A program made the position numbers and the translations under genes. Below, one piece after another: positions 1-64,000 of a stretch of DNA of 64,000 nt. The notes under the pieces are model-generated. The model was not told where the DNA came from and searched no databases. It saw only the letters and a program-made list of their open reading frames with translations. Every line of letters begins with the position of its first letter. Positions within the stretch are counted from its first letter, which is position 1. This stretch comes from a virus, in IMG/VR virus record IMGVR_UViG_3300010352_001565, positions 115,055 through 179,054 of that record; one strand, given 5' to 3'.

Positions 1-66
1 CACCGCCAACCCATTCATTTGCTGACGAAACCTCAAATTAAACCACAAACCGAAAGGAAACCCATT

Positions 67-414
67 ATGGGAGCAGACGTAGGACAGTTGCTCTTCGGAG
101 CTAAAATATCGGAAAAGATCGCGCAAGAGATCTTCAAAGCGTGCGGACTCGACGAATACGGCCGCAAAGACGACAAGGGCGGTCAAGAAGTCTCTGAAGG
201 AGTCATTGTCGACATGCCGTACGAGACGGACGAGTATTACCTCGCGCTCAACGACGAGACCAATCGTGAGTCGCAAAATGGAGGTGACTTCATTGGCGAG
301 AACATCGAGACGCCTTCGTACGGCCGCGCCAGAATAGAGGCAGCGCTGAAGAAGTTCAATCTGCCGGTCGAGACCGCAAAGATCGGTTGGTATCTGATCG
401 GGCACTATGACTAG
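67..414 (+). CDS. hypothetical protein (ORF 19..414; first ATG at 67)
   Basis: Long ORF, acidic product, same orientation as downstream operon; no recognisable motifs. Confidence 0.4.
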   Translation: MGADVGQLLFGAKISEKIAQEIFKACGLDEYGRKDDKGGQEVSEGVIVDMPYETDEYYLALNDETNRESQNGGDFIGENIETPSYGRARIEAALKKFNLPVETAKIGWYLIGHYD

Positions 415-592
415 AAAGCTCGACCTCAAACCTGATCAAGTTGATCGGCGCATCCACGTCTGGGTGCAGCCGATCAACGGCTACGCGCTGCATGAAGAGG
501 CGCGGAAAGACAGCAGTCTGAAGTACTGCATCTGCCAGCAGATGTTCGTCGCAGCAACCAATCCAAGCTGCACTAAAAGGATTTGTGGCTAA
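407..592 (+). CDS. hypothetical small Cys-containing protein
   Basis: 61-aa ORF overlapping stop of upstream gene by 8 nt (coupled arrangement). Confidence 0.25.
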   Translation: MTRKLDLKPDQVDRRIHVWVQPINGYALHEEARKDSSLKYCICQQMFVAATNPSCTKRICG

Positions 593-779
593 AAAGAAAC
601 CAACCATAATTCGCACCAACGACAAACTGCGGGTTGAAGTCGACAAGAATCACAACTACAACTCCAGGTGCCAGTGCATGGCTTGCCTCCAGTTCTGGCT
701 CGCGTTCGCGAGTGGAGAAATTGAGGTTCTAAGCCCAGATGGGCGCCGCATGGTCCCACCTGGAACGAGACAGGCATGA
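585..779 (+). CDS. hypothetical small protein
   Basis: 64-aa ORF, start overlaps previous stop, CxC..C residues. Confidence 0.25.
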   Translation: MAKKKPTIIRTNDKLRVEVDKNHNYNSRCQCMACLQFWLAFASGEIEVLSPDGRRMVPPGTRQA

Positions 780-957
780 ACGCAAAACACATTTTTCAAG
801 GCCAACCGGCACCTTCACTGGCGCAATGCCAGGCCATGATCGATTGGTATTTCAAGACTTATCCCGAGATGGCGCGCGCAGTCAAGCGCCAGCAGCGCCA
901 ACTCGAGGCTAAAAGACGCGGAATAAAGTAGTCCCGTGATGCGTATCCGACTGGTCG

Positions 958-972
958 TAGTTAGGCCATATG
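958..972 (+). promoter_or_regulatory. late-type motif TAGTTA-N6-ATG (variant spacing) before gene 970
   Basis: gtcgTAGTTAggccatATG; same hexamer as 11 other pre-start sites. Confidence 0.35.
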
Positions 973-3087
973 AAACTACGATCAGTCGCACTGTTAACGG
1001 TTATCGTCCTTCTGGGTACGCGCGCGTTCTGCGGAATTCCGTTCGTCGTCCCACTAGACGAGGAGATCAATTACGAAACTAAGACCAACGTCGCCACCCT
1101 GGCCATCAAGGGCATCAACGAGTTTGGGCAATTACCCATCGACCAGGTAACGGTCGCCTCGAACGTCCTGAACCTCAGAATCGTCACGCTGGAGACCGCC
1201 ACCAAAGCGGACATCACCACGACTTCTAACGCCCTCGACTTCAAGATCATAACTGCATCCAACTTTGTTAGCGCGGCAGTCAATACCGCGTCTAACGAGC
1301 TCAAAGCGGCGATCTCAGGAATTCCAGGAGTGGACGGTTCAGCGTACGTCCCAACTGTAAGTGGCGGAGCTACCAACCTAACGATCTACTCTCAGACCCC
1401 GTCTGGGACTCGCCAGGTGCGCTACCTCGAGGCCAAAACAACAGTCTCTGAGGTCGTCGATGGCACTCAGGTTTTAAACATCGCAGGGGGTCCTGACGGG
1501 CTTATTGGTTCGTACCAGAAGCTGCACGGAATACCAATGCCGGAGCAACGAGCCAGTTCCGGCCCACACCACGTTGTAACGTGGTACTGGAGTGGACCGG
1601 CTCAGCCGTACGGAGTGTTTCCAACTCTTGAGACCGGAGATAAAATCATCAAGGTTGACCAGGTTGGACCGACCTCTGCCATCACTTGGTCTGTTGAAGG
1701 TGACGCAAGCGCCCACATGCAGTGGTCGAGTCTTACAGAGCTGATGAACCAAATGGGTGGCACGTTCGAATCTGGAACGTACGAAATGGCAGTAGAGCAA
1801 GACTACGCCACGTCATCGGATTTTACCGCCGCGTCTGCGTCGCTCTTAGGAACCATCAACGGTCTTCCTGCGGAAGGAACGATGCACAACCTGTCTGTGT
1901 ACAACGTCACGACAAACTTGGAGGTGAATCTAAGCCCTACAATTCCTTCGTCGTACTTTACGTCAATGGGAGTTCCAGTACCTGGAGCGATGGGTCAGTA
2001 CGTCAAAGTTGACGGATCAGACCCATACGCCTTTGAGCAAACATTCGGCGGAATCATGGATCACGCTTACAAGTTTGAAACCCAAGGAGGATCAGTGGCT
2101 CTTGTGCGCCACTCTGACAGCACTGTCATGCATACCTTCACCGTTTCTGAGTGGGAAGCGGCGTTCGCTCAATTCAGAGTGTTTCAGACTAACGCGACCG
2201 TGTCTTCTTCAGGCACCACCTCTACCGCATCTCCTGCAGGTCCAGATCCAAAGACTCGCACCCAGTTTTCTGGAAGTAACGTCGAGCTCGAGCTATATGC
2301 GAACGCTGAGAGCGACTGGACTGGAATCGACTGGATAGCTTCTGACAAGACGACAGTGACGGCCACGATCAAGTACGGAAACTCTACCGTCGTCGGCGAT
2401 CTTCAAAACTCGTTGTTCATCGGACCGAGAAACGGCGGTGACCTCAAGCTAGTCACCGGAGGATACGCAACTCCACGGTTCACCTTGAAGGACAGCGGCA
2501 AGATTGGCATTGGAACGGTTCTAAACCCAGACAGCTTGTTCCAACTTCCTGGATACAACAACGGAGTCTATGGCGCTCTGATGGTAGGAGCCGACAACTT
2601 CACTTGGGATGACGGCGCTGTGGCTTTCGGTATTTGGGCGGACAGCTCGCTTCCTCAGCAGGGTGGAGGATCGTCTCCGCGATTCGCATTTATTCCGAAG
2701 GCTACCGATCACGGTGGCGCTGCAAAGCTGATCATCGGCTGGAATGCACCTTACGGAAGCGTGCTTGACTTTGGAGGCGATGTTTCGATCTACCGCTCGA
2801 CAGACGGCATGTTGGGCTTCTCCATCTACGATGGTTCGAGCGCGGCGTACAACGGCCTCACATTCAGCCAGAGTAAAGTGGCAGACATGACAGCGTGCAC
2901 GACTGTCAAACTTCCTGCGGTTGAGTCATCTGGACCAATCAAGAATGGAAACCTGTATTGGTACACTGCAGCGGACCTGGCTGGGTTAAACGCTGGAGCT
3001 GCCGCGAGTGCTCCTAACGGATCGCTTGGTACGACAGCTGATGGAAACCTCTACCTTCGCACTGGCGGCGCCTGGGTCCAGAAATAA
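970..3087 (+). CDS. large secreted protein (Sec signal peptide), possible fibre/adhesin-like
   Basis: N-terminus MKLRSVALLTVIVLLGTRAFCG (n-h-c signal peptide); N-terminal module after signal similar to gene 30110 (..PLDEEINYETKTNVA.. vs ..PLEEELQDQTRTNIA..). Confidence 0.6.
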   Translation: MKLRSVALLTVIVLLGTRAFCGIPFVVPLDEEINYETKTNVATLAIKGINEFGQLPIDQVTVASNVLNLRIVTLETATKADITTTSNALDFKIITASNFVSAAVNTASNELKAAISGIPGVDGSAYVPTVSGGATNLTIYSQTPSGTRQVRYLEAKTTVSEVVDGTQVLNIAGGPDGLIGSYQKLHGIPMPEQRASSGPHHVVTWYWSGPAQPYGVFPTLETGDKIIKVDQVGPTSAITWSVEGDASAHMQWSSLTELMNQMGGTFESGTYEMAVEQDYATSSDFTAASASLLGTINGLPAEGTMHNLSVYNVTTNLEVNLSPTIPSSYFTSMGVPVPGAMGQYVKVDGSDPYAFEQTFGGIMDHAYKFETQGGSVALVRHSDSTVMHTFTVSEWEAAFAQFRVFQTNATVSSSGTTSTASPAGPDPKTRTQFSGSNVELELYANAESDWTGIDWIASDKTTVTATIKYGNSTVVGDLQNSLFIGPRNGGDLKLVTGGYATPRFTLKDSGKIGIGTVLNPDSLFQLPGYNNGVYGALMVGADNFTWDDGAVAFGIWADSSLPQQGGGSSPRFAFIPKATDHGGAAKLIIGWNAPYGSVLDFGGDVSIYRSTDGMLGFSIYDGSSAAYNGLTFSQSKVADMTACTTVKLPAVESSGPIKNGNLYWYTAADLAGLNAGAAASAPNGSLGTTADGNLYLRTGGAWVQK

Positions 3088-3092
3088 CGAAC

Positions 3093-3968
3093 ATGAAGAC
3101 CATACTGTGCATCGATGGTGGTGGGATGAAGGGACTCATTCCCACCACGTTTCTCGCAAAGCTTGAAGACACGCAAGGAAAGCCATGCTACGAGATCTTT
3201 GACCTAGTTGCTGGCACATCTGTCGGAGGAATCGTTGCGGCGCTGATCGCGAGTGGAAACACCGCTGCGCAGGCGCTTCACTTTTTCGACAAGGACGGTA
3301 CAGACATCTTCAAAAAGAAGCAGTTCATGTCGCTGGACGGGATGTTCAGACCGCGCTACGGCGCCGACAAGATCGAGAAGTGCCTGAAAGCGCGGTTGGG
3401 TGACAACCTGATGAGCAGCGCGAAGATTCCGCTGCTTATCACATCGTTCGACCTGGCGGCGTATGACCCATTCTTCTTCAGGTCTTACGGAAGTGGAATG
3501 TACTACAAGATGTGGGAAGCTTGCCGCGCAACATCCGCAGCGCAGAGCTACTTCCCTGCTTTCAAGCTGACGAATAAAATTCTGTGGGATGGCGGAAGCG
3601 TTTGCAATAACCCGTCGCTAGTTGCGCTATCAGACGCCATCAGCATCTGGGGTAAGGGTGAGGGCTACCGCATCTTGTCGCTTGGGTGCGGCCAGACGTC
3701 AAGCAAGTTCGATCCTGCTTCGATGGCAAACGCTGGTGCCTTGAAAGTTGCGCTTGAAACGGTGTCGCTTATGATTGAAGCGAACGACGACCTCCCAACA
3801 ACTGTTCTCAGCCAGCTGATGGGGAGCAACTACATCCGCGTTCAACCAGAATGCACAGACTTCTCGCTCGATTCTGCCAGTAAAGAAGACATCGAGAAGC
3901 TCAAAGCTGCAGGGGAGGAATGCGCCCGTCTAAACACGGACGTCATTAAGCAGTTCTCAACGAAATAG
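3093..3968 (+). CDS. patatin-like phospholipase
   Basis: N-terminal DGGGMKG oxyanion motif, GTSVGG (GxSxG nucleophile elbow), downstream D in DGG; patatin family hallmarks. Confidence 0.7.
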   Translation: MKTILCIDGGGMKGLIPTTFLAKLEDTQGKPCYEIFDLVAGTSVGGIVAALIASGNTAAQALHFFDKDGTDIFKKKQFMSLDGMFRPRYGADKIEKCLKARLGDNLMSSAKIPLLITSFDLAAYDPFFFRSYGSGMYYKMWEACRATSAAQSYFPAFKLTNKILWDGGSVCNNPSLVALSDAISIWGKGEGYRILSLGCGQTSSKFDPASMANAGALKVALETVSLMIEANDDLPTTVLSQLMGSNYIRVQPECTDFSLDSASKEDIEKLKAAGEECARLNTDVIKQFSTK

Positions 3969-3986
3969 GATTAGGTTATTGGTCAA

Positions 3987-4015
3987 GCCCGAGGCAAAAC
4001 ACCTCGGGCTTTTTA
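3987..4015 (+). terminator. rho-independent terminator
   Basis: gcccgagg-caaaaca-cctcgggc followed by TTTTT, immediately before promoter P1. Confidence 0.6.
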
Positions 4016-4041
4016 GTCTCAAAAATAGTTGCAAATAAATG

Positions 4042-4069
4042 TTTACAAATTTTAGTTTCGTGATATAGT
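4042..4069 (+). promoter_or_regulatory. sigma70-like promoter P1 (TTTACA-N16-TGaTATAGT), ATG 6 nt downstream
   Basis: aaaaatagttgcaaataaatgTTTACAaattttagtttcgTGaTATAGTgccatcATG; conserved upstream 30-bp element present. Confidence 0.6.
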
Positions 4070-4075
4070 GCCATC

Positions 4076-4438
4076 ATGATTACGAACATCCAAGAACGCG
4101 AAGAGCTTGAATTCGTTCACGAGCGTGAAGACCGCATGTGCCTCGAAGAAGCCGCTAGCTCGGTTTCAATGGGCAACGCCGACGCTCGCGCGGAGATCAA
4201 CGCTGCCCTTGCCAAAGGATTGTTCGTAGTGGTCTTTGAGCATCCCGCTTACTGCCGCGCGACTGACGCCATCTGCGGAACGTGGGTTGACGCCCACTCG
4301 ACGCACGCCACTCGCTCCCGCGCTCAAGCCGCCATCGACTCACTTACCAGTAGCGATTTTGACCCTGAGACCAATGTCTACATCCTCCCTCGCGCCGACG
4401 TTCAACCCTCAACCGGAGACGAAGAGCTCCCATTCTGA
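4076..4438 (+). CDS. small acidic protein (early-gene-like)
   Basis: ATG 6 nt after -10 of P1 (leaderless); acidic 120-aa product. Confidence 0.5.
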   Translation: MITNIQEREELEFVHEREDRMCLEEAASSVSMGNADARAEINAALAKGLFVVVFEHPAYCRATDAICGTWVDAHSTHATRSRAQAAIDSLTSSDFDPETNVYILPRADVQPSTGDEELPF

Positions 4439-4441
4439 TTT

Positions 4442-4714
4442 ATGCCTGACATTCCACTGCCACTAAATTTTGAGTCGTTAGCAGAGCAGATTTCCGAAGA
4501 ATACGACGATGACGCTCGCTATTCGCTTAACCGCGACGGAAGCACGCTTTACCTCCAATACTCGGACCACCACAACGGACAGCTCTACGTCGTTGTTTTG
4601 CAGGAGAGCGACGAGCTCTACCAGGCAATTGAGGCCAGAATCGAGGAAGGAGCGTTCTGGGCGACGAAGGAAGAAATGCTGAGACTCGGCGGAAAACTTA
4701 TCGGAGAAGACTAA
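4442..4714 (+). CDS. small acidic protein
   Basis: ORF with AATTTATGCC start context shared by several genes; 90 aa. Confidence 0.5.
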   Translation: MPDIPLPLNFESLAEQISEEYDDDARYSLNRDGSTLYLQYSDHHNGQLYVVVLQESDELYQAIEARIEEGAFWATKEEMLRLGGKLIGED

Positions 4715-4717
4715 TTT

Positions 4718-5032
4718 ATGCCAGAAAAATTACAAATTCAAACCCACCACATCGCCTGGATCTTCGAGTCCGCGCAAGAGCACTTCGCCAAGAAGATTGC
4801 TGAAATGGAACTCGAGATCATGCGCCACGAACACTTCGCGAACGACCCGCTTATCGACGTGCGCATGAGAGTCCGCAAGACCCGCGTCGCTCGAGTTGCC
4901 GAGCTTCGCACGCGCCTTGAGGAATACCGCATGGTGGCTGAGTTCTGTCGCGAAGGTCGCGAGAAAGCGGTCGACGTCTCTGCCGAAGAGTTTGCCAAAG
5001 AATTCAAAAAATCATTCACCAAGGGACAATAG
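4718..5032 (+). CDS. hypothetical protein
   Basis: 104-aa ORF, TAATTTATGCC start context. Confidence 0.5.
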   Translation: MPEKLQIQTHHIAWIFESAQEHFAKKIAEMELEIMRHEHFANDPLIDVRMRVRKTRVARVAELRTRLEEYRMVAEFCREGREKAVDVSAEEFAKEFKKSFTKGQ

Positions 5033-5037
5033 GTAGT

Positions 5038-5301
5038 ATGCCAAAAGAAACCACCATAAAGCACGCGGAGTGGCTTGCGACCGACGAGATCAAGTCGGTC
5101 CACGTCAATAACTCAGAGATGCAGGAGTGCCTTGAGCAGTATCGCAAAACAACGGTGACTGCGTCGACTGACGAAGACTCGAGCGTGCTAGACGCTGCCG
5201 TGTTTGTGGACAACGAGGGATGCATCCAGATCTTCCACAAGAATGGGGGCTGGATTCGCTGCGTGCCGTTCGTCGCTGACGTTGCTCCGTTCGCGGGATA
5301 A
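5038..5301 (+). CDS. hypothetical protein
   Basis: 87-aa ORF in same operon. Confidence 0.45.
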   Translation: MPKETTIKHAEWLATDEIKSVHVNNSEMQECLEQYRKTTVTASTDEDSSVLDAAVFVDNEGCIQIFHKNGGWIRCVPFVADVAPFAG

Positions 5302-5304
5302 TTT

Positions 5305-5619
5305 ATGCCACAGCCATACCTAACCAATCTCAGGGTCAAGAAAGGTCCGCACGGGTGGATCGAGCTTGAAGACTGCAGTGTCCAGGTGGCACAGGCTAGC
5401 GGAGTCATGCGCGAGGACCGAGACGAGACTCAGGCTCGAATCATCCAGTGCATCAACGCCTGCGCCGGAATGCCAGATCCTGTCGCGGACATTCGAAGAC
5501 TCATGGAGGAAAATCGTCGGCTGCGTGAGATGGAGCGCCGCCTTCCAAATGCGGACTCGTCTGACCCCACCCAAGAATTCTGCGATCCGCCTCCCGGCAT
5601 ACAACCGTATGGTATTTGA
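5305..5619 (+). CDS. hypothetical protein
   Basis: 104-aa ORF, TAATTTATGCC start context. Confidence 0.45.
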   Translation: MPQPYLTNLRVKKGPHGWIELEDCSVQVAQASGVMREDRDETQARIIQCINACAGMPDPVADIRRLMEENRRLREMERRLPNADSSDPTQEFCDPPPGIQPYGI

Positions 5620-5935
5620 AAAAGAAGGAAAGAACGTCATCGTCACCGGGCTAGGAAACGGTGACAAGTTCAACATCTCTGAAACTCCGATGCGCGGCAA
5701 GCGCATCTACCGGGTGTGGACCATCTTGGATCGGACCAAGCTCTTGACGCGCTACTGCGACGGCAAACCGTACACCGTTGGAATCAAGGACGCGAATCCG
5801 ATTCACTGGACGAACGCATTCATTGAGGACTGCGTTCACGACTGGACGGTGCGTGGCGACCTTTTCATCTTTCACGCCCACTCGTCATACAAAGGACAAC
5901 AAATCGACCTGCTTATTCAGCTCTACGAGGAATGA
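5609..5935 (+). CDS. hypothetical protein (internal ATG of ORF 5366..5935)
   Basis: Upstream part of ORF 5366 overlaps gene 5305 in another frame; first non-overlapping ATG at 5609 (MVFEKEG..). Confidence 0.4.
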   Translation: MVFEKEGKNVIVTGLGNGDKFNISETPMRGKRIYRVWTILDRTKLLTRYCDGKPYTVGIKDANPIHWTNAFIEDCVHDWTVRGDLFIFHAHSSYKGQQIDLLIQLYEE

Positions 5936-6447
5936 AATACTTTACCGCAATTGCCGCAATGACCCAGGATCGCGTTATAGGCAACGGGGATGCGATACCA
6001 TGGAAGATCAAAGAAGAGTTGGCGTGGTTCAAACGGGTAACAATGGGCCATGCTCTGGTAATGGGCCGGAAGACCTACGAGTCCATCGGGAAACCTCTTC
6101 CAGGTCGCGACACACTCGTATTATCTCGCGCCGGGCGCTGCGGTTTACCGGAGACTCCGAATGGAGTCAAGGTCATCACGTGCCTCGAGTGCGTCAACCC
6201 GAATGACACCTGCAAGACCGTCTTCATCTGCGGAGGCGAGCAGATTTACCGGCAGGCTCTCCCGTATTGCCTCGATCTCTATTTGACCATCGTGCACCGT
6301 TCGTACGAAGGCGACAAATTTTTCCCGAAGTTCGAGCACCTTTTCAAGCGGGTTGAGACGGTAGGAAAGTTCGACGAGTTCACCATCTACCACTACAGAA
6401 ATCTCGCTCCCAGAAACCCACCACGGCTTCAAGGCACAGGTTCTTAA
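5932..6447 (+). CDS. folA: dihydrofolate reductase
   Basis: N-terminal IAAMxxxRVIGxxxxIPW and downstream GRKTYESIG (DHFR NADPH/folate motifs); ~170 aa; ATGA overlap with upstream gene. Confidence 0.8.
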   Translation: MKYFTAIAAMTQDRVIGNGDAIPWKIKEELAWFKRVTMGHALVMGRKTYESIGKPLPGRDTLVLSRAGRCGLPETPNGVKVITCLECVNPNDTCKTVFICGGEQIYRQALPYCLDLYLTIVHRSYEGDKFFPKFEHLFKRVETVGKFDEFTIYHYRNLAPRNPPRLQGTGS

Positions 6448-6612
6448 TAGCGTTCAGATCAGTCAATGCTCCAGAGGAAGCGCCAGCCGCTAGTGCGCTC
6501 TAGAATGAATGCTTGGCCGACTATACTCTCCAAGCGTCCTTGCGGGTTGACGGCAGCCTGAATCATTCACAACTGCGGAGCCGGAGGGTGAGGTGCATAT
6601 TCACCCGTTAAC

Positions 6613-6646
6613 GCCCTGGGTATCTCGAACTACCCAGGGCTTTTTC
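6613..6646 (+). terminator. rho-independent terminator
   Basis: gccctgggta-tctcgaac-tacccagggc then TTTTT; lies 165 nt after DHFR stop. Confidence 0.55.
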
Positions 6647-6667
6647 TTCAAGTTCTTACACCTGACT

Positions 6668-7537
6668 ATGAGCTACGCAAAAATGAGCATTTGGGAGCGC
6701 GCTGGAGATTCAGGGGTTTGGCGCCTGTTTCGAGCTGACGCCAACAGCATCGACCAGCTGAAATCACTGATCACGCTTTGCTACAATGTCAGCTACGACG
6801 CCATCAGCTTTGTTCAAACAGGAAAGGAGTATACTTTCAGCTTCACCGATTTTCGTGAGTCTGACAGTGGAATCAAGTACGACTACACCTACCGCTTCAT
6901 GATTGGTGACAGCGTTGTAGACCCAATTCCAAGCGATGCTGCTGAACCTGGTCACGCGAAGAAAGCGACGCACTACCCTGACCGCATGCGCCGTTCAGTC
7001 TTGCAGGACTGGGTGATGGAGCAAACATTCATGCAGCAGTCTGTCCTCATCGCTGCAATGCGCGGACCTGATGGGGTGGAAAAGAACCACCTGTCAAAGA
7101 AGCTCGCTAAGTGGTATCGCCGTTGCGTGGTCATCTCCGCGTTTGATCGGCGCGCCCTGGACAACCCCTATCATCCCGGTGGCGGATCTTACACAGGACC
7201 AAGCATGGAGGTTGACAGCATGACTCTCCAGGTATTCCAAGACACCGGAAAGGGACTTGACGCCATCAACTGGGAAGCTGCCATGGACGGCGTGGTCAAG
7301 GACTACTTGAAATCCATTGACAGCTTGCCGCACCACTACCACCTTCACTTTCTGCACGCCATCGAGATTCTTGGATACAAGCATAGTGACCTGAGGATCC
7401 GAAAATGGTGGCACAAAACCTATTTGCGCATGGTGCACGACATGCACCTCGCTCCAGAAACCGAACAGCAGCTTGACAACCGACTCGACGATAACGAGTC
7501 GAAATGGAGAGCTGACGAAACACGATTCAAGAAATGA
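6668..7537 (+). CDS. hypothetical protein
   Basis: ORF 6593..7537 trimmed to first ATG after terminator (MSYAKMSIW..). Confidence 0.5.
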   Translation: MSYAKMSIWERAGDSGVWRLFRADANSIDQLKSLITLCYNVSYDAISFVQTGKEYTFSFTDFRESDSGIKYDYTYRFMIGDSVVDPIPSDAAEPGHAKKATHYPDRMRRSVLQDWVMEQTFMQQSVLIAAMRGPDGVEKNHLSKKLAKWYRRCVVISAFDRRALDNPYHPGGGSYTGPSMEVDSMTLQVFQDTGKGLDAINWEAAMDGVVKDYLKSIDSLPHHYHLHFLHAIEILGYKHSDLRIRKWWHKTYLRMVHDMHLAPETEQQLDNRLDDNESKWRADETRFKK

Positions 7538-7902
7538 GAAAAGACTACGTCATCGAGTGCATCTGCGCGGCAGTGACCCTTCAAAAAGGAGCGAGTTCGC
7601 ACAATGTCAACGTGGACAACGCCCTGCAGCTTCTGTCAGACATGATCAGTACTGCGTGGACAGTTGAATACAACAAAAACAAGCAGCTTGAAAAGAGCCA
7701 CGCTGATGTCGTAAATCAAAACTTCTGGAACGCCGTGCATACTGAGCTTGAGTGCACCCAGAAGGTGTACAAGTTCGCCGCCTGGCACGGACCAGTAGTG
7801 AACCCGCCAGGACAAGAGGGCAACGTCCACCTCGAATTTTCAGGAATCAACACCGTCGAGAGAATTTGCTTTGACATAAAACTAGTCGACTTAAAATCAT
7901 GA
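7534..7902 (+). CDS. hypothetical protein
   Basis: 122-aa ORF, ATGA overlap. Confidence 0.45.
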   Translation: MRKDYVIECICAAVTLQKGASSHNVNVDNALQLLSDMISTAWTVEYNKNKQLEKSHADVVNQNFWNAVHTELECTQKVYKFAAWHGPVVNPPGQEGNVHLEFSGINTVERICFDIKLVDLKS

Positions 7903-8402
7903 GAACGTCTACCTGCATAATACGCAAAACCGTATTCAACATAAAAACGCGCAAGTATAAACGTGCAAACAGCCGCCTGTGTGACCAGCACGCCAACTAC
8001 CTGCTGTCTGAGTTTGATTCACCATGCGCCGCTTATCGTCCAACAGGCACTGCGAGATCTGGCAACGTCTATTGGCCGTTCGGAACGCCGAAGGTCGGTG
8101 ACGACTCACAAGTGACCGCAAGCGTTTATCGCGACGAAAACGGAAAGAAGTTCGTCATCTGCCAGACAGAAGCTCAGATGATGGACTGCGGAATCCGTTC
8201 GCCGTTTTTGCCTCTGTTCACTACGCTCCCGCCAAAAGTGGTAACCGTAACACTCACCCCAGAACTGGCGGCATGCGTGAAGAAGCCTCTTCCTGATCCT
8301 ACGCCGATGGCGAAGTTCATGCAGAAGAAGATCAAGTCGATGGAGGCATCCCCAAAGTTTCCAATCTTGACCGAAGGAAAGCGCAACCGCAAAATCAGCT
8401 AG
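7899..8402 (+). CDS. hypothetical protein
   Basis: 167-aa ORF, ATGA overlap. Confidence 0.45.
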   Translation: MRTSTCIIRKTVFNIKTRKYKRANSRLCDQHANYLLSEFDSPCAAYRPTGTARSGNVYWPFGTPKVGDDSQVTASVYRDENGKKFVICQTEAQMMDCGIRSPFLPLFTTLPPKVVTVTLTPELAACVKKPLPDPTPMAKFMQKKIKSMEASPKFPILTEGKRNRKIS

Positions 8403-8403
8403 T

Positions 8404-8661
8404 ATGATTACGGCAAAACAAGCAAGGAAAGCGCTCGCAAGCAGCGCAAAGAAAGAGCCAGATCGGGTTGAGCAGGCGCTCAACAAGATCGACAAAGAGG
8501 TCAGAAAAGCGATTAAGCGCGGTGAATCCAGAATTGTGTTTGCGGATGGCGAACTGAATTCAGGAGAAACTGAGCAGCTTCGATCTGAGCTGCGCAAAAT
8601 TGGATACTCTTTCCAGCGCGAATCAGAAAACGGACTCCACTACGAACTCTTAATTTGGTAA
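8404..8661 (+). CDS. hypothetical protein
   Basis: 85-aa ORF. Confidence 0.4.
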   Translation: MITAKQARKALASSAKKEPDRVEQALNKIDKEVRKAIKRGESRIVFADGELNSGETEQLRSELRKIGYSFQRESENGLHYELLIW

Positions 8662-8849
8662 TGAAAAAGAAACTCCGCCTTAAAATCCGCCGGCACCTCA
8701 TCGCTGGCGGACCAACAGGAGCTTTCGCGGGTATCGCACCGATGTCTGAGATCGAAAAGGTGTGGTCCTCGCTGAGCCAGTCGCAGAGGACGCAAGCATT
8801 CAAAAACACCGTCTCGAGCGTTGAGGCGTACAACAACTCTAAACCATGA
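8655..8849 (+). CDS. hypothetical small basic protein
   Basis: 64-aa ORF bridging two genes. Confidence 0.3.
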   Translation: MVMKKKLRLKIRRHLIAGGPTGAFAGIAPMSEIEKVWSSLSQSQRTQAFKNTVSSVEAYNNSKP

Positions 8850-9526
8850 AATACTTCCTCGACACCGAGTTCGTTGAAAACGGCCAGACCATTGACCTGA
8901 TCAGCATCGCGCTGATCGCTGAAGACGGCCGCGTCTTCTATGCACAAAACGCGATGTGCGACTTCAAGCAAGCTTCAGATTGGGTCTGGCGCAACGTGTT
9001 TCCTCATCTTACTCACTTCGACATGAGCGGGAAGCGCAACTGCTCAAAGTCAGGAGACGCAGACGAGAAATGCTGGGATAAACAAAACTGCCCATGGTCG
9101 TACCGCGGCAAAATAAGAGACAGCATCTTAGAGTTCTGCAACATCGAGAGGTACGGAAAGCCAGAGATTTGGGGATACTTCGCGGACTATGACTGGGTTG
9201 CGTTTTGCCAGCTATTCGGTCGGATGGTCGATCTTCCAAAAGGATTTCCGATGTACTGCCGTGACCTGAAGCAGCTGGCTTCGTCTAAAAACCTGATGAT
9301 AAGCTGCGATGGCACGCACAACGCCAAGAGCGACGCTGAGTGGGTAAAGGCCCAGCACTTCATGGTCGATTCTCTCGACTTAGACTTGCCAAGCGACCGC
9401 ATCAAGCAGATCAGATCTTTAGCGTTGAGCTCAAGGACGACAGAAGCGGCTGTCGCTGCTGCGGCGACTGTCGCCGAGCTTGTGGCGCGTAAGCCTAAGA
9501 AGTGTTCAAAGAAAGCCAATTGTTAA
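8846..9526 (+). CDS. DEDDh-type 3'-5' exonuclease (DnaQ/oligoribonuclease-like)
   Basis: Exo motif I FLDTEF (DxE), motif II YFADYDWVAF, motif III HNAKSDAEW (H-x4-D). Confidence 0.65.
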   Translation: MKYFLDTEFVENGQTIDLISIALIAEDGRVFYAQNAMCDFKQASDWVWRNVFPHLTHFDMSGKRNCSKSGDADEKCWDKQNCPWSYRGKIRDSILEFCNIERYGKPEIWGYFADYDWVAFCQLFGRMVDLPKGFPMYCRDLKQLASSKNLMISCDGTHNAKSDAEWVKAQHFMVDSLDLDLPSDRIKQIRSLALSSRTTEAAVAAAATVAELVARKPKKCSKKANC

Positions 9527-9547
9527 CAGTTTGATGTTCTAACTTGT

Positions 9548-10276
9548 ATGAATTTAAGCTCAATCAAAATTAGCTGTGGAGGACCGAACGTGCTCGTTGT
9601 CGCTGGACCTCCTAAGTCAGGTAAAACGACGGTCGCTCAAGCGATCAGAAAAGCGTTAGCTGAGCTTGGAATGCCCGTTCAGCTTGGAAGTGCTCCTCAT
9701 CCAGGAGTTCATATGGTGAGCATCGTTGAAATGAACGACTCATCAGCTCCAATCATCGATCAAATTCTGAAGATCGCTGCAGATGAGGTGCTGATCAACG
9801 AGCGCAGGTTAAATCCAAACGACAGCGTCAAATCGCTGATGGACAGCCTTGACTGCATCGAGTATGTTATCGCGCTCGAGACCGCGTTCAACATCCAGTT
9901 TAGCGACCAGGAAGCAGACAGCGTCACTGACGCGACTACATTCGTCGATGTCGCAGCTGCAGTTGAAAAGAAAGTTGCGGAGCTTAAAGCAGAGCCTCCG
10001 GTAACCACATCTGCGAGCTCTGACCCAGAGCATCCCGCAAACATCGTTATCTCGATGGCCGAACAGATCGAGAAGACGCGCGTAGGCTGCGGCATTGCGT
10101 GGCGTGACGCGTTCGACAAGACATACGCTGAATTCCCTGACCGCCTCATCATCGCCAAAGGACGCGCAGCCCATCCTGACGCTTGCGAAGAGGTGGTTCT
10201 GATTAACCCATCTGGAATTCGCGACGGTATGATCACTATCAGCGCGCGATTAACCCACTGGGCATTCGTAGCATGA
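9548..10276 (+). CDS. P-loop NTPase with central acyl-carrier-protein-like segment
   Basis: Walker A GPPKSGKTT; segment LMDSLDCIEYVIALETAFNIQFSD resembles ACP helix II with DSL serine. Confidence 0.5.
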   Translation: MNLSSIKISCGGPNVLVVAGPPKSGKTTVAQAIRKALAELGMPVQLGSAPHPGVHMVSIVEMNDSSAPIIDQILKIAADEVLINERRLNPNDSVKSLMDSLDCIEYVIALETAFNIQFSDQEADSVTDATTFVDVAAAVEKKVAELKAEPPVTTSASSDPEHPANIVISMAEQIEKTRVGCGIAWRDAFDKTYAEFPDRLIIAKGRAAHPDACEEVVLINPSGIRDGMITISARLTHWAFVA

Positions 10277-10575
10277 GCAGTAACGAACCAGCAGGAAGTC
10301 GCAGCTCAGGCTTCGCAAAAGTGTACGGAGGAGTGGGTCCTGCGACCGCGCTGACGACTGCGCTCGATCACGACATCGGGATGCAACCCACAAGCACGGA
10401 TTTCTGCATCTCAAACAGCGATCGCGTAGGTTACTTTGATTCGAACTACATGCCTGATAGGATTGATTGCAGCGCGAGGACAGAGTCAGACAAAGAGAGA
10501 CGAGACCGCTTGTCGCGCGATGAAAACAAGAGGGCGCAGCAAGCGCGGTCCGGCAAGAAGAAAAGGTTCTTTTAA
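10273..10575 (+). CDS. hypothetical protein
   Basis: 100-aa ORF, ATGA overlap. Confidence 0.35.
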   Translation: MSSNEPAGSRSSGFAKVYGGVGPATALTTALDHDIGMQPTSTDFCISNSDRVGYFDSNYMPDRIDCSARTESDKERRDRLSRDENKRAQQARSGKKKRFF

Positions 10576-10577
10576 CA

Positions 10578-10826
10578 ATGAACTCAGCAGAGGTTATTGA
10601 AAGCGTTAAGCCGCGCGGGCAGACCCGCATCGGCAGCTTTATCGAGAGCATCACAAATGTCCTTATCGGCTACGTGATCGCCATTCTCACGCAGCTGTTT
10701 GTGTTTCCGCTCTACGGCATCAAGATCCACATTGGCACGAACCTTAAGATCGGGTTCTGGTTTACAATCATCTCGATTATCCGCAGCTACGCCATTCGCC
10801 GCTGGTTCAACTTTAGGAGAAAGTAA
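10578..10826 (+). CDS. small membrane protein (2 predicted TM)
   Basis: Hydrophobic stretches VLIGYVIAILTQLFVFPLYGI and IGFWFTIISII. Confidence 0.4.
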   Translation: MNSAEVIESVKPRGQTRIGSFIESITNVLIGYVIAILTQLFVFPLYGIKIHIGTNLKIGFWFTIISIIRSYAIRRWFNFRRK

Positions 10827-11137
10827 TGAAGATCATATCAGGAAATCAGCGCGACCCAATCATGAGGCTGCTGTTCTGGGTCATCTTCGTGATAATGTGC
10901 GGCGCGTTCACCACAGGAATAGTATGCCTTGCCTGCGAGCACGGTTTTTCGAGGGTTATGGGATTTGCGTTCTTGGTCGTAGGAGGTGGTCTGTTCACCG
11001 ACTTGCACCGCCTACCTTACATCGGAAGGATCGGAGAAGAAAAGGAATACTTCTGCGTACCTGAAAACGCAGCCTGCTTGAAGAACGAGTGCCACCGCTG
11101 GGAGCGCTGCGCCAAGAACCCGGAGAAAAATAAATGA
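10826..11137 (+). CDS. small membrane protein (2 predicted TM), Cys-rich C-terminus
   Basis: LLFWVIFVIMCGAFTTGIVCLA and MGFAFLVVGGGLF hydrophobic segments. Confidence 0.4.
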   Translation: MKIISGNQRDPIMRLLFWVIFVIMCGAFTTGIVCLACEHGFSRVMGFAFLVVGGGLFTDLHRLPYIGRIGEEKEYFCVPENAACLKNECHRWERCAKNPEKNK

Positions 11138-11670
11138 GACTCCCAATCGTCAATAAACTGCTGGTTCGCAGCGTCATAGACAGCATCGCGTCGGTGCAGC
11201 CAATGGCAGGTCCGGCCGAACCTGGCAAGAGCATTCCACTCGAATTCGCATACTACAAAGAGCCGGACAACTTTCGGTCTGGAAACATATTCGCGTGGCC
11301 GCTTCCAAGGTACAAGTGCAAGACATGCGGATCAGTATCAACAGACACTTGCTCCTCTCCGAACCGCAGTGGATGGCTGTGCTGCGACGCCGCTATGGAG
11401 CCTTACCCTGACGACCGCGAGAGCGACATGTCTGGGATTGCCAAGAGAAACTATACTTTTCGGAGTGTCTCTATTGCTGCAGCCACCGAGTATTCGCAGC
11501 GCGTCGCATGGAAGCAGGAGTTCATAAAGGCCATGTCGCAAACGGGCACCAGCATTTGCCTCGCTACGTCTGACGACGCATCATGGGCGCAGATGGCTGG
11601 GCGCGAATTGCTCTTGGTGTTTAACAACGACGGGAATATCCTGTGGCACGCCTGTATAAGATTATCGTAA
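11134..11670 (+). CDS. hypothetical protein
   Basis: 178-aa ORF, ATGA overlap. Confidence 0.45.
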   Translation: MRLPIVNKLLVRSVIDSIASVQPMAGPAEPGKSIPLEFAYYKEPDNFRSGNIFAWPLPRYKCKTCGSVSTDTCSSPNRSGWLCCDAAMEPYPDDRESDMSGIAKRNYTFRSVSIAAATEYSQRVAWKQEFIKAMSQTGTSICLATSDDASWAQMAGRELLLVFNNDGNILWHACIRLS

Positions 11671-11671
11671 T

Positions 11672-11989
11672 ATGAAAAACGTAAATTCAGCCAATTTTGA
11701 AACCGAAGTCATCCAATCGAGCATTCCTGTCGTGCTCGACTTCTGGGCCGAGTGGTGCGGGCCGTGCAAGATGATGCTTCCGGTTCTTGAAGACCTCGAT
11801 CAGTACTACAAAGGACGCCTTGAGATTGCCAAGGTGAACATAGACGAAGACCAGACCTTGGCGTCGCAGTTCGGCATCCGCGCTGTTCCTACTCTGCTGG
11901 TCTTTAAAGGCGGAGTGGTGGTAGAGCAGACTGTCGGTCTGAAGAGCATCCGCGACCTGAAAGAGATCTTTGAACGCGTTACCAAATAG
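11672..11989 (+). CDS. trxA: thioredoxin
   Basis: WAEWCGPCKMM active site (WCGPC), ~105 aa thioredoxin fold length. Confidence 0.8.
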   Translation: MKNVNSANFETEVIQSSIPVVLDFWAEWCGPCKMMLPVLEDLDQYYKGRLEIAKVNIDEDQTLASQFGIRAVPTLLVFKGGVVVEQTVGLKSIRDLKEIFERVTK

Positions 11990-11992
11990 CTT

Positions 11993-12859
11993 ATGCCAAA
12001 ACCCCGCCTTTATGCGTTCGCCACTCCAAACCAGCTTGGCATGGCGAACGCTATGCGAGAATCTGCGGTTGAGTTCGACGTTGTCCTAATTGAAGGAGAA
12101 AGCTCGAATCCATATCTCGACAAAGCGAAGACAATCAAGGCGGGGCTAGAGGCTGAGCTTGAACGAGGATCAGACATCTTTTTCTGGGCCGACAACGACT
12201 GCATATTTCTGCGTCCCGTGGTTCAGGACCTGACGCGCCGGATCCAGGGTGTCCAAGCGGTATTTCAGCAGGACGGTCTCGGCGGCCTTTGCGCCGGGTA
12301 TTTTGCTGCAAAGCCAACCGCGAAGTTTATCGAGTTTTGGGACAAGGTGCTTGGAATGAAAGAGCACTACGTTCCAGGAGACATCGGAGATCAGGCGGCA
12401 CTCAACAAGCTTAGGGGAGAGATATGCTATGACATCCTCCCTCTTGACGAATACTGGACTCCATGCGCGATGCTTCGTGGAGGAGCACAGCACGGGTGGT
12501 CGCTCCCCAACGGGGCAATCAATCCCGACAGAATACGCATGGCGCACATCGCATGCACGTTTGGACCGGACAAGCAGCGGCTGCTAAGTGAAATCAAAGA
12601 GGCTTATATGAACGGACAAGGACCTATGCCGACGCAAGAATCAAACCCGCGTGGGTTTCACCAACGCTTCAATCTCTCTAAAGTGGATGGCACTCCGATA
12701 GATCCTGAAGCTGTCTACTTCGTCCTACGGCTTGACGGAAAAGGAAGAGACCCGAAGCACATCGCCGCTTGCCGCAAAGCGGCGCTTGCTTACGCTGACG
12801 CCATCGAGAGCTCACTTCCAGTTCTCGCCAGTGACCTTCGAAAAATCTGCAATACCTGA
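11993..12859 (+). CDS. hypothetical protein; possible GT-A-like nucleotide-sugar transferase
   Basis: 288 aa; FFWADNDCIF (DxD-like) segment; assignment tentative. Confidence 0.45.
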   Translation: MPKPRLYAFATPNQLGMANAMRESAVEFDVVLIEGESSNPYLDKAKTIKAGLEAELERGSDIFFWADNDCIFLRPVVQDLTRRIQGVQAVFQQDGLGGLCAGYFAAKPTAKFIEFWDKVLGMKEHYVPGDIGDQAALNKLRGEICYDILPLDEYWTPCAMLRGGAQHGWSLPNGAINPDRIRMAHIACTFGPDKQRLLSEIKEAYMNGQGPMPTQESNPRGFHQRFNLSKVDGTPIDPEAVYFVLRLDGKGRDPKHIAACRKAALAYADAIESSLPVLASDLRKICNT

Positions 12860-12863
12860 TCAA

Positions 12864-13271
12864 ATGGAACACAATACCTTTACAAGGAATCCGCAGTGGA
12901 TTCCTCAATCTCAGCACCCAACTGTTGCTGGTTGGTACTACACCAGGCAAGAAGGCGCAGTCAGCGCTCGTTACTTCGACGACTCAGATAAGAGCTGGTG
13001 GCTGTGCTCTGAGGGCGAAATGACCCCGAACAACAGTTTCAGGGTGTGGTACTCAATCCCTGGAGTCAGCGACATTCAGGGACACCGCCGCAGCCCGCAG
13101 GTGGCTGGAGGTTCAATCGAATATAACATCAAGCGCGACGGAAATCAGTGGTGCGCTACCACGAGCATGTTCGTCAATCTTCAAGAATCTCCTGCCGGTT
13201 TTGGAAACTCGCCATCCCGCGCTCTCGAGGAGCTGTTTAAGGCGTTGACAGCGGCCGGAAGGATGTGGTAA
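12864..13271 (+). CDS. hypothetical protein (internal ATG of ORF 12732..13271)
   Basis: Trimmed to first ATG past upstream gene end. Confidence 0.4.
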   Translation: MEHNTFTRNPQWIPQSQHPTVAGWYYTRQEGAVSARYFDDSDKSWWLCSEGEMTPNNSFRVWYSIPGVSDIQGHRRSPQVAGGSIEYNIKRDGNQWCATTSMFVNLQESPAGFGNSPSRALEELFKALTAAGRMW

Positions 13272-13672
13272 TGGGCAACAAGGTTGACAACCACGAAGGA
13301 AAGCCACCGGTCGTAGGAACCGGCATGCCCACTAGCCTATACCTTGAAGAGTTCGGCTCACAGGTGTGGGCAGCTTTTGGAGAACCTCCCTATCTTGTTG
13401 GATCCGCCCTATTTGGCAAGCAGTGGCGCGACGTTGACATTAGGCTCATCCTGGACGACAAGGAGTATGAACGCCTGGGTCTTGGAGATCCTGAGCTACC
13501 GCATCATAACGGGAAGTGGGTCTCGCTGTGCATGGCATACGCAGCTCTCGGAAAGCAGATGACTGGCCTTCCGATTGACTTCCAGATTCAACAGATGACG
13601 CACGCTAACAAGAAGTTCGCAGGCGGGCGTTCTGCCATCGGGTTTGTTTCCCTGAGGATAGTTAAGGAGTGA
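13265..13672 (+). CDS. hypothetical protein
   Basis: 135-aa ORF. Confidence 0.4.
   Translation: MVMGNKVDNHEGKPPVVGTGMPTSLYLEEFGSQVWAAFGEPPYLVGSALFGKQWRDVDIRLILDDKEYERLGLGDPELPHHNGKWVSLCMAYAALGKQMTGLPIDFQIQQMTHANKKFAGGRSAIGFVSLRIVKE
13659..13671 (+). promoter_or_regulatory. late-type motif TAGTTA-N4-GTG
   Basis: gaTAGTTAaggaGTG directly at start of 1410-aa gene. Confidence 0.5.
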
Positions 13673-16600
13673 TTTCACGAGCACTACTCAAAAACATCGT
13701 TAATGAGTCGGTGACCTACCGGTTGCCGACATCAAAAAACGTCCTTTTCTTCGACTTCTACACGCTGGCCTTCCTCAACACGCTCATCCTTGATCCGACG
13801 GCGAAAGGATCGCGGGCCGCATTTACCCAGCGAGACAACGTCACGCACGATATTGAGTACGCTGAGAACCTCCTGGTCCCGCACCTCCGCAAAGAGCTGA
13901 TGGATGCCACGTTCCTGAGCATCTGCGCTGAGATCCGCCACCTTTACGACAACACACAGGACGAGAAAAAGATGCAGCAGATCGTCCAGTCTTCGGTGTT
14001 TAGAAAATACACCAGGAAATACGCTGAGCTGCGATCGTTCTCAGGTCTAGGAGCCGGCGCACAGCAGTACTCCAACGGAGGAAAGCAAGGAGCAGTCGCC
14101 AACGATATTCATCCGCGCCGAATCCGCACCAAGTTTGAGGGATCTCACAATGCCTACACCGTCTCAATGAAGGCGGCTCTATGGGCGATCAAGAAGTCCG
14201 GCCAGAGCGCTCGCGAGTTTGTGACTTTGTGCCGCTATGCTTTCGACAACCTCAGGTGGAGCTCAAGCTACGGCGGCCGCGCCTGGGCAAACATCTGCGA
14301 GGGTTGGCTGATGCTTCAAGACTCGCAGTCTGACAACATCAGGCGAGCCATTGTCAACATTGACCACGTGTTCGACATGCAGCACAACACGGGCACCGTG
14401 CTGAACAAAGTGAAGGAGTATGCGGTCAATGGTGGATACGGATGGCTGTCTGCCGGACTAGATTTTAAGGCTCACGCCACATCTCCGTACCTCCTGGTAG
14501 ACAAATGCTCCAGTGACATGCGCAAGCTTGCTCGGATGGCCTTGAAAGCTGCTGGTTACAGGGACGAGCGCATGGACGCCGCTCTGGCCGACGCTGAAAA
14601 GATGACGAGCAAGACAGCTCCAGTCGACAATGTTGAGTGGCTCGAAAAGTGGATGAAGAAGTCCGGTCAGCAGTTTTCGAACAAACATGGGGTCACACTA
14701 AAGAAGACGGTATCTGATGACGCGATCACCGGACTTGTTATCACAGGCCCCGCAGCTGCAGTTAACGACGCGTACAGTGCGTTCGGGGCGGCTGTTGAGT
14801 ACGCAAAGGGAACTGAAGGGTCTCCAAGCTGGGTTGGACACAGCATCGATCTTGATGGAAAGACCTGGATGATCGAGCTCGCAGCCAGCCACTCTAAATG
14901 GACGAACTGGCAAGCAGCGAACATTGCCGCAAACCACGGATGCACGTTTACTGAGAAAGCTGGAGAGATGTGGCAGGGGAACGCCGTATACTACGAGTTT
15001 ACCGGAAGCAAGGGAGCTGTTGAGTCCGTCATTCATGCATACGCCCAAGGAGACCACGGAAAGGAAATGGTTGTCAGAAAGCATATGCGTCCTGTTGATG
15101 ACAACGAGATTATGTCTGTTGAGTGCAACGCAGGAGCTGGATCGCACGAGTGGGCAGACAAGCATGCCGAAACCTGGCTGAGCGCTCAGGGCATGAACGA
15201 CGTCAAAGCGACAGGAACAAGCTCGGCAGTTGTTTTTACCGGTCCAAAGCACAAGCTTGAAAAGATAGTGAAAAAGTTCTATAGCGGGTATGACACAAAC
15301 ACCCCTGGTGGGAGCAAGCCTTACGTGGATGCCTCAATGCAGACCATGAAACCTGTGCTAAGCGACGATGACCAAGGAGCGGTCACTCTCAGGTCAAGCG
15401 GAGACCTTGCTTACTGGACGATCCACCACGGCCCAAACTTCGAGAAAAAGTTTGGGGTGAAGCTCACGCTTAAAAACGACCACGCGGTAGTCGTTGCTGG
15501 TCCAGTCGGAAGCATCAAAAAGGCGATACAAGACTTCTACGGCTCAGACGCCGTGATGGTCTCTCACTTGACGAAGAGCATCAAGAAGCTTCCTCCACTT
15601 CCAAAACTCCCCGCTGCGCAGAGTGGAGATCAGCAGCATTCGCTGACTCTTTCGGGAGGTCCTCCGAAAGGATACGACACCATGGCAAAATTTGCGGCGC
15701 ACCACGGGTGCACTGTAGATCCGGCTCCTAACATCGTAGACGGAGTCCCGATCTGGACAGTGCGAGGAAGCGCTAAAAGTATGTCAAAGCTTGCGCTGTC
15801 ATACTGCGAAGGTCGCGGAATCGCTCCAGAATCGGCGGCTGCGCACGCCAATAACCTTCTTCATCATGCTAAGCCTCCTATCACTCCGGAAATGTCAGGG
15901 CTGACTAAACCGGATAAACCGGCTGAAAAGAGCGATGGAGCCGTTTACACTGGTATCACAAAGAGCCACCTTTCACTCACTGACGCGAAAGGAATCGCAG
16001 AGACCTACATGTGCGAAATTAACACCGTCTACGCATCAACTGGATTTACGGTGTACCGCATAACTGGGCACAAGGCTCAAGCAAGCGCGGTGCTGTCAAA
16101 GCTCGGAAACAGCACGGAGTACCTGAACAATTTCCATCAAGTAACATTTGCCTCTTACAAGCTCAAAATGTACTGCAGTCCTCACGCCGACACGACAGAC
16201 ATCGAGGGATACGCGCAGCATAGGGGAGTCAAGGTTGTGATAGCGGACCAAGATCAAAACACTAAGCAGCATTTCTGCGAATTTACCGGAGGTCTGGAAC
16301 AGCTTCACGACGTGATCATCAACCTTACAACAGTGCATGACCCGACGACGACGGCGTTTAAAGACATCGCCCAGGGTGGAATCGCACCTCTGAAAAGCTC
16401 TAAAAGCGCTGCAAAGAGTGGGTCTGACGCAGCTAAGCTTGTCATCAAGGGGTTCAAGGTGGCACACTCTAAAGAGTACGCGGAGTACCACATCATTCCG
16501 TGGGCTGATGATCTCGGCGTTGAGTTCAAAATCAACAATCGAAACAAAGCGGGAATTGGCGGAGGAAACTACGCTGACTTGACAGGAACTAAAGAAGCTC

Positions 16601-17901
16601 TCGAAGCTTTCCTGAAGGGCTATTTTGGAACTTCTTTTAGCACTCCTGAGACCAACTACTGGCTGGCCCAAGCATCTCCAGTTCAGGCTCCAGCTCAGGC
16701 TGCTCCGGAGGCTCCTCAGCCAAAAGAAGCGCTTCACAAGCTCACACTCCATCTTCCGGGATACGGGATTGAGCACGCAATAAACTGGTCAGCGCATTTC
16801 GACTGCAAGGCTGAGGATCTTGGAGATGGATCCATACGGTTCACCGGAAATACAGAAGGAATGAAGAAGCTCATCCAAGCGCACCTCGCGAACCGACCTC
16901 AGAAAGTCCCGGAACTTTACGCCAAAGCTGAGCCGCCGATTCCAAGCAGCGACTATTTGGGGGATGGACCGCTTGGCCAATACTCTTACAGCACTAGGGA
17001 TGACAAGTATGCGTATGTTGATGTAAACTGCACGCAAGGCGTCGCAAACTCGGTGTGCGGAAAGTATAACTGTCACGTTCATGTCGGGTCAACTATCCGC
17101 ATATACGGAACTCCTTACCAAATTGAGCTGCTAGTCGGAGCTTACAGCGACATGCTGTCAGGAACGCTGTCTGCGCAAGGGGATCCCTCCAAGCTTAAGA
17201 TTGAGTACACTGAGGCGAGTGAGGTGATTGTGGACTTCTTCAACGGAGACGGGACTATCGCATACGTTGGGAACAAGAATGGATGCGCCGTTTACCACGT
17301 TGGAAACAAGAAATACAGGGTTGTTGGTCCTAAGGGTCTCGTGCACACCGCGCTTAACGAGCTGTTCGACGAGCCCACTGCGGCTAAGCTTGCTAAGGAA
17401 GTCGTTCCTGCGGGGTCAACACCGACAGCCTCAGCGAACAAGAAAAGCACGAGCAGCGCCTCGAGTGACGGCCCTAAATCTCCGTGGATGCGCTACTTCG
17501 GAGATTCGTTTGAAGTCCCTGACCAGCTGTGGACGCATCCCCAAGTCAAAGATTCGTCGAGCACGCCGGATCCGTGCCCGTCATTCATGCTCAAAAACAA
17601 CTTTGCCGTGATAATGTGGGTTGCGCATCCCGATAAAGAGAAGCGCGACACTTTTACAGACCGCTTCACGGTGACAGACGGCGGCCACAAGCCCGCTTAC
17701 GCGGGAGAAGATTTTGAAGCGGCATTCTCCGCCTTTTTAAGCTATCTTCCGAAGAAGCGCAAAAAGGCGGAGCCTGAGCAAAAGCCTGAAGAGCCGAAGT
17801 TTGATCCTCCGTTTGATCCGCCTCCTGGAACTGTAGAAAATGACGGACCGAGCGACGAAGGCGAGAAGCCAGATCCGACAGGTGGAAAACCCCCGGCATA
17901 G
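13669..17901 (+). CDS. large (1410 aa) protein, N-terminal ~450 aa paralogous to gene 49588; probable virion-associated
   Basis: GTG start after late motif; N-terminal blocks (SVTYRLP.SKNVLF.DFY.., FLSICAEIRHL, DHVFDMQHNTGTVLNKV) near-identical to 49588; C-terminal half holds ~5 repeats of a ~60-aa HHGC/.FTG module. Confidence 0.6.
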   Translation: MISRALLKNIVNESVTYRLPTSKNVLFFDFYTLAFLNTLILDPTAKGSRAAFTQRDNVTHDIEYAENLLVPHLRKELMDATFLSICAEIRHLYDNTQDEKKMQQIVQSSVFRKYTRKYAELRSFSGLGAGAQQYSNGGKQGAVANDIHPRRIRTKFEGSHNAYTVSMKAALWAIKKSGQSAREFVTLCRYAFDNLRWSSSYGGRAWANICEGWLMLQDSQSDNIRRAIVNIDHVFDMQHNTGTVLNKVKEYAVNGGYGWLSAGLDFKAHATSPYLLVDKCSSDMRKLARMALKAAGYRDERMDAALADAEKMTSKTAPVDNVEWLEKWMKKSGQQFSNKHGVTLKKTVSDDAITGLVITGPAAAVNDAYSAFGAAVEYAKGTEGSPSWVGHSIDLDGKTWMIELAASHSKWTNWQAANIAANHGCTFTEKAGEMWQGNAVYYEFTGSKGAVESVIHAYAQGDHGKEMVVRKHMRPVDDNEIMSVECNAGAGSHEWADKHAETWLSAQGMNDVKATGTSSAVVFTGPKHKLEKIVKKFYSGYDTNTPGGSKPYVDASMQTMKPVLSDDDQGAVTLRSSGDLAYWTIHHGPNFEKKFGVKLTLKNDHAVVVAGPVGSIKKAIQDFYGSDAVMVSHLTKSIKKLPPLPKLPAAQSGDQQHSLTLSGGPPKGYDTMAKFAAHHGCTVDPAPNIVDGVPIWTVRGSAKSMSKLALSYCEGRGIAPESAAAHANNLLHHAKPPITPEMSGLTKPDKPAEKSDGAVYTGITKSHLSLTDAKGIAETYMCEINTVYASTGFTVYRITGHKAQASAVLSKLGNSTEYLNNFHQVTFASYKLKMYCSPHADTTDIEGYAQHRGVKVVIADQDQNTKQHFCEFTGGLEQLHDVIINLTTVHDPTTTAFKDIAQGGIAPLKSSKSAAKSGSDAAKLVIKGFKVAHSKEYAEYHIIPWADDLGVEFKINNRNKAGIGGGNYADLTGTKEALEAFLKGYFGTSFSTPETNYWLAQASPVQAPAQAAPEAPQPKEALHKLTLHLPGYGIEHAINWSAHFDCKAEDLGDGSIRFTGNTEGMKKLIQAHLANRPQKVPELYAKAEPPIPSSDYLGDGPLGQYSYSTRDDKYAYVDVNCTQGVANSVCGKYNCHVHVGSTIRIYGTPYQIELLVGAYSDMLSGTLSAQGDPSKLKIEYTEASEVIVDFFNGDGTIAYVGNKNGCAVYHVGNKKYRVVGPKGLVHTALNELFDEPTAAKLAKEVVPAGSTPTASANKKSTSSASSDGPKSPWMRYFGDSFEVPDQLWTHPQVKDSSSTPDPCPSFMLKNNFAVIMWVAHPDKEKRDTFTDRFTVTDGGHKPAYAGEDFEAAFSAFLSYLPKKRKKAEPEQKPEEPKFDPPFDPPPGTVENDGPSDEGEKPDPTGGKPPA

Positions 17902-17927
17902 CAGTTCTACACGCCATGCCCGTAACT

Positions 17928-17961
17928 GGCCCCAGACGAAAGTCTCGGGCCAGGCACTTTT
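17928..17961 (+). terminator. probable rho-independent terminator (imperfect stem)
   Basis: ggccccagac-gaaa-gtctcgggcc then cacTTTTaaaa after the 1410-aa gene. Confidence 0.4.
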
Positions 17962-17967
17962 AAAATT

Positions 17968-18225
17968 ATGGAAAATCCACGCGAGACATTCGCAGAGGAG
18001 CTTTTGAGAGTCGGACAAGAGCAGATCAAGAAACAGACTCAAGAGCAAACGAAGAGACCGTACCCATGCTGGTATGAGTGTGAGCACATTAGAGCTCTGA
18101 AGTCGCTCAAACCCCCACCGCGCAGCTACGGATCTCCGATTGGAAGGTCGAGGTGCGGAATCATCGGAGCAGTTCTTATCGCATTTTCAGTTGGAGTTGC
18201 TGTCGGATTTGTGGCATTCCACTAA
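17968..18225 (+). CDS. small tail-anchored membrane protein
   Basis: C-terminal IIGAVLIAFSVGVAVGFVAF TM segment. Confidence 0.4.
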   Translation: MENPRETFAEELLRVGQEQIKKQTQEQTKRPYPCWYECEHIRALKSLKPPPRSYGSPIGRSRCGIIGAVLIAFSVGVAVGFVAFH

Positions 18226-18231
18226 AAAATG

Positions 18232-18260
18232 TTTACAAACTGCGGAAAAGTTGATATACT
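18232..18260 (+). promoter_or_regulatory. sigma70-like promoter P12 (TTTACA-N17-TGaTATACT), ATG 6 nt downstream
   Basis: aaaaatgTTTACAaactgcggaaaagtTGaTATACTctttccATG. Confidence 0.5.
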
Positions 18261-18266
18261 CTTTCC

Positions 18267-18524
18267 ATGAACATCAACACCGCCATTGCGGTAATGGAGA
18301 AGATTCTCTACGCAATTGAGGCTCTGTGCGGAGCTGCTATCACAGCAGTTGGTCTTAGCCACCTGATTGTGGTCCTCTCTGGGCAATTCCTGTGGTGCGA
18401 ACCTTTGGTCGGAGCCTCCGTGTTCTGGGCAGGACTTTACTGGCTAATTCGAATGCACAAATACTATGAAAACAAAAAATCTGAAAAAATCGCAGAAGCC
18501 GAAGAAGAAACAGCTGAAGCTTAA
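18267..18524 (+). CDS. holin-like small membrane protein (2 TM + charged C-terminus)
   Basis: Two hydrophobic helices then KYYENKKSEKIAEAEEETAEA charged tail; class-II holin-like topology. Confidence 0.45.
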   Translation: MNINTAIAVMEKILYAIEALCGAAITAVGLSHLIVVLSGQFLWCEPLVGASVFWAGLYWLIRMHKYYENKKSEKIAEAEEETAEA

Positions 18525-18996
18525 GGAAATCGCTGAAGCCGTTCACGCCGCTGGCGGCGAAATGAGCATCAGCCTGAATCCGTCTAAGCTGCCTGAGATC
18601 TTCCCGAATGATAACCCGCACGTGAAAATGATTCTCGAGGAAGCGGCTCGCTGGAACAAGCTGGCGACCGACATGAGGAACGCCAAGAACCCAAATCCGA
18701 TCGCCATTGAACAGTTTTACCGCGACGGTTGGTCCCACATGCTGGTCGGCGCCTGGCTGCGCTGCAAGCTGGCGGGAGAGCTCCTTGGAGGAGACCGCTG
18801 CAACGAGCGCGAGGGAGTCGCCGAGCCTGTCCTTCCTCCTCACGAAGAGCTGCTAAAGTGCGCCAAAGCTGCTCTGCTCGAGCTCCAGGCTTACAGCAAG
18901 CAAGGAGAAGCCGGTCGGCGTCTTGAGCGCGCCATCTTCCGCGTCGAACGCGAGAACCTGGCCAAGAAGTGCGGTGCTAAGCTCTCCAAACCATGA
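18466..18996 (+). CDS. hypothetical basic protein, start overlaps gene 18267 by 59 nt in another frame
   Basis: 176-aa ORF MKTKNLKKSQKPKKKQ..; out-of-frame overlap. Confidence 0.4.
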   Translation: MKTKNLKKSQKPKKKQLKLKEIAEAVHAAGGEMSISLNPSKLPEIFPNDNPHVKMILEEAARWNKLATDMRNAKNPNPIAIEQFYRDGWSHMLVGAWLRCKLAGELLGGDRCNEREGVAEPVLPPHEELLKCAKAALLELQAYSKQGEAGRRLERAIFRVERENLAKKCGAKLSKP

Positions 18997-19499
18997 GTCA
19001 AGACCTACCAGGCGAATGGATTCCTTATCAGCCAAAACGCGAGCGCGATAAGGAATACTACGACATCAAGCTCCGCGACGGCACCGTTGTCCCGTGCTGC
19101 TACCCGAACGGGACCCACTGGACATTTATGCACCCGGTGTTCAGACCTCCTCGGGCCTACAACGGTCCTGTCGCTGACTACCGCGTGGTGGCTATCCGTC
19201 GTTGCCAGAGCCCGGTTGACATAAGACACGAGCGATCGTCGCGAGATTCAGCTGCGCGCGAGTCAGAGGCTGAGAGGCTCAGCGCGAGGTTCAAGGACCA
19301 TCCAGTGATGGCCATAGTGGGAGCGCTTGGAGCGCCACATCTCTCAGTCGGTACGTGCGGGATCGGCACAAGCACGCTCGTCAGGTCGCTCATCATGGCT
19401 TCTGAGAGGCTTGAGTGCATTGCTCTTGAACCTCCGCAGCCAAAGGTTGATCTGGTATCGTTAATAAAACCGAAGCATATTGACATTCCAAAGGTATGA
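18993..19499 (+). CDS. hypothetical protein
   Basis: 168-aa ORF, ATGA overlap. Confidence 0.45.
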   Translation: MSQDLPGEWIPYQPKRERDKEYYDIKLRDGTVVPCCYPNGTHWTFMHPVFRPPRAYNGPVADYRVVAIRRCQSPVDIRHERSSRDSAARESEAERLSARFKDHPVMAIVGALGAPHLSVGTCGIGTSTLVRSLIMASERLECIALEPPQPKVDLVSLIKPKHIDIPKV

Positions 19500-19996
19500 T
19501 GCATCCTCTCATCGGCCTCATGTTCCCGTCGCTCAGCGGCGGAGTGGACATTCCGTACGGAGCTTGCTACCAGACGCCAAGGCAGGAAGTCTCTGAAGAG
19601 ATGAAGTCGATCAACCGCAAGCTCGACGCCGCTCGAGAGCGGGATGACAGGGCGCGACAGAATAGCGCGTGGGCAAAGCAGTTTAAGAAGTTCTTAAAAC
19701 GAAAGCAGACAAAGTCTATGCTAACAGTGTCTCAAGCGATTGCTTTGTTCGAAGAAGGAAAGATGACAGTCAGCGCGAAGCTTATTGAGGAGCTTCGAAG
19801 ACACCCAGGTGACCATCTTCTCGGTCTGGTTGAGAACGACAACCTTCCTCCAACTCTCGCTGTGATTCCACCGACACCTGAGAATGTCGCCGTTCTAAAG
19901 CGCCAAGATGCGGTCCTCGAAAATCTTGAGCCGTGGTGTCCCGCCGCTGGACTTCAGCGCGGCAAAATAGAGATCTCCCCCTCCGCGCTTCAGTAG
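19496..19996 (+). CDS. hypothetical protein
   Basis: 166-aa ORF, ATGA overlap. Confidence 0.45.
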   Translation: MMHPLIGLMFPSLSGGVDIPYGACYQTPRQEVSEEMKSINRKLDAARERDDRARQNSAWAKQFKKFLKRKQTKSMLTVSQAIALFEEGKMTVSAKLIEELRRHPGDHLLGLVENDNLPPTLAVIPPTPENVAVLKRQDAVLENLEPWCPAAGLQRGKIEISPSALQ

Positions 19997-20157
19997 GAAA
20001 CCAAGCACCACCTGACATACTATTAACACTTAATTGCTGTTTCAGGAATAGCCTAAAGCTACTCTTTTTGTAGGGGGTCGATTTAGGACGCTAGGCTGCG
20101 CACCAATTGCACAGCGGGACAAGGAGAAAACGAAGCGCGGGGGATGTTCTTTAATGG

Positions 20158-20763
20158 GTGAATACTCATGCCATCTTACGCGAGAGGATCCTCATCAAGG
20201 CGGGAATCACCCCAAAACCAAATCCGGCGCTGCTGTACGAGAAGCTTGCCAAGTCTGAGTGGAGCGTCCAGTTTGAGCAGCTCATGCGCAATCGACTTGG
20301 TCCCTACGCGTGGAGCTCAAAGTTCGAGCAGCTCATGCGGAACCGGTTAATAATGGGAGCGTTCAGATACGGGCTTCTCGGCTATCACAAGAAACCGCAG
20401 TATGACCGAATCGCCAGCGCTTTGCGCCGTCTTGAAAAATACGCTGAATTTGGAAATCTAGAGCTTCTTGTCGACGTCGCGAATATGTGCCTGGTCGAGT
20501 TTGTTGAAGGAAAGCACCCGGATAGGCACTGGGACGTCGCATCGGCATTCAAAAACGATCTATTTTGTATAAAAAATTCGACTGGAATTGGCACGCCATG
20601 CATCAGAGAGGCTCTTGACTGCTACACAAGCACAAAGGATCTTGAGGCACTCGTATTGGCAGCCGACTGGTCCATGGTTGAATTTGTTGAAGAAAACCAT
20701 ACGAACAGCCATTGGGAGGCAGCCGATGACGGAGAGCACGCCACAGCGATAGTTAACGCGTGA
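20158..20763 (+). CDS. hypothetical protein with internal duplications (GTG start)
   Basis: Tandem FEQLMRNRL..FEQLMRNRL and two EFVE(G/E)xH..HW(D/E) segments. Confidence 0.45.
   Translation: MNTHAILRERILIKAGITPKPNPALLYEKLAKSEWSVQFEQLMRNRLGPYAWSSKFEQLMRNRLIMGAFRYGLLGYHKKPQYDRIASALRRLEKYAEFGNLELLVDVANMCLVEFVEGKHPDRHWDVASAFKNDLFCIKNSTGIGTPCIREALDCYTSTKDLEALVLAADWSMVEFVEENHTNSHWEAADDGEHATAIVNA
20272..20345 (+). repeat. tandem duplication (~24-bp core repeated at 51-bp period) inside CDS 20158
   Basis: ttYgagcagctcatgcgSaaYcgRYt occurs twice. Confidence 0.5.
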
Positions 20764-21101
20764 ACGCGCGAATGCTAATCGAATCTGCCATGCCTGCTCG
20801 CCGGCGCAAGAAGAAAAAGAGCGACGGAACTTCTCACCAGCCAACCGGTGAGACGTTTGTAGATCACGTCATCGAAAATCAGGAAATCCGCGTCGGTAGC
20901 ATCGTCCGCGTTACGCGCAAGACATCTCCTTCGTACGGAAAGACTGGCCAAGTGTCCTTGGTCTCTGACTACGACAGAGCGCTGGGTGGGCCATCTGCTA
21001 CAGTTAAGATGGGGATGGAACACGCGCTTGGCCTGATTCCTGTACGCTTTGCGCTGTCTGATTTAACCGTCATTGACCAATCGAATGAACAACCTGGTTG
21101 A
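20760..21101 (+). CDS. hypothetical protein
   Basis: 113-aa ORF with RRRKKKK N-terminal basic patch. Confidence 0.4.
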   Translation: MNARMLIESAMPARRRKKKKSDGTSHQPTGETFVDHVIENQEIRVGSIVRVTRKTSPSYGKTGQVSLVSDYDRALGGPSATVKMGMEHALGLIPVRFALSDLTVIDQSNEQPG

Positions 21102-21375
21102 ACAAGTCCTCGGGGAAAAGAAAGAAAAAGACGGGTACGAGACTCGAACGTACACTATCAATGCCCACAAAGATCACCTTGACCTGCTTGAGCAGTTTTT
21201 CAGGTGGATCAACTCTACGCGATCAGGGCACTCTGGCTCTGCTAAGCTCTTCGTCGATGGCGACGGGAGAGCCCGCGTGACAATCGAGAAAAAAGGCGGC
21301 GAGCTTGCGACCTCTGAAAAAGATTTCAAGACGCACAAATCTGATGGGCCAGAGTTTGCTGTGGGATTGGATTAG
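21073..21375 (+). CDS. hypothetical protein
   Basis: 100-aa ORF. Confidence 0.35.
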   Translation: MTNRMNNLVEQVLGEKKEKDGYETRTYTINAHKDHLDLLEQFFRWINSTRSGHSGSAKLFVDGDGRARVTIEKKGGELATSEKDFKTHKSDGPEFAVGLD

Positions 21376-21389
21376 TAAAGCCAACAGCG

Positions 21390-21402
21390 TAGTTAGGGTG
21401 TG
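21390..21402 (+). promoter_or_regulatory. late-type motif TAGTTA-N4-GTG
   Basis: cgTAGTTAgggtGTG at start of gene 21400. Confidence 0.45.
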
Positions 21403-21738
21403 ATCGTACACGCACTAGCATGGGACTATCCCTATACGAATAACGTTCAAGCTCTGGAGTTTGTCGTTGAGAGCTCTCCAGATCTGATTCACTGGAGATG
21501 CCGGGCCACCCTTCCGTTGACTGTCCAAATGTACGTCATCTCCGACCAAGACGCCATCGCGTTTTACCGCGTGGGCGTTCAACCCATTGGAACTCCGCTG
21601 AGAAACGACCCTGTTCCTCCGCCTCCTCCGCCACCCCCTACTGAGGAAACTGAGCACGTTGCTGGAATTTCTGGGAACATCGATTTGCCGCCTCTTCCAG
21701 TCACAACAAATGCCGTCCAGAGTCAGGCCAGAAAATAG
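21400..21738 (+). CDS. hypothetical proline-rich protein
   Basis: GTG start after late motif; PPPPPPPP tract. Confidence 0.4.
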   Translation: MIVHALAWDYPYTNNVQALEFVVESSPDLIHWRCRATLPLTVQMYVISDQDAIAFYRVGVQPIGTPLRNDPVPPPPPPPPTEETEHVAGISGNIDLPPLPVTTNAVQSQARK

Positions 21739-21751
21739 TTGCAAAAAAGTG

Positions 21752-21779
21752 TTTACATTTATGCGTAGCATGATATAGT
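21752..21779 (+). promoter_or_regulatory. sigma70-like promoter P2 (TTTACA-N16-TGaTATAGT), ATG 6 nt downstream
   Basis: gaaaatagttgcaaaaaagtgTTTACAtttatgcgtagcaTGaTATAGTgctaccATG. Confidence 0.6.
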
Positions 21780-21785
21780 GCTACC

Positions 21786-22208
21786 ATGATTAACGCATTT
21801 GACCGTTCGAACCTGGGTCTGATTAACGAAGAAATCAAGACCGCTTTAAAAGCGATTGCTGAAAAGCACGGAGTCAAGCTTGGTGGAATCCGAATCTCGT
21901 TCAGTCCTCAAAACGCCGGTTTCCGCTTCGACCTGTCCACCGTTAGCGAGAACGGAGTGGTAAACGACCGCTACCGCCAATCCTTCATCGCCAACGCTTT
22001 CCAGTATGGCCTTGAGGCCTCCGATCTTGACAAGACCTTCAGCTATGGTGGAAAAACTTACACGATCACCGGTCTGAACACCCGCCGCCACTCGCGTCCG
22101 ATCATCACAAAGCGCTCCGACGGAATGGGAACTGTATTCCCTGCAGCCGCCGTGAAAACCGCTCTCATGCTTGACCGCGCCAAAGCAACCGCTACCAACG
22201 CCCAATAA
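21786..22208 (+). CDS. hypothetical protein
   Basis: 140-aa ORF starting 6 nt after P2 -10. Confidence 0.5.
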   Translation: MINAFDRSNLGLINEEIKTALKAIAEKHGVKLGGIRISFSPQNAGFRFDLSTVSENGVVNDRYRQSFIANAFQYGLEASDLDKTFSYGGKTYTITGLNTRRHSRPIITKRSDGMGTVFPAAAVKTALMLDRAKATATNAQ

Positions 22209-22209
22209 C

Positions 22210-22485
22210 ATGAGTACTGAATCTAAAATCAAAGCAGTGACTGCAATATGGGTTGTTCTTGCACTCGGGTTTTTCGGTACTGCAGTCAAGAGATACTTTT
22301 GCGGCGGTGAAGAAGCGGTGCTCGTCATCTGCGGATGGTTTGCGCTGGTCATCGCCAGGATGGTCTACAAGAGCGAGCATTACGCCCAGGAAATACTGGA
22401 ACTGCGCAGCTCTTACGGCTGCGCAAGGATGAAGGTCGACATGCTCGAAGACAAAATCGAACGCCTTGAACGCGAACAACAATAA
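22210..22485 (+). CDS. small membrane protein (2 TM) with C-terminal coiled segment
   Basis: Internal ATG of ORF 22171; AVTAIWVVLALGFFGTAV and VLVICGWFALVIARMV helices. Confidence 0.4.
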   Translation: MSTESKIKAVTAIWVVLALGFFGTAVKRYFCGGEEAVLVICGWFALVIARMVYKSEHYAQEILELRSSYGCARMKVDMLEDKIERLEREQQ

Positions 22486-22491
22486 AAATTT

Positions 22492-23043
22492 ATGCCACAC
22501 GCTAAACCACGCCAGGACTACCTCAAACTGGTAGTCGAAACTATCGCCAGGCACGGCAACAGGGGAGTGTCTGAGTTCATCGAAGCCTTCTCGGAAGCCC
22601 AGGATGCACTGACTCGCTTCGAGCACGTCGACGAAATCACAGCCGAGAAATTCATGCGCGACGAGGGAACTGTGGGCGTCGTTTGCGACTGCCTCGAGCG
22701 CGGTCTTAAAGCTCACAAGGCTTCTCGCTTTTTCGACGCCGCAGTTGACAAAGCTTACGCAGATTTGAGGCGCGCAGGAGAGGCTGTTGTCGCCACTGAC
22801 ATCGCTGAAGAGCACGCGGAACAAGAATCAGTCTACACCGCGGAAGTTCCGAAGCTAATTCAGGCCGTCGTCTTGGGAATCTCGCAAAACTTGCCGGGAA
22901 CAAAGCCCGGTGAAAAAGACCCACAGCGTGATGACTGGATCAGGCAGACGACCCGCGCGTGGATGACACTCGCTCGATCTAGGAAACAAAATGACCTGGC
23001 GCGGCTGTACAGCGAGATCGAAACCGCAATCGCCCAGAGATGA
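22492..23043 (+). CDS. hypothetical protein
   Basis: 183-aa ORF, AAATTTATGCC start context. Confidence 0.5.
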   Translation: MPHAKPRQDYLKLVVETIARHGNRGVSEFIEAFSEAQDALTRFEHVDEITAEKFMRDEGTVGVVCDCLERGLKAHKASRFFDAAVDKAYADLRRAGEAVVATDIAEEHAEQESVYTAEVPKLIQAVVLGISQNLPGTKPGEKDPQRDDWIRQTTRAWMTLARSRKQNDLARLYSEIETAIAQR

Positions 23044-23249
23044 TCTACCTCTGTGACACCAAGCGGCACTTGATTTGCGCGCCGTACTCGATCCCGAACT
23101 TGCATATAATGGCCCAGGAACTCGGAATCAACAGATGCTGGTTCCACAAGGACCACTACGATGTGCCCAAGCGGCGGATCTTTGAGGTCGCACAGAAATG
23201 TCAGCTCGTTAGCAGTAAAACCATAGCAACCATTGTGAGGAAAAAATGA
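23040..23249 (+). CDS. hypothetical small protein
   Basis: 69-aa ORF, ATGA overlap. Confidence 0.3.
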   Translation: MIYLCDTKRHLICAPYSIPNLHIMAQELGINRCWFHKDHYDVPKRRIFEVAQKCQLVSSKTIATIVRKK

Positions 23250-23926
23250 ACGTATTAAACGTTGATGCAAAATGTCCGGCGTGCGGAAAAACCATCCAGG
23301 TCAAGTACACCCCACCTCGATCGGCGCCACCATGCTCAAATCCAGATTCTTCCGCGTTCTCTGATAGCGGAGACCCATCTGAAGTCGAACTTCCAGAGTC
23401 GTGCCCGCACTGCCTTGTCAAGCTCGCCGAGAGCGACGACTTTGTCGACCAGGTTGCGGCGTGGTGCGATGAGAATGTCAAGTTTCCGGACCCTGGCCCT
23501 GAGCTTGAACCTGACACCACCGAGGACTGGGTGCCTCACACCGACACGGAGTATGCGCTGCTAGCATCAAACTACGCAGAGCTTCAGCGCGTCAGGAACG
23601 GTCTGCACACCGACATCGCGGCTATCTGCAAGACCTGGGCAGAGGCAAATGGAAGCGGCCAGCTCGACTGGAATGGCAGTAAGACTGAGAGCCTTATTAA
23701 ATTCCTGTCAAATGCAATGAGGCGCGACGCCGCCAGGATCAAGCTCATGGACGAGGCACTTGAGCTGATCGCCGGAGAAAACATGATCTGCCGCAGGCTC
23801 GGTTACTCCGAATCTGCAGAACTCGCAAGCAAAGCAAGGAAGACTCAGTTTAAACGCGTAGACGAGATTCAAACAATGGCAGTCGACATCATGACACCGT
23901 TTGAAAGCCACAAACCAATATGCTAA
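23246..23926 (+). CDS. hypothetical protein with N-terminal zinc-ribbon
   Basis: CPACGK..(50 aa)..CPHC. Confidence 0.45.
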   Translation: MNVLNVDAKCPACGKTIQVKYTPPRSAPPCSNPDSSAFSDSGDPSEVELPESCPHCLVKLAESDDFVDQVAAWCDENVKFPDPGPELEPDTTEDWVPHTDTEYALLASNYAELQRVRNGLHTDIAAICKTWAEANGSGQLDWNGSKTESLIKFLSNAMRRDAARIKLMDEALELIAGENMICRRLGYSESAELASKARKTQFKRVDEIQTMAVDIMTPFESHKPIC

Positions 23927-24486
23927 GTCTAAAAACCAGTAGAGACCACCCGCTGTGGGTAAAGGCTCGCCAATTCGCCGAGCTTGCTCATAGCGGCGAA
24001 TTCCGGAAGTTCACCAAGGCGCCGTATCACGTTCATCCACACCACGTGGCTGAGATGCTGGCCGAGGAGATCGACGACCCTGAAGTTGTCGCCGCCGGAG
24101 AGACTCACGACGTCATCGAGAACGAGCGCGATACCTACGAAGGAATAGCAGCGCATTTGGGAGAGCCTGTAGCGAATCTTACCATTGAGCTCACCCATAC
24201 CCACAAGAAAGTCAACGGCGTTTATGTCGGGACTCGAGAGGAGCGCGCCGCTAACGAGCTTGCGCGATTGTCAAAAATATCGCCGCGAGCAGCGTCTATC
24301 AAGATTTGCGACATCATGGAAAACGTGCCGTCGATGGCGCAGTACAATCCCGACTTCGCTCGCAGAGTGTACGTCCCCGAGAAGCTTGCTCAGCTTGAAG
24401 TCCTGAAGGGCGGAAACCGCATTTTGTGGGAGCGTGCGAGCGCGATGCTAAACTCTATCGCCATCCAGCTTCGTGTCCGCCGGTAA
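23920..24486 (+). CDS. HD-domain phosphohydrolase, SpoT/RelA-hydrolase-like (possible (p)ppGpp hydrolase)
   Basis: HVHPHHVAEMLAEE .. GETHDVIEN .. TYEGIAAHLGEPVANLTIELT matches H..H / HD / FG..VA.LV pattern of RelA-SpoT hydrolase domain. Confidence 0.55.
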   Translation: MLSLKTSRDHPLWVKARQFAELAHSGEFRKFTKAPYHVHPHHVAEMLAEEIDDPEVVAAGETHDVIENERDTYEGIAAHLGEPVANLTIELTHTHKKVNGVYVGTREERAANELARLSKISPRAASIKICDIMENVPSMAQYNPDFARRVYVPEKLAQLEVLKGGNRILWERASAMLNSIAIQLRVRR

Positions 24487-24499
24487 TTAAATCGAATTT

Positions 24500-24916
24500 A
24501 TGAAAAGCACAAAAGACATGATAAACGAGATGGTCCCCGAAGGAGGAGCACCTCAAAATCGCGCACTGATTGCGTTTGACGGCTCTGGAGGCGTTGAGGC
24601 CATTGGCACGATGACTGTCGACGGAGAGACGTACCAAGGTGGAAAAGCTGACGGACCTGGATACGGCATCGCTGCCATGTACGCTGACTTGTGGCCCGAC
24701 AATGAAGCTGCCAACATCACAGCCGAGTACGGAGATCCTGACGGAGACCTGATGATTCAAAAGTCAGGAAGCTGGGAGGTTAAATCAGAGGATGTCATGG
24801 AGCTTGTAAAAGTTATGAGCTCAACTCCTGGAGATGGCACAGTGTGGGGAGACATGGCGCAGCATGTCGTTGACAACATGGACGCCGTTGTCGCGGCTTT
24901 AAACGCCCGGCAATAG
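24500..24916 (+). CDS. hypothetical protein
   Basis: 138-aa ORF, AATTTATG start context. Confidence 0.45.
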   Translation: MKSTKDMINEMVPEGGAPQNRALIAFDGSGGVEAIGTMTVDGETYQGGKADGPGYGIAAMYADLWPDNEAANITAEYGDPDGDLMIQKSGSWEVKSEDVMELVKVMSSTPGDGTVWGDMAQHVVDNMDAVVAALNARQ

Positions 24917-24926
24917 TCCAACTCAC

Positions 24927-24955
24927 GGCGTGGCAAAACAGCCACGCCATTTTTG
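24927..24955 (+). terminator. rho-independent terminator
   Basis: ggcgtggc-aaaaca-gccacgcc then ATTTTTG; followed by promoter P3. Confidence 0.6.
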
Positions 24956-24980
24956 TCTCAAAAATAGTTGCAAGTAAATG

Positions 24981-25008
24981 TTTACAAATCTCCGTGGCGT
25001 GATATAGT
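24981..25008 (+). promoter_or_regulatory. sigma70-like promoter P3 (TTTACA-N16-TGaTATAGT), ATG 6 nt downstream
   Basis: aaaatagttgcaagtaaatgTTTACAaatctccgtggcgTGaTATAGTatcgccATG. Confidence 0.6.
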
Positions 25009-25014
25009 ATCGCC

Positions 25015-26004
25015 ATGATGACAAACGACGTTGAAACAAATCAGAGCTCGACGAGCGTGGCCCCGATGACTGATCGCACCATGCACAACGAGACGAATTT
25101 CAACCCGGGCGACTACCAAGTGCTCGAGTATCTCGACAACGAACCTCCCAAATGGCAGATGTTCGTCCCGTTTGTTTTCGGCTGCAGCGCTGAGGCGTAC
25201 AACCACCTCATGGAAGAGGCCCGCACCGAGTATAACGCCGCGCTCCGCCACTGGAACGAGCAGATGGACCGTTACTTTCCTTTCCGCAGCCAGAACCAAC
25301 CCAACATCCATAAGTGCACCCATTGCGGCAACGTTCAAGTGCGCTACATCGTGGCTGTCCGCCACATCCCCACGAACCAAAATGTAGTGTTCGGCGACGT
25401 GTGCGTTGCCCGCCTCGAGTTTGCCAACCGCAATGAGTTTGTCGCTGCTCAGGTCCGCGCCCGTGCCGCTCAAGGAAACGCGCGCATCCAGCTATTCCTA
25501 GCTCGCGAACGTTTCCTGACTGCGAACCCCGAATTTGCCGCCATCGTCAACAACGAGGCGGAGGTGACCAATCCTTGCCATGCCAACAACGCCTTCGTAA
25601 AGGACATCATCGCCAAGTTCAACAAATATGGCAAGCTGAGCGACGCCCAAGTTTCGGCGTTCATTCGCTCGATACAACGCGACCACGAGTTTGCAGCCCG
25701 TCGCGCTGCTCAGGCTGCGGCTGCTCCTGCAGGACCTGTCCCGACTGGCGAGCGCATCAGCGTCGAGGGCGAGATCGTCAGCGTGAAGGTGGTCAATACA
25801 AATTTCGGCTCGGCGACCAAGATGCTAGTCAAACTCGCGAACGGCTCCAAAGTCTGGACTACCGTTCCCACCACTCTCCAAAACCCTCAGAGGAACGGCC
25901 GCGTGACACTGCGCGTCTCTGTCGTGGCGAGTCGCGACGATGTGACGTTCGGCATTGGAAAGCGCCCGCATCTCATCTCTTACACGGCGCCCGCCCAGAA
26001 CTAG
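25015..26004 (+). CDS. hypothetical protein
   Basis: 329-aa ORF starting 6 nt after P3 -10; CTHCGN Cys pair. Confidence 0.5.
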   Translation: MMTNDVETNQSSTSVAPMTDRTMHNETNFNPGDYQVLEYLDNEPPKWQMFVPFVFGCSAEAYNHLMEEARTEYNAALRHWNEQMDRYFPFRSQNQPNIHKCTHCGNVQVRYIVAVRHIPTNQNVVFGDVCVARLEFANRNEFVAAQVRARAAQGNARIQLFLARERFLTANPEFAAIVNNEAEVTNPCHANNAFVKDIIAKFNKYGKLSDAQVSAFIRSIQRDHEFAARRAAQAAAAPAGPVPTGERISVEGEIVSVKVVNTNFGSATKMLVKLANGSKVWTTVPTTLQNPQRNGRVTLRVSVVASRDDVTFGIGKRPHLISYTAPAQN

Positions 26005-26005
26005 T

Positions 26006-26467
26006 ATGAACACCGACTCACTCACTACCGGAACCACTGCCGACCACGTTCGGCAGCGGATGATGCTAATCCCAAGAAACGGTCATTGCCACGTCATTCC
26101 CAGATACAGCGGAGGCTCGCCAGCCATGGTGGATGATGGCACTGCCTTTCAAGTTGCCCTACAGGAGTTCGAGGGATACGAGATGGCACTCTCTGGATCA
26201 TACGGGGAGGAAGCTAAGCAGCGCGCCACAACTCTCGGGCTGGCCAACATCGTTTATGGCCGGTGGGAGAAAGGGCGACAGGTGTGGCGGGTTGACCTGC
26301 TGACAGGCGACATGTTTGTTGAACCTCCCCGCCTTGAGACTCTTGACATTGCCAGAGCTTACAACCTGCAGCTTCAGCGCGCTTATCTTAGTAGAAGTCA
26401 AGCCCAAGAGCTAGCCGATCTCGAGCAGCGCGCAAAAATTCACCGCCAGGAGATCCGAAACGTTTAA
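26006..26467 (+). CDS. hypothetical protein (first ATG of ORF 25955..26467 beyond upstream stop)
   Basis: 154 aa. Confidence 0.4.
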   Translation: MNTDSLTTGTTADHVRQRMMLIPRNGHCHVIPRYSGGSPAMVDDGTAFQVALQEFEGYEMALSGSYGEEAKQRATTLGLANIVYGRWEKGRQVWRVDLLTGDMFVEPPRLETLDIARAYNLQLQRAYLSRSQAQELADLEQRAKIHRQEIRNV

Positions 26468-26534
26468 CACTTTGAGATGAGGCGGGCCGCGTGGCCCAGG
26501 GTGAACAACGACTCCCGTCAAGCCTACATCTCTT

Positions 26535-26590
26535 GTCGGGAAGCCGTCCTTCCGAAGTAGGACTGAGACTGTTTCTCAAGGCTTCCCGAC
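26535..26590 (+). ncRNA. structured intergenic element: 11-bp perfect inverted repeat enclosing an inner hairpin
   Basis: gtcgggaagcc ..(34 nt incl. gtcct-tccgaagta-ggac).. ggcttcccgac, then gTTcaacTTTT; within 139-nt gap. Confidence 0.4.
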
Positions 26591-26601
26591 GTTCAACTTT
26601 T

Positions 26602-26757
26602 ATGAAAGACCTAGTCAAAAAACTCGAGCTCATCCTCACGATCGATGGGTCCGGGAGACCAGAAAAGGCAAAGCGGCTGCTTGAGCTGCTCAACTCCGTC
26701 CCTCAGGAAGAGCTGCGCGCCGCTATTGAGGAACTCTCCAAACGAAAGCACTTCTAA
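26602..26757 (+). CDS. hypothetical small protein
   Basis: 51-aa ORF after structured element (MKDLVKKLELILTIDGSG..). Confidence 0.3.
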   Translation: MKDLVKKLELILTIDGSGRPEKAKRLLELLNSVPQEELRAAIEELSKRKHF

Positions 26758-27281
26758 TGAAATACGTCGTCGTAACGCTACCAGGAGGAATCCGCCTCCC
26801 GGTCATATTCCCAGATCAAATCGCGCACGCCCAGGTTAAAATTGAGGGGTGTGACATCGTGTCGGCTGGATTCGTCACTCCGCTGGCGAAGGTCCATGGA
26901 AAATCTGAGTCGCTGAAGCTCGGACCAGCTAAGGGCGACAACCTGCTGTGCGGCTACTTGCTGTCTGGAGCAGAAGCATTGCTCAACGGACAACTCGATC
27001 TGTTCGACATCGACCCAGGTGAGCTATTCAAACCGCGCCGAAAGTCTGAAAAGTCGGATGATCCGCCTGCAAGCATTTCTCCGCGGGCGTCATCTCAGGC
27101 TAAAGCAGAGATGGACTGTCCGCGCTGCAAGGCTAAGGCTGGAACTGGCTGCGTTACTCCAACGGGTCACAGGGCAAAGTGGAACCATATTGAGAGAGGC
27201 CGAGTCTATCTCGAAAAGATTGGAAAAGAGGAATGGACCAGGCGGCATAACCGAACATCGCTAACAAAACAAAAAAGCTGA
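26757..27281 (+). CDS. hypothetical protein with C-terminal zinc-ribbon
   Basis: DCPRCKAKAGTGC near C-terminus. Confidence 0.45.
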   Translation: MKYVVVTLPGGIRLPVIFPDQIAHAQVKIEGCDIVSAGFVTPLAKVHGKSESLKLGPAKGDNLLCGYLLSGAEALLNGQLDLFDIDPGELFKPRRKSEKSDDPPASISPRASSQAKAEMDCPRCKAKAGTGCVTPTGHRAKWNHIERGRVYLEKIGKEEWTRRHNRTSLTKQKS

Positions 27282-27294
27282 TTCTACCCCGCGT

Positions 27295-28272
27295 ATGATT
27301 TTAACGCTTAGCACCAAAACGCCGGAACAAGCCGGATTCGACGAAGTAACCCGCGCCAGAGCTCACCGCATCCTCGAAAACAGGATGCCAGGCGTGACCC
27401 TGCCATACGTTCCTCTCGGGACCCACCTCTCAAGCGGAGAAGGAGCGCTGATTCACCACACCGGGATTTTTGGCTACTTGATCGCAGCGTGGTCAAACCA
27501 CTACTCGATCGTTATTCGACCTGACGACATTTGGTTTGCGGTTCTGTCTGAGATTGGAGCGGAGATCAAGCGCACTCCGAAAGTCTTTGAAAAGATGTTT
27601 ACCACATCCGACAAGAAGGAGCTGATCGTCATCCCAACTCTTGATCCGACAACTATCGATCCATCCGCCCTCGTTGACGCTTTGAGATCCAGAATGCCAA
27701 CAAACGTGGATGATTTCCTTGTCGAGTTCAGCACCACTACGGTATCGTCACGATTTGCCATGCAAGTTGCACTCTGCGACGCCGTTGATCCTTACTACTT
27801 GTACGGCACTATGCTATGCGGTTTCCCAGCCGTCGACATCTCAGGAACAAAAGAGGATTGGCACAAGCTCGTCGGAAAGCTTTCGAAGCTCGCGTATGCG
27901 TTCGAGCCAACCAGCAGCAAGGTTTGCGGATACTGCGCGAGAGTGGCTCGCATGGTTGACACAAAATTCAGAGCAGCGTTTGACCAGGACATGACTGCTG
28001 AGTTTGAGACCATGCTAAAACTTCGCAGGTGCGGAAGTGGATCGGACAAAGAAGTCAACGGCTGGATCACAGAGCTTTCAATTGGAAAGCGGACGGATTG
28101 GACTGATGCCGGGGAGCTTCCAACTCAGATCGCAATGATCAACTACAAGAATCTCGACACAGGCCGCACGTTCAAAATGTACTGCGGTCTGACCGAGAGC
28201 CGTTTCGCTGAAGGTGGCTTTCTAGTCCCTGATTACAAGGCCTACCGGGTCGAAACGACTCCGCGCAAATAA
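27295..28272 (+). CDS. hypothetical protein
   Basis: 325-aa ORF. Confidence 0.5.
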   Translation: MILTLSTKTPEQAGFDEVTRARAHRILENRMPGVTLPYVPLGTHLSSGEGALIHHTGIFGYLIAAWSNHYSIVIRPDDIWFAVLSEIGAEIKRTPKVFEKMFTTSDKKELIVIPTLDPTTIDPSALVDALRSRMPTNVDDFLVEFSTTTVSSRFAMQVALCDAVDPYYLYGTMLCGFPAVDISGTKEDWHKLVGKLSKLAYAFEPTSSKVCGYCARVARMVDTKFRAAFDQDMTAEFETMLKLRRCGSGSDKEVNGWITELSIGKRTDWTDAGELPTQIAMINYKNLDTGRTFKMYCGLTESRFAEGGFLVPDYKAYRVETTPRK

Positions 28273-28275
28273 GTG

Positions 28276-28304
28276 TTTACAAAATCGCGAATTCATGCTA
28301 TAGT
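28276..28304 (+). promoter_or_regulatory. sigma70-like promoter P4 (TTTACA-N17-TATAGT), ATG 6 nt downstream
   Basis: aagtgTTTACAaaatcgcgaattcatgcTATAGTgggggtATG. Confidence 0.5.
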
Positions 28305-28310
28305 GGGGGT

Positions 28311-28721
28311 ATGAGAAAAGCACCGCATTATGCAGTTGGAGATGTGATCAGCGTCATCAGAGGAAACCACGTCTTTGCTGAAGTTCCTGCAGCGTACGCT
28401 CGCAAGAATCACGCGTACAGCGCTGACAAACTTGGAATGCTGATCACAGTTGGAGAACCGCTGCGGTTAAAGTCGAATCCTGACGCAGAACGGCGCGCAG
28501 TGATCCTTGCCGTTGCAAAGGCGGTCGAGACAAACACTGGCGCAAGACTGCATCCTGACGTCATTGGAGACTTTATGCGCGCCAACCTGAATGAGCAGAA
28601 TCTCAGTGAATCTTACAACACGGCGTATCTTGCCGGCGACTACAGAGTCACGGAAGTCAGCTCAGGATTTGTGCGCGCAGCTAAGATCGACGGCGGAGAA
28701 ACCATCTCGGTATACTGCTAG
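28311..28721 (+). CDS. hypothetical protein
   Basis: 136-aa ORF 6 nt after P4. Confidence 0.45.
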   Translation: MRKAPHYAVGDVISVIRGNHVFAEVPAAYARKNHAYSADKLGMLITVGEPLRLKSNPDAERRAVILAVAKAVETNTGARLHPDVIGDFMRANLNEQNLSESYNTAYLAGDYRVTEVSSGFVRAAKIDGGETISVYC

Positions 28722-28729
28722 CTGCATGG

Positions 28730-28742
28730 TAGTTAGCGCGTG
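28730..28742 (+). promoter_or_regulatory. late-type motif TAGTTA-N4-GTG
   Basis: ggTAGTTAgcgcGTG. Confidence 0.5.
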
Positions 28743-29570
28743 ACTGGAGTAGAAAATGCTACTACGCACGGCGTTAAAGTGCAACTTCGTGGCTACGAGG
28801 GACGGCTCGCTGCATCCACCCACAAAGCAGTCGTTCTCGTGCGCCGCACCGACCCACCCGTAGAAGCTGAGGAACCTCCCGCAGCACCAGAACTTTCTGG
28901 GTCACTCATCGGCGGAAAGCCCGTCCTCACCTGGACCGTCCCGAGCGGAGCCATTGGATTTAAACTATTGCGCGCCAGCGCATTCGATGGGATCTACACC
29001 ACCATCGCTTCAACTTATCTCGTTATGCCAACCTATACCGACAACACTGCTGTGAAGGGAACTCACTACTGGTACAAAGTCATCGCGACCACAGGCGTTG
29101 GAGGTACTGGCACAAATAGTTCCGATTCAAACGTCGTTGACCTTCTTCTGATTCCTGCCATTCCGACAAACGTCGTGGTGACCACGAATGGTCAAGGCGG
29201 TCTAACGATCAGCTGGACTGGATCCACTGGAGCGACATCGTACACCGTGAAGCGCGGCACATCTTCAGGTGGTCCTTACAGCACTGTTGTTGGTAACCCG
29301 TCTGGGACTAGCATCAACGACTCTGGTCTTGCCGACTCGACCACGTACTACTACGTGGTGTGCGCCACGAATGCGACCGGGTCAAGCGCAGATTCGGCCC
29401 AAGGATCTGGGACAACTCTCGCCCCCGCGGCTCCGAACGCTCCGGTGCTCACTGGAGTCCTTCAGGGAGGAGTTCCTAAGCTCGACTGGACTTCGCCATC
29501 TGGCGCTAACGGCTACGTGTTGAAGCGCTCGACTGATGGATCAAACTTCACCGACGTCTATACGGTTTAG
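28740..29570 (+). CDS. fibronectin type III repeat protein (structural/decoration-like)
   Basis: Three ~85-aa repeats with PSGA.G(F/Y).L.R and YYY(V/K)V.ATN FN3-like signatures. Confidence 0.6.
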   Translation: MTGVENATTHGVKVQLRGYEGRLAASTHKAVVLVRRTDPPVEAEEPPAAPELSGSLIGGKPVLTWTVPSGAIGFKLLRASAFDGIYTTIASTYLVMPTYTDNTAVKGTHYWYKVIATTGVGGTGTNSSDSNVVDLLLIPAIPTNVVVTTNGQGGLTISWTGSTGATSYTVKRGTSSGGPYSTVVGNPSGTSINDSGLADSTTYYYVVCATNATGSSADSAQGSGTTLAPAAPNAPVLTGVLQGGVPKLDWTSPSGANGYVLKRSTDGSNFTDVYTV

Positions 29571-29583
29571 TAGTTAGGGTATG
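29571..29583 (+). promoter_or_regulatory. late-type motif TAGTTA-N4-ATG
   Basis: gTAGTTAgggtATG. Confidence 0.5.
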
Positions 29584-30090
29584 AACGGCGTCCAAGTACA
29601 GATATGTGGCCAGGTAGGGTGGCGCGCGTCGCTAGCAGCGAGTGCGCTTGTCCCGGTGTCTGACGACCACGGAGGCACAGGCAATCCTGTCGACGTAACG
29701 GCTGAGCAGGTCGCCGCCAGCCTTGAGTTTCTCTTCTCAAGTCCAAATCGCGTCTTCACAAGAAGCATTGGAGTGACTGAGAGCGGAGAGATGTTCGACA
29801 ACATTGTTTCGAATGGGTCGTACAGCAGCTCGGTCAACGTCAACATTATCAAGGCTTTCTTCCTATCTCCAAATGGGGAGTATCTCAGAGTCGTCACCAC
29901 ACAGAATGATGGGACGCGCATCGATGACGTCATACCGGCTCCTGCTGGAATCGACCGCTCGATTGAATCTCCGATTGTCAGCGCGCTGATACGCAAGGCG
30001 ATGTCTGGAGGCCAGTACTACTTCTTTATGGGGGTTGACAACAACGGACAACGGATTGACGAAGTCCGGGACTATCCTCCTCTAGTGTAA
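29581..30090 (+). CDS. hypothetical structural-module protein
   Basis: 169-aa ORF after late motif. Confidence 0.5.
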   Translation: MNGVQVQICGQVGWRASLAASALVPVSDDHGGTGNPVDVTAEQVAASLEFLFSSPNRVFTRSIGVTESGEMFDNIVSNGSYSSSVNVNIIKAFFLSPNGEYLRVVTTQNDGTRIDDVIPAPAGIDRSIESPIVSALIRKAMSGGQYYFFMGVDNNGQRIDEVRDYPPLV

Positions 30091-30099
30091 AGCTCCTGG

Positions 30100-30112
30100 T
30101 AGTTACGCTATG
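30100..30112 (+). promoter_or_regulatory. late-type motif TAGTTA-N4-ATG
   Basis: ggTAGTTAcgctATG. Confidence 0.5.
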
Positions 30113-31825
30113 ATACGGCGTATACTGCTTGCAGCAATTCTCTTAACGGCTCTCACCGCACGCGCAGGAACTCCCGCAGTTTTCCCTCTTGAAGAGGAGC
30201 TGCAGGATCAGACGCGCACCAATATCGCGAACTGGATGGTGGACGGGATTAACAAGTACGCGACAACTCCGCTTGACGTTCAGCTGATCAACTGGTTCGA
30301 CACGGCCGACACTGTCATGACAAACATCCTTCCTGTCGGGATGCTTGGCTACACCATCGACACCATGCAGCTTAGAGTTGGAGACGGATGCACTCCCGGT
30401 GGCCTTCCGTGCTCCCCGATAAGCATTCGTCCGGCGACGAGAAACAACGGGTACGACACGGCTCCGATGACCGGAATAAAAGGTCTTATTTATGATCCAG
30501 TGTGCGTAATAGTGGACGATCCTCTGTATGCTGCGTATCGGCGGATGGAGTCTGGGATGCTCTCTGAGCGCGGAGGAGTTATACCATTTGCAACTCACAC
30601 AGGAATACCTGGAATCAACTCTACCAACTTTAGCCAAACTGGAGGGTTTAATCTGACGTACGGAACTGACTCCAGTGGAGGAGAATACGCTGGGGGTTAT
30701 CCGATGCTGCTGTCGCTCATAGGAGGAAACTCGTCCTCTGGAACGCTGCTTCGAGGAACCGGAGGGTTAGGACTGCAGGTTTATGCTAGAGGAGGAATGG
30801 GAGGATCAGGTTTTTACACTACAAACGATCAAGATGTGGTGACGCGACATCCTGGAGGAGCTGGAGGTCCAGGATTCGTTATAAGTGGGTTTGCAGGAAA
30901 CGGAGGAGCGACCACAACAAACAAGGATACTGGTGAAGAATACGTAGGAATTTACGCTCTTCCTGCGTTTACCATAGCTTCAAAAAGTGGAAATTCATGG
31001 ACAACGAACAGAGGAGGCCGCGGAGGAGAGATACGCGCATCCGGAGGAAACGCTTCCATAAACGGAAAAAGACGAGGGTACAACGGAGGAATAATCTCGA
31101 TGCAGTCTGGAACTTATGGAGACGCTGGGTGCTTGATCCTTGACGGAGGATGGACTAACGGAGGAACGCTTCAATCCGTACTAAGCACATACGTCTCCTC
31201 AACCATCTTTTCGTCATCCAGCCCATCAGGTCCAATCTTAACCACGGATGAAATAACGCTTTTGGATGGATTTTCTTGTTACTCGAACAACGTTGCAGGA
31301 CTTAGCAAGCCCGCTGGAGGTTTGATCAACTCAATGGATCAAGCTGACCAGCCGCTCGGGTACGAAGCTAAAAATATCCTTAGGATAGCTTCTATGGCGC
31401 ACGAGGGGAGAGTCATTAGGTTTAAGCTCAGCGGATACATGAAAACGTCGGGGACTCCGATGCTTAACGTCAAGCTTAAAATAGGGAGCGCAATAATGTT
31501 TGAAACAGGTCCGCAGCAACTCGCCCAAGCATCCGGGTCTGGACAGCAGAACACTTGGACATACTCAGGAGAGATTGTGTCCACGCACACATTCGGGTAC
31601 GAAAACGTAAGCGACTATTCGACATATTACATCGAGGCGGTAGGACAAGCGTCATTTCAGTACAACACGTCTCACAGCTCTCCGCTTCAATCAATATCTG
31701 TTCCAAAACTAGATTCGACTAGGATCCACTATCTTATCGACAACACTATTGACGTCACAGCGGCATTCTCGGAACCAGGGAACACGCTGATCTGCACCTG
31801 CTCACTATTTGAACTTGTAAACTAA
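30110..31825 (+). CDS. secreted Gly-rich fibre-like protein (signal peptide)
   Basis: MIRRILLAAILLTALTARA signal peptide; N-terminal module like gene 970; Gly-rich GGxGG segments. Confidence 0.55.
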   Translation: MIRRILLAAILLTALTARAGTPAVFPLEEELQDQTRTNIANWMVDGINKYATTPLDVQLINWFDTADTVMTNILPVGMLGYTIDTMQLRVGDGCTPGGLPCSPISIRPATRNNGYDTAPMTGIKGLIYDPVCVIVDDPLYAAYRRMESGMLSERGGVIPFATHTGIPGINSTNFSQTGGFNLTYGTDSSGGEYAGGYPMLLSLIGGNSSSGTLLRGTGGLGLQVYARGGMGGSGFYTTNDQDVVTRHPGGAGGPGFVISGFAGNGGATTTNKDTGEEYVGIYALPAFTIASKSGNSWTTNRGGRGGEIRASGGNASINGKRRGYNGGIISMQSGTYGDAGCLILDGGWTNGGTLQSVLSTYVSSTIFSSSSPSGPILTTDEITLLDGFSCYSNNVAGLSKPAGGLINSMDQADQPLGYEAKNILRIASMAHEGRVIRFKLSGYMKTSGTPMLNVKLKIGSAIMFETGPQQLAQASGSGQQNTWTYSGEIVSTHTFGYENVSDYSTYYIEAVGQASFQYNTSHSSPLQSISVPKLDSTRIHYLIDNTIDVTAAFSEPGNTLICTCSLFELVN

Positions 31826-31826
31826 C

Positions 31827-33203
31827 ATGAAACTTAAACTAACGCTTCTGTTGCTGCTCGGTCTTACTTCAGCGCTTCCTGCTGTGGTGGTTAAATCCCG
31901 TCCTCCAACTCCAGTTCAGTGGTCAGTAACGAATTTGGATTGGAAAGTGGCCGATCCAGCTTCGTTTACCATGCCTCCGTTCACAAAAGATGTGTCGTAC
32001 GGAGTTGTTAAAAAGATCCTCTATTTTAGAGACTATGCCATAACGCGCAATCCTCAGTGGGGAATCTCCACCATAGGGAGCACTTTCGTTTTAAACGAAG
32101 ACGGAAGCAAAGCGATTCAGATTGGAAATGAACCTGGAAGACTAATTTTAGTTTATACCACTCCGCACGGGACGATGACCGCTAGGCTGTCATCCTCACC
32201 GGTTGGAGGTCAGCTTGAGGAATACAAGGACTACAAGCCTGGGACGCTAGGATACGACCTAAAGCACGGGATGTACCCATACTACGCCGGAAAAACAAAC
32301 CTTAGCACTCAATGGAGCTACTGGAGAACGTTTTACAGAAACAGAAACTGCTGGATGTACGGAATGGACATGTCGGGTCTCGCTACAGGCGGTCCTGACC
32401 ACCAACCTTGGACGGCCCAGAACCACGGACCAGACCTCACTTTGATTTCACCGAGTTATGCAGTAACTGCAAAGCACTGCTTAGCATATCCAGGTCTCAC
32501 AGACAAGGTCACAGGATGGACTTGCTACAACGAGGCGCGCTTCACATTTGACAACCATGGCATCGAAGAGGTTGAAAGAGTCACCCACTTCGAAAGCGAA
32601 TCTGGAGAGGTATTCGAAAACTTCATGGACGAGATCGTCTCGTGCCCAGACTCAGCGAAACAATCTGACCTGGTGCTTATCCACTTCAGATACCCATGCC
32701 CGTCATACATCCATCCATTCCAGGTGTTTACAATGGCTTACCATGACTATATCACCACCCCAATGAGCAGCGTTCCAGTCATGTGGCTCAAAAATAACGA
32801 CATCCACGGAAAAAGCGACTACTACTGGGGAGGTCTTATGGTTCTCGGGTATGGAACGGTAGAAGGAGGAAGCTGCAGTGCTAAAATGGTAGACTACACA
32901 TTCAAAGCAGTTCCGAACGAGTGGTACGACGTCAACGAGCTAGACCCCTACATGAATGGACCTTTTGCCCCGTTTGGTTTTAACGCTGCATGGGGAGGAG
33001 ACAGTTCTGGCCCTGTCTTTACCATCCTTAAGGACAACCCACTCCCAGTATTTTTGTTCGCGGTTCAGTCAGCGTCGATCAGCGGACCTGCAATAACAAA
33101 TGAAAGAGAGCTAGAGTGGATTGTAAAAGAGCTCGCTGACCACGGAGAGCACCTTAACGAAGTTGATTTGTCAAAATACCCTAAACTGAGCGAACTTCCA
33201 TGA
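31827..33203 (+). CDS. secreted trypsin-like (S1) serine protease, paralog 1
   Basis: Signal peptide MKLKLTLLLLLGLTSALPA; His motif VTAKHC (cf. TAAHC); Ser motif GDSSGP (cf. GDSGGP); C-terminal DLSKYPKLSELP shared with paralog 2. Confidence 0.65.
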   Translation: MKLKLTLLLLLGLTSALPAVVVKSRPPTPVQWSVTNLDWKVADPASFTMPPFTKDVSYGVVKKILYFRDYAITRNPQWGISTIGSTFVLNEDGSKAIQIGNEPGRLILVYTTPHGTMTARLSSSPVGGQLEEYKDYKPGTLGYDLKHGMYPYYAGKTNLSTQWSYWRTFYRNRNCWMYGMDMSGLATGGPDHQPWTAQNHGPDLTLISPSYAVTAKHCLAYPGLTDKVTGWTCYNEARFTFDNHGIEEVERVTHFESESGEVFENFMDEIVSCPDSAKQSDLVLIHFRYPCPSYIHPFQVFTMAYHDYITTPMSSVPVMWLKNNDIHGKSDYYWGGLMVLGYGTVEGGSCSAKMVDYTFKAVPNEWYDVNELDPYMNGPFAPFGFNAAWGGDSSGPVFTILKDNPLPVFLFAVQSASISGPAITNERELEWIVKELADHGEHLNEVDLSKYPKLSELP

Positions 33204-34516
33204 GAACACTAGTCGCACTGCTATTTTCTGCATACGCCGCCGTCGGCGGTCAGCTCGTGATGAAAGGAAAGGCTCCCGTTCCAGTAAACACAAAGCTGGA
33301 CCTAGCCCTTCGAAGGATCGACGTTCCGTTTACTGAAACGCGCGGCGAGACTATTAAAGGAGCGTTCACTCGCACGAGGGTCAGCCCTATCTGGTACCGC
33401 GAATACAACCCGCAGGTCGTTTGGCCGATGACTTCGATCGGTCCTGTCAGCGTTTCTGGAAATAAAGTGTCTGAGCTTGCGGACGGAAACGCTGTTGTTT
33501 GCTTTAGCACTCCTTACGGGATTATGACAAAACGGTGGTGCATAAAAACGGGAGGAGGGCTTTCATTCACAGACACTGGGTATGCTGAAGGAACGCTTGG
33601 CTACAGCCTTCAAAACGGAATGACCCCGCACTACGCCGGAAAATACGACGAGTCGCAGTGGAGGTTCACGAACACCTACAACAGGAATCCGAACTGCTGG
33701 ATGAAGGACCTTGACATGACCGGGCTGTCGACAGGAGCTTACGCAAACAGGTACGTTTACGACACCCCTCCAGTTCCAGACGCCGGTCCTAACAGGTCTG
33801 GGTTTGACTGCATCCTCATATCTCCGAGCTGCGCAATCACCGCCTGGCACTGCATAAACGGAACAGACGTGGATGTTGTCGGATATGCTCCTGGAAACGG
33901 AGAGACGACTCCATTCATAGCTGCCGACGGAACTGTGCACATAAGCAAAGCCACAACATTCTGGAATGTCTCTAAGGCCGTTAAAGCGTCAGATCCTGGA
34001 AACCCGGGCTACGACCTTTGCCTCGTCATACTCGACACCCCTCTTCCTCCAGATATTCACCCGTTCCAGATGATTCCTCCATGCTTCACAAACTATGTTC
34101 CAAACACTGGATCTTCCGGATACCCAATCCTAAACGGAATTCCAGTTATGTGGTTGAGAAACAACACTCAGAAGATGAATATTCAGTACCTTGGAGGAGA
34201 GAGCATAAATTGGCCGTGGATGGACTACGATCGTGACCCATACTCGGACAGCTACGAGCTCGGGTCCTCAGCAACGTATCCTCGGGTGTTATTTACAGAG
34301 CATGACGCAAACGGGGGAGACAGCGGCGGCCCTGCATTTGCAGTGCTTAAAGATGATCCACTTCCAGCGCTTGTCCTTGTAATTCACGGTCCAGTGTTTG
34401 GACCGACATACTGGTCCTCATACGATTGGATTACGAACAAGATATTCCAGACGTGCGGAGAGAAAGTTCACGAGATCGATTTGTCAAAGTACCCAAAGCT
34501 GGAAGATCTTCCATAA
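33200..34516 (+). CDS. secreted trypsin-like (S1) serine protease, paralog 2
   Basis: Signal peptide; ITAWHC His motif; canonical GDSGGP; C-terminal IDLSKYPKLEDLP; ATGA overlap with paralog 1. Confidence 0.7.
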   Translation: MRTLVALLFSAYAAVGGQLVMKGKAPVPVNTKLDLALRRIDVPFTETRGETIKGAFTRTRVSPIWYREYNPQVVWPMTSIGPVSVSGNKVSELADGNAVVCFSTPYGIMTKRWCIKTGGGLSFTDTGYAEGTLGYSLQNGMTPHYAGKYDESQWRFTNTYNRNPNCWMKDLDMTGLSTGAYANRYVYDTPPVPDAGPNRSGFDCILISPSCAITAWHCINGTDVDVVGYAPGNGETTPFIAADGTVHISKATTFWNVSKAVKASDPGNPGYDLCLVILDTPLPPDIHPFQMIPPCFTNYVPNTGSSGYPILNGIPVMWLRNNTQKMNIQYLGGESINWPWMDYDRDPYSDSYELGSSATYPRVLFTEHDANGGDSGGPAFAVLKDDPLPALVLVIHGPVFGPTYWSSYDWITNKIFQTCGEKVHEIDLSKYPKLEDLP

Positions 34517-34521
34517 AAGTG

Positions 34522-34550
34522 TTTACAAATCCATGGAAGCGCTGTACTGT
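34522..34550 (+). promoter_or_regulatory. sigma70-like promoter P5 (TTTACA-N17-TACTGT), ATG 6 nt downstream
   Basis: aaaagtgTTTACAaatccatggaagcgctgTACTGTgcttccATG. Confidence 0.45.
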
Positions 34551-34556
34551 GCTTCC

Positions 34557-35072
34557 ATGAAGTCATTCATCAGCGTAACGCCGATCCCGTCTGCGGACAC
34601 CGATCTCACTCGGTACGCCGCCGTGGTCAATGTCTCAGATAGCCCTGGGCGGGCGTTTAGCAGCCCAGTTCCACACTTCTGGTTTCCGATTCATGAGACC
34701 GGCTTTTGGGGATACCACGCTTTCTACGGTGCTGCGAAAGTATTTGACAAGTTTCGAGACCAAGGCCAGATTCTGATCCACTGCCACGGCGGCATAAGCC
34801 GCAGCCCATCAGTCGCGTTTGCCATTGCGCTGTCTGAGTTTCAGTCCTGGGTTCAAGCTGAGGAGGCTTTTGGTTATTACGGCAAGCGATACGGAGACGC
34901 TTACCGAGTAGAGCTTAACAGAAAGCGCATTCCAAAGGACGTGGTCAGGTTTCTAATTGAAAGGAAGGTGCATCCTACGTTCAGCCTAGGGGGTCTTCTT
35001 ACATCGATCAAGTCTCCAGATGCTTTCCCTCCAGGATGCAACAGAGGTCATAAGGGGCTCATTGCGGCATGA
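34557..35072 (+). CDS. dual-specificity/tyrosine protein phosphatase
   Basis: Active-site loop IHCHGGISRS (HCx5R(S/T)); ~170 aa DSP size; taken from the in-frame ATG 6 nt after P5 -10 rather than ORF-track start 34398. Confidence 0.65.
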   Translation: MKSFISVTPIPSADTDLTRYAAVVNVSDSPGRAFSSPVPHFWFPIHETGFWGYHAFYGAAKVFDKFRDQGQILIHCHGGISRSPSVAFAIALSEFQSWVQAEEAFGYYGKRYGDAYRVELNRKRIPKDVVRFLIERKVHPTFSLGGLLTSIKSPDAFPPGCNRGHKGLIAA

Positions 35073-35446
35073 ACGGCGTTAAGTCATCAGACAGAGCTTG
35101 GTACGCACCCGACGGAAGGGTGGGTCTGATGCCCATTCGCGGCATAAAGTTCGTTGAGCTCCCTAAAGTTGGGCAGTACGTCCAGGCTTTGCAACCGTGC
35201 GGCACCGGAGAGACGTCAAAGGCTACGTTCTCAATTTATTCTCCTGTAAGCGGCAAAGTGGCAGAGGTTAATCACAAAGCAATTTCAGACCCGTCAAAAA
35301 TATCGACCGACCCGTACGGAACGTGGCTGTTCAAAGTAGCCGCAACAAGCGGGACAGGTCACCTTAAAGCATGCAAGCCCTACCAAATAAAAATCACCGG
35401 ATCTACCTCGTCACACCCGAAACGATTCCTCCGCCGTCCGTTGTGA
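35069..35446 (+). CDS. glycine-cleavage H-protein-like lipoyl/biotinyl carrier domain protein
   Basis: IKFVELPKVGQYV.....GETSKATFSIYSPVSGKVAEVN...DP..I..DPYGTWLFKV parallels GcvH VFVELPEVG..ESVKAASDlysPvsGevvevN..DPygeGWl with Lys at lipoylation position. Confidence 0.55.
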   Translation: MNGVKSSDRAWYAPDGRVGLMPIRGIKFVELPKVGQYVQALQPCGTGETSKATFSIYSPVSGKVAEVNHKAISDPSKISTDPYGTWLFKVAATSGTGHLKACKPYQIKITGSTSSHPKRFLRRPL

Positions 35447-35883
35447 TACGCCACATAACTCGCGAGGTCGCGGATCTTAAGGCTTCGGTATTCTCTGGAG
35501 TTGGAGTTCCGCCACATCTCATCAACCCGCAATCGTTGGACATGAGGGCCGCTGAGCAGCTGTTCGTGGCAGCGGCGTCTGAAGCAATCACGCGAGAAAT
35601 TGCGAACAATCCTGACATTGAGAAGGATCACGCCTGCCGAGTAATGGGGATGCGAAAGTCAGACTACGACGCGGCAGTTCGAGCTTACAGGTCGGATGGC
35701 TACAAGCGCTCGTCTCGAAAACGAAAGAGGCACTGGAAGCGCCAGGTCTACCTCATCATACAGAAGAGGAAGGCTGGATGGGTTTCGAACTTCGCGTCAG
35801 TGTACGGTCATCCAAGCAAAGAAATCTCCGTTCTAATCGGGCATGGAAAACCTCGAAACGGAAGCGCTTCAGTCTGTCCTTGA
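35371..35883 (+). CDS. hypothetical basic protein (true start probably internal)
   Basis: ORF overlaps gene 35069 by 75 nt; basic C-terminal part. Confidence 0.3.
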   Translation: MQALPNKNHRIYLVTPETIPPPSVVIRHITREVADLKASVFSGVGVPPHLINPQSLDMRAAEQLFVAAASEAITREIANNPDIEKDHACRVMGMRKSDYDAAVRAYRSDGYKRSSRKRKRHWKRQVYLIIQKRKAGWVSNFASVYGHPSKEISVLIGHGKPRNGSASVCP

Positions 35884-36127
35884 GATAAACAGGCAGCTGT
35901 ACGAATGCATCCCGCAATTTATTGAAGAAAACGGTCCGCTTGTTGAGTTTGTCAGCATCGGCGAAGACTGCGCGGTGAACTTTATGGGAATCTCGATCTT
36001 TGACTCGGCGGTTGACGAGCGGGAGTGGAAGGACGAGGAAAACGGAGAGCGCGAACCGATTGGTCCATATCTGAAGCGACGGGTTTACGAAGTCGCAGGA
36101 GAACTCGTCAAAATAGAGCTGAAATAG
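35843..36127 (+). CDS. hypothetical acidic protein
   Basis: 94-aa ORF. Confidence 0.35.
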   Translation: MENLETEALQSVLEINRQLYECIPQFIEENGPLVEFVSIGEDCAVNFMGISIFDSAVDEREWKDEENGEREPIGPYLKRRVYEVAGELVKIELK

Positions 36128-36465
36128 TGTACACAACGCCACCAGGATCAACTGTCGCTCGCTGCGCGAGTTACTGCTCGCACTGTGAGGACTACCACTT
36201 TAGTGAGCCTTGGCCGTGCGCCAAAGAGCGCAAATCTGAAGTTAAAAAGGAAGTGAAGGGTCTCGCAAAGTCTGATCTGTGCGAGGAGAGCAAGGCTTAT
36301 CTTAAGGAAACCCGCCGAGCGCGGGCTGCAGCCCATCCGACTTCTGCATCAATCGCTCTGGCCGAGTCTGAGCCAGAGCCGCAGAAGAATCCTGTCATGT
36401 TTAAAAACAGTGGCTTTCTAAGCCTCATTCTTGGAGGAGCGAAAGCCAACAGCATCTCTGACTAG
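36127..36465 (+). CDS. hypothetical Cys-rich protein (GTG start candidate within ORF 36025..36465)
   Basis: CASYCSHCEDYHF..PWPC. Confidence 0.3.
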   Translation: MYTTPPGSTVARCASYCSHCEDYHFSEPWPCAKERKSEVKKEVKGLAKSDLCEESKAYLKETRRARAAAHPTSASIALAESEPEPQKNPVMFKNSGFLSLILGGAKANSISD

Positions 36466-36470
36466 GTCGC

Positions 36471-36483
36471 TAGTTAGCGCATG
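36471..36483 (+). promoter_or_regulatory. late-type motif TAGTTA-N4-ATG
   Basis: gcTAGTTAgcgcATG. Confidence 0.5.
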
Positions 36484-39273
36484 CAGCGACATGATGCTCC
36501 GGGAGTCTACTTAAAGGTTGAGGATCGCAGCCAAGTGATTGGCGGCGAACTTGACGAGTTTGGCTCGAACCTGCGCTACCACCCGAAACCAAGACCAGAG
36601 AAGAGCCCGTTTGCTCCCATCATACTGGTTCAACCTGCCGATCTATTCATTGAGCGAGGCCAGGCCGCGGCGTTCTCTGTGTTTGCGACCGGATCTAAGC
36701 CTCTTCGCTACACATGGTACATCAACTCTGAGCCTGTCCCAAACAATGATACGCCAGAGCTGTCACTCACCAACGTGAGAAACACCACCGACGTCTGGGT
36801 GGACGTCGAGAATGCATACGGAGCCGTGAGGAGCAACCCCGCTTCAGCGAAAGTCCACGTCCCGGTAATAATTCCTCCCTCGATTCGGACGCAGCCTTCC
36901 AGTATCCATGACGCGATTCCGCACATCGAAGTAACGTTTACGGTTGACGCTCGTGGGACAGACCCAGACTACCAGTGGTACGCCGATGGCCAACCTGTGG
37001 GCACAAACAGCAGCGTTCTGAAAGTTCTTGCGGACGCCAACGCCGACTATACCGTGGAGGTCTACAACGAGGCTGGAAGCGTCACAAGCAACGTCGCAGA
37101 GCTTCGTCTTATGGAGGCTCCGATAATCCTCGTTCAACCAGTGGCAGTGTCAGCTCCGAAGGGAAGCCAAGCCACTTTCAGAGTTACGGCATCCGGGGCT
37201 CAGATGTCGTACCAGTGGTTCCGCAACGGAACTCCCGTTGGGATAGACAGCAACGAGCTTGTCGTGAACGCAACCGCATCAGCGAACTTTTGGGTGGTCA
37301 TCACGAATCCTGCAGGACACACCCAGAGCGCGACGGTTCACCTTTCAATTCAGACCGTCATCACATCACAGCCAGCAGACACAACAGTGGCTCCTGGAGA
37401 CTCTGCAATGTTTGCAGTAACGGCAACGGGAGAAGGACTAAGCTACCAGTGGTGCTACGAAAATGGAACTGCAATAAGTGGCGCGACATCGAGCGTGTAC
37501 CAAGTCATAGGAACATCTGGAGCTGGATTCAAGGTCAAAGTCACAGGGTCTGACGGAGTCACTGTGACTAGCAGGGTGGCGCGGTTAACCGTGCAAGCGC
37601 TAGCAACGCGGATCGTCACCCAGCCGGTTGACTCGTTTTCGAACACGTACCATCCAGAAGGGAGATACGATCCGAGCGATCCGTTTCGGAATCCTCCAAC
37701 GGTACAGTTTACTGTAGGCGCCGTGGGCACCAACTTAAGGTACCAATGGTACTGCAACGGGGTTACAACCGAGGATTACGATGGAAGTCCAGGAACATCT
37801 GCTACGTTTGTTCACCCGCGGGCAGACTACCCGAACTGGGAGAATAACGGAGACGTATTTACGTGCAAAGTTACTGGAGATGACGGAGTCACTGTAACAA
37901 GCCAGCCAGCGACGCTTCACCTTACTCCAGATGGAACGTCTCTTGGTCTTGCCACCGGAGGGGCGGACGCCATAGAAGGAACGACAGGATTTGGAATCAT
38001 TTACTACGTTGGTGGAGACGGCCTACTTCTGAAGGTCACAAATAATAGCGGGACTGTCCTGTTTAACGGCGCGCTAAACAGCCGCATAAACAATCCTGGA
38101 ACTTTTGGCGTTCCGGCAGTAGCGCTCGGCACTACCACGTACACATTTGAGCTTAAAGGAGCCGACGGCGTCACGATAACTAAAAGCGCGACGTACACTG
38201 GCAGTCCTTTAACCATAAGTCTGGCTACTCCTCTGACTCCTGCGACCACAACTGTGCTCGGACAAGTGCTGTTTACAGTCGGTGTCACGTCTAACATGAT
38301 ACCAGTCCCAAGTTCTCACGGAGTTGGTGACGGCTGGAATGAAGGCACATACAGCGTCGAGTACACAGTTTGTCCAGCTTCGTACTCGTACTGGTATAGA
38401 GGGAGCGTGGAAACTCCAACACCAGTATTCTTCGCCCACGGGAGCTCGATGAGCGACAACCTTTCTTGCAACACCTGGACGACCAAGTTTTTCCCTCAGA
38501 GCATTGCTGACAATGGAATGGTTGTGACATGCAAGATTACGGCCGTGAATGGAACTGTGCAAAAATCAGTGACAACGACCGCGCTGCTGACGGTAAGACC
38601 TCGTCCTCCACAAATAGTCACAAACCCATCTGCGGTCACGATAGACACGACGCAGACTGCAACATTCACCATAGGCGCGGTAGCTCCCGATGGAGACACA
38701 CTAGCGTATCAGTGGTACAGAGGGTACCTCGACTGGCTTTGGTGGGGAAATCCGATTTCAGGAGCCACGTCACCAACGCTTAACCTGTCAGGACTTAGCT
38801 CATGCGAGGACTGGATAGGGTGCGTGGTAACTGGAACTGGAGGGAACGCCGTCATGACCGTTGGAGTTCCGCTTCACGTTCAGCAAGCACTTCCGCTCTC
38901 TAAGTCATTCACATCCGTAAACCAAAAAGTGGTAGACCTGAGTTTCGGATTTCTTCCTGCTGGAACGTACCACGTCAAGTATACAGGGGGCTTGCTGAAG
39001 TTTAGCCCTGATGGAAACTGGAGAATTGACCAGGCCAACGCCGGGTTTGTAGTTTGGAACAACTTTAACAAGCACACCGACTACCCTCCAGAGTACGTCT
39101 TCTACTACCGGGTTAAAATTCTCGTCAATGAGGGAGGATGGTACGACCACAGCGAAATTGACTTCTACCATGATGGGACCGGAGAAGTGTTCGTCAGGTT
39201 CGTTGACTGGAGCGCTGAGGACAACATTATCGGATCTCCTGCTCCGACCTTCCTGATGACGAGGGTCTCTTAG
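36481..39273 (+). CDS. 930-aa protein with multiple Ig-like repeats (fibre/decoration/receptor-binding candidate)
   Basis: At least five repeats carrying YQW(Y/F/C)..G..(I/V).G(A/T).S..(L/Y) signature typical of bacterial Ig-like domains. Confidence 0.65.
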   Translation: MQRHDAPGVYLKVEDRSQVIGGELDEFGSNLRYHPKPRPEKSPFAPIILVQPADLFIERGQAAAFSVFATGSKPLRYTWYINSEPVPNNDTPELSLTNVRNTTDVWVDVENAYGAVRSNPASAKVHVPVIIPPSIRTQPSSIHDAIPHIEVTFTVDARGTDPDYQWYADGQPVGTNSSVLKVLADANADYTVEVYNEAGSVTSNVAELRLMEAPIILVQPVAVSAPKGSQATFRVTASGAQMSYQWFRNGTPVGIDSNELVVNATASANFWVVITNPAGHTQSATVHLSIQTVITSQPADTTVAPGDSAMFAVTATGEGLSYQWCYENGTAISGATSSVYQVIGTSGAGFKVKVTGSDGVTVTSRVARLTVQALATRIVTQPVDSFSNTYHPEGRYDPSDPFRNPPTVQFTVGAVGTNLRYQWYCNGVTTEDYDGSPGTSATFVHPRADYPNWENNGDVFTCKVTGDDGVTVTSQPATLHLTPDGTSLGLATGGADAIEGTTGFGIIYYVGGDGLLLKVTNNSGTVLFNGALNSRINNPGTFGVPAVALGTTTYTFELKGADGVTITKSATYTGSPLTISLATPLTPATTTVLGQVLFTVGVTSNMIPVPSSHGVGDGWNEGTYSVEYTVCPASYSYWYRGSVETPTPVFFAHGSSMSDNLSCNTWTTKFFPQSIADNGMVVTCKITAVNGTVQKSVTTTALLTVRPRPPQIVTNPSAVTIDTTQTATFTIGAVAPDGDTLAYQWYRGYLDWLWWGNPISGATSPTLNLSGLSSCEDWIGCVVTGTGGNAVMTVGVPLHVQQALPLSKSFTSVNQKVVDLSFGFLPAGTYHVKYTGGLLKFSPDGNWRIDQANAGFVVWNNFNKHTDYPPEYVFYYRVKILVNEGGWYDHSEIDFYHDGTGEVFVRFVDWSAEDNIIGSPAPTFLMTRVS

Positions 39274-39277
39274 CAGG

Positions 39278-39290
39278 TAGTTAAGCCATG
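39278..39290 (+). promoter_or_regulatory. late-type motif TAGTTA-N4-ATG
   Basis: ggTAGTTAagccATG. Confidence 0.5.
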
Positions 39291-39575
39291 AAAACAGCTT
39301 TCATTTTAGCTGGCGGATTGGTTTCGCTGCTGATGCTCTCGGCGTGCAACACAACGGTTGTTGATCAGACGATTGTGGTCAACGGAGTCACAAATCATGT
39401 CCATGTCGCCAACAGCCGGTTTCTCTGGAAGACAGAAGGATACAAGGCTACACCGACAACCAACGGCTACTACTCCATCGACTGTAAAGGAAGCGGAACT
39501 GATGCAGACAGCATTAAAGCTGCCGCTCAGGGAGCCGCTGAAGGAACCGCTCGCGGCCTCGGCGTTGCAAAATAG
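39288..39575 (+). CDS. small lipoprotein
   Basis: MKTAFILAGGLVSLLMLSAC: signal peptide with lipobox L-S-A-C. Confidence 0.55.
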   Translation: MKTAFILAGGLVSLLMLSACNTTVVDQTIVVNGVTNHVHVANSRFLWKTEGYKATPTTNGYYSIDCKGSGTDADSIKAAAQGAAEGTARGLGVAK

Positions 39576-39578
39576 TTT

Positions 39579-39827
39579 ATGAGCATAGAGCGCCTAAAAT
39601 CAGTCCGAGTGTGGGCTCACGGCCTTGGCGCGGCCGCGGTTGGCGGAGGAGCCTCAGCCATTACAGCCATGGTGCTCGATCCAGAGAAGTTCAATTTGAG
39701 CGATCTTTGGATGCTCGCAAAGGCGTTCCTGGTTTCAGCAATTGTCAGCTCTGCGTTTTATCTTGTCAAGTCCCCTCTACCTCCACTTCCAAAGGAAGCC
39801 ACGGAACCCCAGCAGCCTCAGCAATAA
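39579..39827 (+). CDS. small membrane protein
   Basis: Two hydrophobic segments; PLPPLPKE C-terminus. Confidence 0.4.
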   Translation: MSIERLKSVRVWAHGLGAAAVGGGASAITAMVLDPEKFNLSDLWMLAKAFLVSAIVSSAFYLVKSPLPPLPKEATEPQQPQQ

Positions 39828-39834
39828 AAATTTG

Positions 39835-39863
39835 TTTACATTTTGCTGAAAACATGATATAGT
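39835..39863 (+). promoter_or_regulatory. sigma70-like promoter P6 (TTTACA-N17-TGaTATAGT), ATG 7 nt downstream
   Basis: aaatttgTTTACAttttgctgaaaacaTGaTATAGTcagtggtATG. Confidence 0.55.
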
Positions 39864-39870
39864 CAGTGGT

Positions 39871-40260
39871 ATGATGACTGTATCAGAAACTGTGAAGGAA
39901 AAGCCAAAGACTCGCGTATTCCAATACGTTGGTCCTTGCGTTGAGTGTGCATTCAGAGGCGCTCCACCTGGGTACCAAATCCCAGACGACGTCGAACCTG
40001 AGAAAAACAAGCGGCTTGTGCTTCTTCGCGAAGAAAACGGGATCGCAACGTATGGCGTGTTGGACAAGCGCTTCAACCAAGAAGTGACCAACAAGCCGCA
40101 ATTCGCCACTCCGCGCTCGATCACTCCAGCCAGAGCTTCCAGAATGATCGATCTGCTTATCGAGGCGTGCGACAAGTCGATCCGCCATCTGCGCATATCC
40201 CCTCATTTCGTTTCTGCCAGGCCGACAACGGCATCATTCAGAAGGTACATTTCGGAGTAG
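39871..40260 (+). CDS. hypothetical protein
   Basis: 129-aa ORF. Confidence 0.45.
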   Translation: MMTVSETVKEKPKTRVFQYVGPCVECAFRGAPPGYQIPDDVEPEKNKRLVLLREENGIATYGVLDKRFNQEVTNKPQFATPRSITPARASRMIDLLIEACDKSIRHLRISPHFVSARPTTASFRRYISE

Positions 40261-40270
40261 TTAAAGCATG
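40258..40270 (+). promoter_or_regulatory. late-type motif TAGTTA-N4-ATG (TAG is stop of upstream gene)
   Basis: gagTAGTTAaagcATG. Confidence 0.5.
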
Positions 40271-40627
40271 AACAATAGGACGATTGCAAGACAGATCGTT
40301 GAGGAACTCGTTGACGGAGACGACAATTTCAAATATGGAGGGATCGTTGTCATCATTGACGGTGGAGAGCCTGCTAAACCCGAGATCAGGGAGTGCGACG
40401 CTTTCAAAGTTCCGGATGATGTCAACGTCGACCCGTACACCTGCGATGAGTTCGGGTGCGACGACACCGAAGGAATCATCAACTTCTGCCGCAGCTTGAG
40501 ATCAGGAGAATTGGGCCAACCGCTTGGAAAAGCAAAGGTTCAGTTTTTCGGGCTTGACGGTCGCGAAGAACCAGAGGTGCTGACGCCCGAGCACGCCGGT
40601 GCGACGTTGATCTACAACCAGGAGTAG
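40268..40627 (+). CDS. hypothetical acidic protein
   Basis: 119-aa ORF after late motif. Confidence 0.45.
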   Translation: MNNRTIARQIVEELVDGDDNFKYGGIVVIIDGGEPAKPEIRECDAFKVPDDVNVDPYTCDEFGCDDTEGIINFCRSLRSGELGQPLGKAKVQFFGLDGREEPEVLTPEHAGATLIYNQE

Positions 40628-40637
40628 TTAGCGCATG
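40625..40637 (+). promoter_or_regulatory. late-type motif TAGTTA-N4-ATG (TAG is stop of upstream gene)
   Basis: gagTAGTTAgcgcATG. Confidence 0.5.
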
Positions 40638-40991
40638 ACATCGAGAAATGATAAGCTTGCAGAGCGGATTGTTGAAAGCCTTCTTGGCCACAATGAAGCT
40701 GAACCTGGTCCGATTCAACTTCGCCCGTTTACCGAGAGCGACTGGACTGGATACAGCGGCGCTGAACGGCCAGACGGTGGAGAGCCGCTGATCGGCGAGG
40801 TCTCTATTGGCCAGCAAGAGGCCGTGGTGATTGTCAGCAAAAACTCAGTCCAGGTGCTGCTTGGAGAGGATGGAGATACCGTTTACGACTTAGCAACGCC
40901 ATTCAGCCAAGGAAAAGCCGTTGCTGCGTCGCTCGGTCGGGTCAAAAGCACTGCTGAGCTGAAAACGTTAGGATTCCAGCGGATCAATTAA
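40635..40991 (+). CDS. hypothetical protein
   Basis: 118-aa ORF after late motif. Confidence 0.45.
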   Translation: MTSRNDKLAERIVESLLGHNEAEPGPIQLRPFTESDWTGYSGAERPDGGEPLIGEVSIGQQEAVVIVSKNSVQVLLGEDGDTVYDLATPFSQGKAVAASLGRVKSTAELKTLGFQRIN

Positions 40992-41019
40992 CCAGTTCTT
41001 TAAGCGGGGACGAAAATGA

Positions 41020-41053
41020 AAGGCGTGCTGCTACGAGGTGGCACGCCTTTTTA
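41020..41053 (+). terminator. rho-independent terminator
   Basis: ggcgtgc-tgctacgaggtg-gcacgcc then TTTTT; followed by promoter P7. Confidence 0.6.
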
Positions 41054-41078
41054 GTCTAAAAATAGTTGCAAATAAATG

Positions 41079-41106
41079 TTTACATTTTTCCGAAGAATGA
41101 TATAGT
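41079..41106 (+). promoter_or_regulatory. sigma70-like promoter P7 (TTTACA-N16-TGaTATAGT), ATG 8 nt downstream
   Basis: aaaaatagttgcaaataaatgTTTACAtttttccgaagaaTGaTATAGTgcttgtgtATG. Confidence 0.6.
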
Positions 41107-41114
41107 GCTTGTGT

Positions 41115-41996
41115 ATGCCAGATCAAAACAACACTGAACTCGTTACGACCGTCGGCGTCGAGATCGAGATGGAAAACACACGGAATGTCAACTCAGATGT
41201 CCGTTTCATCTCTGACAAGCTCTCCCGTGCCGGTCTCAACTGGGTCGTTAAAACAGACGCTTCTTGCGGCCGCTCTGGAGCGGGAGTTGAGCTAAACTCT
41301 CCCATTCTGCGCACCGACGCTGATCTCAATTCTGTGTCGAGAGTCTGCGAAATGATGGATGAACTTGGTTATAAGGTGACGAAGAAATGCGGGTTGCACG
41401 TCCATATCGACGTCCGCCGTCTCACTGAGGACGAGAGAAACCGCCTTATCCGCTTCTTTGTCCAATACCAAGACTGCTTCTTTGAGCTCGCTCCTGGACG
41501 CCGCGCGGTGCACTACTGCGCGCCGCTGACGGCAGACGTGCTTGCTAAGCTGCGGCAAAACCGCGGTTGGTCTGCGTGGTCTACCCGCTATTTCTGGATG
41601 AACGGGTGCGCTTACACGGAACACGGCACTGTTGAGTTCCGCCTGATGAGTGGCAGCCTCAACCCGAATCATGTGACTGGATGGGTCAACTTCTTGCTTT
41701 ATGTCTATGACAAGGTTGTGAACCACGGAGCTTTCGGAGACGCCACATTCTTCCATCCAGATGCTTCGACTGGACGCGACTGCTTTGACAAAATGCTGCA
41801 CGTCACTGGACTTGACAACCTCGAGGTTGAAGGTCGAGCTGAAGTTGCTCGCAGCTGGGTGACCGCTCGCTGGGACGACGCTCACTCAGATGTCCAGTCA
41901 ATTCGCGCCGAACGACGCCGCCGCCTCCAAGCTGCTTGGCGCGGTGAAGCCCCGTATGTGAAAATCGTATCGCCTAACACCACAATGGCTGACTAG
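41115..41996 (+). CDS. glutamine-synthetase-fold amidoligase (Amidoligase_2/GCS2-like), paralog A
   Basis: TVGVEIEM first strand, GLHVHIDV, VEFRLMSGSLN; same three blocks in genes 43378 and 56981; ORF track start 41109 is alternative upstream codon. Confidence 0.6.
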   Translation: MPDQNNTELVTTVGVEIEMENTRNVNSDVRFISDKLSRAGLNWVVKTDASCGRSGAGVELNSPILRTDADLNSVSRVCEMMDELGYKVTKKCGLHVHIDVRRLTEDERNRLIRFFVQYQDCFFELAPGRRAVHYCAPLTADVLAKLRQNRGWSAWSTRYFWMNGCAYTEHGTVEFRLMSGSLNPNHVTGWVNFLLYVYDKVVNHGAFGDATFFHPDASTGRDCFDKMLHVTGLDNLEVEGRAEVARSWVTARWDDAHSDVQSIRAERRRRLQAAWRGEAPYVKIVSPNTTMAD

Positions 41997-41997
41997 T

Positions 41998-42186
41998 ATG
42001 GGAGACATGGGAGACACATTCAGAGAATTGAAGGACGAACGAAAGCGACTCCGTGAAGAGCACGGAGTCAGCTGTCCTCAGTGCAACGTCAAGCAGCCGA
42101 AGCGGATTCCGACTACCCTTCTGCCGGGACAGCGGTGCAAGGTTTGCGGGTACGTCGACCCGCGTCCGCGACTTCCGTGTTCTTAA
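41998..42186 (+). CDS. small zinc-ribbon protein
   Basis: CPQC..(18 aa)..CKVC. Confidence 0.35.
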   Translation: MGDMGDTFRELKDERKRLREEHGVSCPQCNVKQPKRIPTTLLPGQRCKVCGYVDPRPRLPCS

Positions 42187-42303
42187 AAGCATGGCAGACT
42201 TGAAAGAACTTTTAGAGAAGCTCGCGCAAAGCTCGCAAAGCTAATTTCGCGCCGTGACAGAGAACCCGTTTGACTGGAGCGGTATCCGCATCGCAGTTGA
42301 AGA

Positions 42304-42822
42304 TTGGTCATGCTGTCACGGCGTGTTCTTCTGCTCATGAGCAGACTCTACGCTTTGAGCAAAATAATCTCGTTCCATGACTTGCGCACCTGGAGATCTC
42401 ACCAAGCCGGAAAGGTGGTCGCGACCAATGGAGTCTTCGACATACTTCACGCCGGTCACTGCTCATATCTTCAGCAGGCAAAAGAGCTCGGAGACCGCCT
42501 TGTCGTAGGAATCAACAGCGACTTCGCCGTCAAGTCCCTTAAAGGACCGGCACGCCCAGTAAACTCCCAAGACCACCGCGCCCAGGTACTTGCAGCTCTC
42601 GAGTGCGTTGACGCAGTTTGCATTTTCGACAGCACAAACGCTTCCCTATTTCTTATGCTTGCCGACCCGACCATCTGGGTGAAGGGAAGCGACTACAATA
42701 TCGACAAGGTGAATAAAGAAGAGCGGGATGTGCTTCAGAGCCTCGGGACTGAGATCAAATTCATTCCTTTAGTGGTCGGACTTTCAACAACTTCAACCAT
42801 CGCCAAGATCAATGGACTTTAA
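42304..42822 (+). CDS. sugar-1-phosphate nucleotidyltransferase, RfaE domain II/HldE-like (ADP-heptose synthase-type)
   Basis: TNGVFDILHAGHCSYLQQAKELGDRLVVGINSD..VKSLKG..RPVN..R..VLAALE.VD.V..F...KG.DY parallels RfaE-II FTNGCFDILHAGHVSYL..A..LGDRLIVAVNSD.S.KRLKG..RPVN; HxGH motif. Confidence 0.7.
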   Translation: MVMLSRRVLLLMSRLYALSKIISFHDLRTWRSHQAGKVVATNGVFDILHAGHCSYLQQAKELGDRLVVGINSDFAVKSLKGPARPVNSQDHRAQVLAALECVDAVCIFDSTNASLFLMLADPTIWVKGSDYNIDKVNKEERDVLQSLGTEIKFIPLVVGLSTTSTIAKINGL

Positions 42823-43381
42823 GAAGGATCCGAAGTGCGCCCCGATCGAAATGCGCCGAGATGTGGAGCACCTGGTTGAGATGATCTACACCAACCTGAA
42901 GCAGCCGTATGCATCAATCTGGATCTCCCAGGTGACCCTCCTGGCTCCTCGGTGCAACACAACTAAGCTGTGCAAGGCCATGACATTCTGGATCCTTAAC
43001 GAGCTTACTGGGATGGTCGATTCAATTCGCGCTAGACGCCTAAAAAGGACGATTGCGTTTTACTACAAAATCCATACATCCGAGGCGGCGCACTGCAAGG
43101 CGCTTGTTCATCGGAAAACAAAGAAAGCGGCTCTCCGGTCCAGGGGATACGCCCAGAAGTTCGCCGTTCAGGCCATGGCGTTTGCAATTAAAAACGGGTA
43201 CCGCTCATCAGCCCAGGCTCTTAGGGCGTGCATGCTGTCGCGAATCGCGGTCCGCTCAGGGTCTAAGAAGCACTATCAGCTCAGGCCACATCTTGCTCCT
43301 CACACAGATCCGTTCGGATGCTACACCCATGCCGCCGTAACACTTCTGGTGATGCTTAACCGCTTTGTAGTTAAGCAGTGA
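42812..43381 (+). CDS. hypothetical basic protein
   Basis: 189-aa ORF. Confidence 0.4.
   Translation: MDFKKDPKCAPIEMRRDVEHLVEMIYTNLKQPYASIWISQVTLLAPRCNTTKLCKAMTFWILNELTGMVDSIRARRLKRTIAFYYKIHTSEAAHCKALVHRKTKKAALRSRGYAQKFAVQAMAFAIKNGYRSSAQALRACMLSRIAVRSGSKKHYQLRPHLAPHTDPFGCYTHAAVTLLVMLNRFVVKQ
43368..43380 (+). promoter_or_regulatory. late-type motif TAGTTA-N4-GTG
   Basis: tgTAGTTAagcaGTG. Confidence 0.45.
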
Positions 43382-44373
43382 ACGCCAGACGCGAAATTTG
43401 CAATCTGTTTGAGGACGCTGATCTCAATCTTGGCAGCGTTGGAATTGAGATCGAGATGCTTGCCAGGAAGGACTTGGTTGCAAACCGAGAGCTTGAAGCA
43501 GTTGTCCGCCAGCTCGATTTCACGTACGGGTTCGACGATTCTGTCACTCCAATGGCAGGAAGCCTTGAGGAGCTTTACACAAACGTTGAAATCTCAATCG
43601 GTCCTGATAGGTGGGACTGGATCTCCAAGCGGTTGATGAAGATGCTGGCGTACCTCAAGCACGAGGACTACGTCGCGGTTTCTCGAAAGCACTCAAACAG
43701 CCCTGTCTCAATTTCAACTGAAACGGATCTCTACTCTGATGGCGCAAAGAAAATCAGGCTCGCAAGAGCAAGGGTCCCTCAAAATTTCTCCGCCGGAGTT
43801 CACATCCACTTCGACGCCAACAGCTGGTTTTCAGGAACAGAGCACGCAGCTCGGTTTGTCAAGGTGCTAAATCGCTGGATTGAAGATGTTCCGAGACACC
43901 TGCCAGTTCAGCGTTACGGAAACGACGGCGAGCGAGGCCACGAGTTCGCCAGGATCCAAGGTTATCACGAATTGAACGGGGACAACTGGGGATCAGGATA
44001 CATCAAGCCAGCGGAGTATTTCCACAGAATAGGAAAGAATGTTGACAGGTTCATGGCGCTCAACGTTAAACCAGCTCTGAAACGCGGCGACATTGAGTTC
44101 AGATTCATGCACGGAACTCTCAACTACGCAACAATCGCGGGTTGGTTTGAAACCCTGGCAGAGCTTATGACATACGCGCAGCGCGAGCATGGAGGGTTTT
44201 CGGACTTCGTAGCTTGGTCTGCAAAGAAAGCTCCTGAGACCAAGAAGTTCATCGAGAAATCGTACAAGCTGAGCAAGGCGTCAAAAGAGCCGATCAGAAT
44301 TTCCCCATCAAGAGCCGCTAAAAAGATCCTCAATCCGCGGGCGGCTGACGCGCCTGTGTCAAACCCGGCATAA
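43378..44373 (+). CDS. GS-fold amidoligase, paralog B
   Basis: SVGIEIEM, GVHIHFDAN, IEFRFMHGTLN. Confidence 0.6.
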   Translation: MNARREICNLFEDADLNLGSVGIEIEMLARKDLVANRELEAVVRQLDFTYGFDDSVTPMAGSLEELYTNVEISIGPDRWDWISKRLMKMLAYLKHEDYVAVSRKHSNSPVSISTETDLYSDGAKKIRLARARVPQNFSAGVHIHFDANSWFSGTEHAARFVKVLNRWIEDVPRHLPVQRYGNDGERGHEFARIQGYHELNGDNWGSGYIKPAEYFHRIGKNVDRFMALNVKPALKRGDIEFRFMHGTLNYATIAGWFETLAELMTYAQREHGGFSDFVAWSAKKAPETKKFIEKSYKLSKASKEPIRISPSRAAKKILNPRAADAPVSNPA

Positions 44374-44375
44374 GG

Positions 44376-44404
44376 TTTACAAACTTAAGCAAGCGTGCTA
44401 TGTT
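44376..44404 (+). promoter_or_regulatory. sigma70-like promoter P13 (TTTACA-N17-TATGTT)
   Basis: ggTTTACAaacttaagcaagcgtgcTATGTTagacaaagccATG. Confidence 0.35.
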
Positions 44405-44414
44405 AGACAAAGCC

Positions 44415-44660
44415 ATGGTACTGTTTTTCATACTTCTGCTGGTTTGGACATTTGCGATCGTAATGGCCGCGGCCCTGCTGTGGCTTATTTTTGCCGGACT
44501 TAAACCAGCGCTGAAAGGAATGGCAAACTACTCCGGATTGATTTGGCTAGCTATTGTCATCTCTCTTATCACGCTTTTTGTGGCGCATGACGACCGTGTC
44601 ACCGGATGGGTATTCGTCGTGATGATAGCCATCAGCCTTATTGCTTCGCATCGCAAGTAG
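44415..44660 (+). CDS. small membrane protein (3 hydrophobic segments)
   Basis: MVLFFILLLVWTFAIVMAAALLWLIFAG..; second in-frame ATG of ORF 44400..44660. Confidence 0.35.
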   Translation: MVLFFILLLVWTFAIVMAAALLWLIFAGLKPALKGMANYSGLIWLAIVISLITLFVAHDDRVTGWVFVVMIAISLIASHRK

Positions 44661-44941
44661 TTCTTTTTGACATGCAAGTGTGGGAACTCAGACAGATCCT
44701 TGAAGGACTTGACGGAAACACCGAAATTGTGGCGGGGCAGAAGGGCAGAATCGGCGGCGTTCACCTCTTTGTAGACTGGCAGATTGAACCAGGACGCCGC
44801 GTTGTCTCAGTTGTTCCAGACCAGCCGATGTCTGGTCTGCTTGGAAGGCAGCAAGCGCAAATAACCGCCATGATTGATAAAAAGAAAGCTGATGACGCAG
44901 CTCGCGCGCAAAACACTATCCTCCCTGGCGAGGAGGAATAA
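44606..44941 (+). CDS. hypothetical protein (start uncertain, possibly ATG 44672)
   Basis: ORF 44606..44941. Confidence 0.3.
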   Translation: MGIRRDDSHQPYCFASQVVLFDMQVWELRQILEGLDGNTEIVAGQKGRIGGVHLFVDWQIEPGRRVVSVVPDQPMSGLLGRQQAQITAMIDKKKADDAARAQNTILPGEEE

Positions 44942-45766
44942 CTAGATCACGTGGGGCTCAATCTTTCCAAGAGCTCCGGCCAGCTGTGTAAACGACGACC
45001 CTCTCGTTCCGATAATTTCCTCACACGCTCCTAGGGAGTAGAGATCACACAGCGCTTCAAACATCCCTTCTTTCGACGAGCGATCAACTCCGTTTTCTCC
45101 CCACGCCAGCTTGTTCTGAACCGTTACTCTGCTTCCGTATCTCCTGACAAAGTCTCGAGTCACATCCATGCTGTCTGTCGAGAGAAAGATTGGACGGCCG
45201 GCACAGGCATGATCGATCCTGCAGAAAAATGGCGTTGGCTTGTTTTCATGCCAGTTGACCGACCGCGCGTGGACCCCGACTGACCCGGGTTTCACTCGCG
45301 CGACGCTTGAGTCGATCAGCTTTTGAAGCGCGTCTGTCGGGACAAGCTTGCGAATCCGACTATGGATTTCTCCCATGGCCGTCCCATAGTCGTCGCCGCT
45401 AAACCTCGGGCTTCCCCACGAGCGGATCAGCACGATCGTCTCCCGGTCACGAACGTCTATCGGCTGCTCTGGGTTGTACACCTTCAGAGAGTGCGCAGTA
45501 TCGAGCATCCAGTAGAAGTCCCACTCGCTTATAAGGTGAACGTCCATCTTAAACAAATCGTTGAAGTTGCACCCCACACCGTCGCTTCCGTTTACCGGCC
45601 AATAGAGTGCCAAGTTTCGGCGTGTAACCTCGGCGATCCTCTGGCATCCTGCGAGAGTAAAGATTCTGTTGGATAGACCCGCGCTGCAAGTTGCATACAA
45701 GATCTCGTTTAATCCACTCGGATTCGTGTAGAAAGGCCACACCGCTTTTTCTTTGTAGTGATGCAT
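44942..45766 (-). CDS. GT11/GT23-like (fucosyltransferase-type) glycosyltransferase
   Basis: Minus-strand ORF trimmed to internal ATG (MHHYKEK..); N-terminal CSAGLSNRIFTLAGCQRIA resembles G-x-G-N-x-(L/M)F motif I; C-terminal GTRGSSFTQLAGALG resembles motif III (S-T-F-S..A). Confidence 0.5.
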   Translation of the reverse strand: MHHYKEKAVWPFYTNPSGLNEILYATCSAGLSNRIFTLAGCQRIAEVTRRNLALYWPVNGSDGVGCNFNDLFKMDVHLISEWDFYWMLDTAHSLKVYNPEQPIDVRDRETIVLIRSWGSPRFSGDDYGTAMGEIHSRIRKLVPTDALQKLIDSSVARVKPGSVGVHARSVNWHENKPTPFFCRIDHACAGRPIFLSTDSMDVTRDFVRRYGSRVTVQNKLAWGENGVDRSSKEGMFEALCDLYSLGACEEIIGTRGSSFTQLAGALGKIEPHVI

Positions 45767-45812
45767 CAGAGTATGAGAACGTGTACGTATATAGACTGCA
45801 CCGGAAAGATTT

Positions 45813-46121
45813 ATGAGCGAGAAGATGCGAGAGTTGTTGACCGAGGGCGGGCTGGTTAAGACCCCGTTGGTCGCGGTTTCAGGATGGTTCACCCGGAAGT
45901 GCATAATGCTTTCGGACTGGATGACTTGGGACCACTTTAAAATGTACGCAGAACGCTTTATTCTTATCGCCACTGCAGTCACAGTTGGGATTCATCTGCT
46001 AAACGCTCTCATAAAGCAATACTGGTGCAAGGCGAGACTTTCCGGGAAAAAAGGCGATTGCAAGTTGTGCAAGCTGTACGGCCGCTCTCTGTGCCCCAAA
46101 GGGATAAAAGACGAGGATTAA
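45813..46121 (+). CDS. small membrane protein, Cys-rich C-terminus
   Basis: FILIATAVTVGIHLLNALI TM; CKLCKLYGRSLCP. Confidence 0.35.
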   Translation: MSEKMRELLTEGGLVKTPLVAVSGWFTRKCIMLSDWMTWDHFKMYAERFILIATAVTVGIHLLNALIKQYWCKARLSGKKGDCKLCKLYGRSLCPKGIKDED

Positions 46122-46140
46122 AAATTCTCGCAAAAAAGTG

Positions 46141-46168
46141 TTTACATTTTTCCGTGGCGTGATATAGT
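46141..46168 (+). promoter_or_regulatory. sigma70-like promoter P8 (TTTACA-N16-TGaTATAGT), ATG 8 nt downstream
   Basis: caaaaaagtgTTTACAtttttccgtggcgTGaTATAGTgctctcatATG. Confidence 0.6.
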
Positions 46169-46176
46169 GCTCTCAT

Positions 46177-47310
46177 ATGAGTAACGTATCACCGCAGCAA
46201 GTCGCCTCTGTAATGAGGCTCACGGACAACCAGCTCAAAGCCGAATATTGGATCGGCAATAAGACTGGCCACTTGTTCAGGATCATCCGTATCGAAGGAA
46301 ACGGTTCCGCCCGCGAGGTCACCTACTGCGCTCCCGGCCAGCAAGAGACCTATACGAAGCCTCTTGACAAGTTCGCCAAAATCTTCCACCAAGCTGATCG
46401 CGACGAGATCTACTCTATTCTCGCTCCGCTGATTCAGCCTGTCGGTGAGGATGAAGCTGTTGGTCTGCTTATTGAACCCGACCAACGCCACGACTTCGGC
46501 CGCATCATCCTCCACGAGGAAACCCGCTTAGCCATCTCCACCGGTCTGAAGCGCATTCAAAACCGCGACGCCATGGAGCAAGTTTGGGGTCTGAGCGCCA
46601 TTGAGCCTCTCGGCAACCGCTGCATCTTGAACGGCTGGGGATTGCCCGGCACCGGCAAGACGCTCGCCTGCTACTGCATCGCTCGCATGCTTGAGAAGAA
46701 AGTCTATCAGGTCGACTACTCTGCCATCATTTCAAAGCAGCTTGGTGACACTGCCAAGCACATTGTGGCTGCGTTCGCTGCTGCCAAAAAACACGACGCC
46801 ATCTTGCTTTTCGACGAAGCAGACTCTCTTGTGTCTCGCCGCATCGAGATAGCCATGAGCACGTCGTTCGCGACCAGCATCAACCAAAACCGCAACGTGT
46901 TCATGCAGGAGCTTGACCGCTATGACGGGATCGTTTACTTGACCACCAACATGTTCGAGAACTACGACCCAGCCATGCTGCGCCGCATTGCTCGTCACAT
47001 CCCGTTCAATCTGCCCAATGCAGAAATGCGCCGGCAACTCTTTGCATGGCACCTCCCTCGCGTCGAGCGCGTCCGCATTAGCGATTGGACGAACATCTGC
47101 GCTTCGACAGAGGGCTTCTCTGGCGGCGACATCAAGAATGTTGTCATGAATTCGATCGACCGCGTCAGCATGAGCGAGGACCCGGAAACGTGGTATCTGA
47201 CTGAGGACGCTGTTCTCACTGAGGTTGGACTCATCAAGAGCTCCAAGGAACGCCACGCCCGGAACAACGGCCGCAATGACGAAGCCATCGCCGCAGCCAC
47301 CTTGAAATAA
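46177..47310 (+). CDS. AAA+ ATPase
   Basis: Walker A GLPGTGKT, Walker B ILLFDEADSL, sensor-1 TTN, arginine finger region MLRRI. Confidence 0.7.
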   Translation: MSNVSPQQVASVMRLTDNQLKAEYWIGNKTGHLFRIIRIEGNGSAREVTYCAPGQQETYTKPLDKFAKIFHQADRDEIYSILAPLIQPVGEDEAVGLLIEPDQRHDFGRIILHEETRLAISTGLKRIQNRDAMEQVWGLSAIEPLGNRCILNGWGLPGTGKTLACYCIARMLEKKVYQVDYSAIISKQLGDTAKHIVAAFAAAKKHDAILLFDEADSLVSRRIEIAMSTSFATSINQNRNVFMQELDRYDGIVYLTTNMFENYDPAMLRRIARHIPFNLPNAEMRRQLFAWHLPRVERVRISDWTNICASTEGFSGGDIKNVVMNSIDRVSMSEDPETWYLTEDAVLTEVGLIKSSKERHARNNGRNDEAIAAATLK

Positions 47311-47645
47311 TGCGAGTCGTCCAAACAGTTTCTCACTACGACGGTCGCGTCAGAAAGCGCGACAAGTGGACCTGGGCCGTCCGTCTCGACGGAACGGCCC
47401 AGGAGCTTAAAACCGTCCAGTATGTGGTCTATGAGCTGCACGAGTCCTACCGCGACCCGATTCAGATCGTGGACGACCCGCGGAACAACTTTAGGCTCTT
47501 CGGGGCATCCTACGGCTCATTTACGATTGGAGTTGAGATCTACTTCAAGCACGGGACTCCCGGCATGTCTGGGAAGAAACTGAAAGCGAAGATAAAGCTC
47601 CGCCTGTTTTACCCGACGGGGCTTTATCACCGAATTGAAGACTAG
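47310..47645 (+). CDS. hypothetical protein
   Basis: 111-aa ORF, ATGA overlap. Confidence 0.4.
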   Translation: MRVVQTVSHYDGRVRKRDKWTWAVRLDGTAQELKTVQYVVYELHESYRDPIQIVDDPRNNFRLFGASYGSFTIGVEIYFKHGTPGMSGKKLKAKIKLRLFYPTGLYHRIED

Positions 47646-48526
47646 TCCGCCATGATGGCCTGGACTTTAACCTTTCCAGTCGAGGCCTCTGATTCTCCGT
47701 AGTAGAAACGGAGCCACACCGCGCCGGTCGGTTTAGGAGGACCGCCGCGCTCGATGTGCCAGCCTTCAGAACCATCCGCAAACTCATCCTTGTAACCCGG
47801 CGTCTTAATGTGAAGCTGGGTGTCTTTGTAAATCACGCCAGAGTTGCTCAACCTCAACCTCTCGATCGGGAAGATCCATTCGTTGTGGGTGTGGCCTGTG
47901 CACACAATGTCGGCGTCAGGCAGGTACACCGACATGCGGTTTGTTTGGATCGTTCCTTTGGTAACCGGAGCGTCGCCTCCGTAGCCATGGTGGTAGTACA
48001 GTCGCTTGCTGAGCCGCTGCGTGCCGTGCACGGTAAACATGAACCGCATCCATCCAGAGAATCCTCCGATATAGATCGGGTTGTCGACAGGACGCATTGT
48101 GTTTAGGATCTGAACGAACCTCTCTGTCAGGTTTGTCTGATGATGCTTGAGAATGCTTCCCTCGTGGTTTCCTGGGGCAACAAGAGCAAAATTCTTAGCG
48201 TACGGTTTGTAAAAATCGGCGTTGTAGTTGACGAGCCTGTCGAGGTAGTTCGCTCCTCGAAGCTCGGGACGCATTTGACTTTCGTCAGCGCGCTTATCCC
48301 ATTTTCCTTGCATCGCACAGAAAAGATCCCCGTACTTCACGATCAGCGCGTCGCGCTTAAGCGCCTCATCGAGATGTTTCTTTTCAAGAGCATGATCGCA
48401 ATGAATGTTGTCGTGGTGTTCGTCAGATGAAAGTAAGACCCACTGTTCCCATCCCAATTTAACGTCATCGATGTACACTGACAATACATTCCGGGACTCC
48501 GACCTTAGCTGAATGGAGTTTTTCAT
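47642..48526 (-). CDS. calcineurin-like metallophosphoesterase
   Basis: SSDEHHDN, APGNHEG and GHTHNEWIF blocks (GDxHG / GNHE / GHxH metallophosphatase motifs); convergent with gene 47310. Confidence 0.65.
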   Translation of the reverse strand: MKNSIQLRSESRNVLSVYIDDVKLGWEQWVLLSSDEHHDNIHCDHALEKKHLDEALKRDALIVKYGDLFCAMQGKWDKRADESQMRPELRGANYLDRLVNYNADFYKPYAKNFALVAPGNHEGSILKHHQTNLTERFVQILNTMRPVDNPIYIGGFSGWMRFMFTVHGTQRLSKRLYYHHGYGGDAPVTKGTIQTNRMSVYLPDADIVCTGHTHNEWIFPIERLRLSNSGVIYKDTQLHIKTPGYKDEFADGSEGWHIERGGPPKPTGAVWLRFYYGESEASTGKVKVQAIMAD

Positions 48527-48593
48527 TAGGCGTTACGGTTCGTATTAACTACGCGTCTTTTTCTATTCGCTGAAAATAAACGAATTAAGGGGG

Positions 48594-48622
48594 TTTACAA
48601 GGTTTTGTTAACGTGCTACAGT
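48594..48622 (+). promoter_or_regulatory. sigma70-like promoter P14 (TTTACA-N17-TACAGT), uncertain
   Basis: gggTTTACAaggttttgttaacgtgcTACAGTATG; ATG abuts -10; divergent from minus-strand gene 47642..48526. Confidence 0.3.
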
Positions 48623-48946
48623 ATGAGGGTGGGCAAACAACTTAAACACCAAGTTGAAAGGAAACATATGAACATGACTGATCAAATAATCGCGGGTAAA
48701 CCGGCGGATGAAAAACTTCCTCCGCAGGCAAGGGAGATCGTAAAAGCAGTACGGGCGACGCACGGTGTTACGCTTGACCGGCTAGCCACCAAGTTGGATG
48801 GAAAGCTGAAGACTAAACAGCCTGTCAAGCGTATCATTTCGTTTTACATGCCCAGGCTGAAAAAAGGCGGATACTTGAAAGTCGCACACGCCAAGAAACA
48901 AGAGCCTCGCTCGAAGAAAATTCACGCTTCAGCGAAAGCAGCGTAG
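48623..48946 (+). CDS. small basic protein
   Basis: ATG within ORF 48605..48946; lysine-rich C-terminus. Confidence 0.4.
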   Translation: MRVGKQLKHQVERKHMNMTDQIIAGKPADEKLPPQAREIVKAVRATHGVTLDRLATKLDGKLKTKQPVKRIISFYMPRLKKGGYLKVAHAKKQEPRSKKIHASAKAA

Positions 48947-48956
48947 GTGTGGGGTG

Positions 48957-48986
48957 GGCCAGGGAGTTCGTCTCCCTGGCCTTTAT
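48957..48986 (+). terminator. rho-independent terminator
   Basis: ggccagggag-ttcg-ctccctggcc then TTTAT. Confidence 0.55.
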
Positions 48987-49157
48987 AGTCTACAAAACCA
49001 AATATGAAAAATCAGTTTACAAACAATCCGCGTGAACACAACAACGAAAACAACAATCCTGGTCGAACGCCCAGCATGGCTTGTCAACCTGCTGAAACTT
49101 CGAAAGACTCACCGATACAAACGGAAGATGCCTCGCAAGATCAAAGGTAGATAGTCT

Positions 49158-49580
49158 GTGAATGCGCGCACCATCATCGAGAATCTTGACATATTCGGAC
49201 GGACATTTGCCAGCGCTCCGCGGCACCGGACGCAAGCCGCTGTCGACCCGAACGACGCAAGGATGATGAGGCGCCTGACACCGGCCTCGACCGGAGCTCC
49301 GTACGGGCGCCGCCAACGGACCAGTGAGCCTCAGGCCGCTGGTTCGGCGGTGTGCTCAGAGTGCGGCGTCAGAACCGAGAAGATCGCATTCCGCAAGGAT
49401 GCTAAAAACTGGATCTGCAATCAGTGCTACAGCCCGATCTCCGAGTCGATATTCACCGACAACGAGTTTGTGAGATCCACCATTGCGGCTGGGTACAACC
49501 GTAAACCAGCCCCATTCAAATCCGAACCTCAGACAATTTCCGACTTTCAGGCAAAGCTCGCCGCTCTTAAAGGTGCGTAG
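49158..49580 (+). CDS. zinc-ribbon protein
   Basis: CSECG..(19 aa)..CNQC. Confidence 0.4.
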   Translation: MNARTIIENLDIFGRTFASAPRHRTQAAVDPNDARMMRRLTPASTGAPYGRRQRTSEPQAAGSAVCSECGVRTEKIAFRKDAKNWICNQCYSPISESIFTDNEFVRSTIAAGYNRKPAPFKSEPQTISDFQAKLAALKGA

Positions 49581-49590
49581 TTAGGGGGTG
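49578..49590 (+). promoter_or_regulatory. late-type motif TAGTTA-N4-GTG (TAG is stop of upstream gene)
   Basis: gcgTAGTTAgggGGTG. Confidence 0.5.
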
Positions 49591-51444
49591 AGCTCAGCCA
49601 AAGCACTGCTCGAAGGCCTTGTACAGGAGTCGGTAACGTACCGACTTCCAGCGTCTAAAAACGTCCTGTTTTACGATTTCTACGCCCTCGCCTATCTTCA
49701 GAGCCTTCAACTCGATCCTGAAGCGAAAGGTTCAGACTCTTTCAAAGGAGCTTCTCAAACGTCGTTCACTACCAGAGACTCTGTTTCGCGCGATGTTGAA
49801 CACGCTGCTGGGGTGCTAATTCCGTACCTTAGAAAAGAGCTTAGTAACGCCACCTTCTTGAGCATCTGCGCCGAGATCCGGCACCTGTTTGACAACCATC
49901 AAAGTCCAGAGTTCTGGCAGACGATGACGAATCACCGCCTGTTCAGGTTGTACGCGAGGAAGCAGGCGGAGGCTGTTAGTAGCATATCAAACCTTCCAGG
50001 AGTCAACCGTCCAGTTAGGACACCTCCCGTTTCAGGAACTCAGCCAGGATACGACAAGGCCATGAAAGCGGCCATCTGGGCCATCAAGAAAGGTGGCTCC
50101 ACGATGGGCGAGTTTGTCAGGCTGGCTAGGTATGCGTTCCAGCGCGGTCACTGGAGCTCGTCATACGGCGGTAAGGCGTGGGCTAACATCTGCGATGGAT
50201 GGGAGATGCTCAACTCGGACAAGTCAAACGACCTCAAGTCTGCCGCTGTCGCGATAGACCACGTGTTCGACATGCAGCACAACACGGGCACGGTGCTCAA
50301 CAAAGTCCAGGAGTATGCAATCAACGGCGGCTATGGCTGGCTTTCAGGAGCGTTGAACTACAAGGCAAGCGTTAAATCGATACATGCGCTCCTTGACAGG
50401 TGCTCGAGTGACATGCGCAAACTTTCTAAGGTGGCGTTGAAATCAGCTGGAATACCTGATGAGCACGAGCCTCCTCCGAAGACTCTCAAGCTTGCTGGGT
50501 ATAACGCACAGCCTCCTGACCCTCCGTTGCACGGCAAAGTTGGAGTGGTAGACTCCGCAGGAAACTTCCAGACCACCGCCATAAACCTTACCGGAAGATT
50601 CAAATTCCCGGAAGGAGCGATCGGAAACATTGACGCTCCCGCATGCACGGTTATCAGCGGACCTATAACGTTCCCTGAAAAGTGCAAGAGGCTTTACTTT
50701 CCGAATCTCGTAGCAGCGTCGTTTGACATCGTGTTTCCTCACGAGTGCGAGACCATCAGCATGCCGCGCATTCAACATCCTCACTTTAAAAATCTCCCAT
50801 TTAAGTGCCAAGACTTAAATTTTCTTGGCGCTCTAAGCTTACCGTCGGGATTCGCATTTCCAAAAGTGTGCGGCGACGTCTATCTGAAAAGCTTGAAGCA
50901 CTTTCCGATGAATGTGGTATGGCCAGAAAAGTGCGGCTCTTTTCATCTTGACAGCATGAAAAGCGAAGAGCTTTTGAAGTTCGAAAACCTTCCACAAGCA
51001 CACTTTCTATGCCAGGACAAAATGGTGAACGGGATAGCTCAGGTGGCGCCTAAAGGAGACGAGCCCAAAACTGAAAAGACGCCTCACTGGGTTAAGGAGT
51101 TCGGACCTGAGTACGCTGTTCCTATTGAGCTATACAACAACTCTGATTTTGTGGATGGCTCGTGGCACAACGATGCATGCCCTAGTTTTTACTACCACCT
51201 GAGCGAAGACCTTATAATTTACTGCGAGCACCCTGATCCAGACAAGCGCGAAGATACCTGCAGCGCAAGGTTCACGGCGTGCAGTACCAACGAGTTCTCA
51301 GGCTTTGTTACTTTCTACGAAGGGGACGACGTGCGACGCGCCATGGAAGCGATCAAGAAGGCGTACAAAGAAGGACCACCGAAACAGCAGGAACCGCCAA
51401 GCCAAGAGCCTCCGGCTGGACCCAACCTAAACATCAAAATCTAG
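49588..51444 (+). CDS. 618-aa paralog of gene 13669 N-terminal module, with C-terminal Cys-containing leucine-rich-type repeats
   Basis: N-terminal ~450 aa collinear with 13669 (many identical blocks); C-terminus has repeated F(P)xxC..L..(I/V)..P units (BspA-type LRR-like). Confidence 0.6.
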   Translation: MSSAKALLEGLVQESVTYRLPASKNVLFYDFYALAYLQSLQLDPEAKGSDSFKGASQTSFTTRDSVSRDVEHAAGVLIPYLRKELSNATFLSICAEIRHLFDNHQSPEFWQTMTNHRLFRLYARKQAEAVSSISNLPGVNRPVRTPPVSGTQPGYDKAMKAAIWAIKKGGSTMGEFVRLARYAFQRGHWSSSYGGKAWANICDGWEMLNSDKSNDLKSAAVAIDHVFDMQHNTGTVLNKVQEYAINGGYGWLSGALNYKASVKSIHALLDRCSSDMRKLSKVALKSAGIPDEHEPPPKTLKLAGYNAQPPDPPLHGKVGVVDSAGNFQTTAINLTGRFKFPEGAIGNIDAPACTVISGPITFPEKCKRLYFPNLVAASFDIVFPHECETISMPRIQHPHFKNLPFKCQDLNFLGALSLPSGFAFPKVCGDVYLKSLKHFPMNVVWPEKCGSFHLDSMKSEELLKFENLPQAHFLCQDKMVNGIAQVAPKGDEPKTEKTPHWVKEFGPEYAVPIELYNNSDFVDGSWHNDACPSFYYHLSEDLIIYCEHPDPDKREDTCSARFTACSTNEFSGFVTFYEGDDVRRAMEAIKKAYKEGPPKQQEPPSQEPPAGPNLNIKI

Positions 51445-51508
51445 CCAAAAATGGCCAAAACCGGCTAAGTTGTTCATTTCGAACATACCTTTTGTCAACC
51501 CGGGCATG

Positions 51509-51537
51509 TTTACATTATTTTGGATTCGTGCTATTAT
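51509..51537 (+). promoter_or_regulatory. sigma70-like promoter P16 (TTTACA-N18-TATTAT)
   Basis: catgTTTACAttattttggattcgtgcTATTATtacgagtATG. Confidence 0.4.
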
Positions 51538-51544
51538 TACGAGT

Positions 51545-51751
51545 ATGAGCACGATCAAAAAGACTCAAAGAAGTTCGGGTGGAACATCAGTACTCTCTTT
51601 CAGAATCCCTGACGACCAGCGCACAACTCTTAACCAGCTGGCCGCAACAAGTCTAATCGTCGGGGTTCATTCTGGAGAGCAGCTCGCCCGGCAGATTGTG
51701 ACTGACTTCATTGCTGGAAAAATACGCTATCCGCAAACTCAGCAAGCGTAA
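51545..51751 (+). CDS. small putative ribbon-helix-helix DNA-binding protein
   Basis: 68 aa; SFRIPDDQRTTLNQLA (beta-strand + helix typical of RHH/CopG/MobC-type N-termini). Confidence 0.4.
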   Translation: MSTIKKTQRSSGGTSVLSFRIPDDQRTTLNQLAATSLIVGVHSGEQLARQIVTDFIAGKIRYPQTQQA

Positions 51752-51779
51752 ACGTTTTGAAGCTCAGAACCAAAAAGTG

Positions 51780-51808
51780 TTTACATTTTAGCGTTAATGT
51801 GGTAGTAT
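51780..51808 (+). promoter_or_regulatory. sigma70-like promoter P9 (TTTACA-N17-TAGTAT), ATG 6 nt downstream
   Basis: caaaaagtgTTTACAttttagcgttaatgtggTAGTATtaccgcATG. Confidence 0.5.
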
Positions 51809-51814
51809 TACCGC

Positions 51815-52255
51815 ATGACGTTAAAACAAACTATATTGGTCACTGCTGTATCCATCACTTTACTTAGTTCGATGGACTCAACTGCAAAATCACAAGAAAT
51901 CGTAGCGGCTGTCCTGATCGCTGAAGCTGGGGGAGAAGGAGTTCAGGGAATGGAAGCCGTCTACGAGATCATCAACAACAGGTCCGTTCGTGGAAAGAAA
52001 TCGTACGAAGACGTAGTCACGCAGCCCGCACAGTTCTCGTGCTTGAACGGAGTCACCACCGACGATCTGATCGCAAAGTCAAAGCAGCATCCTCGCTGGG
52101 AACAAGCGCTTCAGATGGTCAAGTCGCCTCCGACTACTCGATATGCGAATGGGGCGACTCACTATTACGCGAACTGGATCAAGAAGACTCCGAAGTGGGC
52201 AGTGGGAAAAACCCCCGTTGCTACACTTGGAAAGCACCTCTTCTTCAGGATCTAG
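51815..52255 (+). CDS. SleB-like cell-wall hydrolase (Hydrolase_2 family) with N-terminal signal/anchor; endolysin candidate
   Basis: Signal-like N-terminus; AEAGGEGVQGMEAVYEIINNR .. QPAQFS .. THYY blocks typical of SleB/CwlJ cell wall hydrolase domain. Confidence 0.6.
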   Translation: MTLKQTILVTAVSITLLSSMDSTAKSQEIVAAVLIAEAGGEGVQGMEAVYEIINNRSVRGKKSYEDVVTQPAQFSCLNGVTTDDLIAKSKQHPRWEQALQMVKSPPTTRYANGATHYYANWIKKTPKWAVGKTPVATLGKHLFFRI

Positions 52256-52267
52256 TTCTTAGGTCGC

Positions 52268-52771
52268 ATGAACACAAAGTGGTCGACGTTCGTGCGACTA
52301 GATCTTCAAGACAGAGACCTCAAAGGTCTTGGTGCAGCTGGGATCATTTCCCAGAAAGCAGATGAAACATGGGTCAACTCCACCTACATGGTGACCCTAA
52401 CCCGAGACGTTCCTGTTGGTCAAGGCTGGACATCCAAGATGATCCGGCTCACCATCAAGCGTCGCGACAAGAAACCCATCCATGACTGGCGCGACATGCA
52501 GCGCATCAAAAACGAGCTTGTCGGTGCTGAGCACGAAGCCATGGAAATGTTCCCTGCCGAGGAGCGCCTGGTAGACACTTCAAACGTCTTCTTCCTGTTT
52601 GTGTTCGCTGACCCAAAGGTTCGCTGGCCGTTCGGCTTCGCGACCAGGTGGGTCAACAACGTTTCGGAGAATGGAAGTGTCCAACGCCCATTCCCTCTCG
52701 ACGACATGCCAAAGGATTGCATGACCGCCGCGCAATATCAGGAATTCCGTGCAACGCAAAAGGAACAATGA
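52268..52771 (+). CDS. hypothetical protein
   Basis: 167-aa ORF, ATGA overlap with thyA. Confidence 0.45.
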
Positions 52772-53697
52772 AGCAATACCATGACCTCCTTCGCTTGATT
52801 CTCAACGAAGGAAAAATAACAACCGACCGCACTGGCACAGGCACGCAGTCTGTGTTTGGTGCTCAAGCCCGCTTTCCTCTGAAAGATGGCTTCCCACTTC
52901 TCACCACCAAGAAGCTTTACACGAAAGCTATCATCCACGAGCTTCTTTGGTTTATACGCGGGGTCGCAAAGCCAGGCGACCCGATGATGCTCAACTACCT
53001 GAAAGATAACGGCGTCACCATCTGGGATGAGTGGGCAGATGAAAACGGAAGCCTTGGCCGCGTCTACGGCGCCCAATGGCGAGATTGGATCGGCGTTGAT
53101 CCTAACACTGGAAGCGTGACGCATACCGACCAGCTCGATGCTTTGATCAAGCGCCTGATCAGTAAGCCAGACGACCGCCGCCTCATCGTCACTGCCTGGC
53201 AGCCTTCTGAGGTCCACTGCATGGGGCTCCCCTCGTGCCACTGCTTCTTCCAGCTGAAAGCGTATCCGCTGACGCTTGAAGAGCGGATCGCCGAATTCCA
53301 TCGCCGAAATCCTTCTGTCGACGCGTTTATCAGCAATGACTCTGACCTCGAGCGCTACGACATTCCGAAGCACAGTCTCGATCTTCAGCTATACCAGCGC
53401 AGCTGCGACACTTTCCTTGGCGTGCCATTCAACATTGCATCATACGCGCTGCTGACCATGATGATTGCCCAGGTCGCCAATATGATGCCCGGAACTTTCA
53501 TTCACACCTATGGTGACCTTCACCTGTATCTCAATCACATCGAACAGGCTAAGCTGCAGCTCACCCGCGATTGCCGCCCGCTTCCGAAGATGGTTATCAA
53601 CCCGAATGTCAAAGACATTAACCAGTTCACCTACGAGGACTTCAAACTCGAAGGATATGATCCCCACCCAACCATCAAAGGCGAAGTCTCTGTATAG
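52768..53697 (+). CDS. thyA: thymidylate synthase (canonical ThyA type)
   Basis: [16 protein letters not shown], catalytic LPSCHCFFQ (Cys), [21 protein letters not shown]; ORF 52648 trimmed to MKQYHDL with AAGGAA SD-like 4 nt upstream. Confidence 0.8.
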
Positions 53698-53700
53698 CAT

Positions 53701-54057
53701 ATGTTTCGCGAAAAAATACTAGCCGTAGTTCGCGTTGAGTTTGCTGAACCCGTCACTGTAAACCTGACGGCTGCAAGCTCGCACGAGCCGGATCTTGTCA
53801 CTATCAATTTCGGATCTGCTTCCGAATTTCCGCTGAACCGCCTTGAGAATCTCAAGAAAGGATCGATTGTCACGATTTACACTCGTCTTCCAAAGAGCCG
53901 CGTGTTGTGGCCCTGGTCTTTTCGCGTGAACCGCCAAGGCCAATCGATGGCATCGCGCCATAAACCGGCAGGATGGCAAGTAGCATTTTCTCCATCCGTA
54001 GGAGATCCTGTCACAATTGAGATTGTGAGCATGGACATAACCGCATCAACTGTATAA
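53701..54057 (+). CDS. hypothetical protein
   Basis: 118-aa ORF. Confidence 0.4.
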   Translation: MFREKILAVVRVEFAEPVTVNLTAASSHEPDLVTINFGSASEFPLNRLENLKKGSIVTIYTRLPKSRVLWPWSFRVNRQGQSMASRHKPAGWQVAFSPSVGDPVTIEIVSMDITASTV

Positions 54058-54075
54058 GTAGTTCTTTAGTACTTT

Positions 54076-54891
54076 ATGTCAAAACAATTCTTCGCGCTAA
54101 ACGACGGGTCAAACCCTCTTGCTTGTAACCTAACAGAGTTGAACGCCGCTGAGTCGGTCGATAATGGCTTCATGAGCCACAACGACTGGATCGCCCACGT
54201 TAACCGTTATGCTTACACCGGCAAGGTCATCCAGAAATCAAAACCTGGCACGATCCTTGACGTGGGATGCGGAAAGCTCCAGCTTCCGTACTACCTGTGG
54301 CGCAACCGCCTACATCTGGAAGAAAACGGGTCCTACTGGGGTATCGAACTCCGCGCCAAGCAGGCGTGGCTTGAACCGATCAACTGGAAGACCAGCATGA
54401 ATCTCATCAAGGCTGACATCATTCTTGACGAGATCAACGAAGACAACATTGAATTCTGGCCTGGCCAGTTCGACCTTGTCACCTGCTTCGAGACGTGGGA
54501 GCACGTTCCGCGCGACAAAGCCATCATTCTGGCCGAGCGCTTGTTCAACTGGACGAAGCCAGGAGGAATCCTGTTGTTCAGCTCTCCGAATGCCGGAGTG
54601 TCCGATTCAACGGCTGACAACCACACGGACGCAGAAGGCGAAAGCCGCGAGTGGGAGATGGAGTCGAAGATTGAAGTTCTCGAAGACGCTGGATTCAGCC
54701 TGCACGAGAACTTTGGAACGTTTTGCGGCATCACTCGCCTTCCTGAGGAGTTCCAGGAGCGCCTGCGCACCGACGCCTTGCTGATCCAGGCGAAGAAGTT
54801 CCTGAACCACGCAAACTTCACGGCGCTTGTGGCCGCGGCATACCCGCAGTTCAGTAACAACAGCCTGATGCACTTTGTGCGCAGAGCGTAA
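54076..54891 (+). CDS. class I SAM-dependent methyltransferase
   Basis: Motif I ILDVGCGKLQ, downstream DLVTCFETWEHV (motif II/III), Rossmann-MTase length. Confidence 0.6.
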   Translation: MSKQFFALNDGSNPLACNLTELNAAESVDNGFMSHNDWIAHVNRYAYTGKVIQKSKPGTILDVGCGKLQLPYYLWRNRLHLEENGSYWGIELRAKQAWLEPINWKTSMNLIKADIILDEINEDNIEFWPGQFDLVTCFETWEHVPRDKAIILAERLFNWTKPGGILLFSSPNAGVSDSTADNHTDAEGESREWEMESKIEVLEDAGFSLHENFGTFCGITRLPEEFQERLRTDALLIQAKKFLNHANFTALVAAAYPQFSNNSLMHFVRRA

Positions 54892-55091
54892 TGTTTAAAG
54901 TTCAGTTCATAGACTCAGTCCCACGGTGGGCGAACGACGCCCGGTATTTTGCGCGAGGTCCTAGCGGTCCTTATAGCCAGCGCGAGATTCACCGGGTGTT
55001 TCGCCGCCGTGGGTTTTTTCCGATTGGTAGAGAAGTGTTCGACAGCGAGTCGAGCACAAAAAGGTTGGTAGCAAAGCTAGTCCCAGCGTAA
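54891..55091 (+). CDS. hypothetical small protein
   Basis: 66-aa ORF. Confidence 0.25.
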   Translation: MFKVQFIDSVPRWANDARYFARGPSGPYSQREIHRVFRRRGFFPIGREVFDSESSTKRLVAKLVPA

Positions 55092-55093
55092 TC

Positions 55094-56107
55094 GTGAAAG
55101 CAAAGTTGTTTTTGGTAGATGGAGCAGACGGAACCGGAAAATCTACCCTTGCAGAGGAGATCCGGAGACAGACAGATGGAGTCATCCTTCACCAGAGTTA
55201 CCGCTGGCGCGACATGATGTTTGTCTACCACACAGCCGCCCTCCACTTCGCCGAAAAGTTCATCGCTAAAGGAAAGACGGTCATCCTCGACCGCCACTGG
55301 CCGTCAGAGATGGTATATGGTAAAGTGTTCAGGAACGGATCCCGTTGGCCTCTTGAAGGACGCATGATGGACCGAGTCATACTCAAGATGGCAGGAACGT
55401 ATATCTTCACCCTTGGAGATCCAGAGGCCATCGCCAAGCGCCATGCCCAGCTTCAGTGCGTCCGAAGGGAAGAGTATTCGCACTCGATTTCTCAAGTAGC
55501 CACAGAATACAACAACCTATTTTATGGGTTTCCGCACAAAGTTGCCAAAGACCACGCCGAATTTATTGCAAGCACCGGAGGCTTCATACACAGGAAAGAT
55601 GCGTTCGCTTATCGTATGGAGATCGAAGGACAGGATGTCTGCGGTTTTGTTGAAGCTCTGATAAACAAGGCTGGAAAATACACCGCAGTGCAGTATCAGC
55701 CAGCTCTTCAGTCCCGATTTCGAAATGTGCTAGGCCACATCGAGTCTGCTCGCTTTCTAATCGTCGGTGACGAGGCAAACCCGAAGATGAACCACATCTT
55801 TTGGCCGTTTCATGACTACGGTCACTCTAGCTTGTTTTTGGCCCGCACCTTGCACAACATCAACTTCCGCGAAGAAGATGCGATGTGGACCAACGTGAAT
55901 CACTCTGACCATGCTGACGCGCACATTCGCGCAATACTAGAGATGAAACCACTCCGCGTGGTAGCTCTCGGCAAGAATGCTGAAGCTGGATTGAAGAAGA
56001 TTGGGGTCAACGACTTTGTGACTGTCAGGCACCCGCAAGCGGCAATGCGATTTTCGTCGCTTTCGGATGTGTCTTACAAGGACGAATTGAGCCGAGCATT
56101 GTTCTAA
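55094..56107 (+). CDS. fusion of P-loop (d)NMP-kinase-like domain and UDG-superfamily-fold domain (5-hmdU DNA kinase / aGPT-Pplase-like candidate)
   Basis: GTG start; N-terminal LVDGADGTGKST (Tmk-like P-loop) and ILDRHW lid region; C-terminal VGDEANPK..WPF.D.G..SLFLARTL (cf. UDG family-4 motif A GEAPG..E...G.PF.G..G.LL) and RHPQAAMR (cf. motif B HPSPL). Confidence 0.55.
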   Translation: MKAKLFLVDGADGTGKSTLAEEIRRQTDGVILHQSYRWRDMMFVYHTAALHFAEKFIAKGKTVILDRHWPSEMVYGKVFRNGSRWPLEGRMMDRVILKMAGTYIFTLGDPEAIAKRHAQLQCVRREEYSHSISQVATEYNNLFYGFPHKVAKDHAEFIASTGGFIHRKDAFAYRMEIEGQDVCGFVEALINKAGKYTAVQYQPALQSRFRNVLGHIESARFLIVGDEANPKMNHIFWPFHDYGHSSLFLARTLHNINFREEDAMWTNVNHSDHADAHIRAILEMKPLRVVALGKNAEAGLKKIGVNDFVTVRHPQAAMRFSSLSDVSYKDELSRALF

Positions 56108-56112
56108 TAGGA

Positions 56113-56928
56113 GTGCAAAAATTTAGAACCCCGAGCGAGGCTTATTTGGCTGTCCTCGCCGACGTTGTAGACAACCCAGAATACCGCGTTTCTCCACGCG
56201 GGCAGCCGATAGCCGAGAAGACAGACTACTCGTTTGAGGTAGCTCTCCCAGATGCAAGCCCGATCGTCACCCGTTCAGAGTCCCGCAACAAAACCATTGC
56301 CGACTACACCCACAAGGAGTTTGAGGTTTACGAGAGCGGATCTCGCAGAGTTGAGGATTTCGCGAAGATCAGCAGCTTCTGGAAATCACTCGCAAATCCA
56401 GATGGAACGATCAACTCGTCTTACGGACACTTGATCTTCAAAAACCAGTCGTGCGGAAATCCAACGTACGAAGTTCAGCGCAAGTTTCTGAACGAGCACG
56501 ACGGCAATGGCGGATCGGAAGGAGTGAACCTCAGCGAGCTTGAGCGAACACCATGGGAGTGGGCTTCCGAGTCTCTCATCCAGGACAAAGATACCCGCCA
56601 AGCCATCATGCACTTTAACCTTCCTGAACACTGTTGGGTCGGCAACCGTGACGTCACATGCACGATGCATGGAATCTTCCAGATACGCCAGGACAAACTC
56701 AACCTCTCAGTGGTCATGCGGTCAAATGACGTCGTTCTTGGTCTCGTATTCGATCTACCATGGTTCATGCACCTGATCGACAGGATGGTCGCAGCGCTGA
56801 AGCCAACGTATCCTGCCCTCACAAAAGGCCACTACCGCCACATGGCGCACTCAATGCACGTCTACGGACGCGACATGGAAAAGGTGAATATGATGCTCGG
56901 CAGGGGTATGCTCAGCGGCGCTCAGTAA
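56113..56928 (+). CDS. divergent thymidylate-synthase-family paralog (pyrimidine hydroxymethylase candidate)
   Basis: GTG start; DVTCTMHGIFQ aligns to ThyA PCHAFFQ (Cys retained); VVMRSNDVVLGLVFDLPWFMHL aligns to [23 protein letters not shown]; far more divergent than thyA at 52768. Confidence 0.55.
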   Translation: MQKFRTPSEAYLAVLADVVDNPEYRVSPRGQPIAEKTDYSFEVALPDASPIVTRSESRNKTIADYTHKEFEVYESGSRRVEDFAKISSFWKSLANPDGTINSSYGHLIFKNQSCGNPTYEVQRKFLNEHDGNGGSEGVNLSELERTPWEWASESLIQDKDTRQAIMHFNLPEHCWVGNRDVTCTMHGIFQIRQDKLNLSVVMRSNDVVLGLVFDLPWFMHLIDRMVAALKPTYPALTKGHYRHMAHSMHVYGRDMEKVNMMLGRGMLSGAQ

Positions 56929-56946
56929 AATAGTTGCAAATAAATG

Positions 56947-56974
56947 TTTACAATTTTCCGTATCGTGATATAGT
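56947..56974 (+). promoter_or_regulatory. sigma70-like promoter P10 (TTTACA-N16-TGaTATAGT), ATG 6 nt downstream
   Basis: taaaatagttgcaaataaatgTTTACAattttccgtatcgTGaTATAGTtctgatATG. Confidence 0.6.
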
Positions 56975-56980
56975 TCTGAT

Positions 56981-57961
56981 ATGAACGCTGTACTACCAGT
57001 CACGGTCGGTTTTGAGCTTGAGTTTGGCTCGCCGAACCAGCAGATACTTTCTGTGATTGCCGACGCCATGGCGAGGAACAACTACCCCGTCACCAACTTC
57101 GGCCGCTGGCGCCACACTCCTGCCAACCCATCAACGTGGGATCTCAAAACCGATTCGAGCTGCGGATACCGCGAAGGCGTGGGCGGGTTTGAAGTTGTGA
57201 GCCCCGTGATTCGCACGTACGACGAGCTCGTGCACGCCGTCAAGGTTGCCAACATCGTCACCCGTTGTGGCGGAAGTGCGAATCGCCGCTGCGGTCTGCA
57301 CGTCCACATCGGGTTTCGCCAGTTCAACACTCCCGAAATTCGGGAGCGCCTGTTTCGATTTCTGTCTCGCTACGAGGAGGCATTCTACATGCTCGTTCCA
57401 GAAACCCGCCGCAACAACCCCTACTGCAAACCGATGAACGTGCGAATCATCGAGTCGGTTAAAGCGAAGCATGGGCGCGTTGACGTGGGAATGGCATGGC
57501 AAGACAAGAACACCTGGATCAACTTCGCGACTCTGAACCGCATCGGCACCGTAGAGTTTCGCTTCATGGAAGGAACTCTCGACCCAAATCTCATCCTCAA
57601 CTATGTGATGTTCCTCGTCCATGTTATGGACACGATTATCGCTGGGAAGCGGGTGTCCTGGGGTCGCGCCAGCGCCAAGAGCAACCGCATGCTGTTTTTC
57701 ACCATGCTGCAGCAGCTCAATCTCTACGGAAAGAAATCCAAGTCGCAAGACGAAGACCGCGCCAAGACAGTTCGAAAATGGACGGTCAAGAGGTTTGCCG
57801 CGTTCAACCCAAATCCAAATCAGCCTCGGCAAGAGCTGACGGGTCGCGCAGAAGACCGTCCTGCTTTGACTGAAGCAGACATTGCGAACCGCGCACAGGC
57901 TGAGGCCGTCCCAACACCAGCGCCCGCCAACCCGGGTCAACCTAATGGAGGTGTGCAATGA
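56981..57961 (+). CDS. GS-fold amidoligase, paralog C
   Basis: TVGFELEF, GLHVHIGFR, VEFRFMEGTLD. Confidence 0.6.
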   Translation: MNAVLPVTVGFELEFGSPNQQILSVIADAMARNNYPVTNFGRWRHTPANPSTWDLKTDSSCGYREGVGGFEVVSPVIRTYDELVHAVKVANIVTRCGGSANRRCGLHVHIGFRQFNTPEIRERLFRFLSRYEEAFYMLVPETRRNNPYCKPMNVRIIESVKAKHGRVDVGMAWQDKNTWINFATLNRIGTVEFRFMEGTLDPNLILNYVMFLVHVMDTIIAGKRVSWGRASAKSNRMLFFTMLQQLNLYGKKSKSQDEDRAKTVRKWTVKRFAAFNPNPNQPRQELTGRAEDRPALTEADIANRAQAEAVPTPAPANPGQPNGGVQ

Positions 57962-58305
57962 TGTCAAACCCAATGGGCTCTCCCGGAGAGGAGAGCAGCG
58001 AAGAGAAGTTTCGCAGGCACGAAGAGATCAAGAAGACGGTGTTCACCATCAGCGCCACTGATGGCCCATGCATGGCATGCATGAGCGCGAGAAACCGCAT
58101 CGGAGCTAAGCCAGGTGACATACTTCGAATCGAGCACGACCGCTCTGTGATCCACCGCAGGGTGTTTAAAATTCCGCAGATGGCGGTGCCAATGGCAAAC
58201 AAGAATATGATCTGGCTTAACGTGTCAGACATGGGGCTGCTTGAAGCTGAAAACGGCTCACAAGCACTCGTGACCGTCTCTGAAGAAACTGACGAATTCC
58301 CATGA
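57958..58305 (+). CDS. hypothetical acidic protein
   Basis: 115-aa ORF, ATGATG overlap. Confidence 0.4.
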   Translation: MMSNPMGSPGEESSEEKFRRHEEIKKTVFTISATDGPCMACMSARNRIGAKPGDILRIEHDRSVIHRRVFKIPQMAVPMANKNMIWLNVSDMGLLEAENGSQALVTVSEETDEFP

Positions 58306-58496
58306 ACTCGATTATTAAAGCATCTTTAAGGCTGACTGATTGCGAAGGCTGGAGAATCGGCGACCGCTTTCTTTACGACGGAGTGCGGTACACATTCACC
58401 GGCAAGGATCAAGTCGGAGGACTGCACGCGAGCCGTGACGACGCGCCAAAGCAGGATGTTTTCGAGTCGTCTGGCGCGTGGGAGGGAGTTGGATGA
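58302..58496 (+). CDS. hypothetical small protein
   Basis: 64-aa ORF, ATGA overlap. Confidence 0.3.
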   Translation: MNSIIKASLRLTDCEGWRIGDRFLYDGVRYTFTGKDQVGGLHASRDDAPKQDVFESSGAWEGVG

Positions 58497-58721
58497 CCGA
58501 CAGCGAGAAAATCATTGACTGGTATCTCAGAATAAGGAGGGTAGTCTTCTCGCTGCAGATCTCAAAAACTCTGTGGTGGATTAAGAGCGAGCATGGCTAC
58601 CGCCATTACATTCCGCTTGGAACGACGTACTGCCGCATCGACCGCGAGAAAGGCTATGGACACCAGTTCGCGCTTATCGCCGGTCCGCTGCGGCTTGGAA
58701 TCCTTCGCGTTAAAAAATATG

Positions 58722-58883
58722 AACCAAATCATAGTTTATCACAGTCAATCTGACGCAAACAGCGACTGGTACTGGAATCAGATATTCTGGCCGTGGGTGT
58801 ACAACCACTGGTTTGCATGTTTCGTTGCCGGGTTTGTCATCGGTTTCACCATCATGCTCATTCGAAGGATTGTTCGAAAATAG
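58722..58883 (+). CDS. small membrane protein
   Basis: Internal ATG of ORF 58593; WFACFVAGFVIGFTIMLI TM helix; its stop TAG lies in the upstream element of P11. Confidence 0.3.
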   Translation, partial: NQIIVYHSQSDANSDWYWNQIFWPWVYNHWFACFVAGFVIGFTIMLIRRIVRK

Positions 58884-58896
58884 TTGCAAATAAATG

Positions 58897-58924
58897 TTTA
58901 CAAATTTCCGTAGCGTGATATAGT
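58897..58924 (+). promoter_or_regulatory. sigma70-like promoter P11 (TTTACA-N16-TGaTATAGT), ATG 6 nt downstream
   Basis: cgaaaatagttgcaaataaatgTTTACAaatttccgtagcgTGaTATAGTcctcccATG. Confidence 0.6.
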
Positions 58925-58930
58925 CCTCCC

Positions 58931-59518
58931 ATGAACGACAAACTTTTGGTGATACCCGGCGTCCAAATGCCGTTTTTCCCGATGCGCCCGACAACGGGTT
59001 CGATGATCAGGGGAATCGAGCAGATTGACACCATAATGGAAATGATCTCCTCCCACACCTGGGAGGTTCAACCCAAGCTTAACGGTGACCGCGTGACGGT
59101 GGCTGTGATTGACGGCAAAGCTTACGCCCAAAACCGCCACGGAAAGTGGTACAGCTACACCATCGAAAATCTCAAGTCTTACCTGGCGCTTCCAAACCGC
59201 ACACTGCTTGACGGAGAAGTCTACGAGAAGATGTTTTATCCGTTTGAAGCTCTTGCTATCGGCGGCGAATCCCTGATGCGCGAGTGCCCGTCAGTCCGAA
59301 TCGGGACTGCCAAAGCGTTCTCTCACGTCATTGGCGTCGAGTGGAAATTTGAAACCCCTACTCGCGAGTGGCTGATCAAAAATTTTCAGGAGCAGACCAA
59401 GCTGCGTGTTCCCGTGTGGGAAGGAATCGTTCGCAAGAAAGTCGGCACGCCGTACGCGATTCTCGGATCTGATAGCCAAGAGAGCACTAACGTCTTCAAA
59501 AACAAATGGATCAAGTAA
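58931..59518 (+). CDS. minimal ATP-dependent ligase-like nucleotidyltransferase domain protein
   Basis: KLNGDR (motif I-like KxDGxR variant), LLDGEVY (motif III), WEGIVRKK (motif IV EGxVxK); only ~195 aa. Confidence 0.5.
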   Translation: MNDKLLVIPGVQMPFFPMRPTTGSMIRGIEQIDTIMEMISSHTWEVQPKLNGDRVTVAVIDGKAYAQNRHGKWYSYTIENLKSYLALPNRTLLDGEVYEKMFYPFEALAIGGESLMRECPSVRIGTAKAFSHVIGVEWKFETPTREWLIKNFQEQTKLRVPVWEGIVRKKVGTPYAILGSDSQESTNVFKNKWIK

Positions 59519-59519
59519 T

Positions 59520-60134
59520 ATGATTGCATTCCAAATTCAAGCTGTGACAACAGGGTGCCAACCGTGGGTGTTTAACGGGGTGCACCGTGTAGAAAGCCAC
59601 AAGCAGCTCAAGCAGGAGCTCGGTCGGTTGATGACCCAGATGAACGCTGGGACGACCATCTCGCTCGCCATCAACGCAGATTTCACGCGGCATCAGGTGT
59701 GCAATTACATCGCGCTATGCCGCAAAAGCTGGGACAACCTGCAGTTCATGGCAGGTCACGAAGGCTCTGCACCGGCAAATCCGTGGAGGTCGATGCGCAA
59801 CAACGAAGCGCTCGATCTTTCAGAATTAAGCACCCGCAGCGTCACCATTACTCCGACAAATGGCGTCATCATCTACCTGCTCTGCGGGGTGACAACCGTC
59901 GAGGTTATTTGCGCCTTCGCTTATCGAATGCTGAACATGGCAGAGTGGTGCATCAAATACGGAAGTGAAATCAAGCTGACGTCGGATACCGTTCTTAAGC
60001 GCGAGACATTTGACGCGATAACTCGCGATGTGAAGCCAGCGCTCACCCCGCAAGCCAGGGCAGAGTCCAGAGTGGAGCCCGTAGAGCCCGAGGATGAAGA
60101 CGAGAGCGAAGGCGAGGACCCAGAAGAGAATTAG
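59520..60134 (+). CDS. hypothetical protein with acidic C-terminal tail
   Basis: First ATG beyond gene 58931 within ORF 59406..60134; C-terminal EPEDEDESEGEDPEEN. Confidence 0.45.
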   Translation: MIAFQIQAVTTGCQPWVFNGVHRVESHKQLKQELGRLMTQMNAGTTISLAINADFTRHQVCNYIALCRKSWDNLQFMAGHEGSAPANPWRSMRNNEALDLSELSTRSVTITPTNGVIIYLLCGVTTVEVICAFAYRMLNMAEWCIKYGSEIKLTSDTVLKRETFDAITRDVKPALTPQARAESRVEPVEPEDEDESEGEDPEEN

Positions 60135-60162
60135 TCAGCCAACCCAATAAACCCAGAGATCA

Positions 60163-60190
60163 GCCGGCGATTAACTTCGCCGGCTTTTTT
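60163..60190 (+). terminator. rho-independent terminator
   Basis: gccggcga-ttaact-tcgccggc (8-bp perfect stem) then TTTTTTATT. Confidence 0.65.
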
Positions 60191-60202
60191 ATTCTGCAAT
60201 AG

Positions 60203-61750
60203 ATGATCGATTTAAAGCGCGTAACATACTTCCTTGCAGACGGCCGTCCAGTAACTGACAGCTTCATTCGAAATGTCACAAAGCTCGTTGACACCGCGAG
60301 AAAGCACTTCAACTTCAGCGCTGTTAAAATCGGGTGTCCAACCGATCCAAAAATACCAGGAGCCGAATGGGTCGAAACTCCGGTGATGCTCAATCTTGAT
60401 GCGTACAGCAGATTTTGCTTGTATGAGATGGCCGACCATGTAGACTCAGAGTTTGTGCTGGTCTTTCAGGAGGATGGTTTCATCGTCAACCCTGACACCT
60501 GGGACGACAGCTTCTTGAACTACGACTATATCGGATCTCCGTGGCCGCAGCTCGGCATGAGAGTCGGAAACGGAGGATTCAGCCTTAGGAGCAAGCGCCT
60601 GCTCCAGGAGGTCAAGAAGCTCGGAGAGTTTGTTGGAAACGAGGACTGGATCATGTGCTTCCAGCTCAAAGATCAGCTCGAGAAAGCTGGGATGAAATGG
60701 GCTCCTCTAGAGGTAGCCCGTAAGTTCTCAATCGAGTATCCCGTTGATGACAGCCACCTTGTGTCGACCAGCTTTGGTCAGCACTCGCGCAGGCCTTCTA
60801 ACGTTCTGGGCGAGATCAGGCACCAGAACATTAGCGCCGAAGTTCGCGAGGTGCTAAACGACATCGTGGAGCTTGGGTACGCGGTATTTGACAGCGACGG
60901 CGCGTATCGGTACATTGCGCCAAAGGTAAATCTGTGGTCTGGCCGCTGGAGACAGATGTCGCAGTTTTTGCAGGGGCTCAACGGCGCTGGAAAGCTTTCT
61001 GGAGAGTTCTTTGTCTGCTTGTTCGACGGCTGGAGAGAGTACGCGCATCCGAGTGACGAGAAAGTCTTCGTGCCGTGGAGTTCAGTCGACAAGAGCTTGT
61101 TCCTTGGAAAAGGAACGTGTGAAGAGCCGCGGTTTGTGCATGCCTGCCAAGACACGAACATTTTTCCAATCATGCCACATCCGGTCATCGCGTTCAACCG
61201 CCACACCGACGACGCCAACACCCTAGTCATTCCTGACCCCGACTTTATAGACACTGGGTTCAAGGAATTCGCGAAGGAGGTTGCTGACAACGACATTCCA
61301 TGGGAGCGAAAAGTAGACCTGGCCATCTGGCGCGGAAGAAGGCACGTTTCAGACTACAAGGTTGATCCAGTTTTGCATGCGCGAGACAGAATCACGCGCC
61401 TAGACGATTCCCTCCTGAGCGCATCGTACTCGTACGACACACCTATTAGCGAGCAGCTCAAGTACAAGTTCATCGTTGACGTTGAAGGAACGACCTCGTC
61501 GTGGAGTGGGCTTTATTGGAAGCTCCTGTCCAACTCGCTGGTCATCAGGATCAAGTCACACTGGGAAAACTGGTATTCCTCTAGCCTAATCAACGGCGAA
61601 AATTGCGTGGTAACAACAATTGAGGACCTTCCAAAGTGCATCCGCTGGTGCGTAGACCACCCGGTCGCTTGCGAGCGCATGGCTGCCAACGGCACCAAGC
61701 TGGCCCGCAAGCTCAATTACCAGCACGCCATCGAGCGCTTCCCGCGCTGA
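60203..61750 (+). CDS. two-domain glycosyltransferase: DUF5672-like N-terminal domain + GT90 (CAP10-type) C-terminal domain
   Basis: N-terminal DGFIVNPDTWDDSFLNYDYIGSPWP..GNGGFSLRSK (DUF5672-like); C-terminal DLAIWRGRR .. KYKFIVDVEGTTSSWSGLYWKLLSNSLVIRI (GT90 signature KY..IDiDG...S.RL..LL.S.SVVL). Confidence 0.6.
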   Translation: MIDLKRVTYFLADGRPVTDSFIRNVTKLVDTARKHFNFSAVKIGCPTDPKIPGAEWVETPVMLNLDAYSRFCLYEMADHVDSEFVLVFQEDGFIVNPDTWDDSFLNYDYIGSPWPQLGMRVGNGGFSLRSKRLLQEVKKLGEFVGNEDWIMCFQLKDQLEKAGMKWAPLEVARKFSIEYPVDDSHLVSTSFGQHSRRPSNVLGEIRHQNISAEVREVLNDIVELGYAVFDSDGAYRYIAPKVNLWSGRWRQMSQFLQGLNGAGKLSGEFFVCLFDGWREYAHPSDEKVFVPWSSVDKSLFLGKGTCEEPRFVHACQDTNIFPIMPHPVIAFNRHTDDANTLVIPDPDFIDTGFKEFAKEVADNDIPWERKVDLAIWRGRRHVSDYKVDPVLHARDRITRLDDSLLSASYSYDTPISEQLKYKFIVDVEGTTSSWSGLYWKLLSNSLVIRIKSHWENWYSSSLINGENCVVTTIEDLPKCIRWCVDHPVACERMAANGTKLARKLNYQHAIERFPR

Positions 61751-61766
61751 TACTTAGTCTAGACTT

Positions 61767-64000
61767 ATGGCATCAGAAAACTCATTACGCTACCTGAAAC
61801 TTGACTTCCAGTCCCACAAGGACGCTTTGATTCAACGCGTTCGGTCTCGGTGGCCAACCGTATGGAATGACTTCCTGGCTAACAGCCTTGGAATCCTGCT
61901 GATTGACATCATCGCCTGGTCAACTGCGACTTTGGCGTACGTCATCAACCGAGCTGCTGCCGAGAATTTCATCACTACGATGACCCTACGCGAATCGGCA
62001 ATACGGCTTGGGTCGTTTGTCGGCTACAACCTCAGGGGACCCACTCCGGCCACCCTGCAATGCGAGGTGGTGCTTCCTGGACCCGCCACGTCTCAAGTTA
62101 AGATCTCAAAGGGAACTCTGATCCGCGCCGGTGACGACGCTCTTCCGTTTGAAGTCATTCAGGACTACGCCATCATGGTTGGAAAGACCACGCCTGAAAA
62201 CACGGCGGCGGCGTTCTCGCAAGGGCTTACTGGAACAAAGACAGTGTCTAGTAACGTGGTTGTGACTGGCGGATCCGCGTACGTCGACGTGATCGACAGC
62301 ACCGTTGACCTCACCCAGCTCATCCAGCCTGGCATGACATTCAGAGTGAGCCCGTCAGTGGCCGGAGAGCAGATTTATACTGTTCAAGCCATCGAGTCGT
62401 CTCCTGGCGCTATCAGCAAAAATCGCATGGTCATTACTCCTCCATGGTCGGGTCAGATCGCTGACGCAGTTGAGGACGGGGCGACATCTGAAGTTCAGGC
62501 TGAAGTCTATGACAGGCGCATCGCCCTTATCCAGGGACAGACAATCTCTGATCGCTACGTCACGCCAGCTGTCGAAGTTCCTGGCTACACCGCCAAGCTG
62601 AGCCGCACACCCGTCATCGACGGGTCTGTTTCGGTTACTGTCAACGGCGAGGCGTGGACTCAAGTTCAATCTGTCCGAATCGAGCCTGGAGACTCGAAGG
62701 TTTATCAGGTCAGCACGCTCCCATCCGGGGATACCGTTGCGCAGTTCGGAGACGGACAGTTCGGGTCGATTGTACCCACTGAAGGTTCAGTGGTCATCAC
62801 TTATCGCATTGGCGGCGGCGTCGCTGGAAACCTTGCCATTGGCACGGTCAACACGTCCATCACGGCGACTTCAGGCAAAAACGTAATCAGCGTCACGCTT
62901 CGCAACGATACGTCCCAGGGGCAAGGCGGGCGCAACCCAGAAAGTCTTGAAGAAGCGCGCGTGAGCATTCCGTATCACATTCGCACAAATGGAAGGGCTG
63001 TTACTCTCGACGACTACCAGACGCTTGCTCAGCAGTACAGCCACCAGCAGTATGGGTCAGTGGCCTACGCCAGAGCGCACGTCCGCACTGAAAACTCGCT
63101 CCTTGAAGGAAACATCGTCTTCATCTACGCTTGGACGACTGGGGCGAGTGGACTGACCACTCTCCAACCTCAGCTGAAGACCGCGCTCAAGGAATATCTC
63201 CAAACCAAGGCAGTTGGAACAGACTACATCGTCATCGGTGACGGAACAAGCCGGCCTGTTCCACTGAGCCTTCGCTTCAAAACGTACAGCGGATTTGACG
63301 TGTTTGCAACCACTAACCTGGTCACAGACACTATTAAGAGCATGGTTGAGACCCTTCGCCCTGGAAGCCCACTGGTTTACTCTGATCTCGTCCGCAAGCT
63401 TGACGAGGTTTACGGAGTCGACTCGGTCAACATGGCCTCTCCTATTTCCGACCTCATGACCACAACTCCGATGGAGCTTTTCACGGCTCCTGACGACTCC
63501 TTCAACTATGTCTTGGACGCTGTTACCAACGAGGAAGACGGCACTGGGGGTTACTTCTCGCAGATGCCCGTCTCTCCGCTCCGCGCCTGGTCATTCCAAA
63601 TGTTCCTTAACGGATCGCAACTTACTGTCATCCCTCATACCATAGCGGGTCAGGCGCGCATCCTCTGTAACGGAATCATCGACGAGACCCGCGGCCCGTC
63701 TTATGTCAACCTCCTAACAGGAAAGATCAAATGGTACCCTGTTCAGTCTGGAAGCAAGCTGACGGTGCGCTTGATCTCGGTTCAAGGTTATGACCGCGAG
63801 CGCCCGATCGACGTTTTCATCGGGTACACTGGCGACAACACCATCGTCAAACGCCGCGAAATCAGGGCTGCTTTGAGGTCGTGGAGCGACAATCTGACGA
63901 TCGGTGGAGCAATGTTTGCTGGAGATCCTACGAACCTTCCGAACTACGACACCCACGGCATTCCAGCATCAATGAGCAACATCGCGGCAGTTGTGAAGGC
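61767..64000 (+). CDS. Baseplate J / gp6-like baseplate wedge protein (3' end beyond window)
   Basis: Open frame from ATG 61767 to window end, not in ORF track because no stop; contains IRTNGRAVTLDDYQTLA, the RAVT..DY..LA hallmark of Baseplate_J family. Confidence 0.65.
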   Translation, partial: MASENSLRYLKLDFQSHKDALIQRVRSRWPTVWNDFLANSLGILLIDIIAWSTATLAYVINRAAAENFITTMTLRESAIRLGSFVGYNLRGPTPATLQCEVVLPGPATSQVKISKGTLIRAGDDALPFEVIQDYAIMVGKTTPENTAAAFSQGLTGTKTVSSNVVVTGGSAYVDVIDSTVDLTQLIQPGMTFRVSPSVAGEQIYTVQAIESSPGAISKNRMVITPPWSGQIADAVEDGATSEVQAEVYDRRIALIQGQTISDRYVTPAVEVPGYTAKLSRTPVIDGSVSVTVNGEAWTQVQSVRIEPGDSKVYQVSTLPSGDTVAQFGDGQFGSIVPTEGSVVITYRIGGGVAGNLAIGTVNTSITATSGKNVISVTLRNDTSQGQGGRNPESLEEARVSIPYHIRTNGRAVTLDDYQTLAQQYSHQQYGSVAYARAHVRTENSLLEGNIVFIYAWTTGASGLTTLQPQLKTALKEYLQTKAVGTDYIVIGDGTSRPVPLSLRFKTYSGFDVFATTNLVTDTIKSMVETLRPGSPLVYSDLVRKLDEVYGVDSVNMASPISDLMTTTPMELFTAPDDSFNYVLDAVTNEEDGTGGYFSQMPVSPLRAWSFQMFLNGSQLTVIPHTIAGQARILCNGIIDETRGPSYVNLLTGKIKWYPVQSGSKLTVRLISVQGYDRERPIDVFIGYTGDNTIVKRREIRAALRSWSDNLTIGGAMFAGDPTNLPNYDTHGIPASMSNIAAVVK

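Follow-up and report, generated by a model that had tools for sequence, protein, structure and literature searches.

What use would a phage have for an enzyme of the ADP-heptose pathway, and with which partners would it act? The question is raised by a 64,000-nt stretch of DNA (hereafter the window) from an uncultured jumbo phage. We propose, with a probability of roughly 0.6, that the enzyme belongs to a conserved accessory glycosylation module in a lineage of uncultured large phages.

The nucleotidyltransferase, its operon and the facing transferase

The gene at 42337–42822 (+ strand) encodes a 161-residue sugar-phosphate nucleotidyltransferase of the HldC/RfaE-domain-II type. Its longest open reading frame begins at a TTG at 42304; ATG 42337 is the start chosen by the gene callers on the source contigs. 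The initial annotation had noted a likeness to RfaE domain II, and this was borne out: the protein covered the rfaE_dom_II model (TIGR02199) end to end (E = 1.3e-48, 164.5 bits), and retained 16 of 16 invariant and 42 of 45 conserved columns (≥90% conserved, 119 bacterial homologues). It also matched PF01467 and phrog_7878, and its top solved relative was HldC (5x9q, E = 1.5e-28). The TIGR02199 score lies below the curated equivalog cut-off of 181.5 bits, with phage versions at 147–167 bits and bacterial neighbours at 171–200 bits. The invariant columns were retained in all three phage nucleotidyltransferases examined, and this retention of invariant and conserved columns suggests purifying selection on the ancestral chemistry.

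A protein identical to the window enzyme (P0001) was found on contigs of up to 222,710 bp. The closest homologues were bacterial chromosomal genes (50–59% identity), and the nearest homologues are scattered over many phyla at 44–53% identity. In a neighbour-joining tree, the enzymes of the module's relatives did not group as a single clade (0 of 50 bootstraps), which would fit either poor resolution or repeated replacement. Such a gene had been called unexpected in a phage, which was wrong: at least 585 IMG/VR contigs carry a relative, 45 GenBank phage records match, and genes of this type turn up in a wide range of unrelated viral settings.

A promoter-like motif, TTTACA-N13-TGATATAGT, at 41079–41106 (+ strand), ends 8 nt 5′ of the ATG at 41115 and likely marks the start of an operon comprising an amidoligase, a zinc-ribbon protein, the nucleotidyltransferase, a small protein and an amidoligase-like ligase, all on the + strand. 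The motif occurs 11 times in the window, on the + strand every time, versus 0 copies expected by chance. The first gene (41115–41996) encodes a 293-residue Amidoligase_2 protein, a glutamine-synthetase-fold COOH–NH2 ligase (PF12224, E = 1.4e-18, 68 bits), that also matches the "amidoligase" families phrog_2443, 7469 and 7631; a conserved copy of its C-terminus lies at the border of a related locus, L084. The second (41998–42186) encodes a zinc-ribbon-like protein of 62 residues with two CxxC pairs and weak matches to Pfam zinc ribbons.

The nucleotidyltransferase gene shares its last 11 nt with the next gene, which encodes a basic, helical, 189-residue protein (42812–43381). This small protein had no match in Pfam, TIGRFAM-type or PHROG family searches, and a structure predicted from its sequence alone was too poor to use (pLDDT 40), but positional homologues were found in L084 (45% identity), L089, L091 and L173, with a C-terminal (H/Y)TD-x-(F/Y)G motif in common. 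The next gene (43378–44373), whose start overlaps the small-protein gene by 4 nt, encodes a divergent Amidoligase_2-like ligase of 331 residues (PF12224, 23.7 bits versus a cut-off of 22), with homologues in L084 (56%), L087 (39%) and L089 (34%, duplicated there). The 11- and 4-nt overlaps show translational coupling of the nucleotidyltransferase, the small protein and the ligase. The amidoligases and the small protein coupled to the nucleotidyltransferase had been missed in the initial annotation. Two further + strand genes follow, encoding a predicted membrane protein of 86 residues (44400–44660), served by a separate promoter-like site at 44376 and having an L084 counterpart bearing the same motif, and an 89-residue protein (44672–44941; 111 residues from a start at 44606) that is conserved in L084 with 40% identity.

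Convergent with the operon, the minus-strand gene at 44942–45766 encodes a 274-residue protein that is, as predicted from its family and model, a fucosyltransferase-superfamily GT-B glycosyltransferase (GT23/GT11/GT37/GT65–68-like). The protein alone gave no significant Pfam match, the best being NodZ (E = 0.0055), under every Pfam gathering score. Its family (1126 representatives), however, shows the fucosyltransferase motifs GLxNRL, GVHxRRxD, FLATD and SSFS, and members match NodZ, FUT8, O-FucT and GT11. The structure model (pLDDT 94.6) had AtFUT1, FUT8, NodZ and POFUT2 as top matches, with E values of 1e-11 to 1e-9, so that the motifs and the model together uphold an earlier assignment as a GT11/23-like glycosyltransferase. 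Motif I of the window protein reads HARSVN, versus the family consensus HxRRxD. In other members of the family, the transferase is joined to GT2, GT11 and pyruvyl-transferase domains of the kind usual in polysaccharide synthesis.

Linkage in related loci and a possible mechanism

The nucleotidyltransferase and fucosyltransferase-like genes lie within about 2 kb of each other in five loci (the window, L084, L089, L173 and L176), with protein identities of 34–59% and varying order and orientation of the pair. The window and L084 have the operon and the transferase gene convergent and about 2 kb apart, while L089 has the genes on one strand in the order transferase, nucleotidyltransferase, small protein and two ligases. 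In L173 the transferase and nucleotidyltransferase genes share 4 nt and a small-protein homologue comes next, and in L176 the transferase gene is 500 nt upstream of the nucleotidyltransferase gene. The small basic protein and a glutamine-synthetase-fold amidoligase accompany the pair where the contig extends far enough. In L091, the transferase and small protein adjoin a sugar-nucleotide epimerase-type gene in place of the nucleotidyltransferase, which again ties them to nucleotide-sugar metabolism.

Fucosyltransferase-like genes at ≤31% identity were not accompanied by the nucleotidyltransferase, and no other window gene appeared in 80 bacterial HldC loci or 80 other viral loci, suggesting that the pairing is specific to this fucosyltransferase-like clade. 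HldC-type genes of phages already stand on IMG/VR contigs, form a PHROG family and figure in published surveys of jumbo phages; the linkage to this clade is what is new here. The relatives may all represent one phage lineage, in which case synteny by descent could account for some of the linkage.

That the nucleotidyltransferase and transferase genes have stayed linked in diverged relatives while gene order changed, with the small protein and an amidoligase beside them, supports an activate-and-transfer pair with amide tailoring. The HldC-type enzyme would use a host-made sugar-1-phosphate and ATP to make a nucleotide-activated sugar (ADP-heptose or a close analogue), which the fucosyltransferase-fold GT-B enzyme, expected to be inverting and normally to use a beta-linked NDP-sugar, would move to an acceptor. 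The coupled amidoligase(s) might create or close an amide linkage on this product or on the acceptor, and the small basic helical protein could be an adaptor or targeting factor. We infer the use of the nucleotidyltransferase's product by the transferase, as well as the acceptor and the roles of the ligase and small protein. Fucosyltransferase-fold enzymes are known to take GDP-fucose-type donors, and no characterised member is known to accept ADP-heptose or another ADP-sugar.

The locus had initially been read as part of a full activate-and-transfer set for an unusual, possibly heptose-type, sugar. The pair is supported by its linkage in five loci. None of the transferases scanned proved to be a GT9 heptosyltransferase. 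No heptose kinase, isomerase, phosphatase or epimerase was found in the window, and no other heptose-pathway gene lay beside the module in any relative, so that the supply would seem too small for a high-flux use. That the sugar would be heptose we also infer. The same set had included a two-domain glycosyltransferase at 60203–61750 (+ strand). Its DUF5672 (GT-A-like, E = 9e-19) and GT90 (E = 2.5e-12) domains were confirmed, both over the Pfam gathering cut-offs, but it lies 17 kb from the nucleotidyltransferase module, next to a long structural-looking open reading frame, and its one tie to the set is the co-occurrence of homologues in cyanophage clusters. Its DUF5672 half shares 35% identity with the product of a gene from a cyanophage glycan cluster that also has a fucosyltransferase-like gene and a cytidylyltransferase. 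In cyanophage RN05-S, the counterparts of the nucleotidyltransferase (26%), of the fucosyltransferase-like enzyme (31%) and of DUF5672 (35%) all fall within a single 18-kb glycan cluster.

Candidate acceptors

Tentatively, the module may decorate 5-hydroxymethylcytosine (5hmC) in the phage's own DNA, guarding it against restriction and CRISPR nucleases. The gene at 56113–56928 (+ strand) encodes a thymidylate-synthase-fold enzyme that is a candidate source of 5hmC, with MilA and T4 dCMP hydroxymethylase as closest solved relatives. By published criteria (PMC13326640), it has the dCMP-hydroxymethylase signature: a Cys in DVTCT, an Asp at the E. coli L143 position, Asp169 retained and Asn177 replaced by Asp. 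As in T4, its gene adjoins a true ThyA and a dNMP kinase, the latter a fusion protein (55094–56107, + strand) in which a dNMP/thymidylate-kinase-like domain precedes a C-terminal one that weakly resembles the UDG superfamily. This dCMP-hydroxymethylase-like gene adjoining a nucleotide kinase makes 5hmC DNA a credible acceptor. The two enzymes would yield hm-dCTP and, after replication, the transferase(s) would put the activated sugar on the hydroxymethyl group and the amidoligases would tailor the product. A third Amidoligase_2 paralogue (56981–57961, + strand; PF12224, E = 7.3e-21) lies directly 3′ of the hydroxymethylase-like gene, and Pfam amidoligases reportedly occur together with genes for thymidine hypermodification on viral contigs (PMC8989533). 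There is also precedent in heptosyl- and di-heptosyl-5hmC, which in E. coli required a phage cytidylyltransferase-family enzyme (bioRxiv 10.1101/2023.12.21.572611). The promoter-like motif is common to the nucleotidyltransferase operon, the third amidoligase (at 56947) and the operon upstream of DUF5672-GT90, but it precedes unrelated genes, too. Moreover, 12 kb separate the hydroxymethylase-like gene from the module, no dCTPase was seen within the window, the structural matches of the transferase are fucosyltransferases and include no known DNA glycosyltransferase, and in its bacterial relatives the fusion partners are polysaccharide enzymes. A sugar donor for every cytosine would also far exceed the plausible supply from a lone last-step enzyme. 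DNA bases, named as a possible target in the initial annotation, gain from the hydroxymethylase-like gene and the heptosyl-5hmC precedent, and virion proteins and host envelope glycans are candidates of similar standing.

Those polysaccharide fusions point instead to the envelope. ADP-heptose is mainly a precursor of the lipopolysaccharide core, and it is possible, if doubtful, that during infection the module remodels a glycan of the host surface, be it lipopolysaccharide, capsule or another, and so blocks superinfection or the sticking of progeny to debris, as has been suggested for the "LPS" clusters of cyanophages. This is the published reading for jumbo phages, where HIGH-family nucleotidyltransferases are found alongside glycosyltransferases (PMC7824862), and it would suit both the small predicted membrane protein in the module and the homologues in the 18-kb cyanophage cluster, although the "LPS" role of such clusters is itself putative. 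No flippase, polymerase, lipid-carrier transferase or, among the transferases scanned, GT9 enzyme was found, however, and the scatter of the closest nucleotidyltransferase homologues over many phyla also speaks against an envelope target.

A low need for flux, as suits a lone last-step enzyme, would be expected if the transferases O-glycosylated virion or other phage proteins and the amidoligases attached peptide or amino-acid tags. Protein O-glycosyltransferases that modify small repeat domains are found both in the fucosyltransferase superfamily, with POFUT2 one of the structural matches, and in GT90, and a candidate acceptor, a 930-residue Hoc-like Ig-repeat decoration or tail protein (36481–39273), is encoded just upstream of the module. 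Encoded nearby, and conserved in L091, is a YEATS-type domain, which in eukaryotes reads acyl-lysine. Mycobacteriophage virions are known to be glycosylated (Freeman 2023, as cited in PMC12801897). We consider this target rather unlikely, and the nearness to structural genes, including the long reading frame beside DUF5672-GT90, may be incidental.

Finally, the bacterial affinities, non-monophyly and many viral contexts of the nucleotidyltransferase could mean that it is a stand-alone auxiliary metabolic gene of bacterial origin, sustaining host ADP-heptose beside unrelated neighbours kept close by shared ancestry, but this is improbable given the translational coupling in the window and a linkage that outlasts inversion, insertion and re-ordering in the five loci, including the 4-nt overlap in L173.

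Comparison with known systems

As a proposed accessory glycosylation module, the locus departs from the bacterial ADP-heptose pathway (GmhA, HldA/HldE, GmhB, HldC/HldE and HldD, leading to the GT9 enzymes WaaC/WaaF). The phage enzyme is close to HldC, with all invariant residues retained, but the window encodes the last activating step alone, and the partner is a fucosyltransferase-fold enzyme, not GT9. That partner has the fold of NodZ/FUT8 (GT23), AtFUT1 (GT37) and POFUT2 (GT68) and their three sequence motifs, with the His-x-Arg of motif I kept, but only 12–18% sequence identity to them, and in motif I other residues stand in place of the second Arg and of the Asp. Its gene is paired with an adenylyltransferase-type gene and not with genes for GDP-fucose synthesis.

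The metagenomic phage cluster "contig 53" (bioRxiv 10.1101/2023.12.21.572611) uses a cytidylyltransferase-family enzyme and a GT-B transferase to place heptose on a DNA base, and the window has a comparable pair and a predicted 5hmC route. "Contig 53" makes 5hmC by a methyltransferase and a TET-type oxidase, whereas the window would use the thymidylate-synthase-fold enzyme; it also carries a HAD/APH kinase-phosphatase, which the window lacks, and its transferase is T4 beta-glucosyltransferase-like rather than of the fucosyltransferase fold. T-even phages (gp42, gp1) have a dCMP hydroxymethylase with the same signature residues as the hydroxymethylase-like enzyme of the window, which likewise adjoins a nucleotide kinase and a ThyA, but no homologue of the T4 alpha- or beta-glucosyltransferases was seen in the window, and T4 draws on host UDP-glucose without a sugar-activating enzyme of its own, whereas the window encodes one.

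Jumbo cyanophage clusters of the P-SSM2, S-SSM7 and S-B43/RN05-S type (PMC7824862) likewise combine an RfaE-II/cytidylyltransferase-type HIGH-superfamily nucleotidyltransferase with several glycosyltransferases. These sets are large, with 15–18 genes including kinases, epimerases, dehydratases and isomerases, and the cluster examined had no annotated amidoligase. By comparison, the conserved core of the window module is minimal, consisting of the nucleotidyltransferase, one transferase, the small protein and the ligase(s).

Identity and distribution of the nucleotidyltransferase

The open reading frame at 42304–42822 matched the NCBIfam model TIGR02199 (rfaE_dom_II) over 136 of the 144 model positions, with an E-value of 1.3e-48 and a score of 164.5 bits, below the curated equivalog cut-off of 181.5 bits. 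Phage copies scored 147–167 bits with this model, and the nearest bacterial homologues, at 171–200 bits, straddled the cut-off. Gene callers on the source contigs started the gene at the ATG at 42337, giving a protein of 161 amino acids (42337–42822, plus strand), which also matched Pfam CTP_transf_like and phrog_7878. The closest solved structure was that of HldC from Burkholderia pseudomallei (5x9q, E 1.5e-28), followed by weaker matches to ethanolamine-phosphate cytidylyltransferase (ECT, 1e-16) and the glycerol-3-phosphate cytidylyltransferase TagD (2e-10). TagD, CoaD and FAD synthetase were rejected as identities, with 44, 38 and ≈18–20 bits, respectively, against 164.5 bits for RfaE-II, as was NMN adenylyltransferase, for which no NMNAT model matched the protein.

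When aligned with 119 bacterial homologues, the protein kept 42 of the 45 columns that were at least 90% conserved. All 16 invariant columns, including FDxxHxGH and the C-terminal STT, were retained in the window copy and in two phage relatives; the window protein reads FDILHAGH at the HIGH-type nucleotide-binding motif and GLSTTSTI at the C-terminal motif. The nearest bacterial homologues were 50–59% identical, and one of these genes was located amid housekeeping genes. Among species-representative genomes, homologues 44–53% identical were found in Verrucomicrobiota, Armatimonadota, Bacteroidota, Burkholderiales, Bacillota and archaea. Since genomes of many phyla were equally close, the donor lineage could not be named, and Verrucomicrobia, the host indicated by the first homologue search, was dropped. 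A neighbor-joining tree of 122 nucleotidyltransferases lacked resolution: 20 of the 50 bootstraps placed the window copy with that of L084, a related locus on another contig, and none united all three phage copies.

The initial annotation had described such a gene as unexpected in a phage, but this did not hold. Relatives are encoded on at least 585 IMG/VR contigs, a PHROG family exists, and 45 GenBank phage records matched, mostly cyanomyoviruses with the gene already annotated. A published survey of jumbo phages (PMC7824862) also described HIGH-superfamily nucleotidyltransferases, acting alongside PfkB kinases, epimerases and glycosyltransferases of at least eight families.

In the marine viral loci (L004–L083), the RfaE-II-type domain was mostly found inside a full kinase-plus-transferase fusion with a median length of 379 amino acids. 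The neighbors, judged by sequence appearance and unscored, included an SDR epimerase (61/80), a cupin (60/80), a GmhB-like phosphatase (20/80) and a transaldolase (15/80). From their sequences, these sets look like a near-complete heptose pathway next to the cyanophage transaldolase gene, which is well known. When the 64-kb window, out of a genome of roughly 222 kb, was compared with viral representatives, no match to a heptose kinase, epimerase, cupin or phosphatase was found. No GT9 (Glyco_transf_9) domain was detected when the transferase genes of the window and the ORFs next to them were scanned with Pfam.

The fucosyltransferase-fold enzyme and its conserved neighborhood

By itself, the transferase encoded at 44942–45766 (minus strand) had no significant family match in family-model scans. 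It reached none of the Pfam gathering scores tested (NodZ, FUT8_N_cat, O-FucT and Glyco_transf_11), the NodZ score being 16 bits against a cut-off of 28.3. A word-indexed protein search gave just two to four relatives for the transferase and the ligase, and an exhaustive search was required, which yielded 1126 representatives of the transferase family. Three fucosyltransferase motifs are displayed in their alignment, and when 60 family members were tested, 25 matched NodZ and 12 matched FUT8 at E ≤ 0.01, with further matches to O-FucT, xyloglucan fucosyltransferase and GT11 models. Motif I, which includes the phosphate-binding Arg, has the consensus HxRRxD, with His166 and Arg168 invariant across the family; the window enzyme reads HARSVN, in which His-x-Arg is kept and the second Arg and the Asp are absent. 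Asp241 of the transferase is invariant as well. Motif II, (F/Y)LATD, and motif III, SSFS, are both present. An AlphaFold model on the family alignment had a pLDDT of 94.6 and a pTM of 0.92, and the best 50 Foldseek matches in the PDB were all fucosyltransferases (AtFUT1, FUT8, NodZ and POFUT2; E 4e-11 to 1e-8, TM up to 0.66). The transferase is thus predicted to have the GT-B-variant fold common to FUT8, NodZ, AtFUT1 and POFUT2.

The second glycosyltransferase gene, at 60203–61750, passed the cut-offs for both DUF5672 (68.1 bits, cut-off 24.4) and GT90 (46.9 bits, cut-off 24). Family models, motifs and structure matches bear out the three identities given in the initial annotation, namely RfaE-II-type, fucosyltransferase-like and DUF5672+GT90. 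Cyanophage RN05-S and its relatives encode homologues of all three within a single 18-kb glycan cluster, and this type of cluster is the sole tie of the DUF5672-GT90 gene to the other two. An open frame of at least 747 codons (about 61760–64000, plus strand) starts right after the DUF5672-GT90 gene and runs past the window end, which explains the apparent lack of ORFs after 61750; the gene desert there was an artefact. Judged by eye and unscored against families, this frame has a structural, baseplate-type look.

In the window, the nucleotidyltransferase gene overlaps the gene for a 189-residue small basic protein by 11 nt, and this in turn overlaps an amidoligase-like gene (43378–44373) by 4 nt. 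An Amidoligase_2 gene (41115–41996) and a promoter-like site precede the overlapping trio. Amidoligase_2 (PF12224) is a family of glutamine-synthetase-fold COOH-NH2 ligases. Against its gathering cut-off of 22 bits, the product of 41115–41996 scored 68.1 bits and that of 56981–57961 scored 75.6 bits, while 43378–44373 passed marginally at 23.7 bits. These three diverged paralogues lie inside 17 kb. A single-sequence model of the 189-residue protein had a pLDDT of 40 and was discarded.

None of the other window genes was found near relatives of the nucleotidyltransferase in 80 viral and 80 bacterial loci. No relatives came up when IMG/VR was searched with the fucosyltransferase-like protein or the amidoligase-like protein, nor in the first metagenome scan. 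Relatives with a conserved neighborhood were located through the transferase and the amidoligase-like protein, on five other contigs. L084 (45–59% identity to the window) has the window arrangement except that one additional gene separates the nucleotidyltransferase from the small protein, and a similar promoter-like site was seen there. L089 (34–48%) has the transferase, a 62-residue gene on the other strand, the nucleotidyltransferase, the small protein and a tandemly duplicated amidoligase-like gene. Upstream of this module are two genes for GATase_6-type amidotransferase/peptidases, a neighbor named in the Pfam description of PF12224; none was found in the window. In L173 (36–46%), the transferase gene shares a 4-nt overlap with the nucleotidyltransferase gene, and an 80-residue gene and a homologue of the small protein come next; in L176 (37–50%), the transferase lies 500 nt upstream of the nucleotidyltransferase. 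L091 (about 21–40%) carries the transferase, a small-protein homologue and, at the end of the short contig, a sugar-nucleotide epimerase-type gene. Fucosyltransferase-like genes at 31% identity or less had no nucleotidyltransferase partner in the loci examined. Since the linkage between nucleotidyltransferase and transferase has outlasted inversion, insertion and re-ordering in loci this diverged, there is good evidence that the two share a function, with the caveat that the relatives may have a common ancestry.

Phage setting and the nucleotide-modification block

The window is phage-like in that it encodes several PHROG-only families and a Hoc-like/tail Ig-repeat protein. The latter (36481–39273), directly upstream of the module, has 930 residues with repeated Ig-like domains and matched PHROG tail-protein and Hoc-like head-decoration families. 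No near-identical DNA was found among GenBank phages. Exact proteins of the region are encoded on metagenomic contigs that reach 222,710 bp in length, the longest one recorded under JGI 3300025867 / 3300025858 and ENA ERZ795026, so the source is probably a jumbo phage; related fragments came from activated-sludge and other environmental assemblies. No Rfam families or tRNAs were found in the window.

One promoter-like motif, TTTACA-N13/14-TGnTATAGT, is strongly conserved and in many cases has TTTCCG within its spacer; it occurs in 11 copies, against none expected by chance. All are on the plus strand, at 4042, 18232, 21752, 24981, 28276, 39835, 41079, 46141, 48594, 56947 and 58897. In at least nine of the 11, the motif ends 6–8 nt before the ATG of an ORF, which implies leaderless or nearly leaderless transcripts in one shared regulatory class.

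The AAA+ ATPase encoded at 46177–47645 is a relative of IetA, an anti-phage ATPase (PADLOC, E 2.7e-28), and scores far below the cut-off of NCBIfam IteA (E 4.7e-24). It was the only one of ten proteins tested to give a notable match to PADLOC defence models. A prokaryotic YEATS-domain protein (PF20305, E 6e-14) follows with overlapping stop and start codons, and the pair is conserved in L091 (3–1474); the literature searched contained no paper about YEATS domains of prokaryotes. Convergent with this pair is a calcineurin-like metallophosphoesterase gene (47642–48526, minus strand; Pfam E 1.5e-4, PHROG "DNA repair exonuclease" E 3e-11). A short domain matching phrog_20946, of unknown function, is present in both 13669–17901 (1410 residues) and 49588–51444 (618 residues).

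A nucleotide-modification block extends over 52648–57961. It starts with a bona fide ThyA gene (52648–53697, 372.6 bits), followed by a 118-residue ORF, a class-I methyltransferase gene (54076–54891) and a 66-residue ORF. The cluster downstream consists of a fusion protein with a dNMP-kinase-like domain and a weak UDG-superfamily-like domain at its C-terminus (55094–56107), a thymidylate-synthase-fold enzyme with a dCMP-hydroxymethylase signature (56113–56928) and, adjoining it, the third Amidoligase_2 paralogue (56981–57961). The hydroxymethylase is closest to MilA and T4 dCMP hydroxymethylase, and aligned to 1b49 and 5jnh it shows DVTCT and MRSNDVVLGLVFD. The catalytic Cys is present, the positions of E. 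coli ThyA Asn177 and Leu143 are both occupied by Asp, and Asp169 is retained. The Asn177 to Asp change has been associated with cytosine specificity, an acidic residue in place of Leu143 with water access, and retention of Asp169 distinguishes such enzymes from 5-hydroxy-dCMP synthase (PMC13326640). The signature points to dCMP hydroxymethylation, not to thymidylate or 5-hydroxy-dCMP synthesis, and the block as a whole suggests that the phage DNA contains 5hmC or a cytosine carrying a further modification. The closest homologue of the hydroxymethylase-like protein comes from an uncultured phage of 462 kb, which had no other gene in common with the window.

Proposed function and comparison with known systems

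The most economical reading, to which we give a probability of roughly 0.6, is that of a coupled activation-and-transfer module with amide tailoring. The HldC-type enzyme would activate a sugar-1-phosphate made by the host, an inverting GT-B transferase would consume its product, and the glutamine-synthetase-fold ligases would make an amide on the product or the acceptor. The sole ground for heptose as the sugar is the strong conservation of HldC residues. A simple heptose story is disfavored because the window has no other heptose-pathway gene, because no GT9 heptosyltransferase was detected in the transferase genes and neighboring ORFs scanned, and because characterised fucosyltransferase-fold enzymes are known to take GDP-fucose-type donors.

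Within the coupled-module reading, three acceptors were considered. The phage DNA, carrying 5hmC, is a tentative candidate, given that the dCMP-hydroxymethylase-signature gene is flanked by a nucleotide-kinase-like gene and the third amidoligase. Amidoligase domains have been reported to occur together with thymidine hypermodification genes (PMC8989533), and the production of heptosyl-5hmC in E. coli depended on the presence of a phage cytidylyltransferase-family enzyme (bioRxiv 10.1101/2023.12.21.572611). However, 12 kb separate the module from the hydroxymethylase, a lone last-step enzyme seems insufficient for every cytosine, and members of the transferase family are fused to polysaccharide enzymes. 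The transferase also resembles no known DNA glycosyltransferase: the T4 α- and β-GT, the GT4-like arabinosyltransferases and the JGT-like GT-A enzymes were all absent from its 50 best structure matches, which were fucosyltransferases only.

Host envelope glycans, the acceptor in the published view for jumbo phages (PMC7824862), are a candidate only slightly less probable than DNA. Virion proteins come close behind: POFUT2 and GT90 are protein O-glycosyltransferase families, mycobacteriophage virion glycosylation offers a precedent (Freeman 2023, cited in PMC12801897), and the Ig-repeat protein just upstream of the module is a possible acceptor. Quite improbable is the most novel proposal, that the transferase is a new kind of heptosyltransferase which, with ADP-heptose from the phage HldC and the amidoligases, would give the DNA of this jumbo-phage lineage a heptose-containing, amide-tailored hypermodification on 5-hydroxymethylcytosine; the enzymes would be guided to DNA by the small basic protein.

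If the pair works as its linkage suggests, the coupled module would add to the donors used by the fucosyltransferase superfamily and define a compact, portable cassette for an unusual glycoconjugate. A dCMP-hydroxymethylase-type enzyme is encoded in this genome as well, which makes the cassette a concrete candidate for producing a new DNA hypermodification, with a bearing on restriction and CRISPR evasion and on enzymatic DNA labelling; with a virion protein or host glycan as acceptor, it would bear on phage adsorption and immune recognition instead. The significance would be far greater if the transferase used an ADP-sugar or if the product were a DNA hypermodification.

No pairing of an HldC-type enzyme with a fucosyltransferase-fold enzyme, small basic protein and amidoligase was described in the literature searched. 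Sugar activation and transfer by phages is already known, for example from cyanophage glycan clusters, T-even glucosylation and metagenomic 5hmC glycans. What is new here is the tight, repeatedly re-arranged pairing of an ADP-heptose-type adenylyltransferase with a fucosyltransferase-fold enzyme, coupled to amide-forming ligases.

Follow-up and report, generated by a model that had tools for sequence, protein, structure and literature searches.

Phage T4 replaces its cytosine with 5-hydroxymethylcytosine (5hmC) before replication by means of gp42, a dCMP hydroxymethylase, and the dNMP kinase gp1, with td/frd alongside; it also has glucosyltransferases. A dNMP kinase is required for a 5-modified dCMP to enter DNA (PMC13326640). 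Xp12 carries a related ThyA homolog that yields 5-methyl-dCMP. Thymidine hypermodification systems (M6, ViI, PaMx11, and SH-Ab 15599) combine a P-loop kinase, 5-HMUDK, with a "glycosylase-like" aGPT-Pplase and a dUMP-type hydroxymethylase of the ThyA family; 5-HMUDK is reported to be fused, in metagenomes, to further enzymes of such a pathway, and amidoligases sometimes co-occur (PMC8989533). The aGPT-Pplases (AADT/DADT) have an alpha-helical HhH fold and contain a metal site besides their catalytic Cys (PMC8989533; PMC13458397). Glycosylase folds also occur in SP15-like family A DNA polymerases fused to an active UDG, and uracil excision was shown for the phiLo and YerA41 enzymes (bioRxiv 10.1101/2025.03.26.645540). 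A neighborhood of PRA-PH, an Asp177-type ThyA homolog, dCMP deaminase, and PolA is experimentally enriched in viral contigs with modified cytosine (PMC8670742; bioRxiv 10.1101/2024.12.05.627091). A kinase-UDG gene was not among the domains reported in these MetaGPA studies, plausibly because it has no above-threshold Pfam match, and the literature searched describes neither such a fusion nor a function for its glycosylase-like module.

The window analyzed here, a 64-kb stretch of viral DNA, encodes such a fusion between a methyltransferase gene and a ThyA-family paralog (Table 1). The ORF list confirms both the fusion and the paralog at the coordinates given in the sequence-only reading and places them on the plus strand. 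The GTG start of the fusion lies 2 nt past the upstream stop and is backed by full-length homologs; the public gene call (P0001) begins at Met41 and so misses the P-loop. The fusion contains VDGADGTGKST (residues 8 to 18), IVGDEANPK...WPFHDYGHSSLFL (residues 223 to 250), and RHPQAAMRF (residues 312 to 320), and the paralog begins 5 nt past its stop. The short ORF upstream of the fusion had no Pfam or PHROG match and no tblastn match in related loci. The methyltransferase also gave a weak UbiG-like match, and the literature searched offers no description of the function of this cassette methyltransferase. MazG, dCMP deaminase, and dUTPase were absent from the whole window when searched with profiles built from related loci, and an 8-kb megablast query retrieved no relative among GenBank phages. 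As the earlier reading had said, the window has both a true ThyA and a DHFR; this ThyA carries L143, H147, Q165, and N177, the same residues as E. coli ThyA.

Table 1. Coordinates of the cassette, its domains and key residues, and the thymidylate genes of the window
Feature	Position (nt)	Strand	Details
Dihydrofolate reductase, recycles ThyA-made DHF	5932-6447	+	Pfam DHFR_1 3.6e-43
Bona fide thymidylate synthase ThyA, dTMP supply	52768-53697	+	Pfam 9e-102, full length
Class I SAM-dependent methyltransferase (Methyltransf_23)	54076..54891	+	Pfam 2.4e-11; conserved cassette partner
66-aa ORF between methyltransferase and fusion	54891..55091	+	Translationally coupled to both; candidate gene
Kinase-UDG fusion ORF	55094-56107	+	GTG start, 337 aa
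YorR/TMPK-like P-loop (deoxy)nucleotide kinase domain	55094..55687	+	Residues 1-198, N-terminal
Kinase P-loop	55121-55147	+	Residues 10-18
Kinase DR motif	55289-55294	+	D66-R67
Minimal UDG-fold module	55688..56107	+	Residues 199-337, C-terminal
UDG motif A	55766-55786	+	G225-D226..N229-P230-K231, then W237-P238-F239
UDG module N267	55892-55894	+	
UDG motif B	56030-56053	+	H313-P314-Q315..R319-F320
ThyA-family paralog, predicted dCMP hydroxymethylase (5hm-dCMP synthase)	56113-56928	+	271 aa
Paralog D180	56650-56652	+	E. coli L143
Paralog catalytic C183	56659-56661	+	"DVTCT"
Paralog D214	56752-56754	+	E. coli N177
Amidoligase_2 (carboxylate-amine ligase-like)	56981..57961	+	Pfam 7e-21; directly downstream of paralog

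The paralog (ORF 56113) was matched by Pfam Thymidylat_synt at 7e-14, and among solved structures by the MilA CMP hydroxymethylase (2e-13), the T4 dCMP hydroxymethylase (2e-12), and thymidylate synthase (TS; 2e-6). At the positions corresponding to E. coli 143/146/147/165/169/177 it has D, C, T, M, D, and D, identical to T4 gp42 at all six, while TS has L, C, H, Q, D, and N and the Xp12 dCMP methylase N, C, P, L, D, and D. The M6 dUMP hydroxymethylase is unlike it, with N177, N147, and N165. Only 20 residues follow Y209, a short tail as in T4 gp42, compared with 61 in Xp12 and 55 in E. coli ThyA. In published work, N177D marks dCMP specificity and L143D/E a nonmethyl product (PMC13326640; PMC8670742), and D169N is the mark of 5-hydroxy-dCMP synthase (PMC13326640). 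All four residues diagnostic of a gp42-type enzyme are present (C183, D214, D180, and D206, the last equivalent to E. coli D169). The Asp at the Asn177 position, together with the six-position match to gp42, therefore makes dCMP the predicted substrate, and ORF 56113 is predicted to be a dCMP hydroxymethylase. A 5-hydroxy-dCMP synthase of the RB69 gp48 type is rejected, as the paralog of the window, like every linked one, keeps Asp169. Thymidylate synthase proper is likewise rejected, given D, D, T, and M at 177/143/147/165, the short tail, and NCBIfam scores far below cutoffs; the earlier view of this ORF as a hydroxymethylase-type protein that keeps its catalytic Cys thus held, on the gp42 residue pattern and C183. 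The call between hydroxymethyl and methyl products depends on a few correlated positions, and Asn143 of Xp12 is chemically close to Asp.

The N-terminal half of the fusion is a nucleotide kinase domain. A profile of the domain matched YorR (2axp/3kb2) at E=2e-10 across residues 3 to 144, and its Foldseek neighbors were YorR, dAK, and TMPK. When the fusion sequence alone was compared with PDB sequences by phmmer, the sole result was a marginal P-loop match, so that profiles and structure prediction were needed. YorR (BSU20280, from the SPbeta prophage), the best match in both sequence and structure, shares the patterns ILEGPD..KST and IIDRF.YS.LVYA; it is a stand-alone protein of 173 aa with no UDG domain, and its PDB entry lists it as uncharacterized. 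The dTMP kinase model TIGR00041 matched at 1e-5. Because the scores fall below the curated cutoffs of both PF02223 and TIGR00041, the domain is a divergent TMPK-like branch and not a dTMP kinase equivalog. Among 129 representatives of clusters sharing ≤50% identity, K16 was conserved in 126, D12 in 118, D66 in 126, R67 in 128, S71 in 121, E72 in 123, and Y75 in 128. A P-loop Asp combined with DRxxxSExxY is a TMPK feature for binding free mononucleotide. The P-loop (GxxGxGK[ST]T) with its acidic residue, a motif of the DR(Y/H) type, and the NMP-kinase fold are all present in the domain.

The C-terminal half adopts the UDG superfamily fold, an alpha/beta structure with a four-stranded parallel beta-sheet like that of known UDGs, and AF2 predicted a confident, fixed arrangement of the two domains (pTM 0.93). 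Its best fold matches are family 4 UDG and UdgX, with the SP15-like polymerase UDG (PDB 9qhs) also among its closest structural neighbors. When positions were assigned by HMM alignment to UdgX motifs, the module was found to share with family 4 UDG/UdgX the G-[D/E] of motif A, the PF stacking residues, the TN Asn, the HP(S/Q) of motif B, and the following Arg. The signature of an active glycosylase (water-activating acidic residue of motif A, stacking aromatic, base-recognizing Asn, and motif B His) is intact: in the 129 full-length representatives, D/E226 is kept in 128, F239 in 125, and N267 and H313 in all. The motifs noticed earlier are thus real, but to call them remnants understates residues kept in 125 to 129 of 129. 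The module differs from family 4 UDG/UdgX in its size (~135 aa versus ~190 to 210), in lacking the 4Fe-4S cysteines and the R-loop His of UdgX, and in ending motif A with xNPK in place of [AG]PG. Cysteine is missing from the window's UDG domain, and across the family no alignment column conserves it, so no Fe-S cluster is expected. Family 4 sensu stricto is therefore ruled out, by the missing four Cys ligands and the missing GE[AG]PG motif. Since motif A reads G[DE]xxNPK and its Pro is conserved in only 41%, glycosylase activity is not assured; with its pocket residues intact, the module probably acts on uracil-type bases in DNA.

The fusion belongs to a large family. There were 33 close full-length homologs, and a profile of the UDG module matched 2,087 cluster representatives at E≤1e-3; the best-scoring module matches listed were mostly ~315 to 360 aa long with the module C-terminal, and the fusion is the dominant architecture among these top matches. 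Given these numbers and the near-invariant motif positions in the 129 representatives, the fusion is not a chance event. Other arrangements also occur. A family member with MazG, kinase, and UDG in one chain (P0151) ties the kinase-UDG protein to dNTP-pool enzymes, two others (P0066 and P0070) have lost the kinase P-loop but kept the UDG motifs, and stand-alone UDG modules exist. The cassette of MW202510 is the same with an unfused kinase of 187 aa, showing that the kinase works without UDG, and that of RsoM2USA also carries a kinase without UDG. An ORF of MW202510 annotated as "G:T/U specific DNA glycosylase" was considered as a stand-alone counterpart of the module, and neither Pfam nor the module profile supported it.

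The fusion lies directly 5′ of the ThyA paralog in 9/9 close-family contexts examined (the window and loci L001, L003, L004, L005, and L012 to L015). In PW916 it is directly upstream of an Asp177-type paralog, the annotated gp29 and gp28 of AXL3 overlap, fusion first and paralog second, and in Bacillus phage G a distant version stands four genes from its paralog. Methyltransferase orthologs (E values of 1e-12 to 1e-119) are found near or beside the fusion in L001, L003, L004, L012, L013, L015, and PW916; that of MW202510 adjoins the unfused kinase, that of L013 is fused to a C5 DNA methylase, and AXL3 gp31, an annotated methyltransferase, occupies the equivalent cassette position. The amidoligase is conserved among the nearest relatives of the window: orthologs with 40 to 45% identity come straight after the paralog in L001/L002 and L012. 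MazG, dCMP deaminase, and PolA accompany the cassette in related phages, and the PRA-PH/ThyA(Asp177)/dCMP deaminase/PolA neighborhood holds the fusion inside it in L004, L005, L013 to L015, PW916, and AXL3. Of 37 restriction enzymes tried on AXL3 DNA, TasI and Tru1I alone cut it, both with sites made up entirely of A/T; it resisted the other 35, among them every tested enzyme with G/C in its site (PMC7504290).

Taken together, these data favor a cassette by which C, not T, is exchanged for a C5-modified cytosine that is synthesized, as in T4, as a nucleotide, a reading to which, with its UDG step included, we give a probability of roughly 0.6. ORF 56113, judged by its active-site residues, would convert dCMP to 5-hydroxymethyl-dCMP, and the N-terminal kinase of ORF 55094 would take 5hm-dCMP to the diphosphate, the job of T4 gp1; host NDP kinase and the phage polymerase would then insert the modified nucleotide into DNA. 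In the annotated cassette regions of PW916 and AXL3 that were examined, no second kinase gene is annotated; given the requirement for a dNMP kinase, this argues for the cassette kinase in this role. 5hm-dCMP is thus its most likely substrate, judged by homology, by the obligatory adjacency of the genes, and by the need of the pathway for such a step. Normal dTMP would still be supplied by the ThyA and DHFR encoded elsewhere in the window. Methyltransf_23, plus Amidoligase_2 in this clade, probably elaborate the base further. The least certain step is that of the UDG module, which most likely flips and excises uracil-type bases from phage DNA, either U that stems from residual dUTP or 5hmU that arises when 5hmC is deaminated; by analogy with the SP15-like polymerase UDG, its fusion would link such quality control to the protein that supplies the replisome with pyrimidine nucleotides. 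Against this uracil-policing role, the window lacks the MazG, dCMP deaminase, and dUTPase genes of related cassettes, so that the role is proposed by analogy. In the SP15-like enzymes the partner is a polymerase, whereas here it is a nucleotide kinase, the module is smaller, and its activity is a prediction. All enzyme roles in this scheme, the base specificity of the kinase included, are predictions.

The likeness to T4 extends beyond the six shared paralog positions to a phage kinase beside the paralog and the coexistence of a true thymidylate synthase with DHFR. Related cassettes add a dCMP deaminase and a dCTPase-type NTP-PPase, whereas the window itself has neither deaminase nor dCTPase. 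In contrast with T4, the cassette kinase is YorR/TMPK-like rather than gp1-like and is fused to a UDG, and Methyltransf_23 (with the amidoligase here) is conserved where T4 has glucosyltransferases. A simple 5hmC pathway leaves the conserved methyltransferase and amidoligase unexplained.

The sequence-only reading had drawn a different pathway from the same genes, in which a 5-hmU DNA kinase and an aGPT-Pplase-like transferase channel phosphorylated hmU toward a hypermodified T, with ORF 56113 as a dUMP hydroxymethylase and T only partially replaced. The combination of a kinase, a glycosylase-like fold, a ThyA paralog, and an amidoligase does superficially resemble thymidine hypermodification clusters, and 5-HMUDK is itself distantly TMPK/dNK-like (M6 gp54 weakly matches PF02223 and PF01712). 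The kinase and the UDG fold are indeed joined in one polypeptide, and the C-terminal fold similarity whose absence would have overturned the proposal was seen; the presence of a UDG fold nevertheless does not establish channeling, and its equation with the aGPT-Pplase fold failed. PF18748, PF18723, and PF18724 found no match in the window protein or in 31 family members (E≤0.01 to 0.1), although they recovered their positive controls (M6 gp54 by PF18748 at 7.7e-18, M6 gp55 by PF18723 at 8e-56, and M6 gp51 by PF18724 at 1.4e-46). In hhalign, the fusion family matched M6 gp51 with 1.7% probability and aligned with M6 gp54 over 25 P-loop columns only. Membership in the 5-HMUDK family (M6 gp54, ViI gp67, and phiW-14 gp37) is thus rejected, and a kinase that acts on hmU in DNA is not supported. 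Membership among the aGPT-Pplases, defined by an essential catalytic Cys and a metal-binding Glu/Thr, is rejected as well: the fold is UDG alpha/beta rather than HhH, and no cysteine is conserved in the family. The kinase family and the hydroxymethylase type differ as well, Asp177 of the paralog pointing to dCMP. A true TS and DHFR are kept, and ThyA, DHFR, and a hydroxymethylase together are the T4 arrangement for replacing C, which undercuts partial replacement of T. The AXL3 DNA, cut at pure A/T sites, also speaks against a modified T. The thymine pathway is already largely refuted by these membership tests, and we consider it very improbable.

Other explanations keep cytosine as the modified base. 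The kinase might act on DNA, with the UDG fold flipping 5hmC (or hmU) and the kinase phosphorylating the hydroxymethyl group, so that a 5-phosphomethyl pyrimidine would either be the finished mark itself or be activated for a next step by the methyltransferase or amidoligase; a parallel to the 5-HMUDK pathway would then exist for cytosine, assembled from other folds. The stability of a base-flipping fold joined to a kinase, dominant among the top family matches, and the fixed interdomain arrangement predicted by AF2 would suit such an enzyme, as would the otherwise unexplained tailoring genes, one of them fused to a C5 DNA methylase in L013. We regard it as quite unlikely because the MW202510 and RsoM2USA cassettes carry the kinase without UDG, the kinase keeps its P-loop Asp and DRxxxSExxY for free mononucleotide, the MazG-kinase-UDG fusion suggests pool metabolism, and small phages would be left without a dNMP kinase for 5hm-dCMP. 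An Xp12-type dCMP methylase making 5-methyl-dCMP, and phage DNA with 5mC, is also unlikely. When seven deaminase-linked Asp177 ThyA homologs were assayed in the MetaGPA follow-up, five made 5mdCMP (bioRxiv 10.1101/2024.12.05.627091), and the window has a DHFR, as is found beside the Xp12 enzyme; however, residues 143/147/165 and the short tail are like those of T4 gp42, and the DHFR is already accounted for by the true ThyA. Xp12 itself has no fusion.

Two further possibilities concern the UDG module itself. It may be noncatalytic, serving in DNA or nucleotide binding, tethering, or sensing of pyrimidine nucleotides, for example by fixing the kinase in place at the replisome or at the hydroxymethylase, in the manner of the T4 dNTP-synthetase complex. 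That seems doubtful, as near-invariant Asn, His, acidic, and Phe residues at ≤50% identity exceed the needs of a scaffold, and the module retains its motifs in proteins without a P-loop and occurs alone. A comparably tentative proposal is that Methyltransf_23, the kinase-UDG protein, and the dCMP hydroxymethylase (with Amidoligase_2) produce an undescribed cytosine derivative, which would be the modification of AXL3 and could be an O-methylated or otherwise elaborated 5-hydroxymethylcytosine. The UDG fold would then have been recruited to a new DNA-level activity, as happened to HhH glycosylase folds in the origin of aGPT-Pplases, and instead of ordinary uracil repair could flip bases for modification or selectively excise unmodified or deaminated pyrimidines.

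On the T4-like reading, a locus that resembles thymidine hypermodification is reassigned to a cytosine pathway, and the "missing" cognate dNMP kinase is, as a prediction, placed in a cassette experimentally linked to modified cytosines. In most cases that kinase shares its chain with a UDG-fold module that is very small, has no Fe-S cluster, keeps its pocket intact, and had gone unrecognized; the family of this module comprises >2,000 clusters at 50% identity labeled "thymidylate kinase" or "hypothetical" in databases. AXL3, PW916, and, more distantly, Bacillus phage G are cultured phages in which these predictions can be tested directly, the G/C-linked modification of AXL3 DNA included. Antirestriction strategies and enzymes for epigenetic sequencing are drawn from phage pathways that replace cytosine; the UDG module, should its specificity prove new, would constitute a further family of glycosylases and might serve as a tool.

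The kinase-UDG fusion gene and the ThyA paralog, separated by a 5-nt gap, were both located where the sequence-only reading had placed them, and the P-loop and UDG-type motifs that it quoted are all present in the fusion. The GTG start lies 2 nt after the stop of an upstream 66-aa ORF. The public call for this gene (P0001, 297 aa) begins at Met41 and misses 55094-55213, deleting the Walker A P-loop. Since 30 full-length homologs align with the fusion from its GTG-start N-terminus on, the true protein is the 337-aa version. Pfam alone gave only sub-threshold matches (Thymidylate_kin, 3e-5; UDG, 1.5e-3, residues 218-332). An AlphaFold2 model built from the 31-sequence family alignment was very confident (pLDDT 94.5, pTM 0.93). 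In Foldseek searches of the PDB, the kinase half matched YorR, deoxyadenosine kinase, and thymidylate kinases, and the C-terminal half matched family-4 UDGs (1l9g, 1ui1) and UdgX. Comparison of the UDG half with individual structures gave 10.7 for T. maritima UDG, 10.6 for the UDG domain of the phiLo PolA-UDG fusion, 9.3 for family 5, 9.0 for MUG, 8.3 for SMUG, 7.8 for TDG, and 7.6 for vaccinia D4. Model and Foldseek results agree with the proposal that one protein joins a P-loop nucleotide kinase to a UDG fold; UDG relatives were indeed found for the C-terminal domain, and the predicted structure indicates that the fusion is real.

Features of the window and of related loci (L-handles)
Feature	Coordinates	Strand	Size	Remarks
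Kinase-UDG fusion	55094-56107	+	337 aa	GTG start
ThyA paralog	56113-56928	+	271 aa	
Amidoligase_2 gene	56981-57961			
Amidoligase_2 paralogs (1.4e-18, 5e-5) around cytidylyltransferase-like gene (2.5e-16)	41109-41996, 42304-42822, 43378-44373			
DUF5672 + Glyco_transf_90 protein	60203-61750		515 aa	2.2 kb downstream of cassette
Proteins with similar N-terminus	13669-17901, 49588-51444		1410 aa, 618 aa	..ESVTYRLP.SKNVLF.DFY.LA.L..
Putative thioredoxin-like ORF	11672-11989			WCGPC motif
Putative patatin-like ORF	3093-3968			DGGGMKG motif
Fusion gene in PW916	L008:2346-3236			unannotated in GenBank record
Fusion gene in AXL3 (gp29)	L018:3037-4020			labelled 'thymidylate kinase'
Distant kinase + UDG fusion, Bacillus phage G gp315	L020:3414-4409			motif A 'AQNPGG', motif B 'HPAYVKRF'
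C5 cytosine DNA methylase + Methyltransf_23 fusion	L013:4022-6004		660 aa	directly upstream of kinase-UDG gene
Close relative of window cassette	L012:1753-2919			contig encodes tubulin/TubZ-like protein, as some large phages do
Xp12 dCMP methylase	L019:45326-46195	-		flanked by dCMP deaminase and DHFR-like ORF

The sequence-only reading had equated the UDG fold with the 'glycosylase fold' of aGPT-Pplases. That equation fails: aGPT-Pplases (now AADT/DADT) were predicted, and have since been shown, to be alpha-helical and to contain HhH, and they have an essential Cys as well as a metal site (PMC8989533; PMC13458397 section 37). Models of the aGPT-Pplase and 5-hmdU DNA kinase families are part of the Pfam library that was searched, and they recovered the M6 references (gp51, ADDT, 1.4e-46; gp54, 5-hmdU DNA kinase, 7.7e-18; gp55, HMUDK_hel, 8e-56). 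None of these three models matched the window protein or any of the 31 aligned family members. The family profile aligned with M6 gp54 over the 25-column P-loop only and with M6 gp51 at 1.7% probability, and the window's UDG module has zero cysteines. A fusion of 5-hmU DNA kinase and aGPT-Pplase is very unlikely in view of the Pfam misses, the profile comparisons, and the cysteine-free module. The proposed channeling of phosphorylated hmU does not follow from a UDG fold, with the M6 gp51, gp54, and gp55 family models unmatched in 31/31 members.

The best sequence match of the kinase half was SPbeta prophage YorR (profile E value 2e-10, residues 3-144), and its similarity to dTMP kinases is weak. 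Its P-loop is still of the EGxDGxGK[ST]T type, and a DR[HLW]WxSExxY motif is also kept; the corresponding parts of thymidylate kinases touch the sugar and phosphate of the free mononucleotide. Both halves are strongly constrained across 129 full-length representatives, with K16 and D66 each present in 126 and R67 and Y75 each in 128 on the kinase side.

ORF 56113 was compared by alignment at E. coli ThyA positions 143, 146, 147, 165, 169, and 177. In this family, N177D marks a dCMP substrate, L143D/E a non-methyl product, and D169N a 5-hydroxy-dCMP synthase (PMC13326640 sections 24, 28); positions 177 and 147 are also the top MetaGPA discriminators (PMC8670742). When aligned with T4 gp42 and ThyA, as had been proposed, ORF 56113 proved identical to gp42 (D, C, T, M, D, D) and different from E. 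coli ThyA and the window's true ThyA (L, C, H, Q, D, N). N177 is present in the M6 dUMP hydroxymethylase, and the validated Xp12 dCMP methylase has N, C, P, L, D, D; together, positions 143, 147, 165, and 177 may help tell methylases from hydroxymethylases. Among solved structures, MilA CMP hydroxymethylase and T4 dCMP hydroxymethylase matched ORF 56113 best, with thymidylate synthases far behind, and its C-terminus is truncated like that of gp42. These features make ORF 56113 a predicted dCMP hydroxymethylase. The gp42 pattern occurs in every ThyA paralog linked to the kinase family (12 loci, AXL3, and phage G).

In 9/9 contexts examined and in PW916, the close fusion gene immediately precedes a ThyA paralog of the gp42 type; the PW916 paralog is labelled dUMP hydroxymethyltransferase despite Asp at 177. 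The order is the same in AXL3, where the annotated gp29 and gp28 overlap; gp29 was identified as the fusion by kinase (2e-28) and UDG (9e-21) profiles. An orthologous Methyltransf_23 gene lies near the fusion in most of the examined contexts, and because it is fused in one of them to a C5 DNA methylase, there are hints that it acts on or near cytosine in DNA. In smaller phages, MazG-type NTP-PPase, dCMP deaminase, ThyX, and PolA follow; none of MazG, dCMP deaminase, and dUTPase was detected in the 64-kb window. In the window's own clade, Amidoligase_2 comes immediately after the ThyA paralog. The cassette recurs in podovirus MW202510, where the kinase (187 aa) is unfused, and in RsoM2USA the kinase-like and UDG-like genes lie far apart. 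Bacillus phage G gp315 has an alpha-glucosyltransferase, a dCMP deaminase, and a gp42-signature ThyA paralog close by (gp313, gp317, gp319), and this phage may make glucosylated 5hmC.

The window's true ThyA (9e-102) and DHFR (3.6e-43) were confirmed alongside the hydroxymethylase candidate. The sequence-only reading took this set to mean partial replacement of T; it is instead the combination that serves replacement of C in T4. The PRA-PH/ThyA(Asp177)/dCMP deaminase/PolA neighbourhood is specifically enriched in modified-cytosine viral contigs (PMC8670742; bioRxiv 10.1101/2024.12.05.627091). Of 37 restriction enzymes, 35 failed to cut AXL3 genomic DNA (PMC7504290). The two that did, TasI and Tru1I, have A/T-only sites, a pattern consistent with genome-wide alteration of C (or G) but not of T. 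A cognate dNMP kinase is needed to bring 5-modified dCMP into DNA (PMC13326640). In the proposed route, ORF 56113 would convert dCMP to 5hm-dCMP, and the kinase half, as a counterpart of T4 gp1, would form the diphosphate. Host NDK together with the phage polymerase would complete the route into DNA, and ThyA and DHFR would supply dTMP. We infer these steps from homology and signature residues, from the obligatory adjacency of the genes, from the variants that are unfused or fused to MazG, and from what the pathway requires.

What the UDG module contributes is the weakest link. Among the module's nearest structural relatives is the active UDG that SP15-like phages carry fused to their polymerases; in phages with modified pyrimidines, it clears dU that stems from leftover dUTP (bioRxiv 10.1101/2025.03.26.645540). 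By analogy, the most likely targets of the module in phage DNA would be uracil-type bases (U or 5hmU), which it would excise. It may alternatively be non-catalytic or have a novel DNA-level role. The second half of its motif A is atypical; against a catalysis-free reading, every canonical pocket residue is retained (D/E226 in 128/129 representatives, F239 in 125/129, and N267, H313, and R319 in 129/129). Two metagenomic proteins of 255 aa (P0066, P0070) have lost the P-loop but keep the UDG motifs, which suggests that the module can be selected for alone.

Other window genes may bear on DNA modification. The DUF5672/Glyco_transf_90 protein, not found in related loci, is a possible glycosyltransferase for 5hmC DNA. 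With the gene at 56981-57961 counted in, three amidoligases are encoded in the window, and they may form a second small-molecule or modification module. The two proteins with similar N-termini had no Pfam match and look like paralogs.

The fusion has 33 close full-length homologs. An exhaustive UDG-module profile search gave 2087 cluster representatives at E<=1e-3 (1023 at <=1e-10); among the matches listed, most are 315-360 aa with the module starting near residue 200. Among the variants, some modules stand alone (143-158 aa), others follow a degenerate N-domain without a P-loop, and a metagenomic triple fusion (P0151, 456 aa) joins the kinase and UDG module to a MazG-like NTP pyrophosphohydrolase (PRA-PH, 1.7e-11). 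The literature within reach of the search yielded no account of a kinase-UDG fusion. Since the pathway type is known from T4 and the MetaGPA cassette, the system is not categorically new. A new cytosine derivative jointly with a repurposed UDG fold is unlikely (roughly one chance in five). Conservation of the methyltransferase and amidoligase suggests a final base that may go beyond 5hmC. The fusion itself is widespread and invisible to Pfam-based neighbourhood analyses, and its UDG module seems to define a new, minimal family of UDGs.
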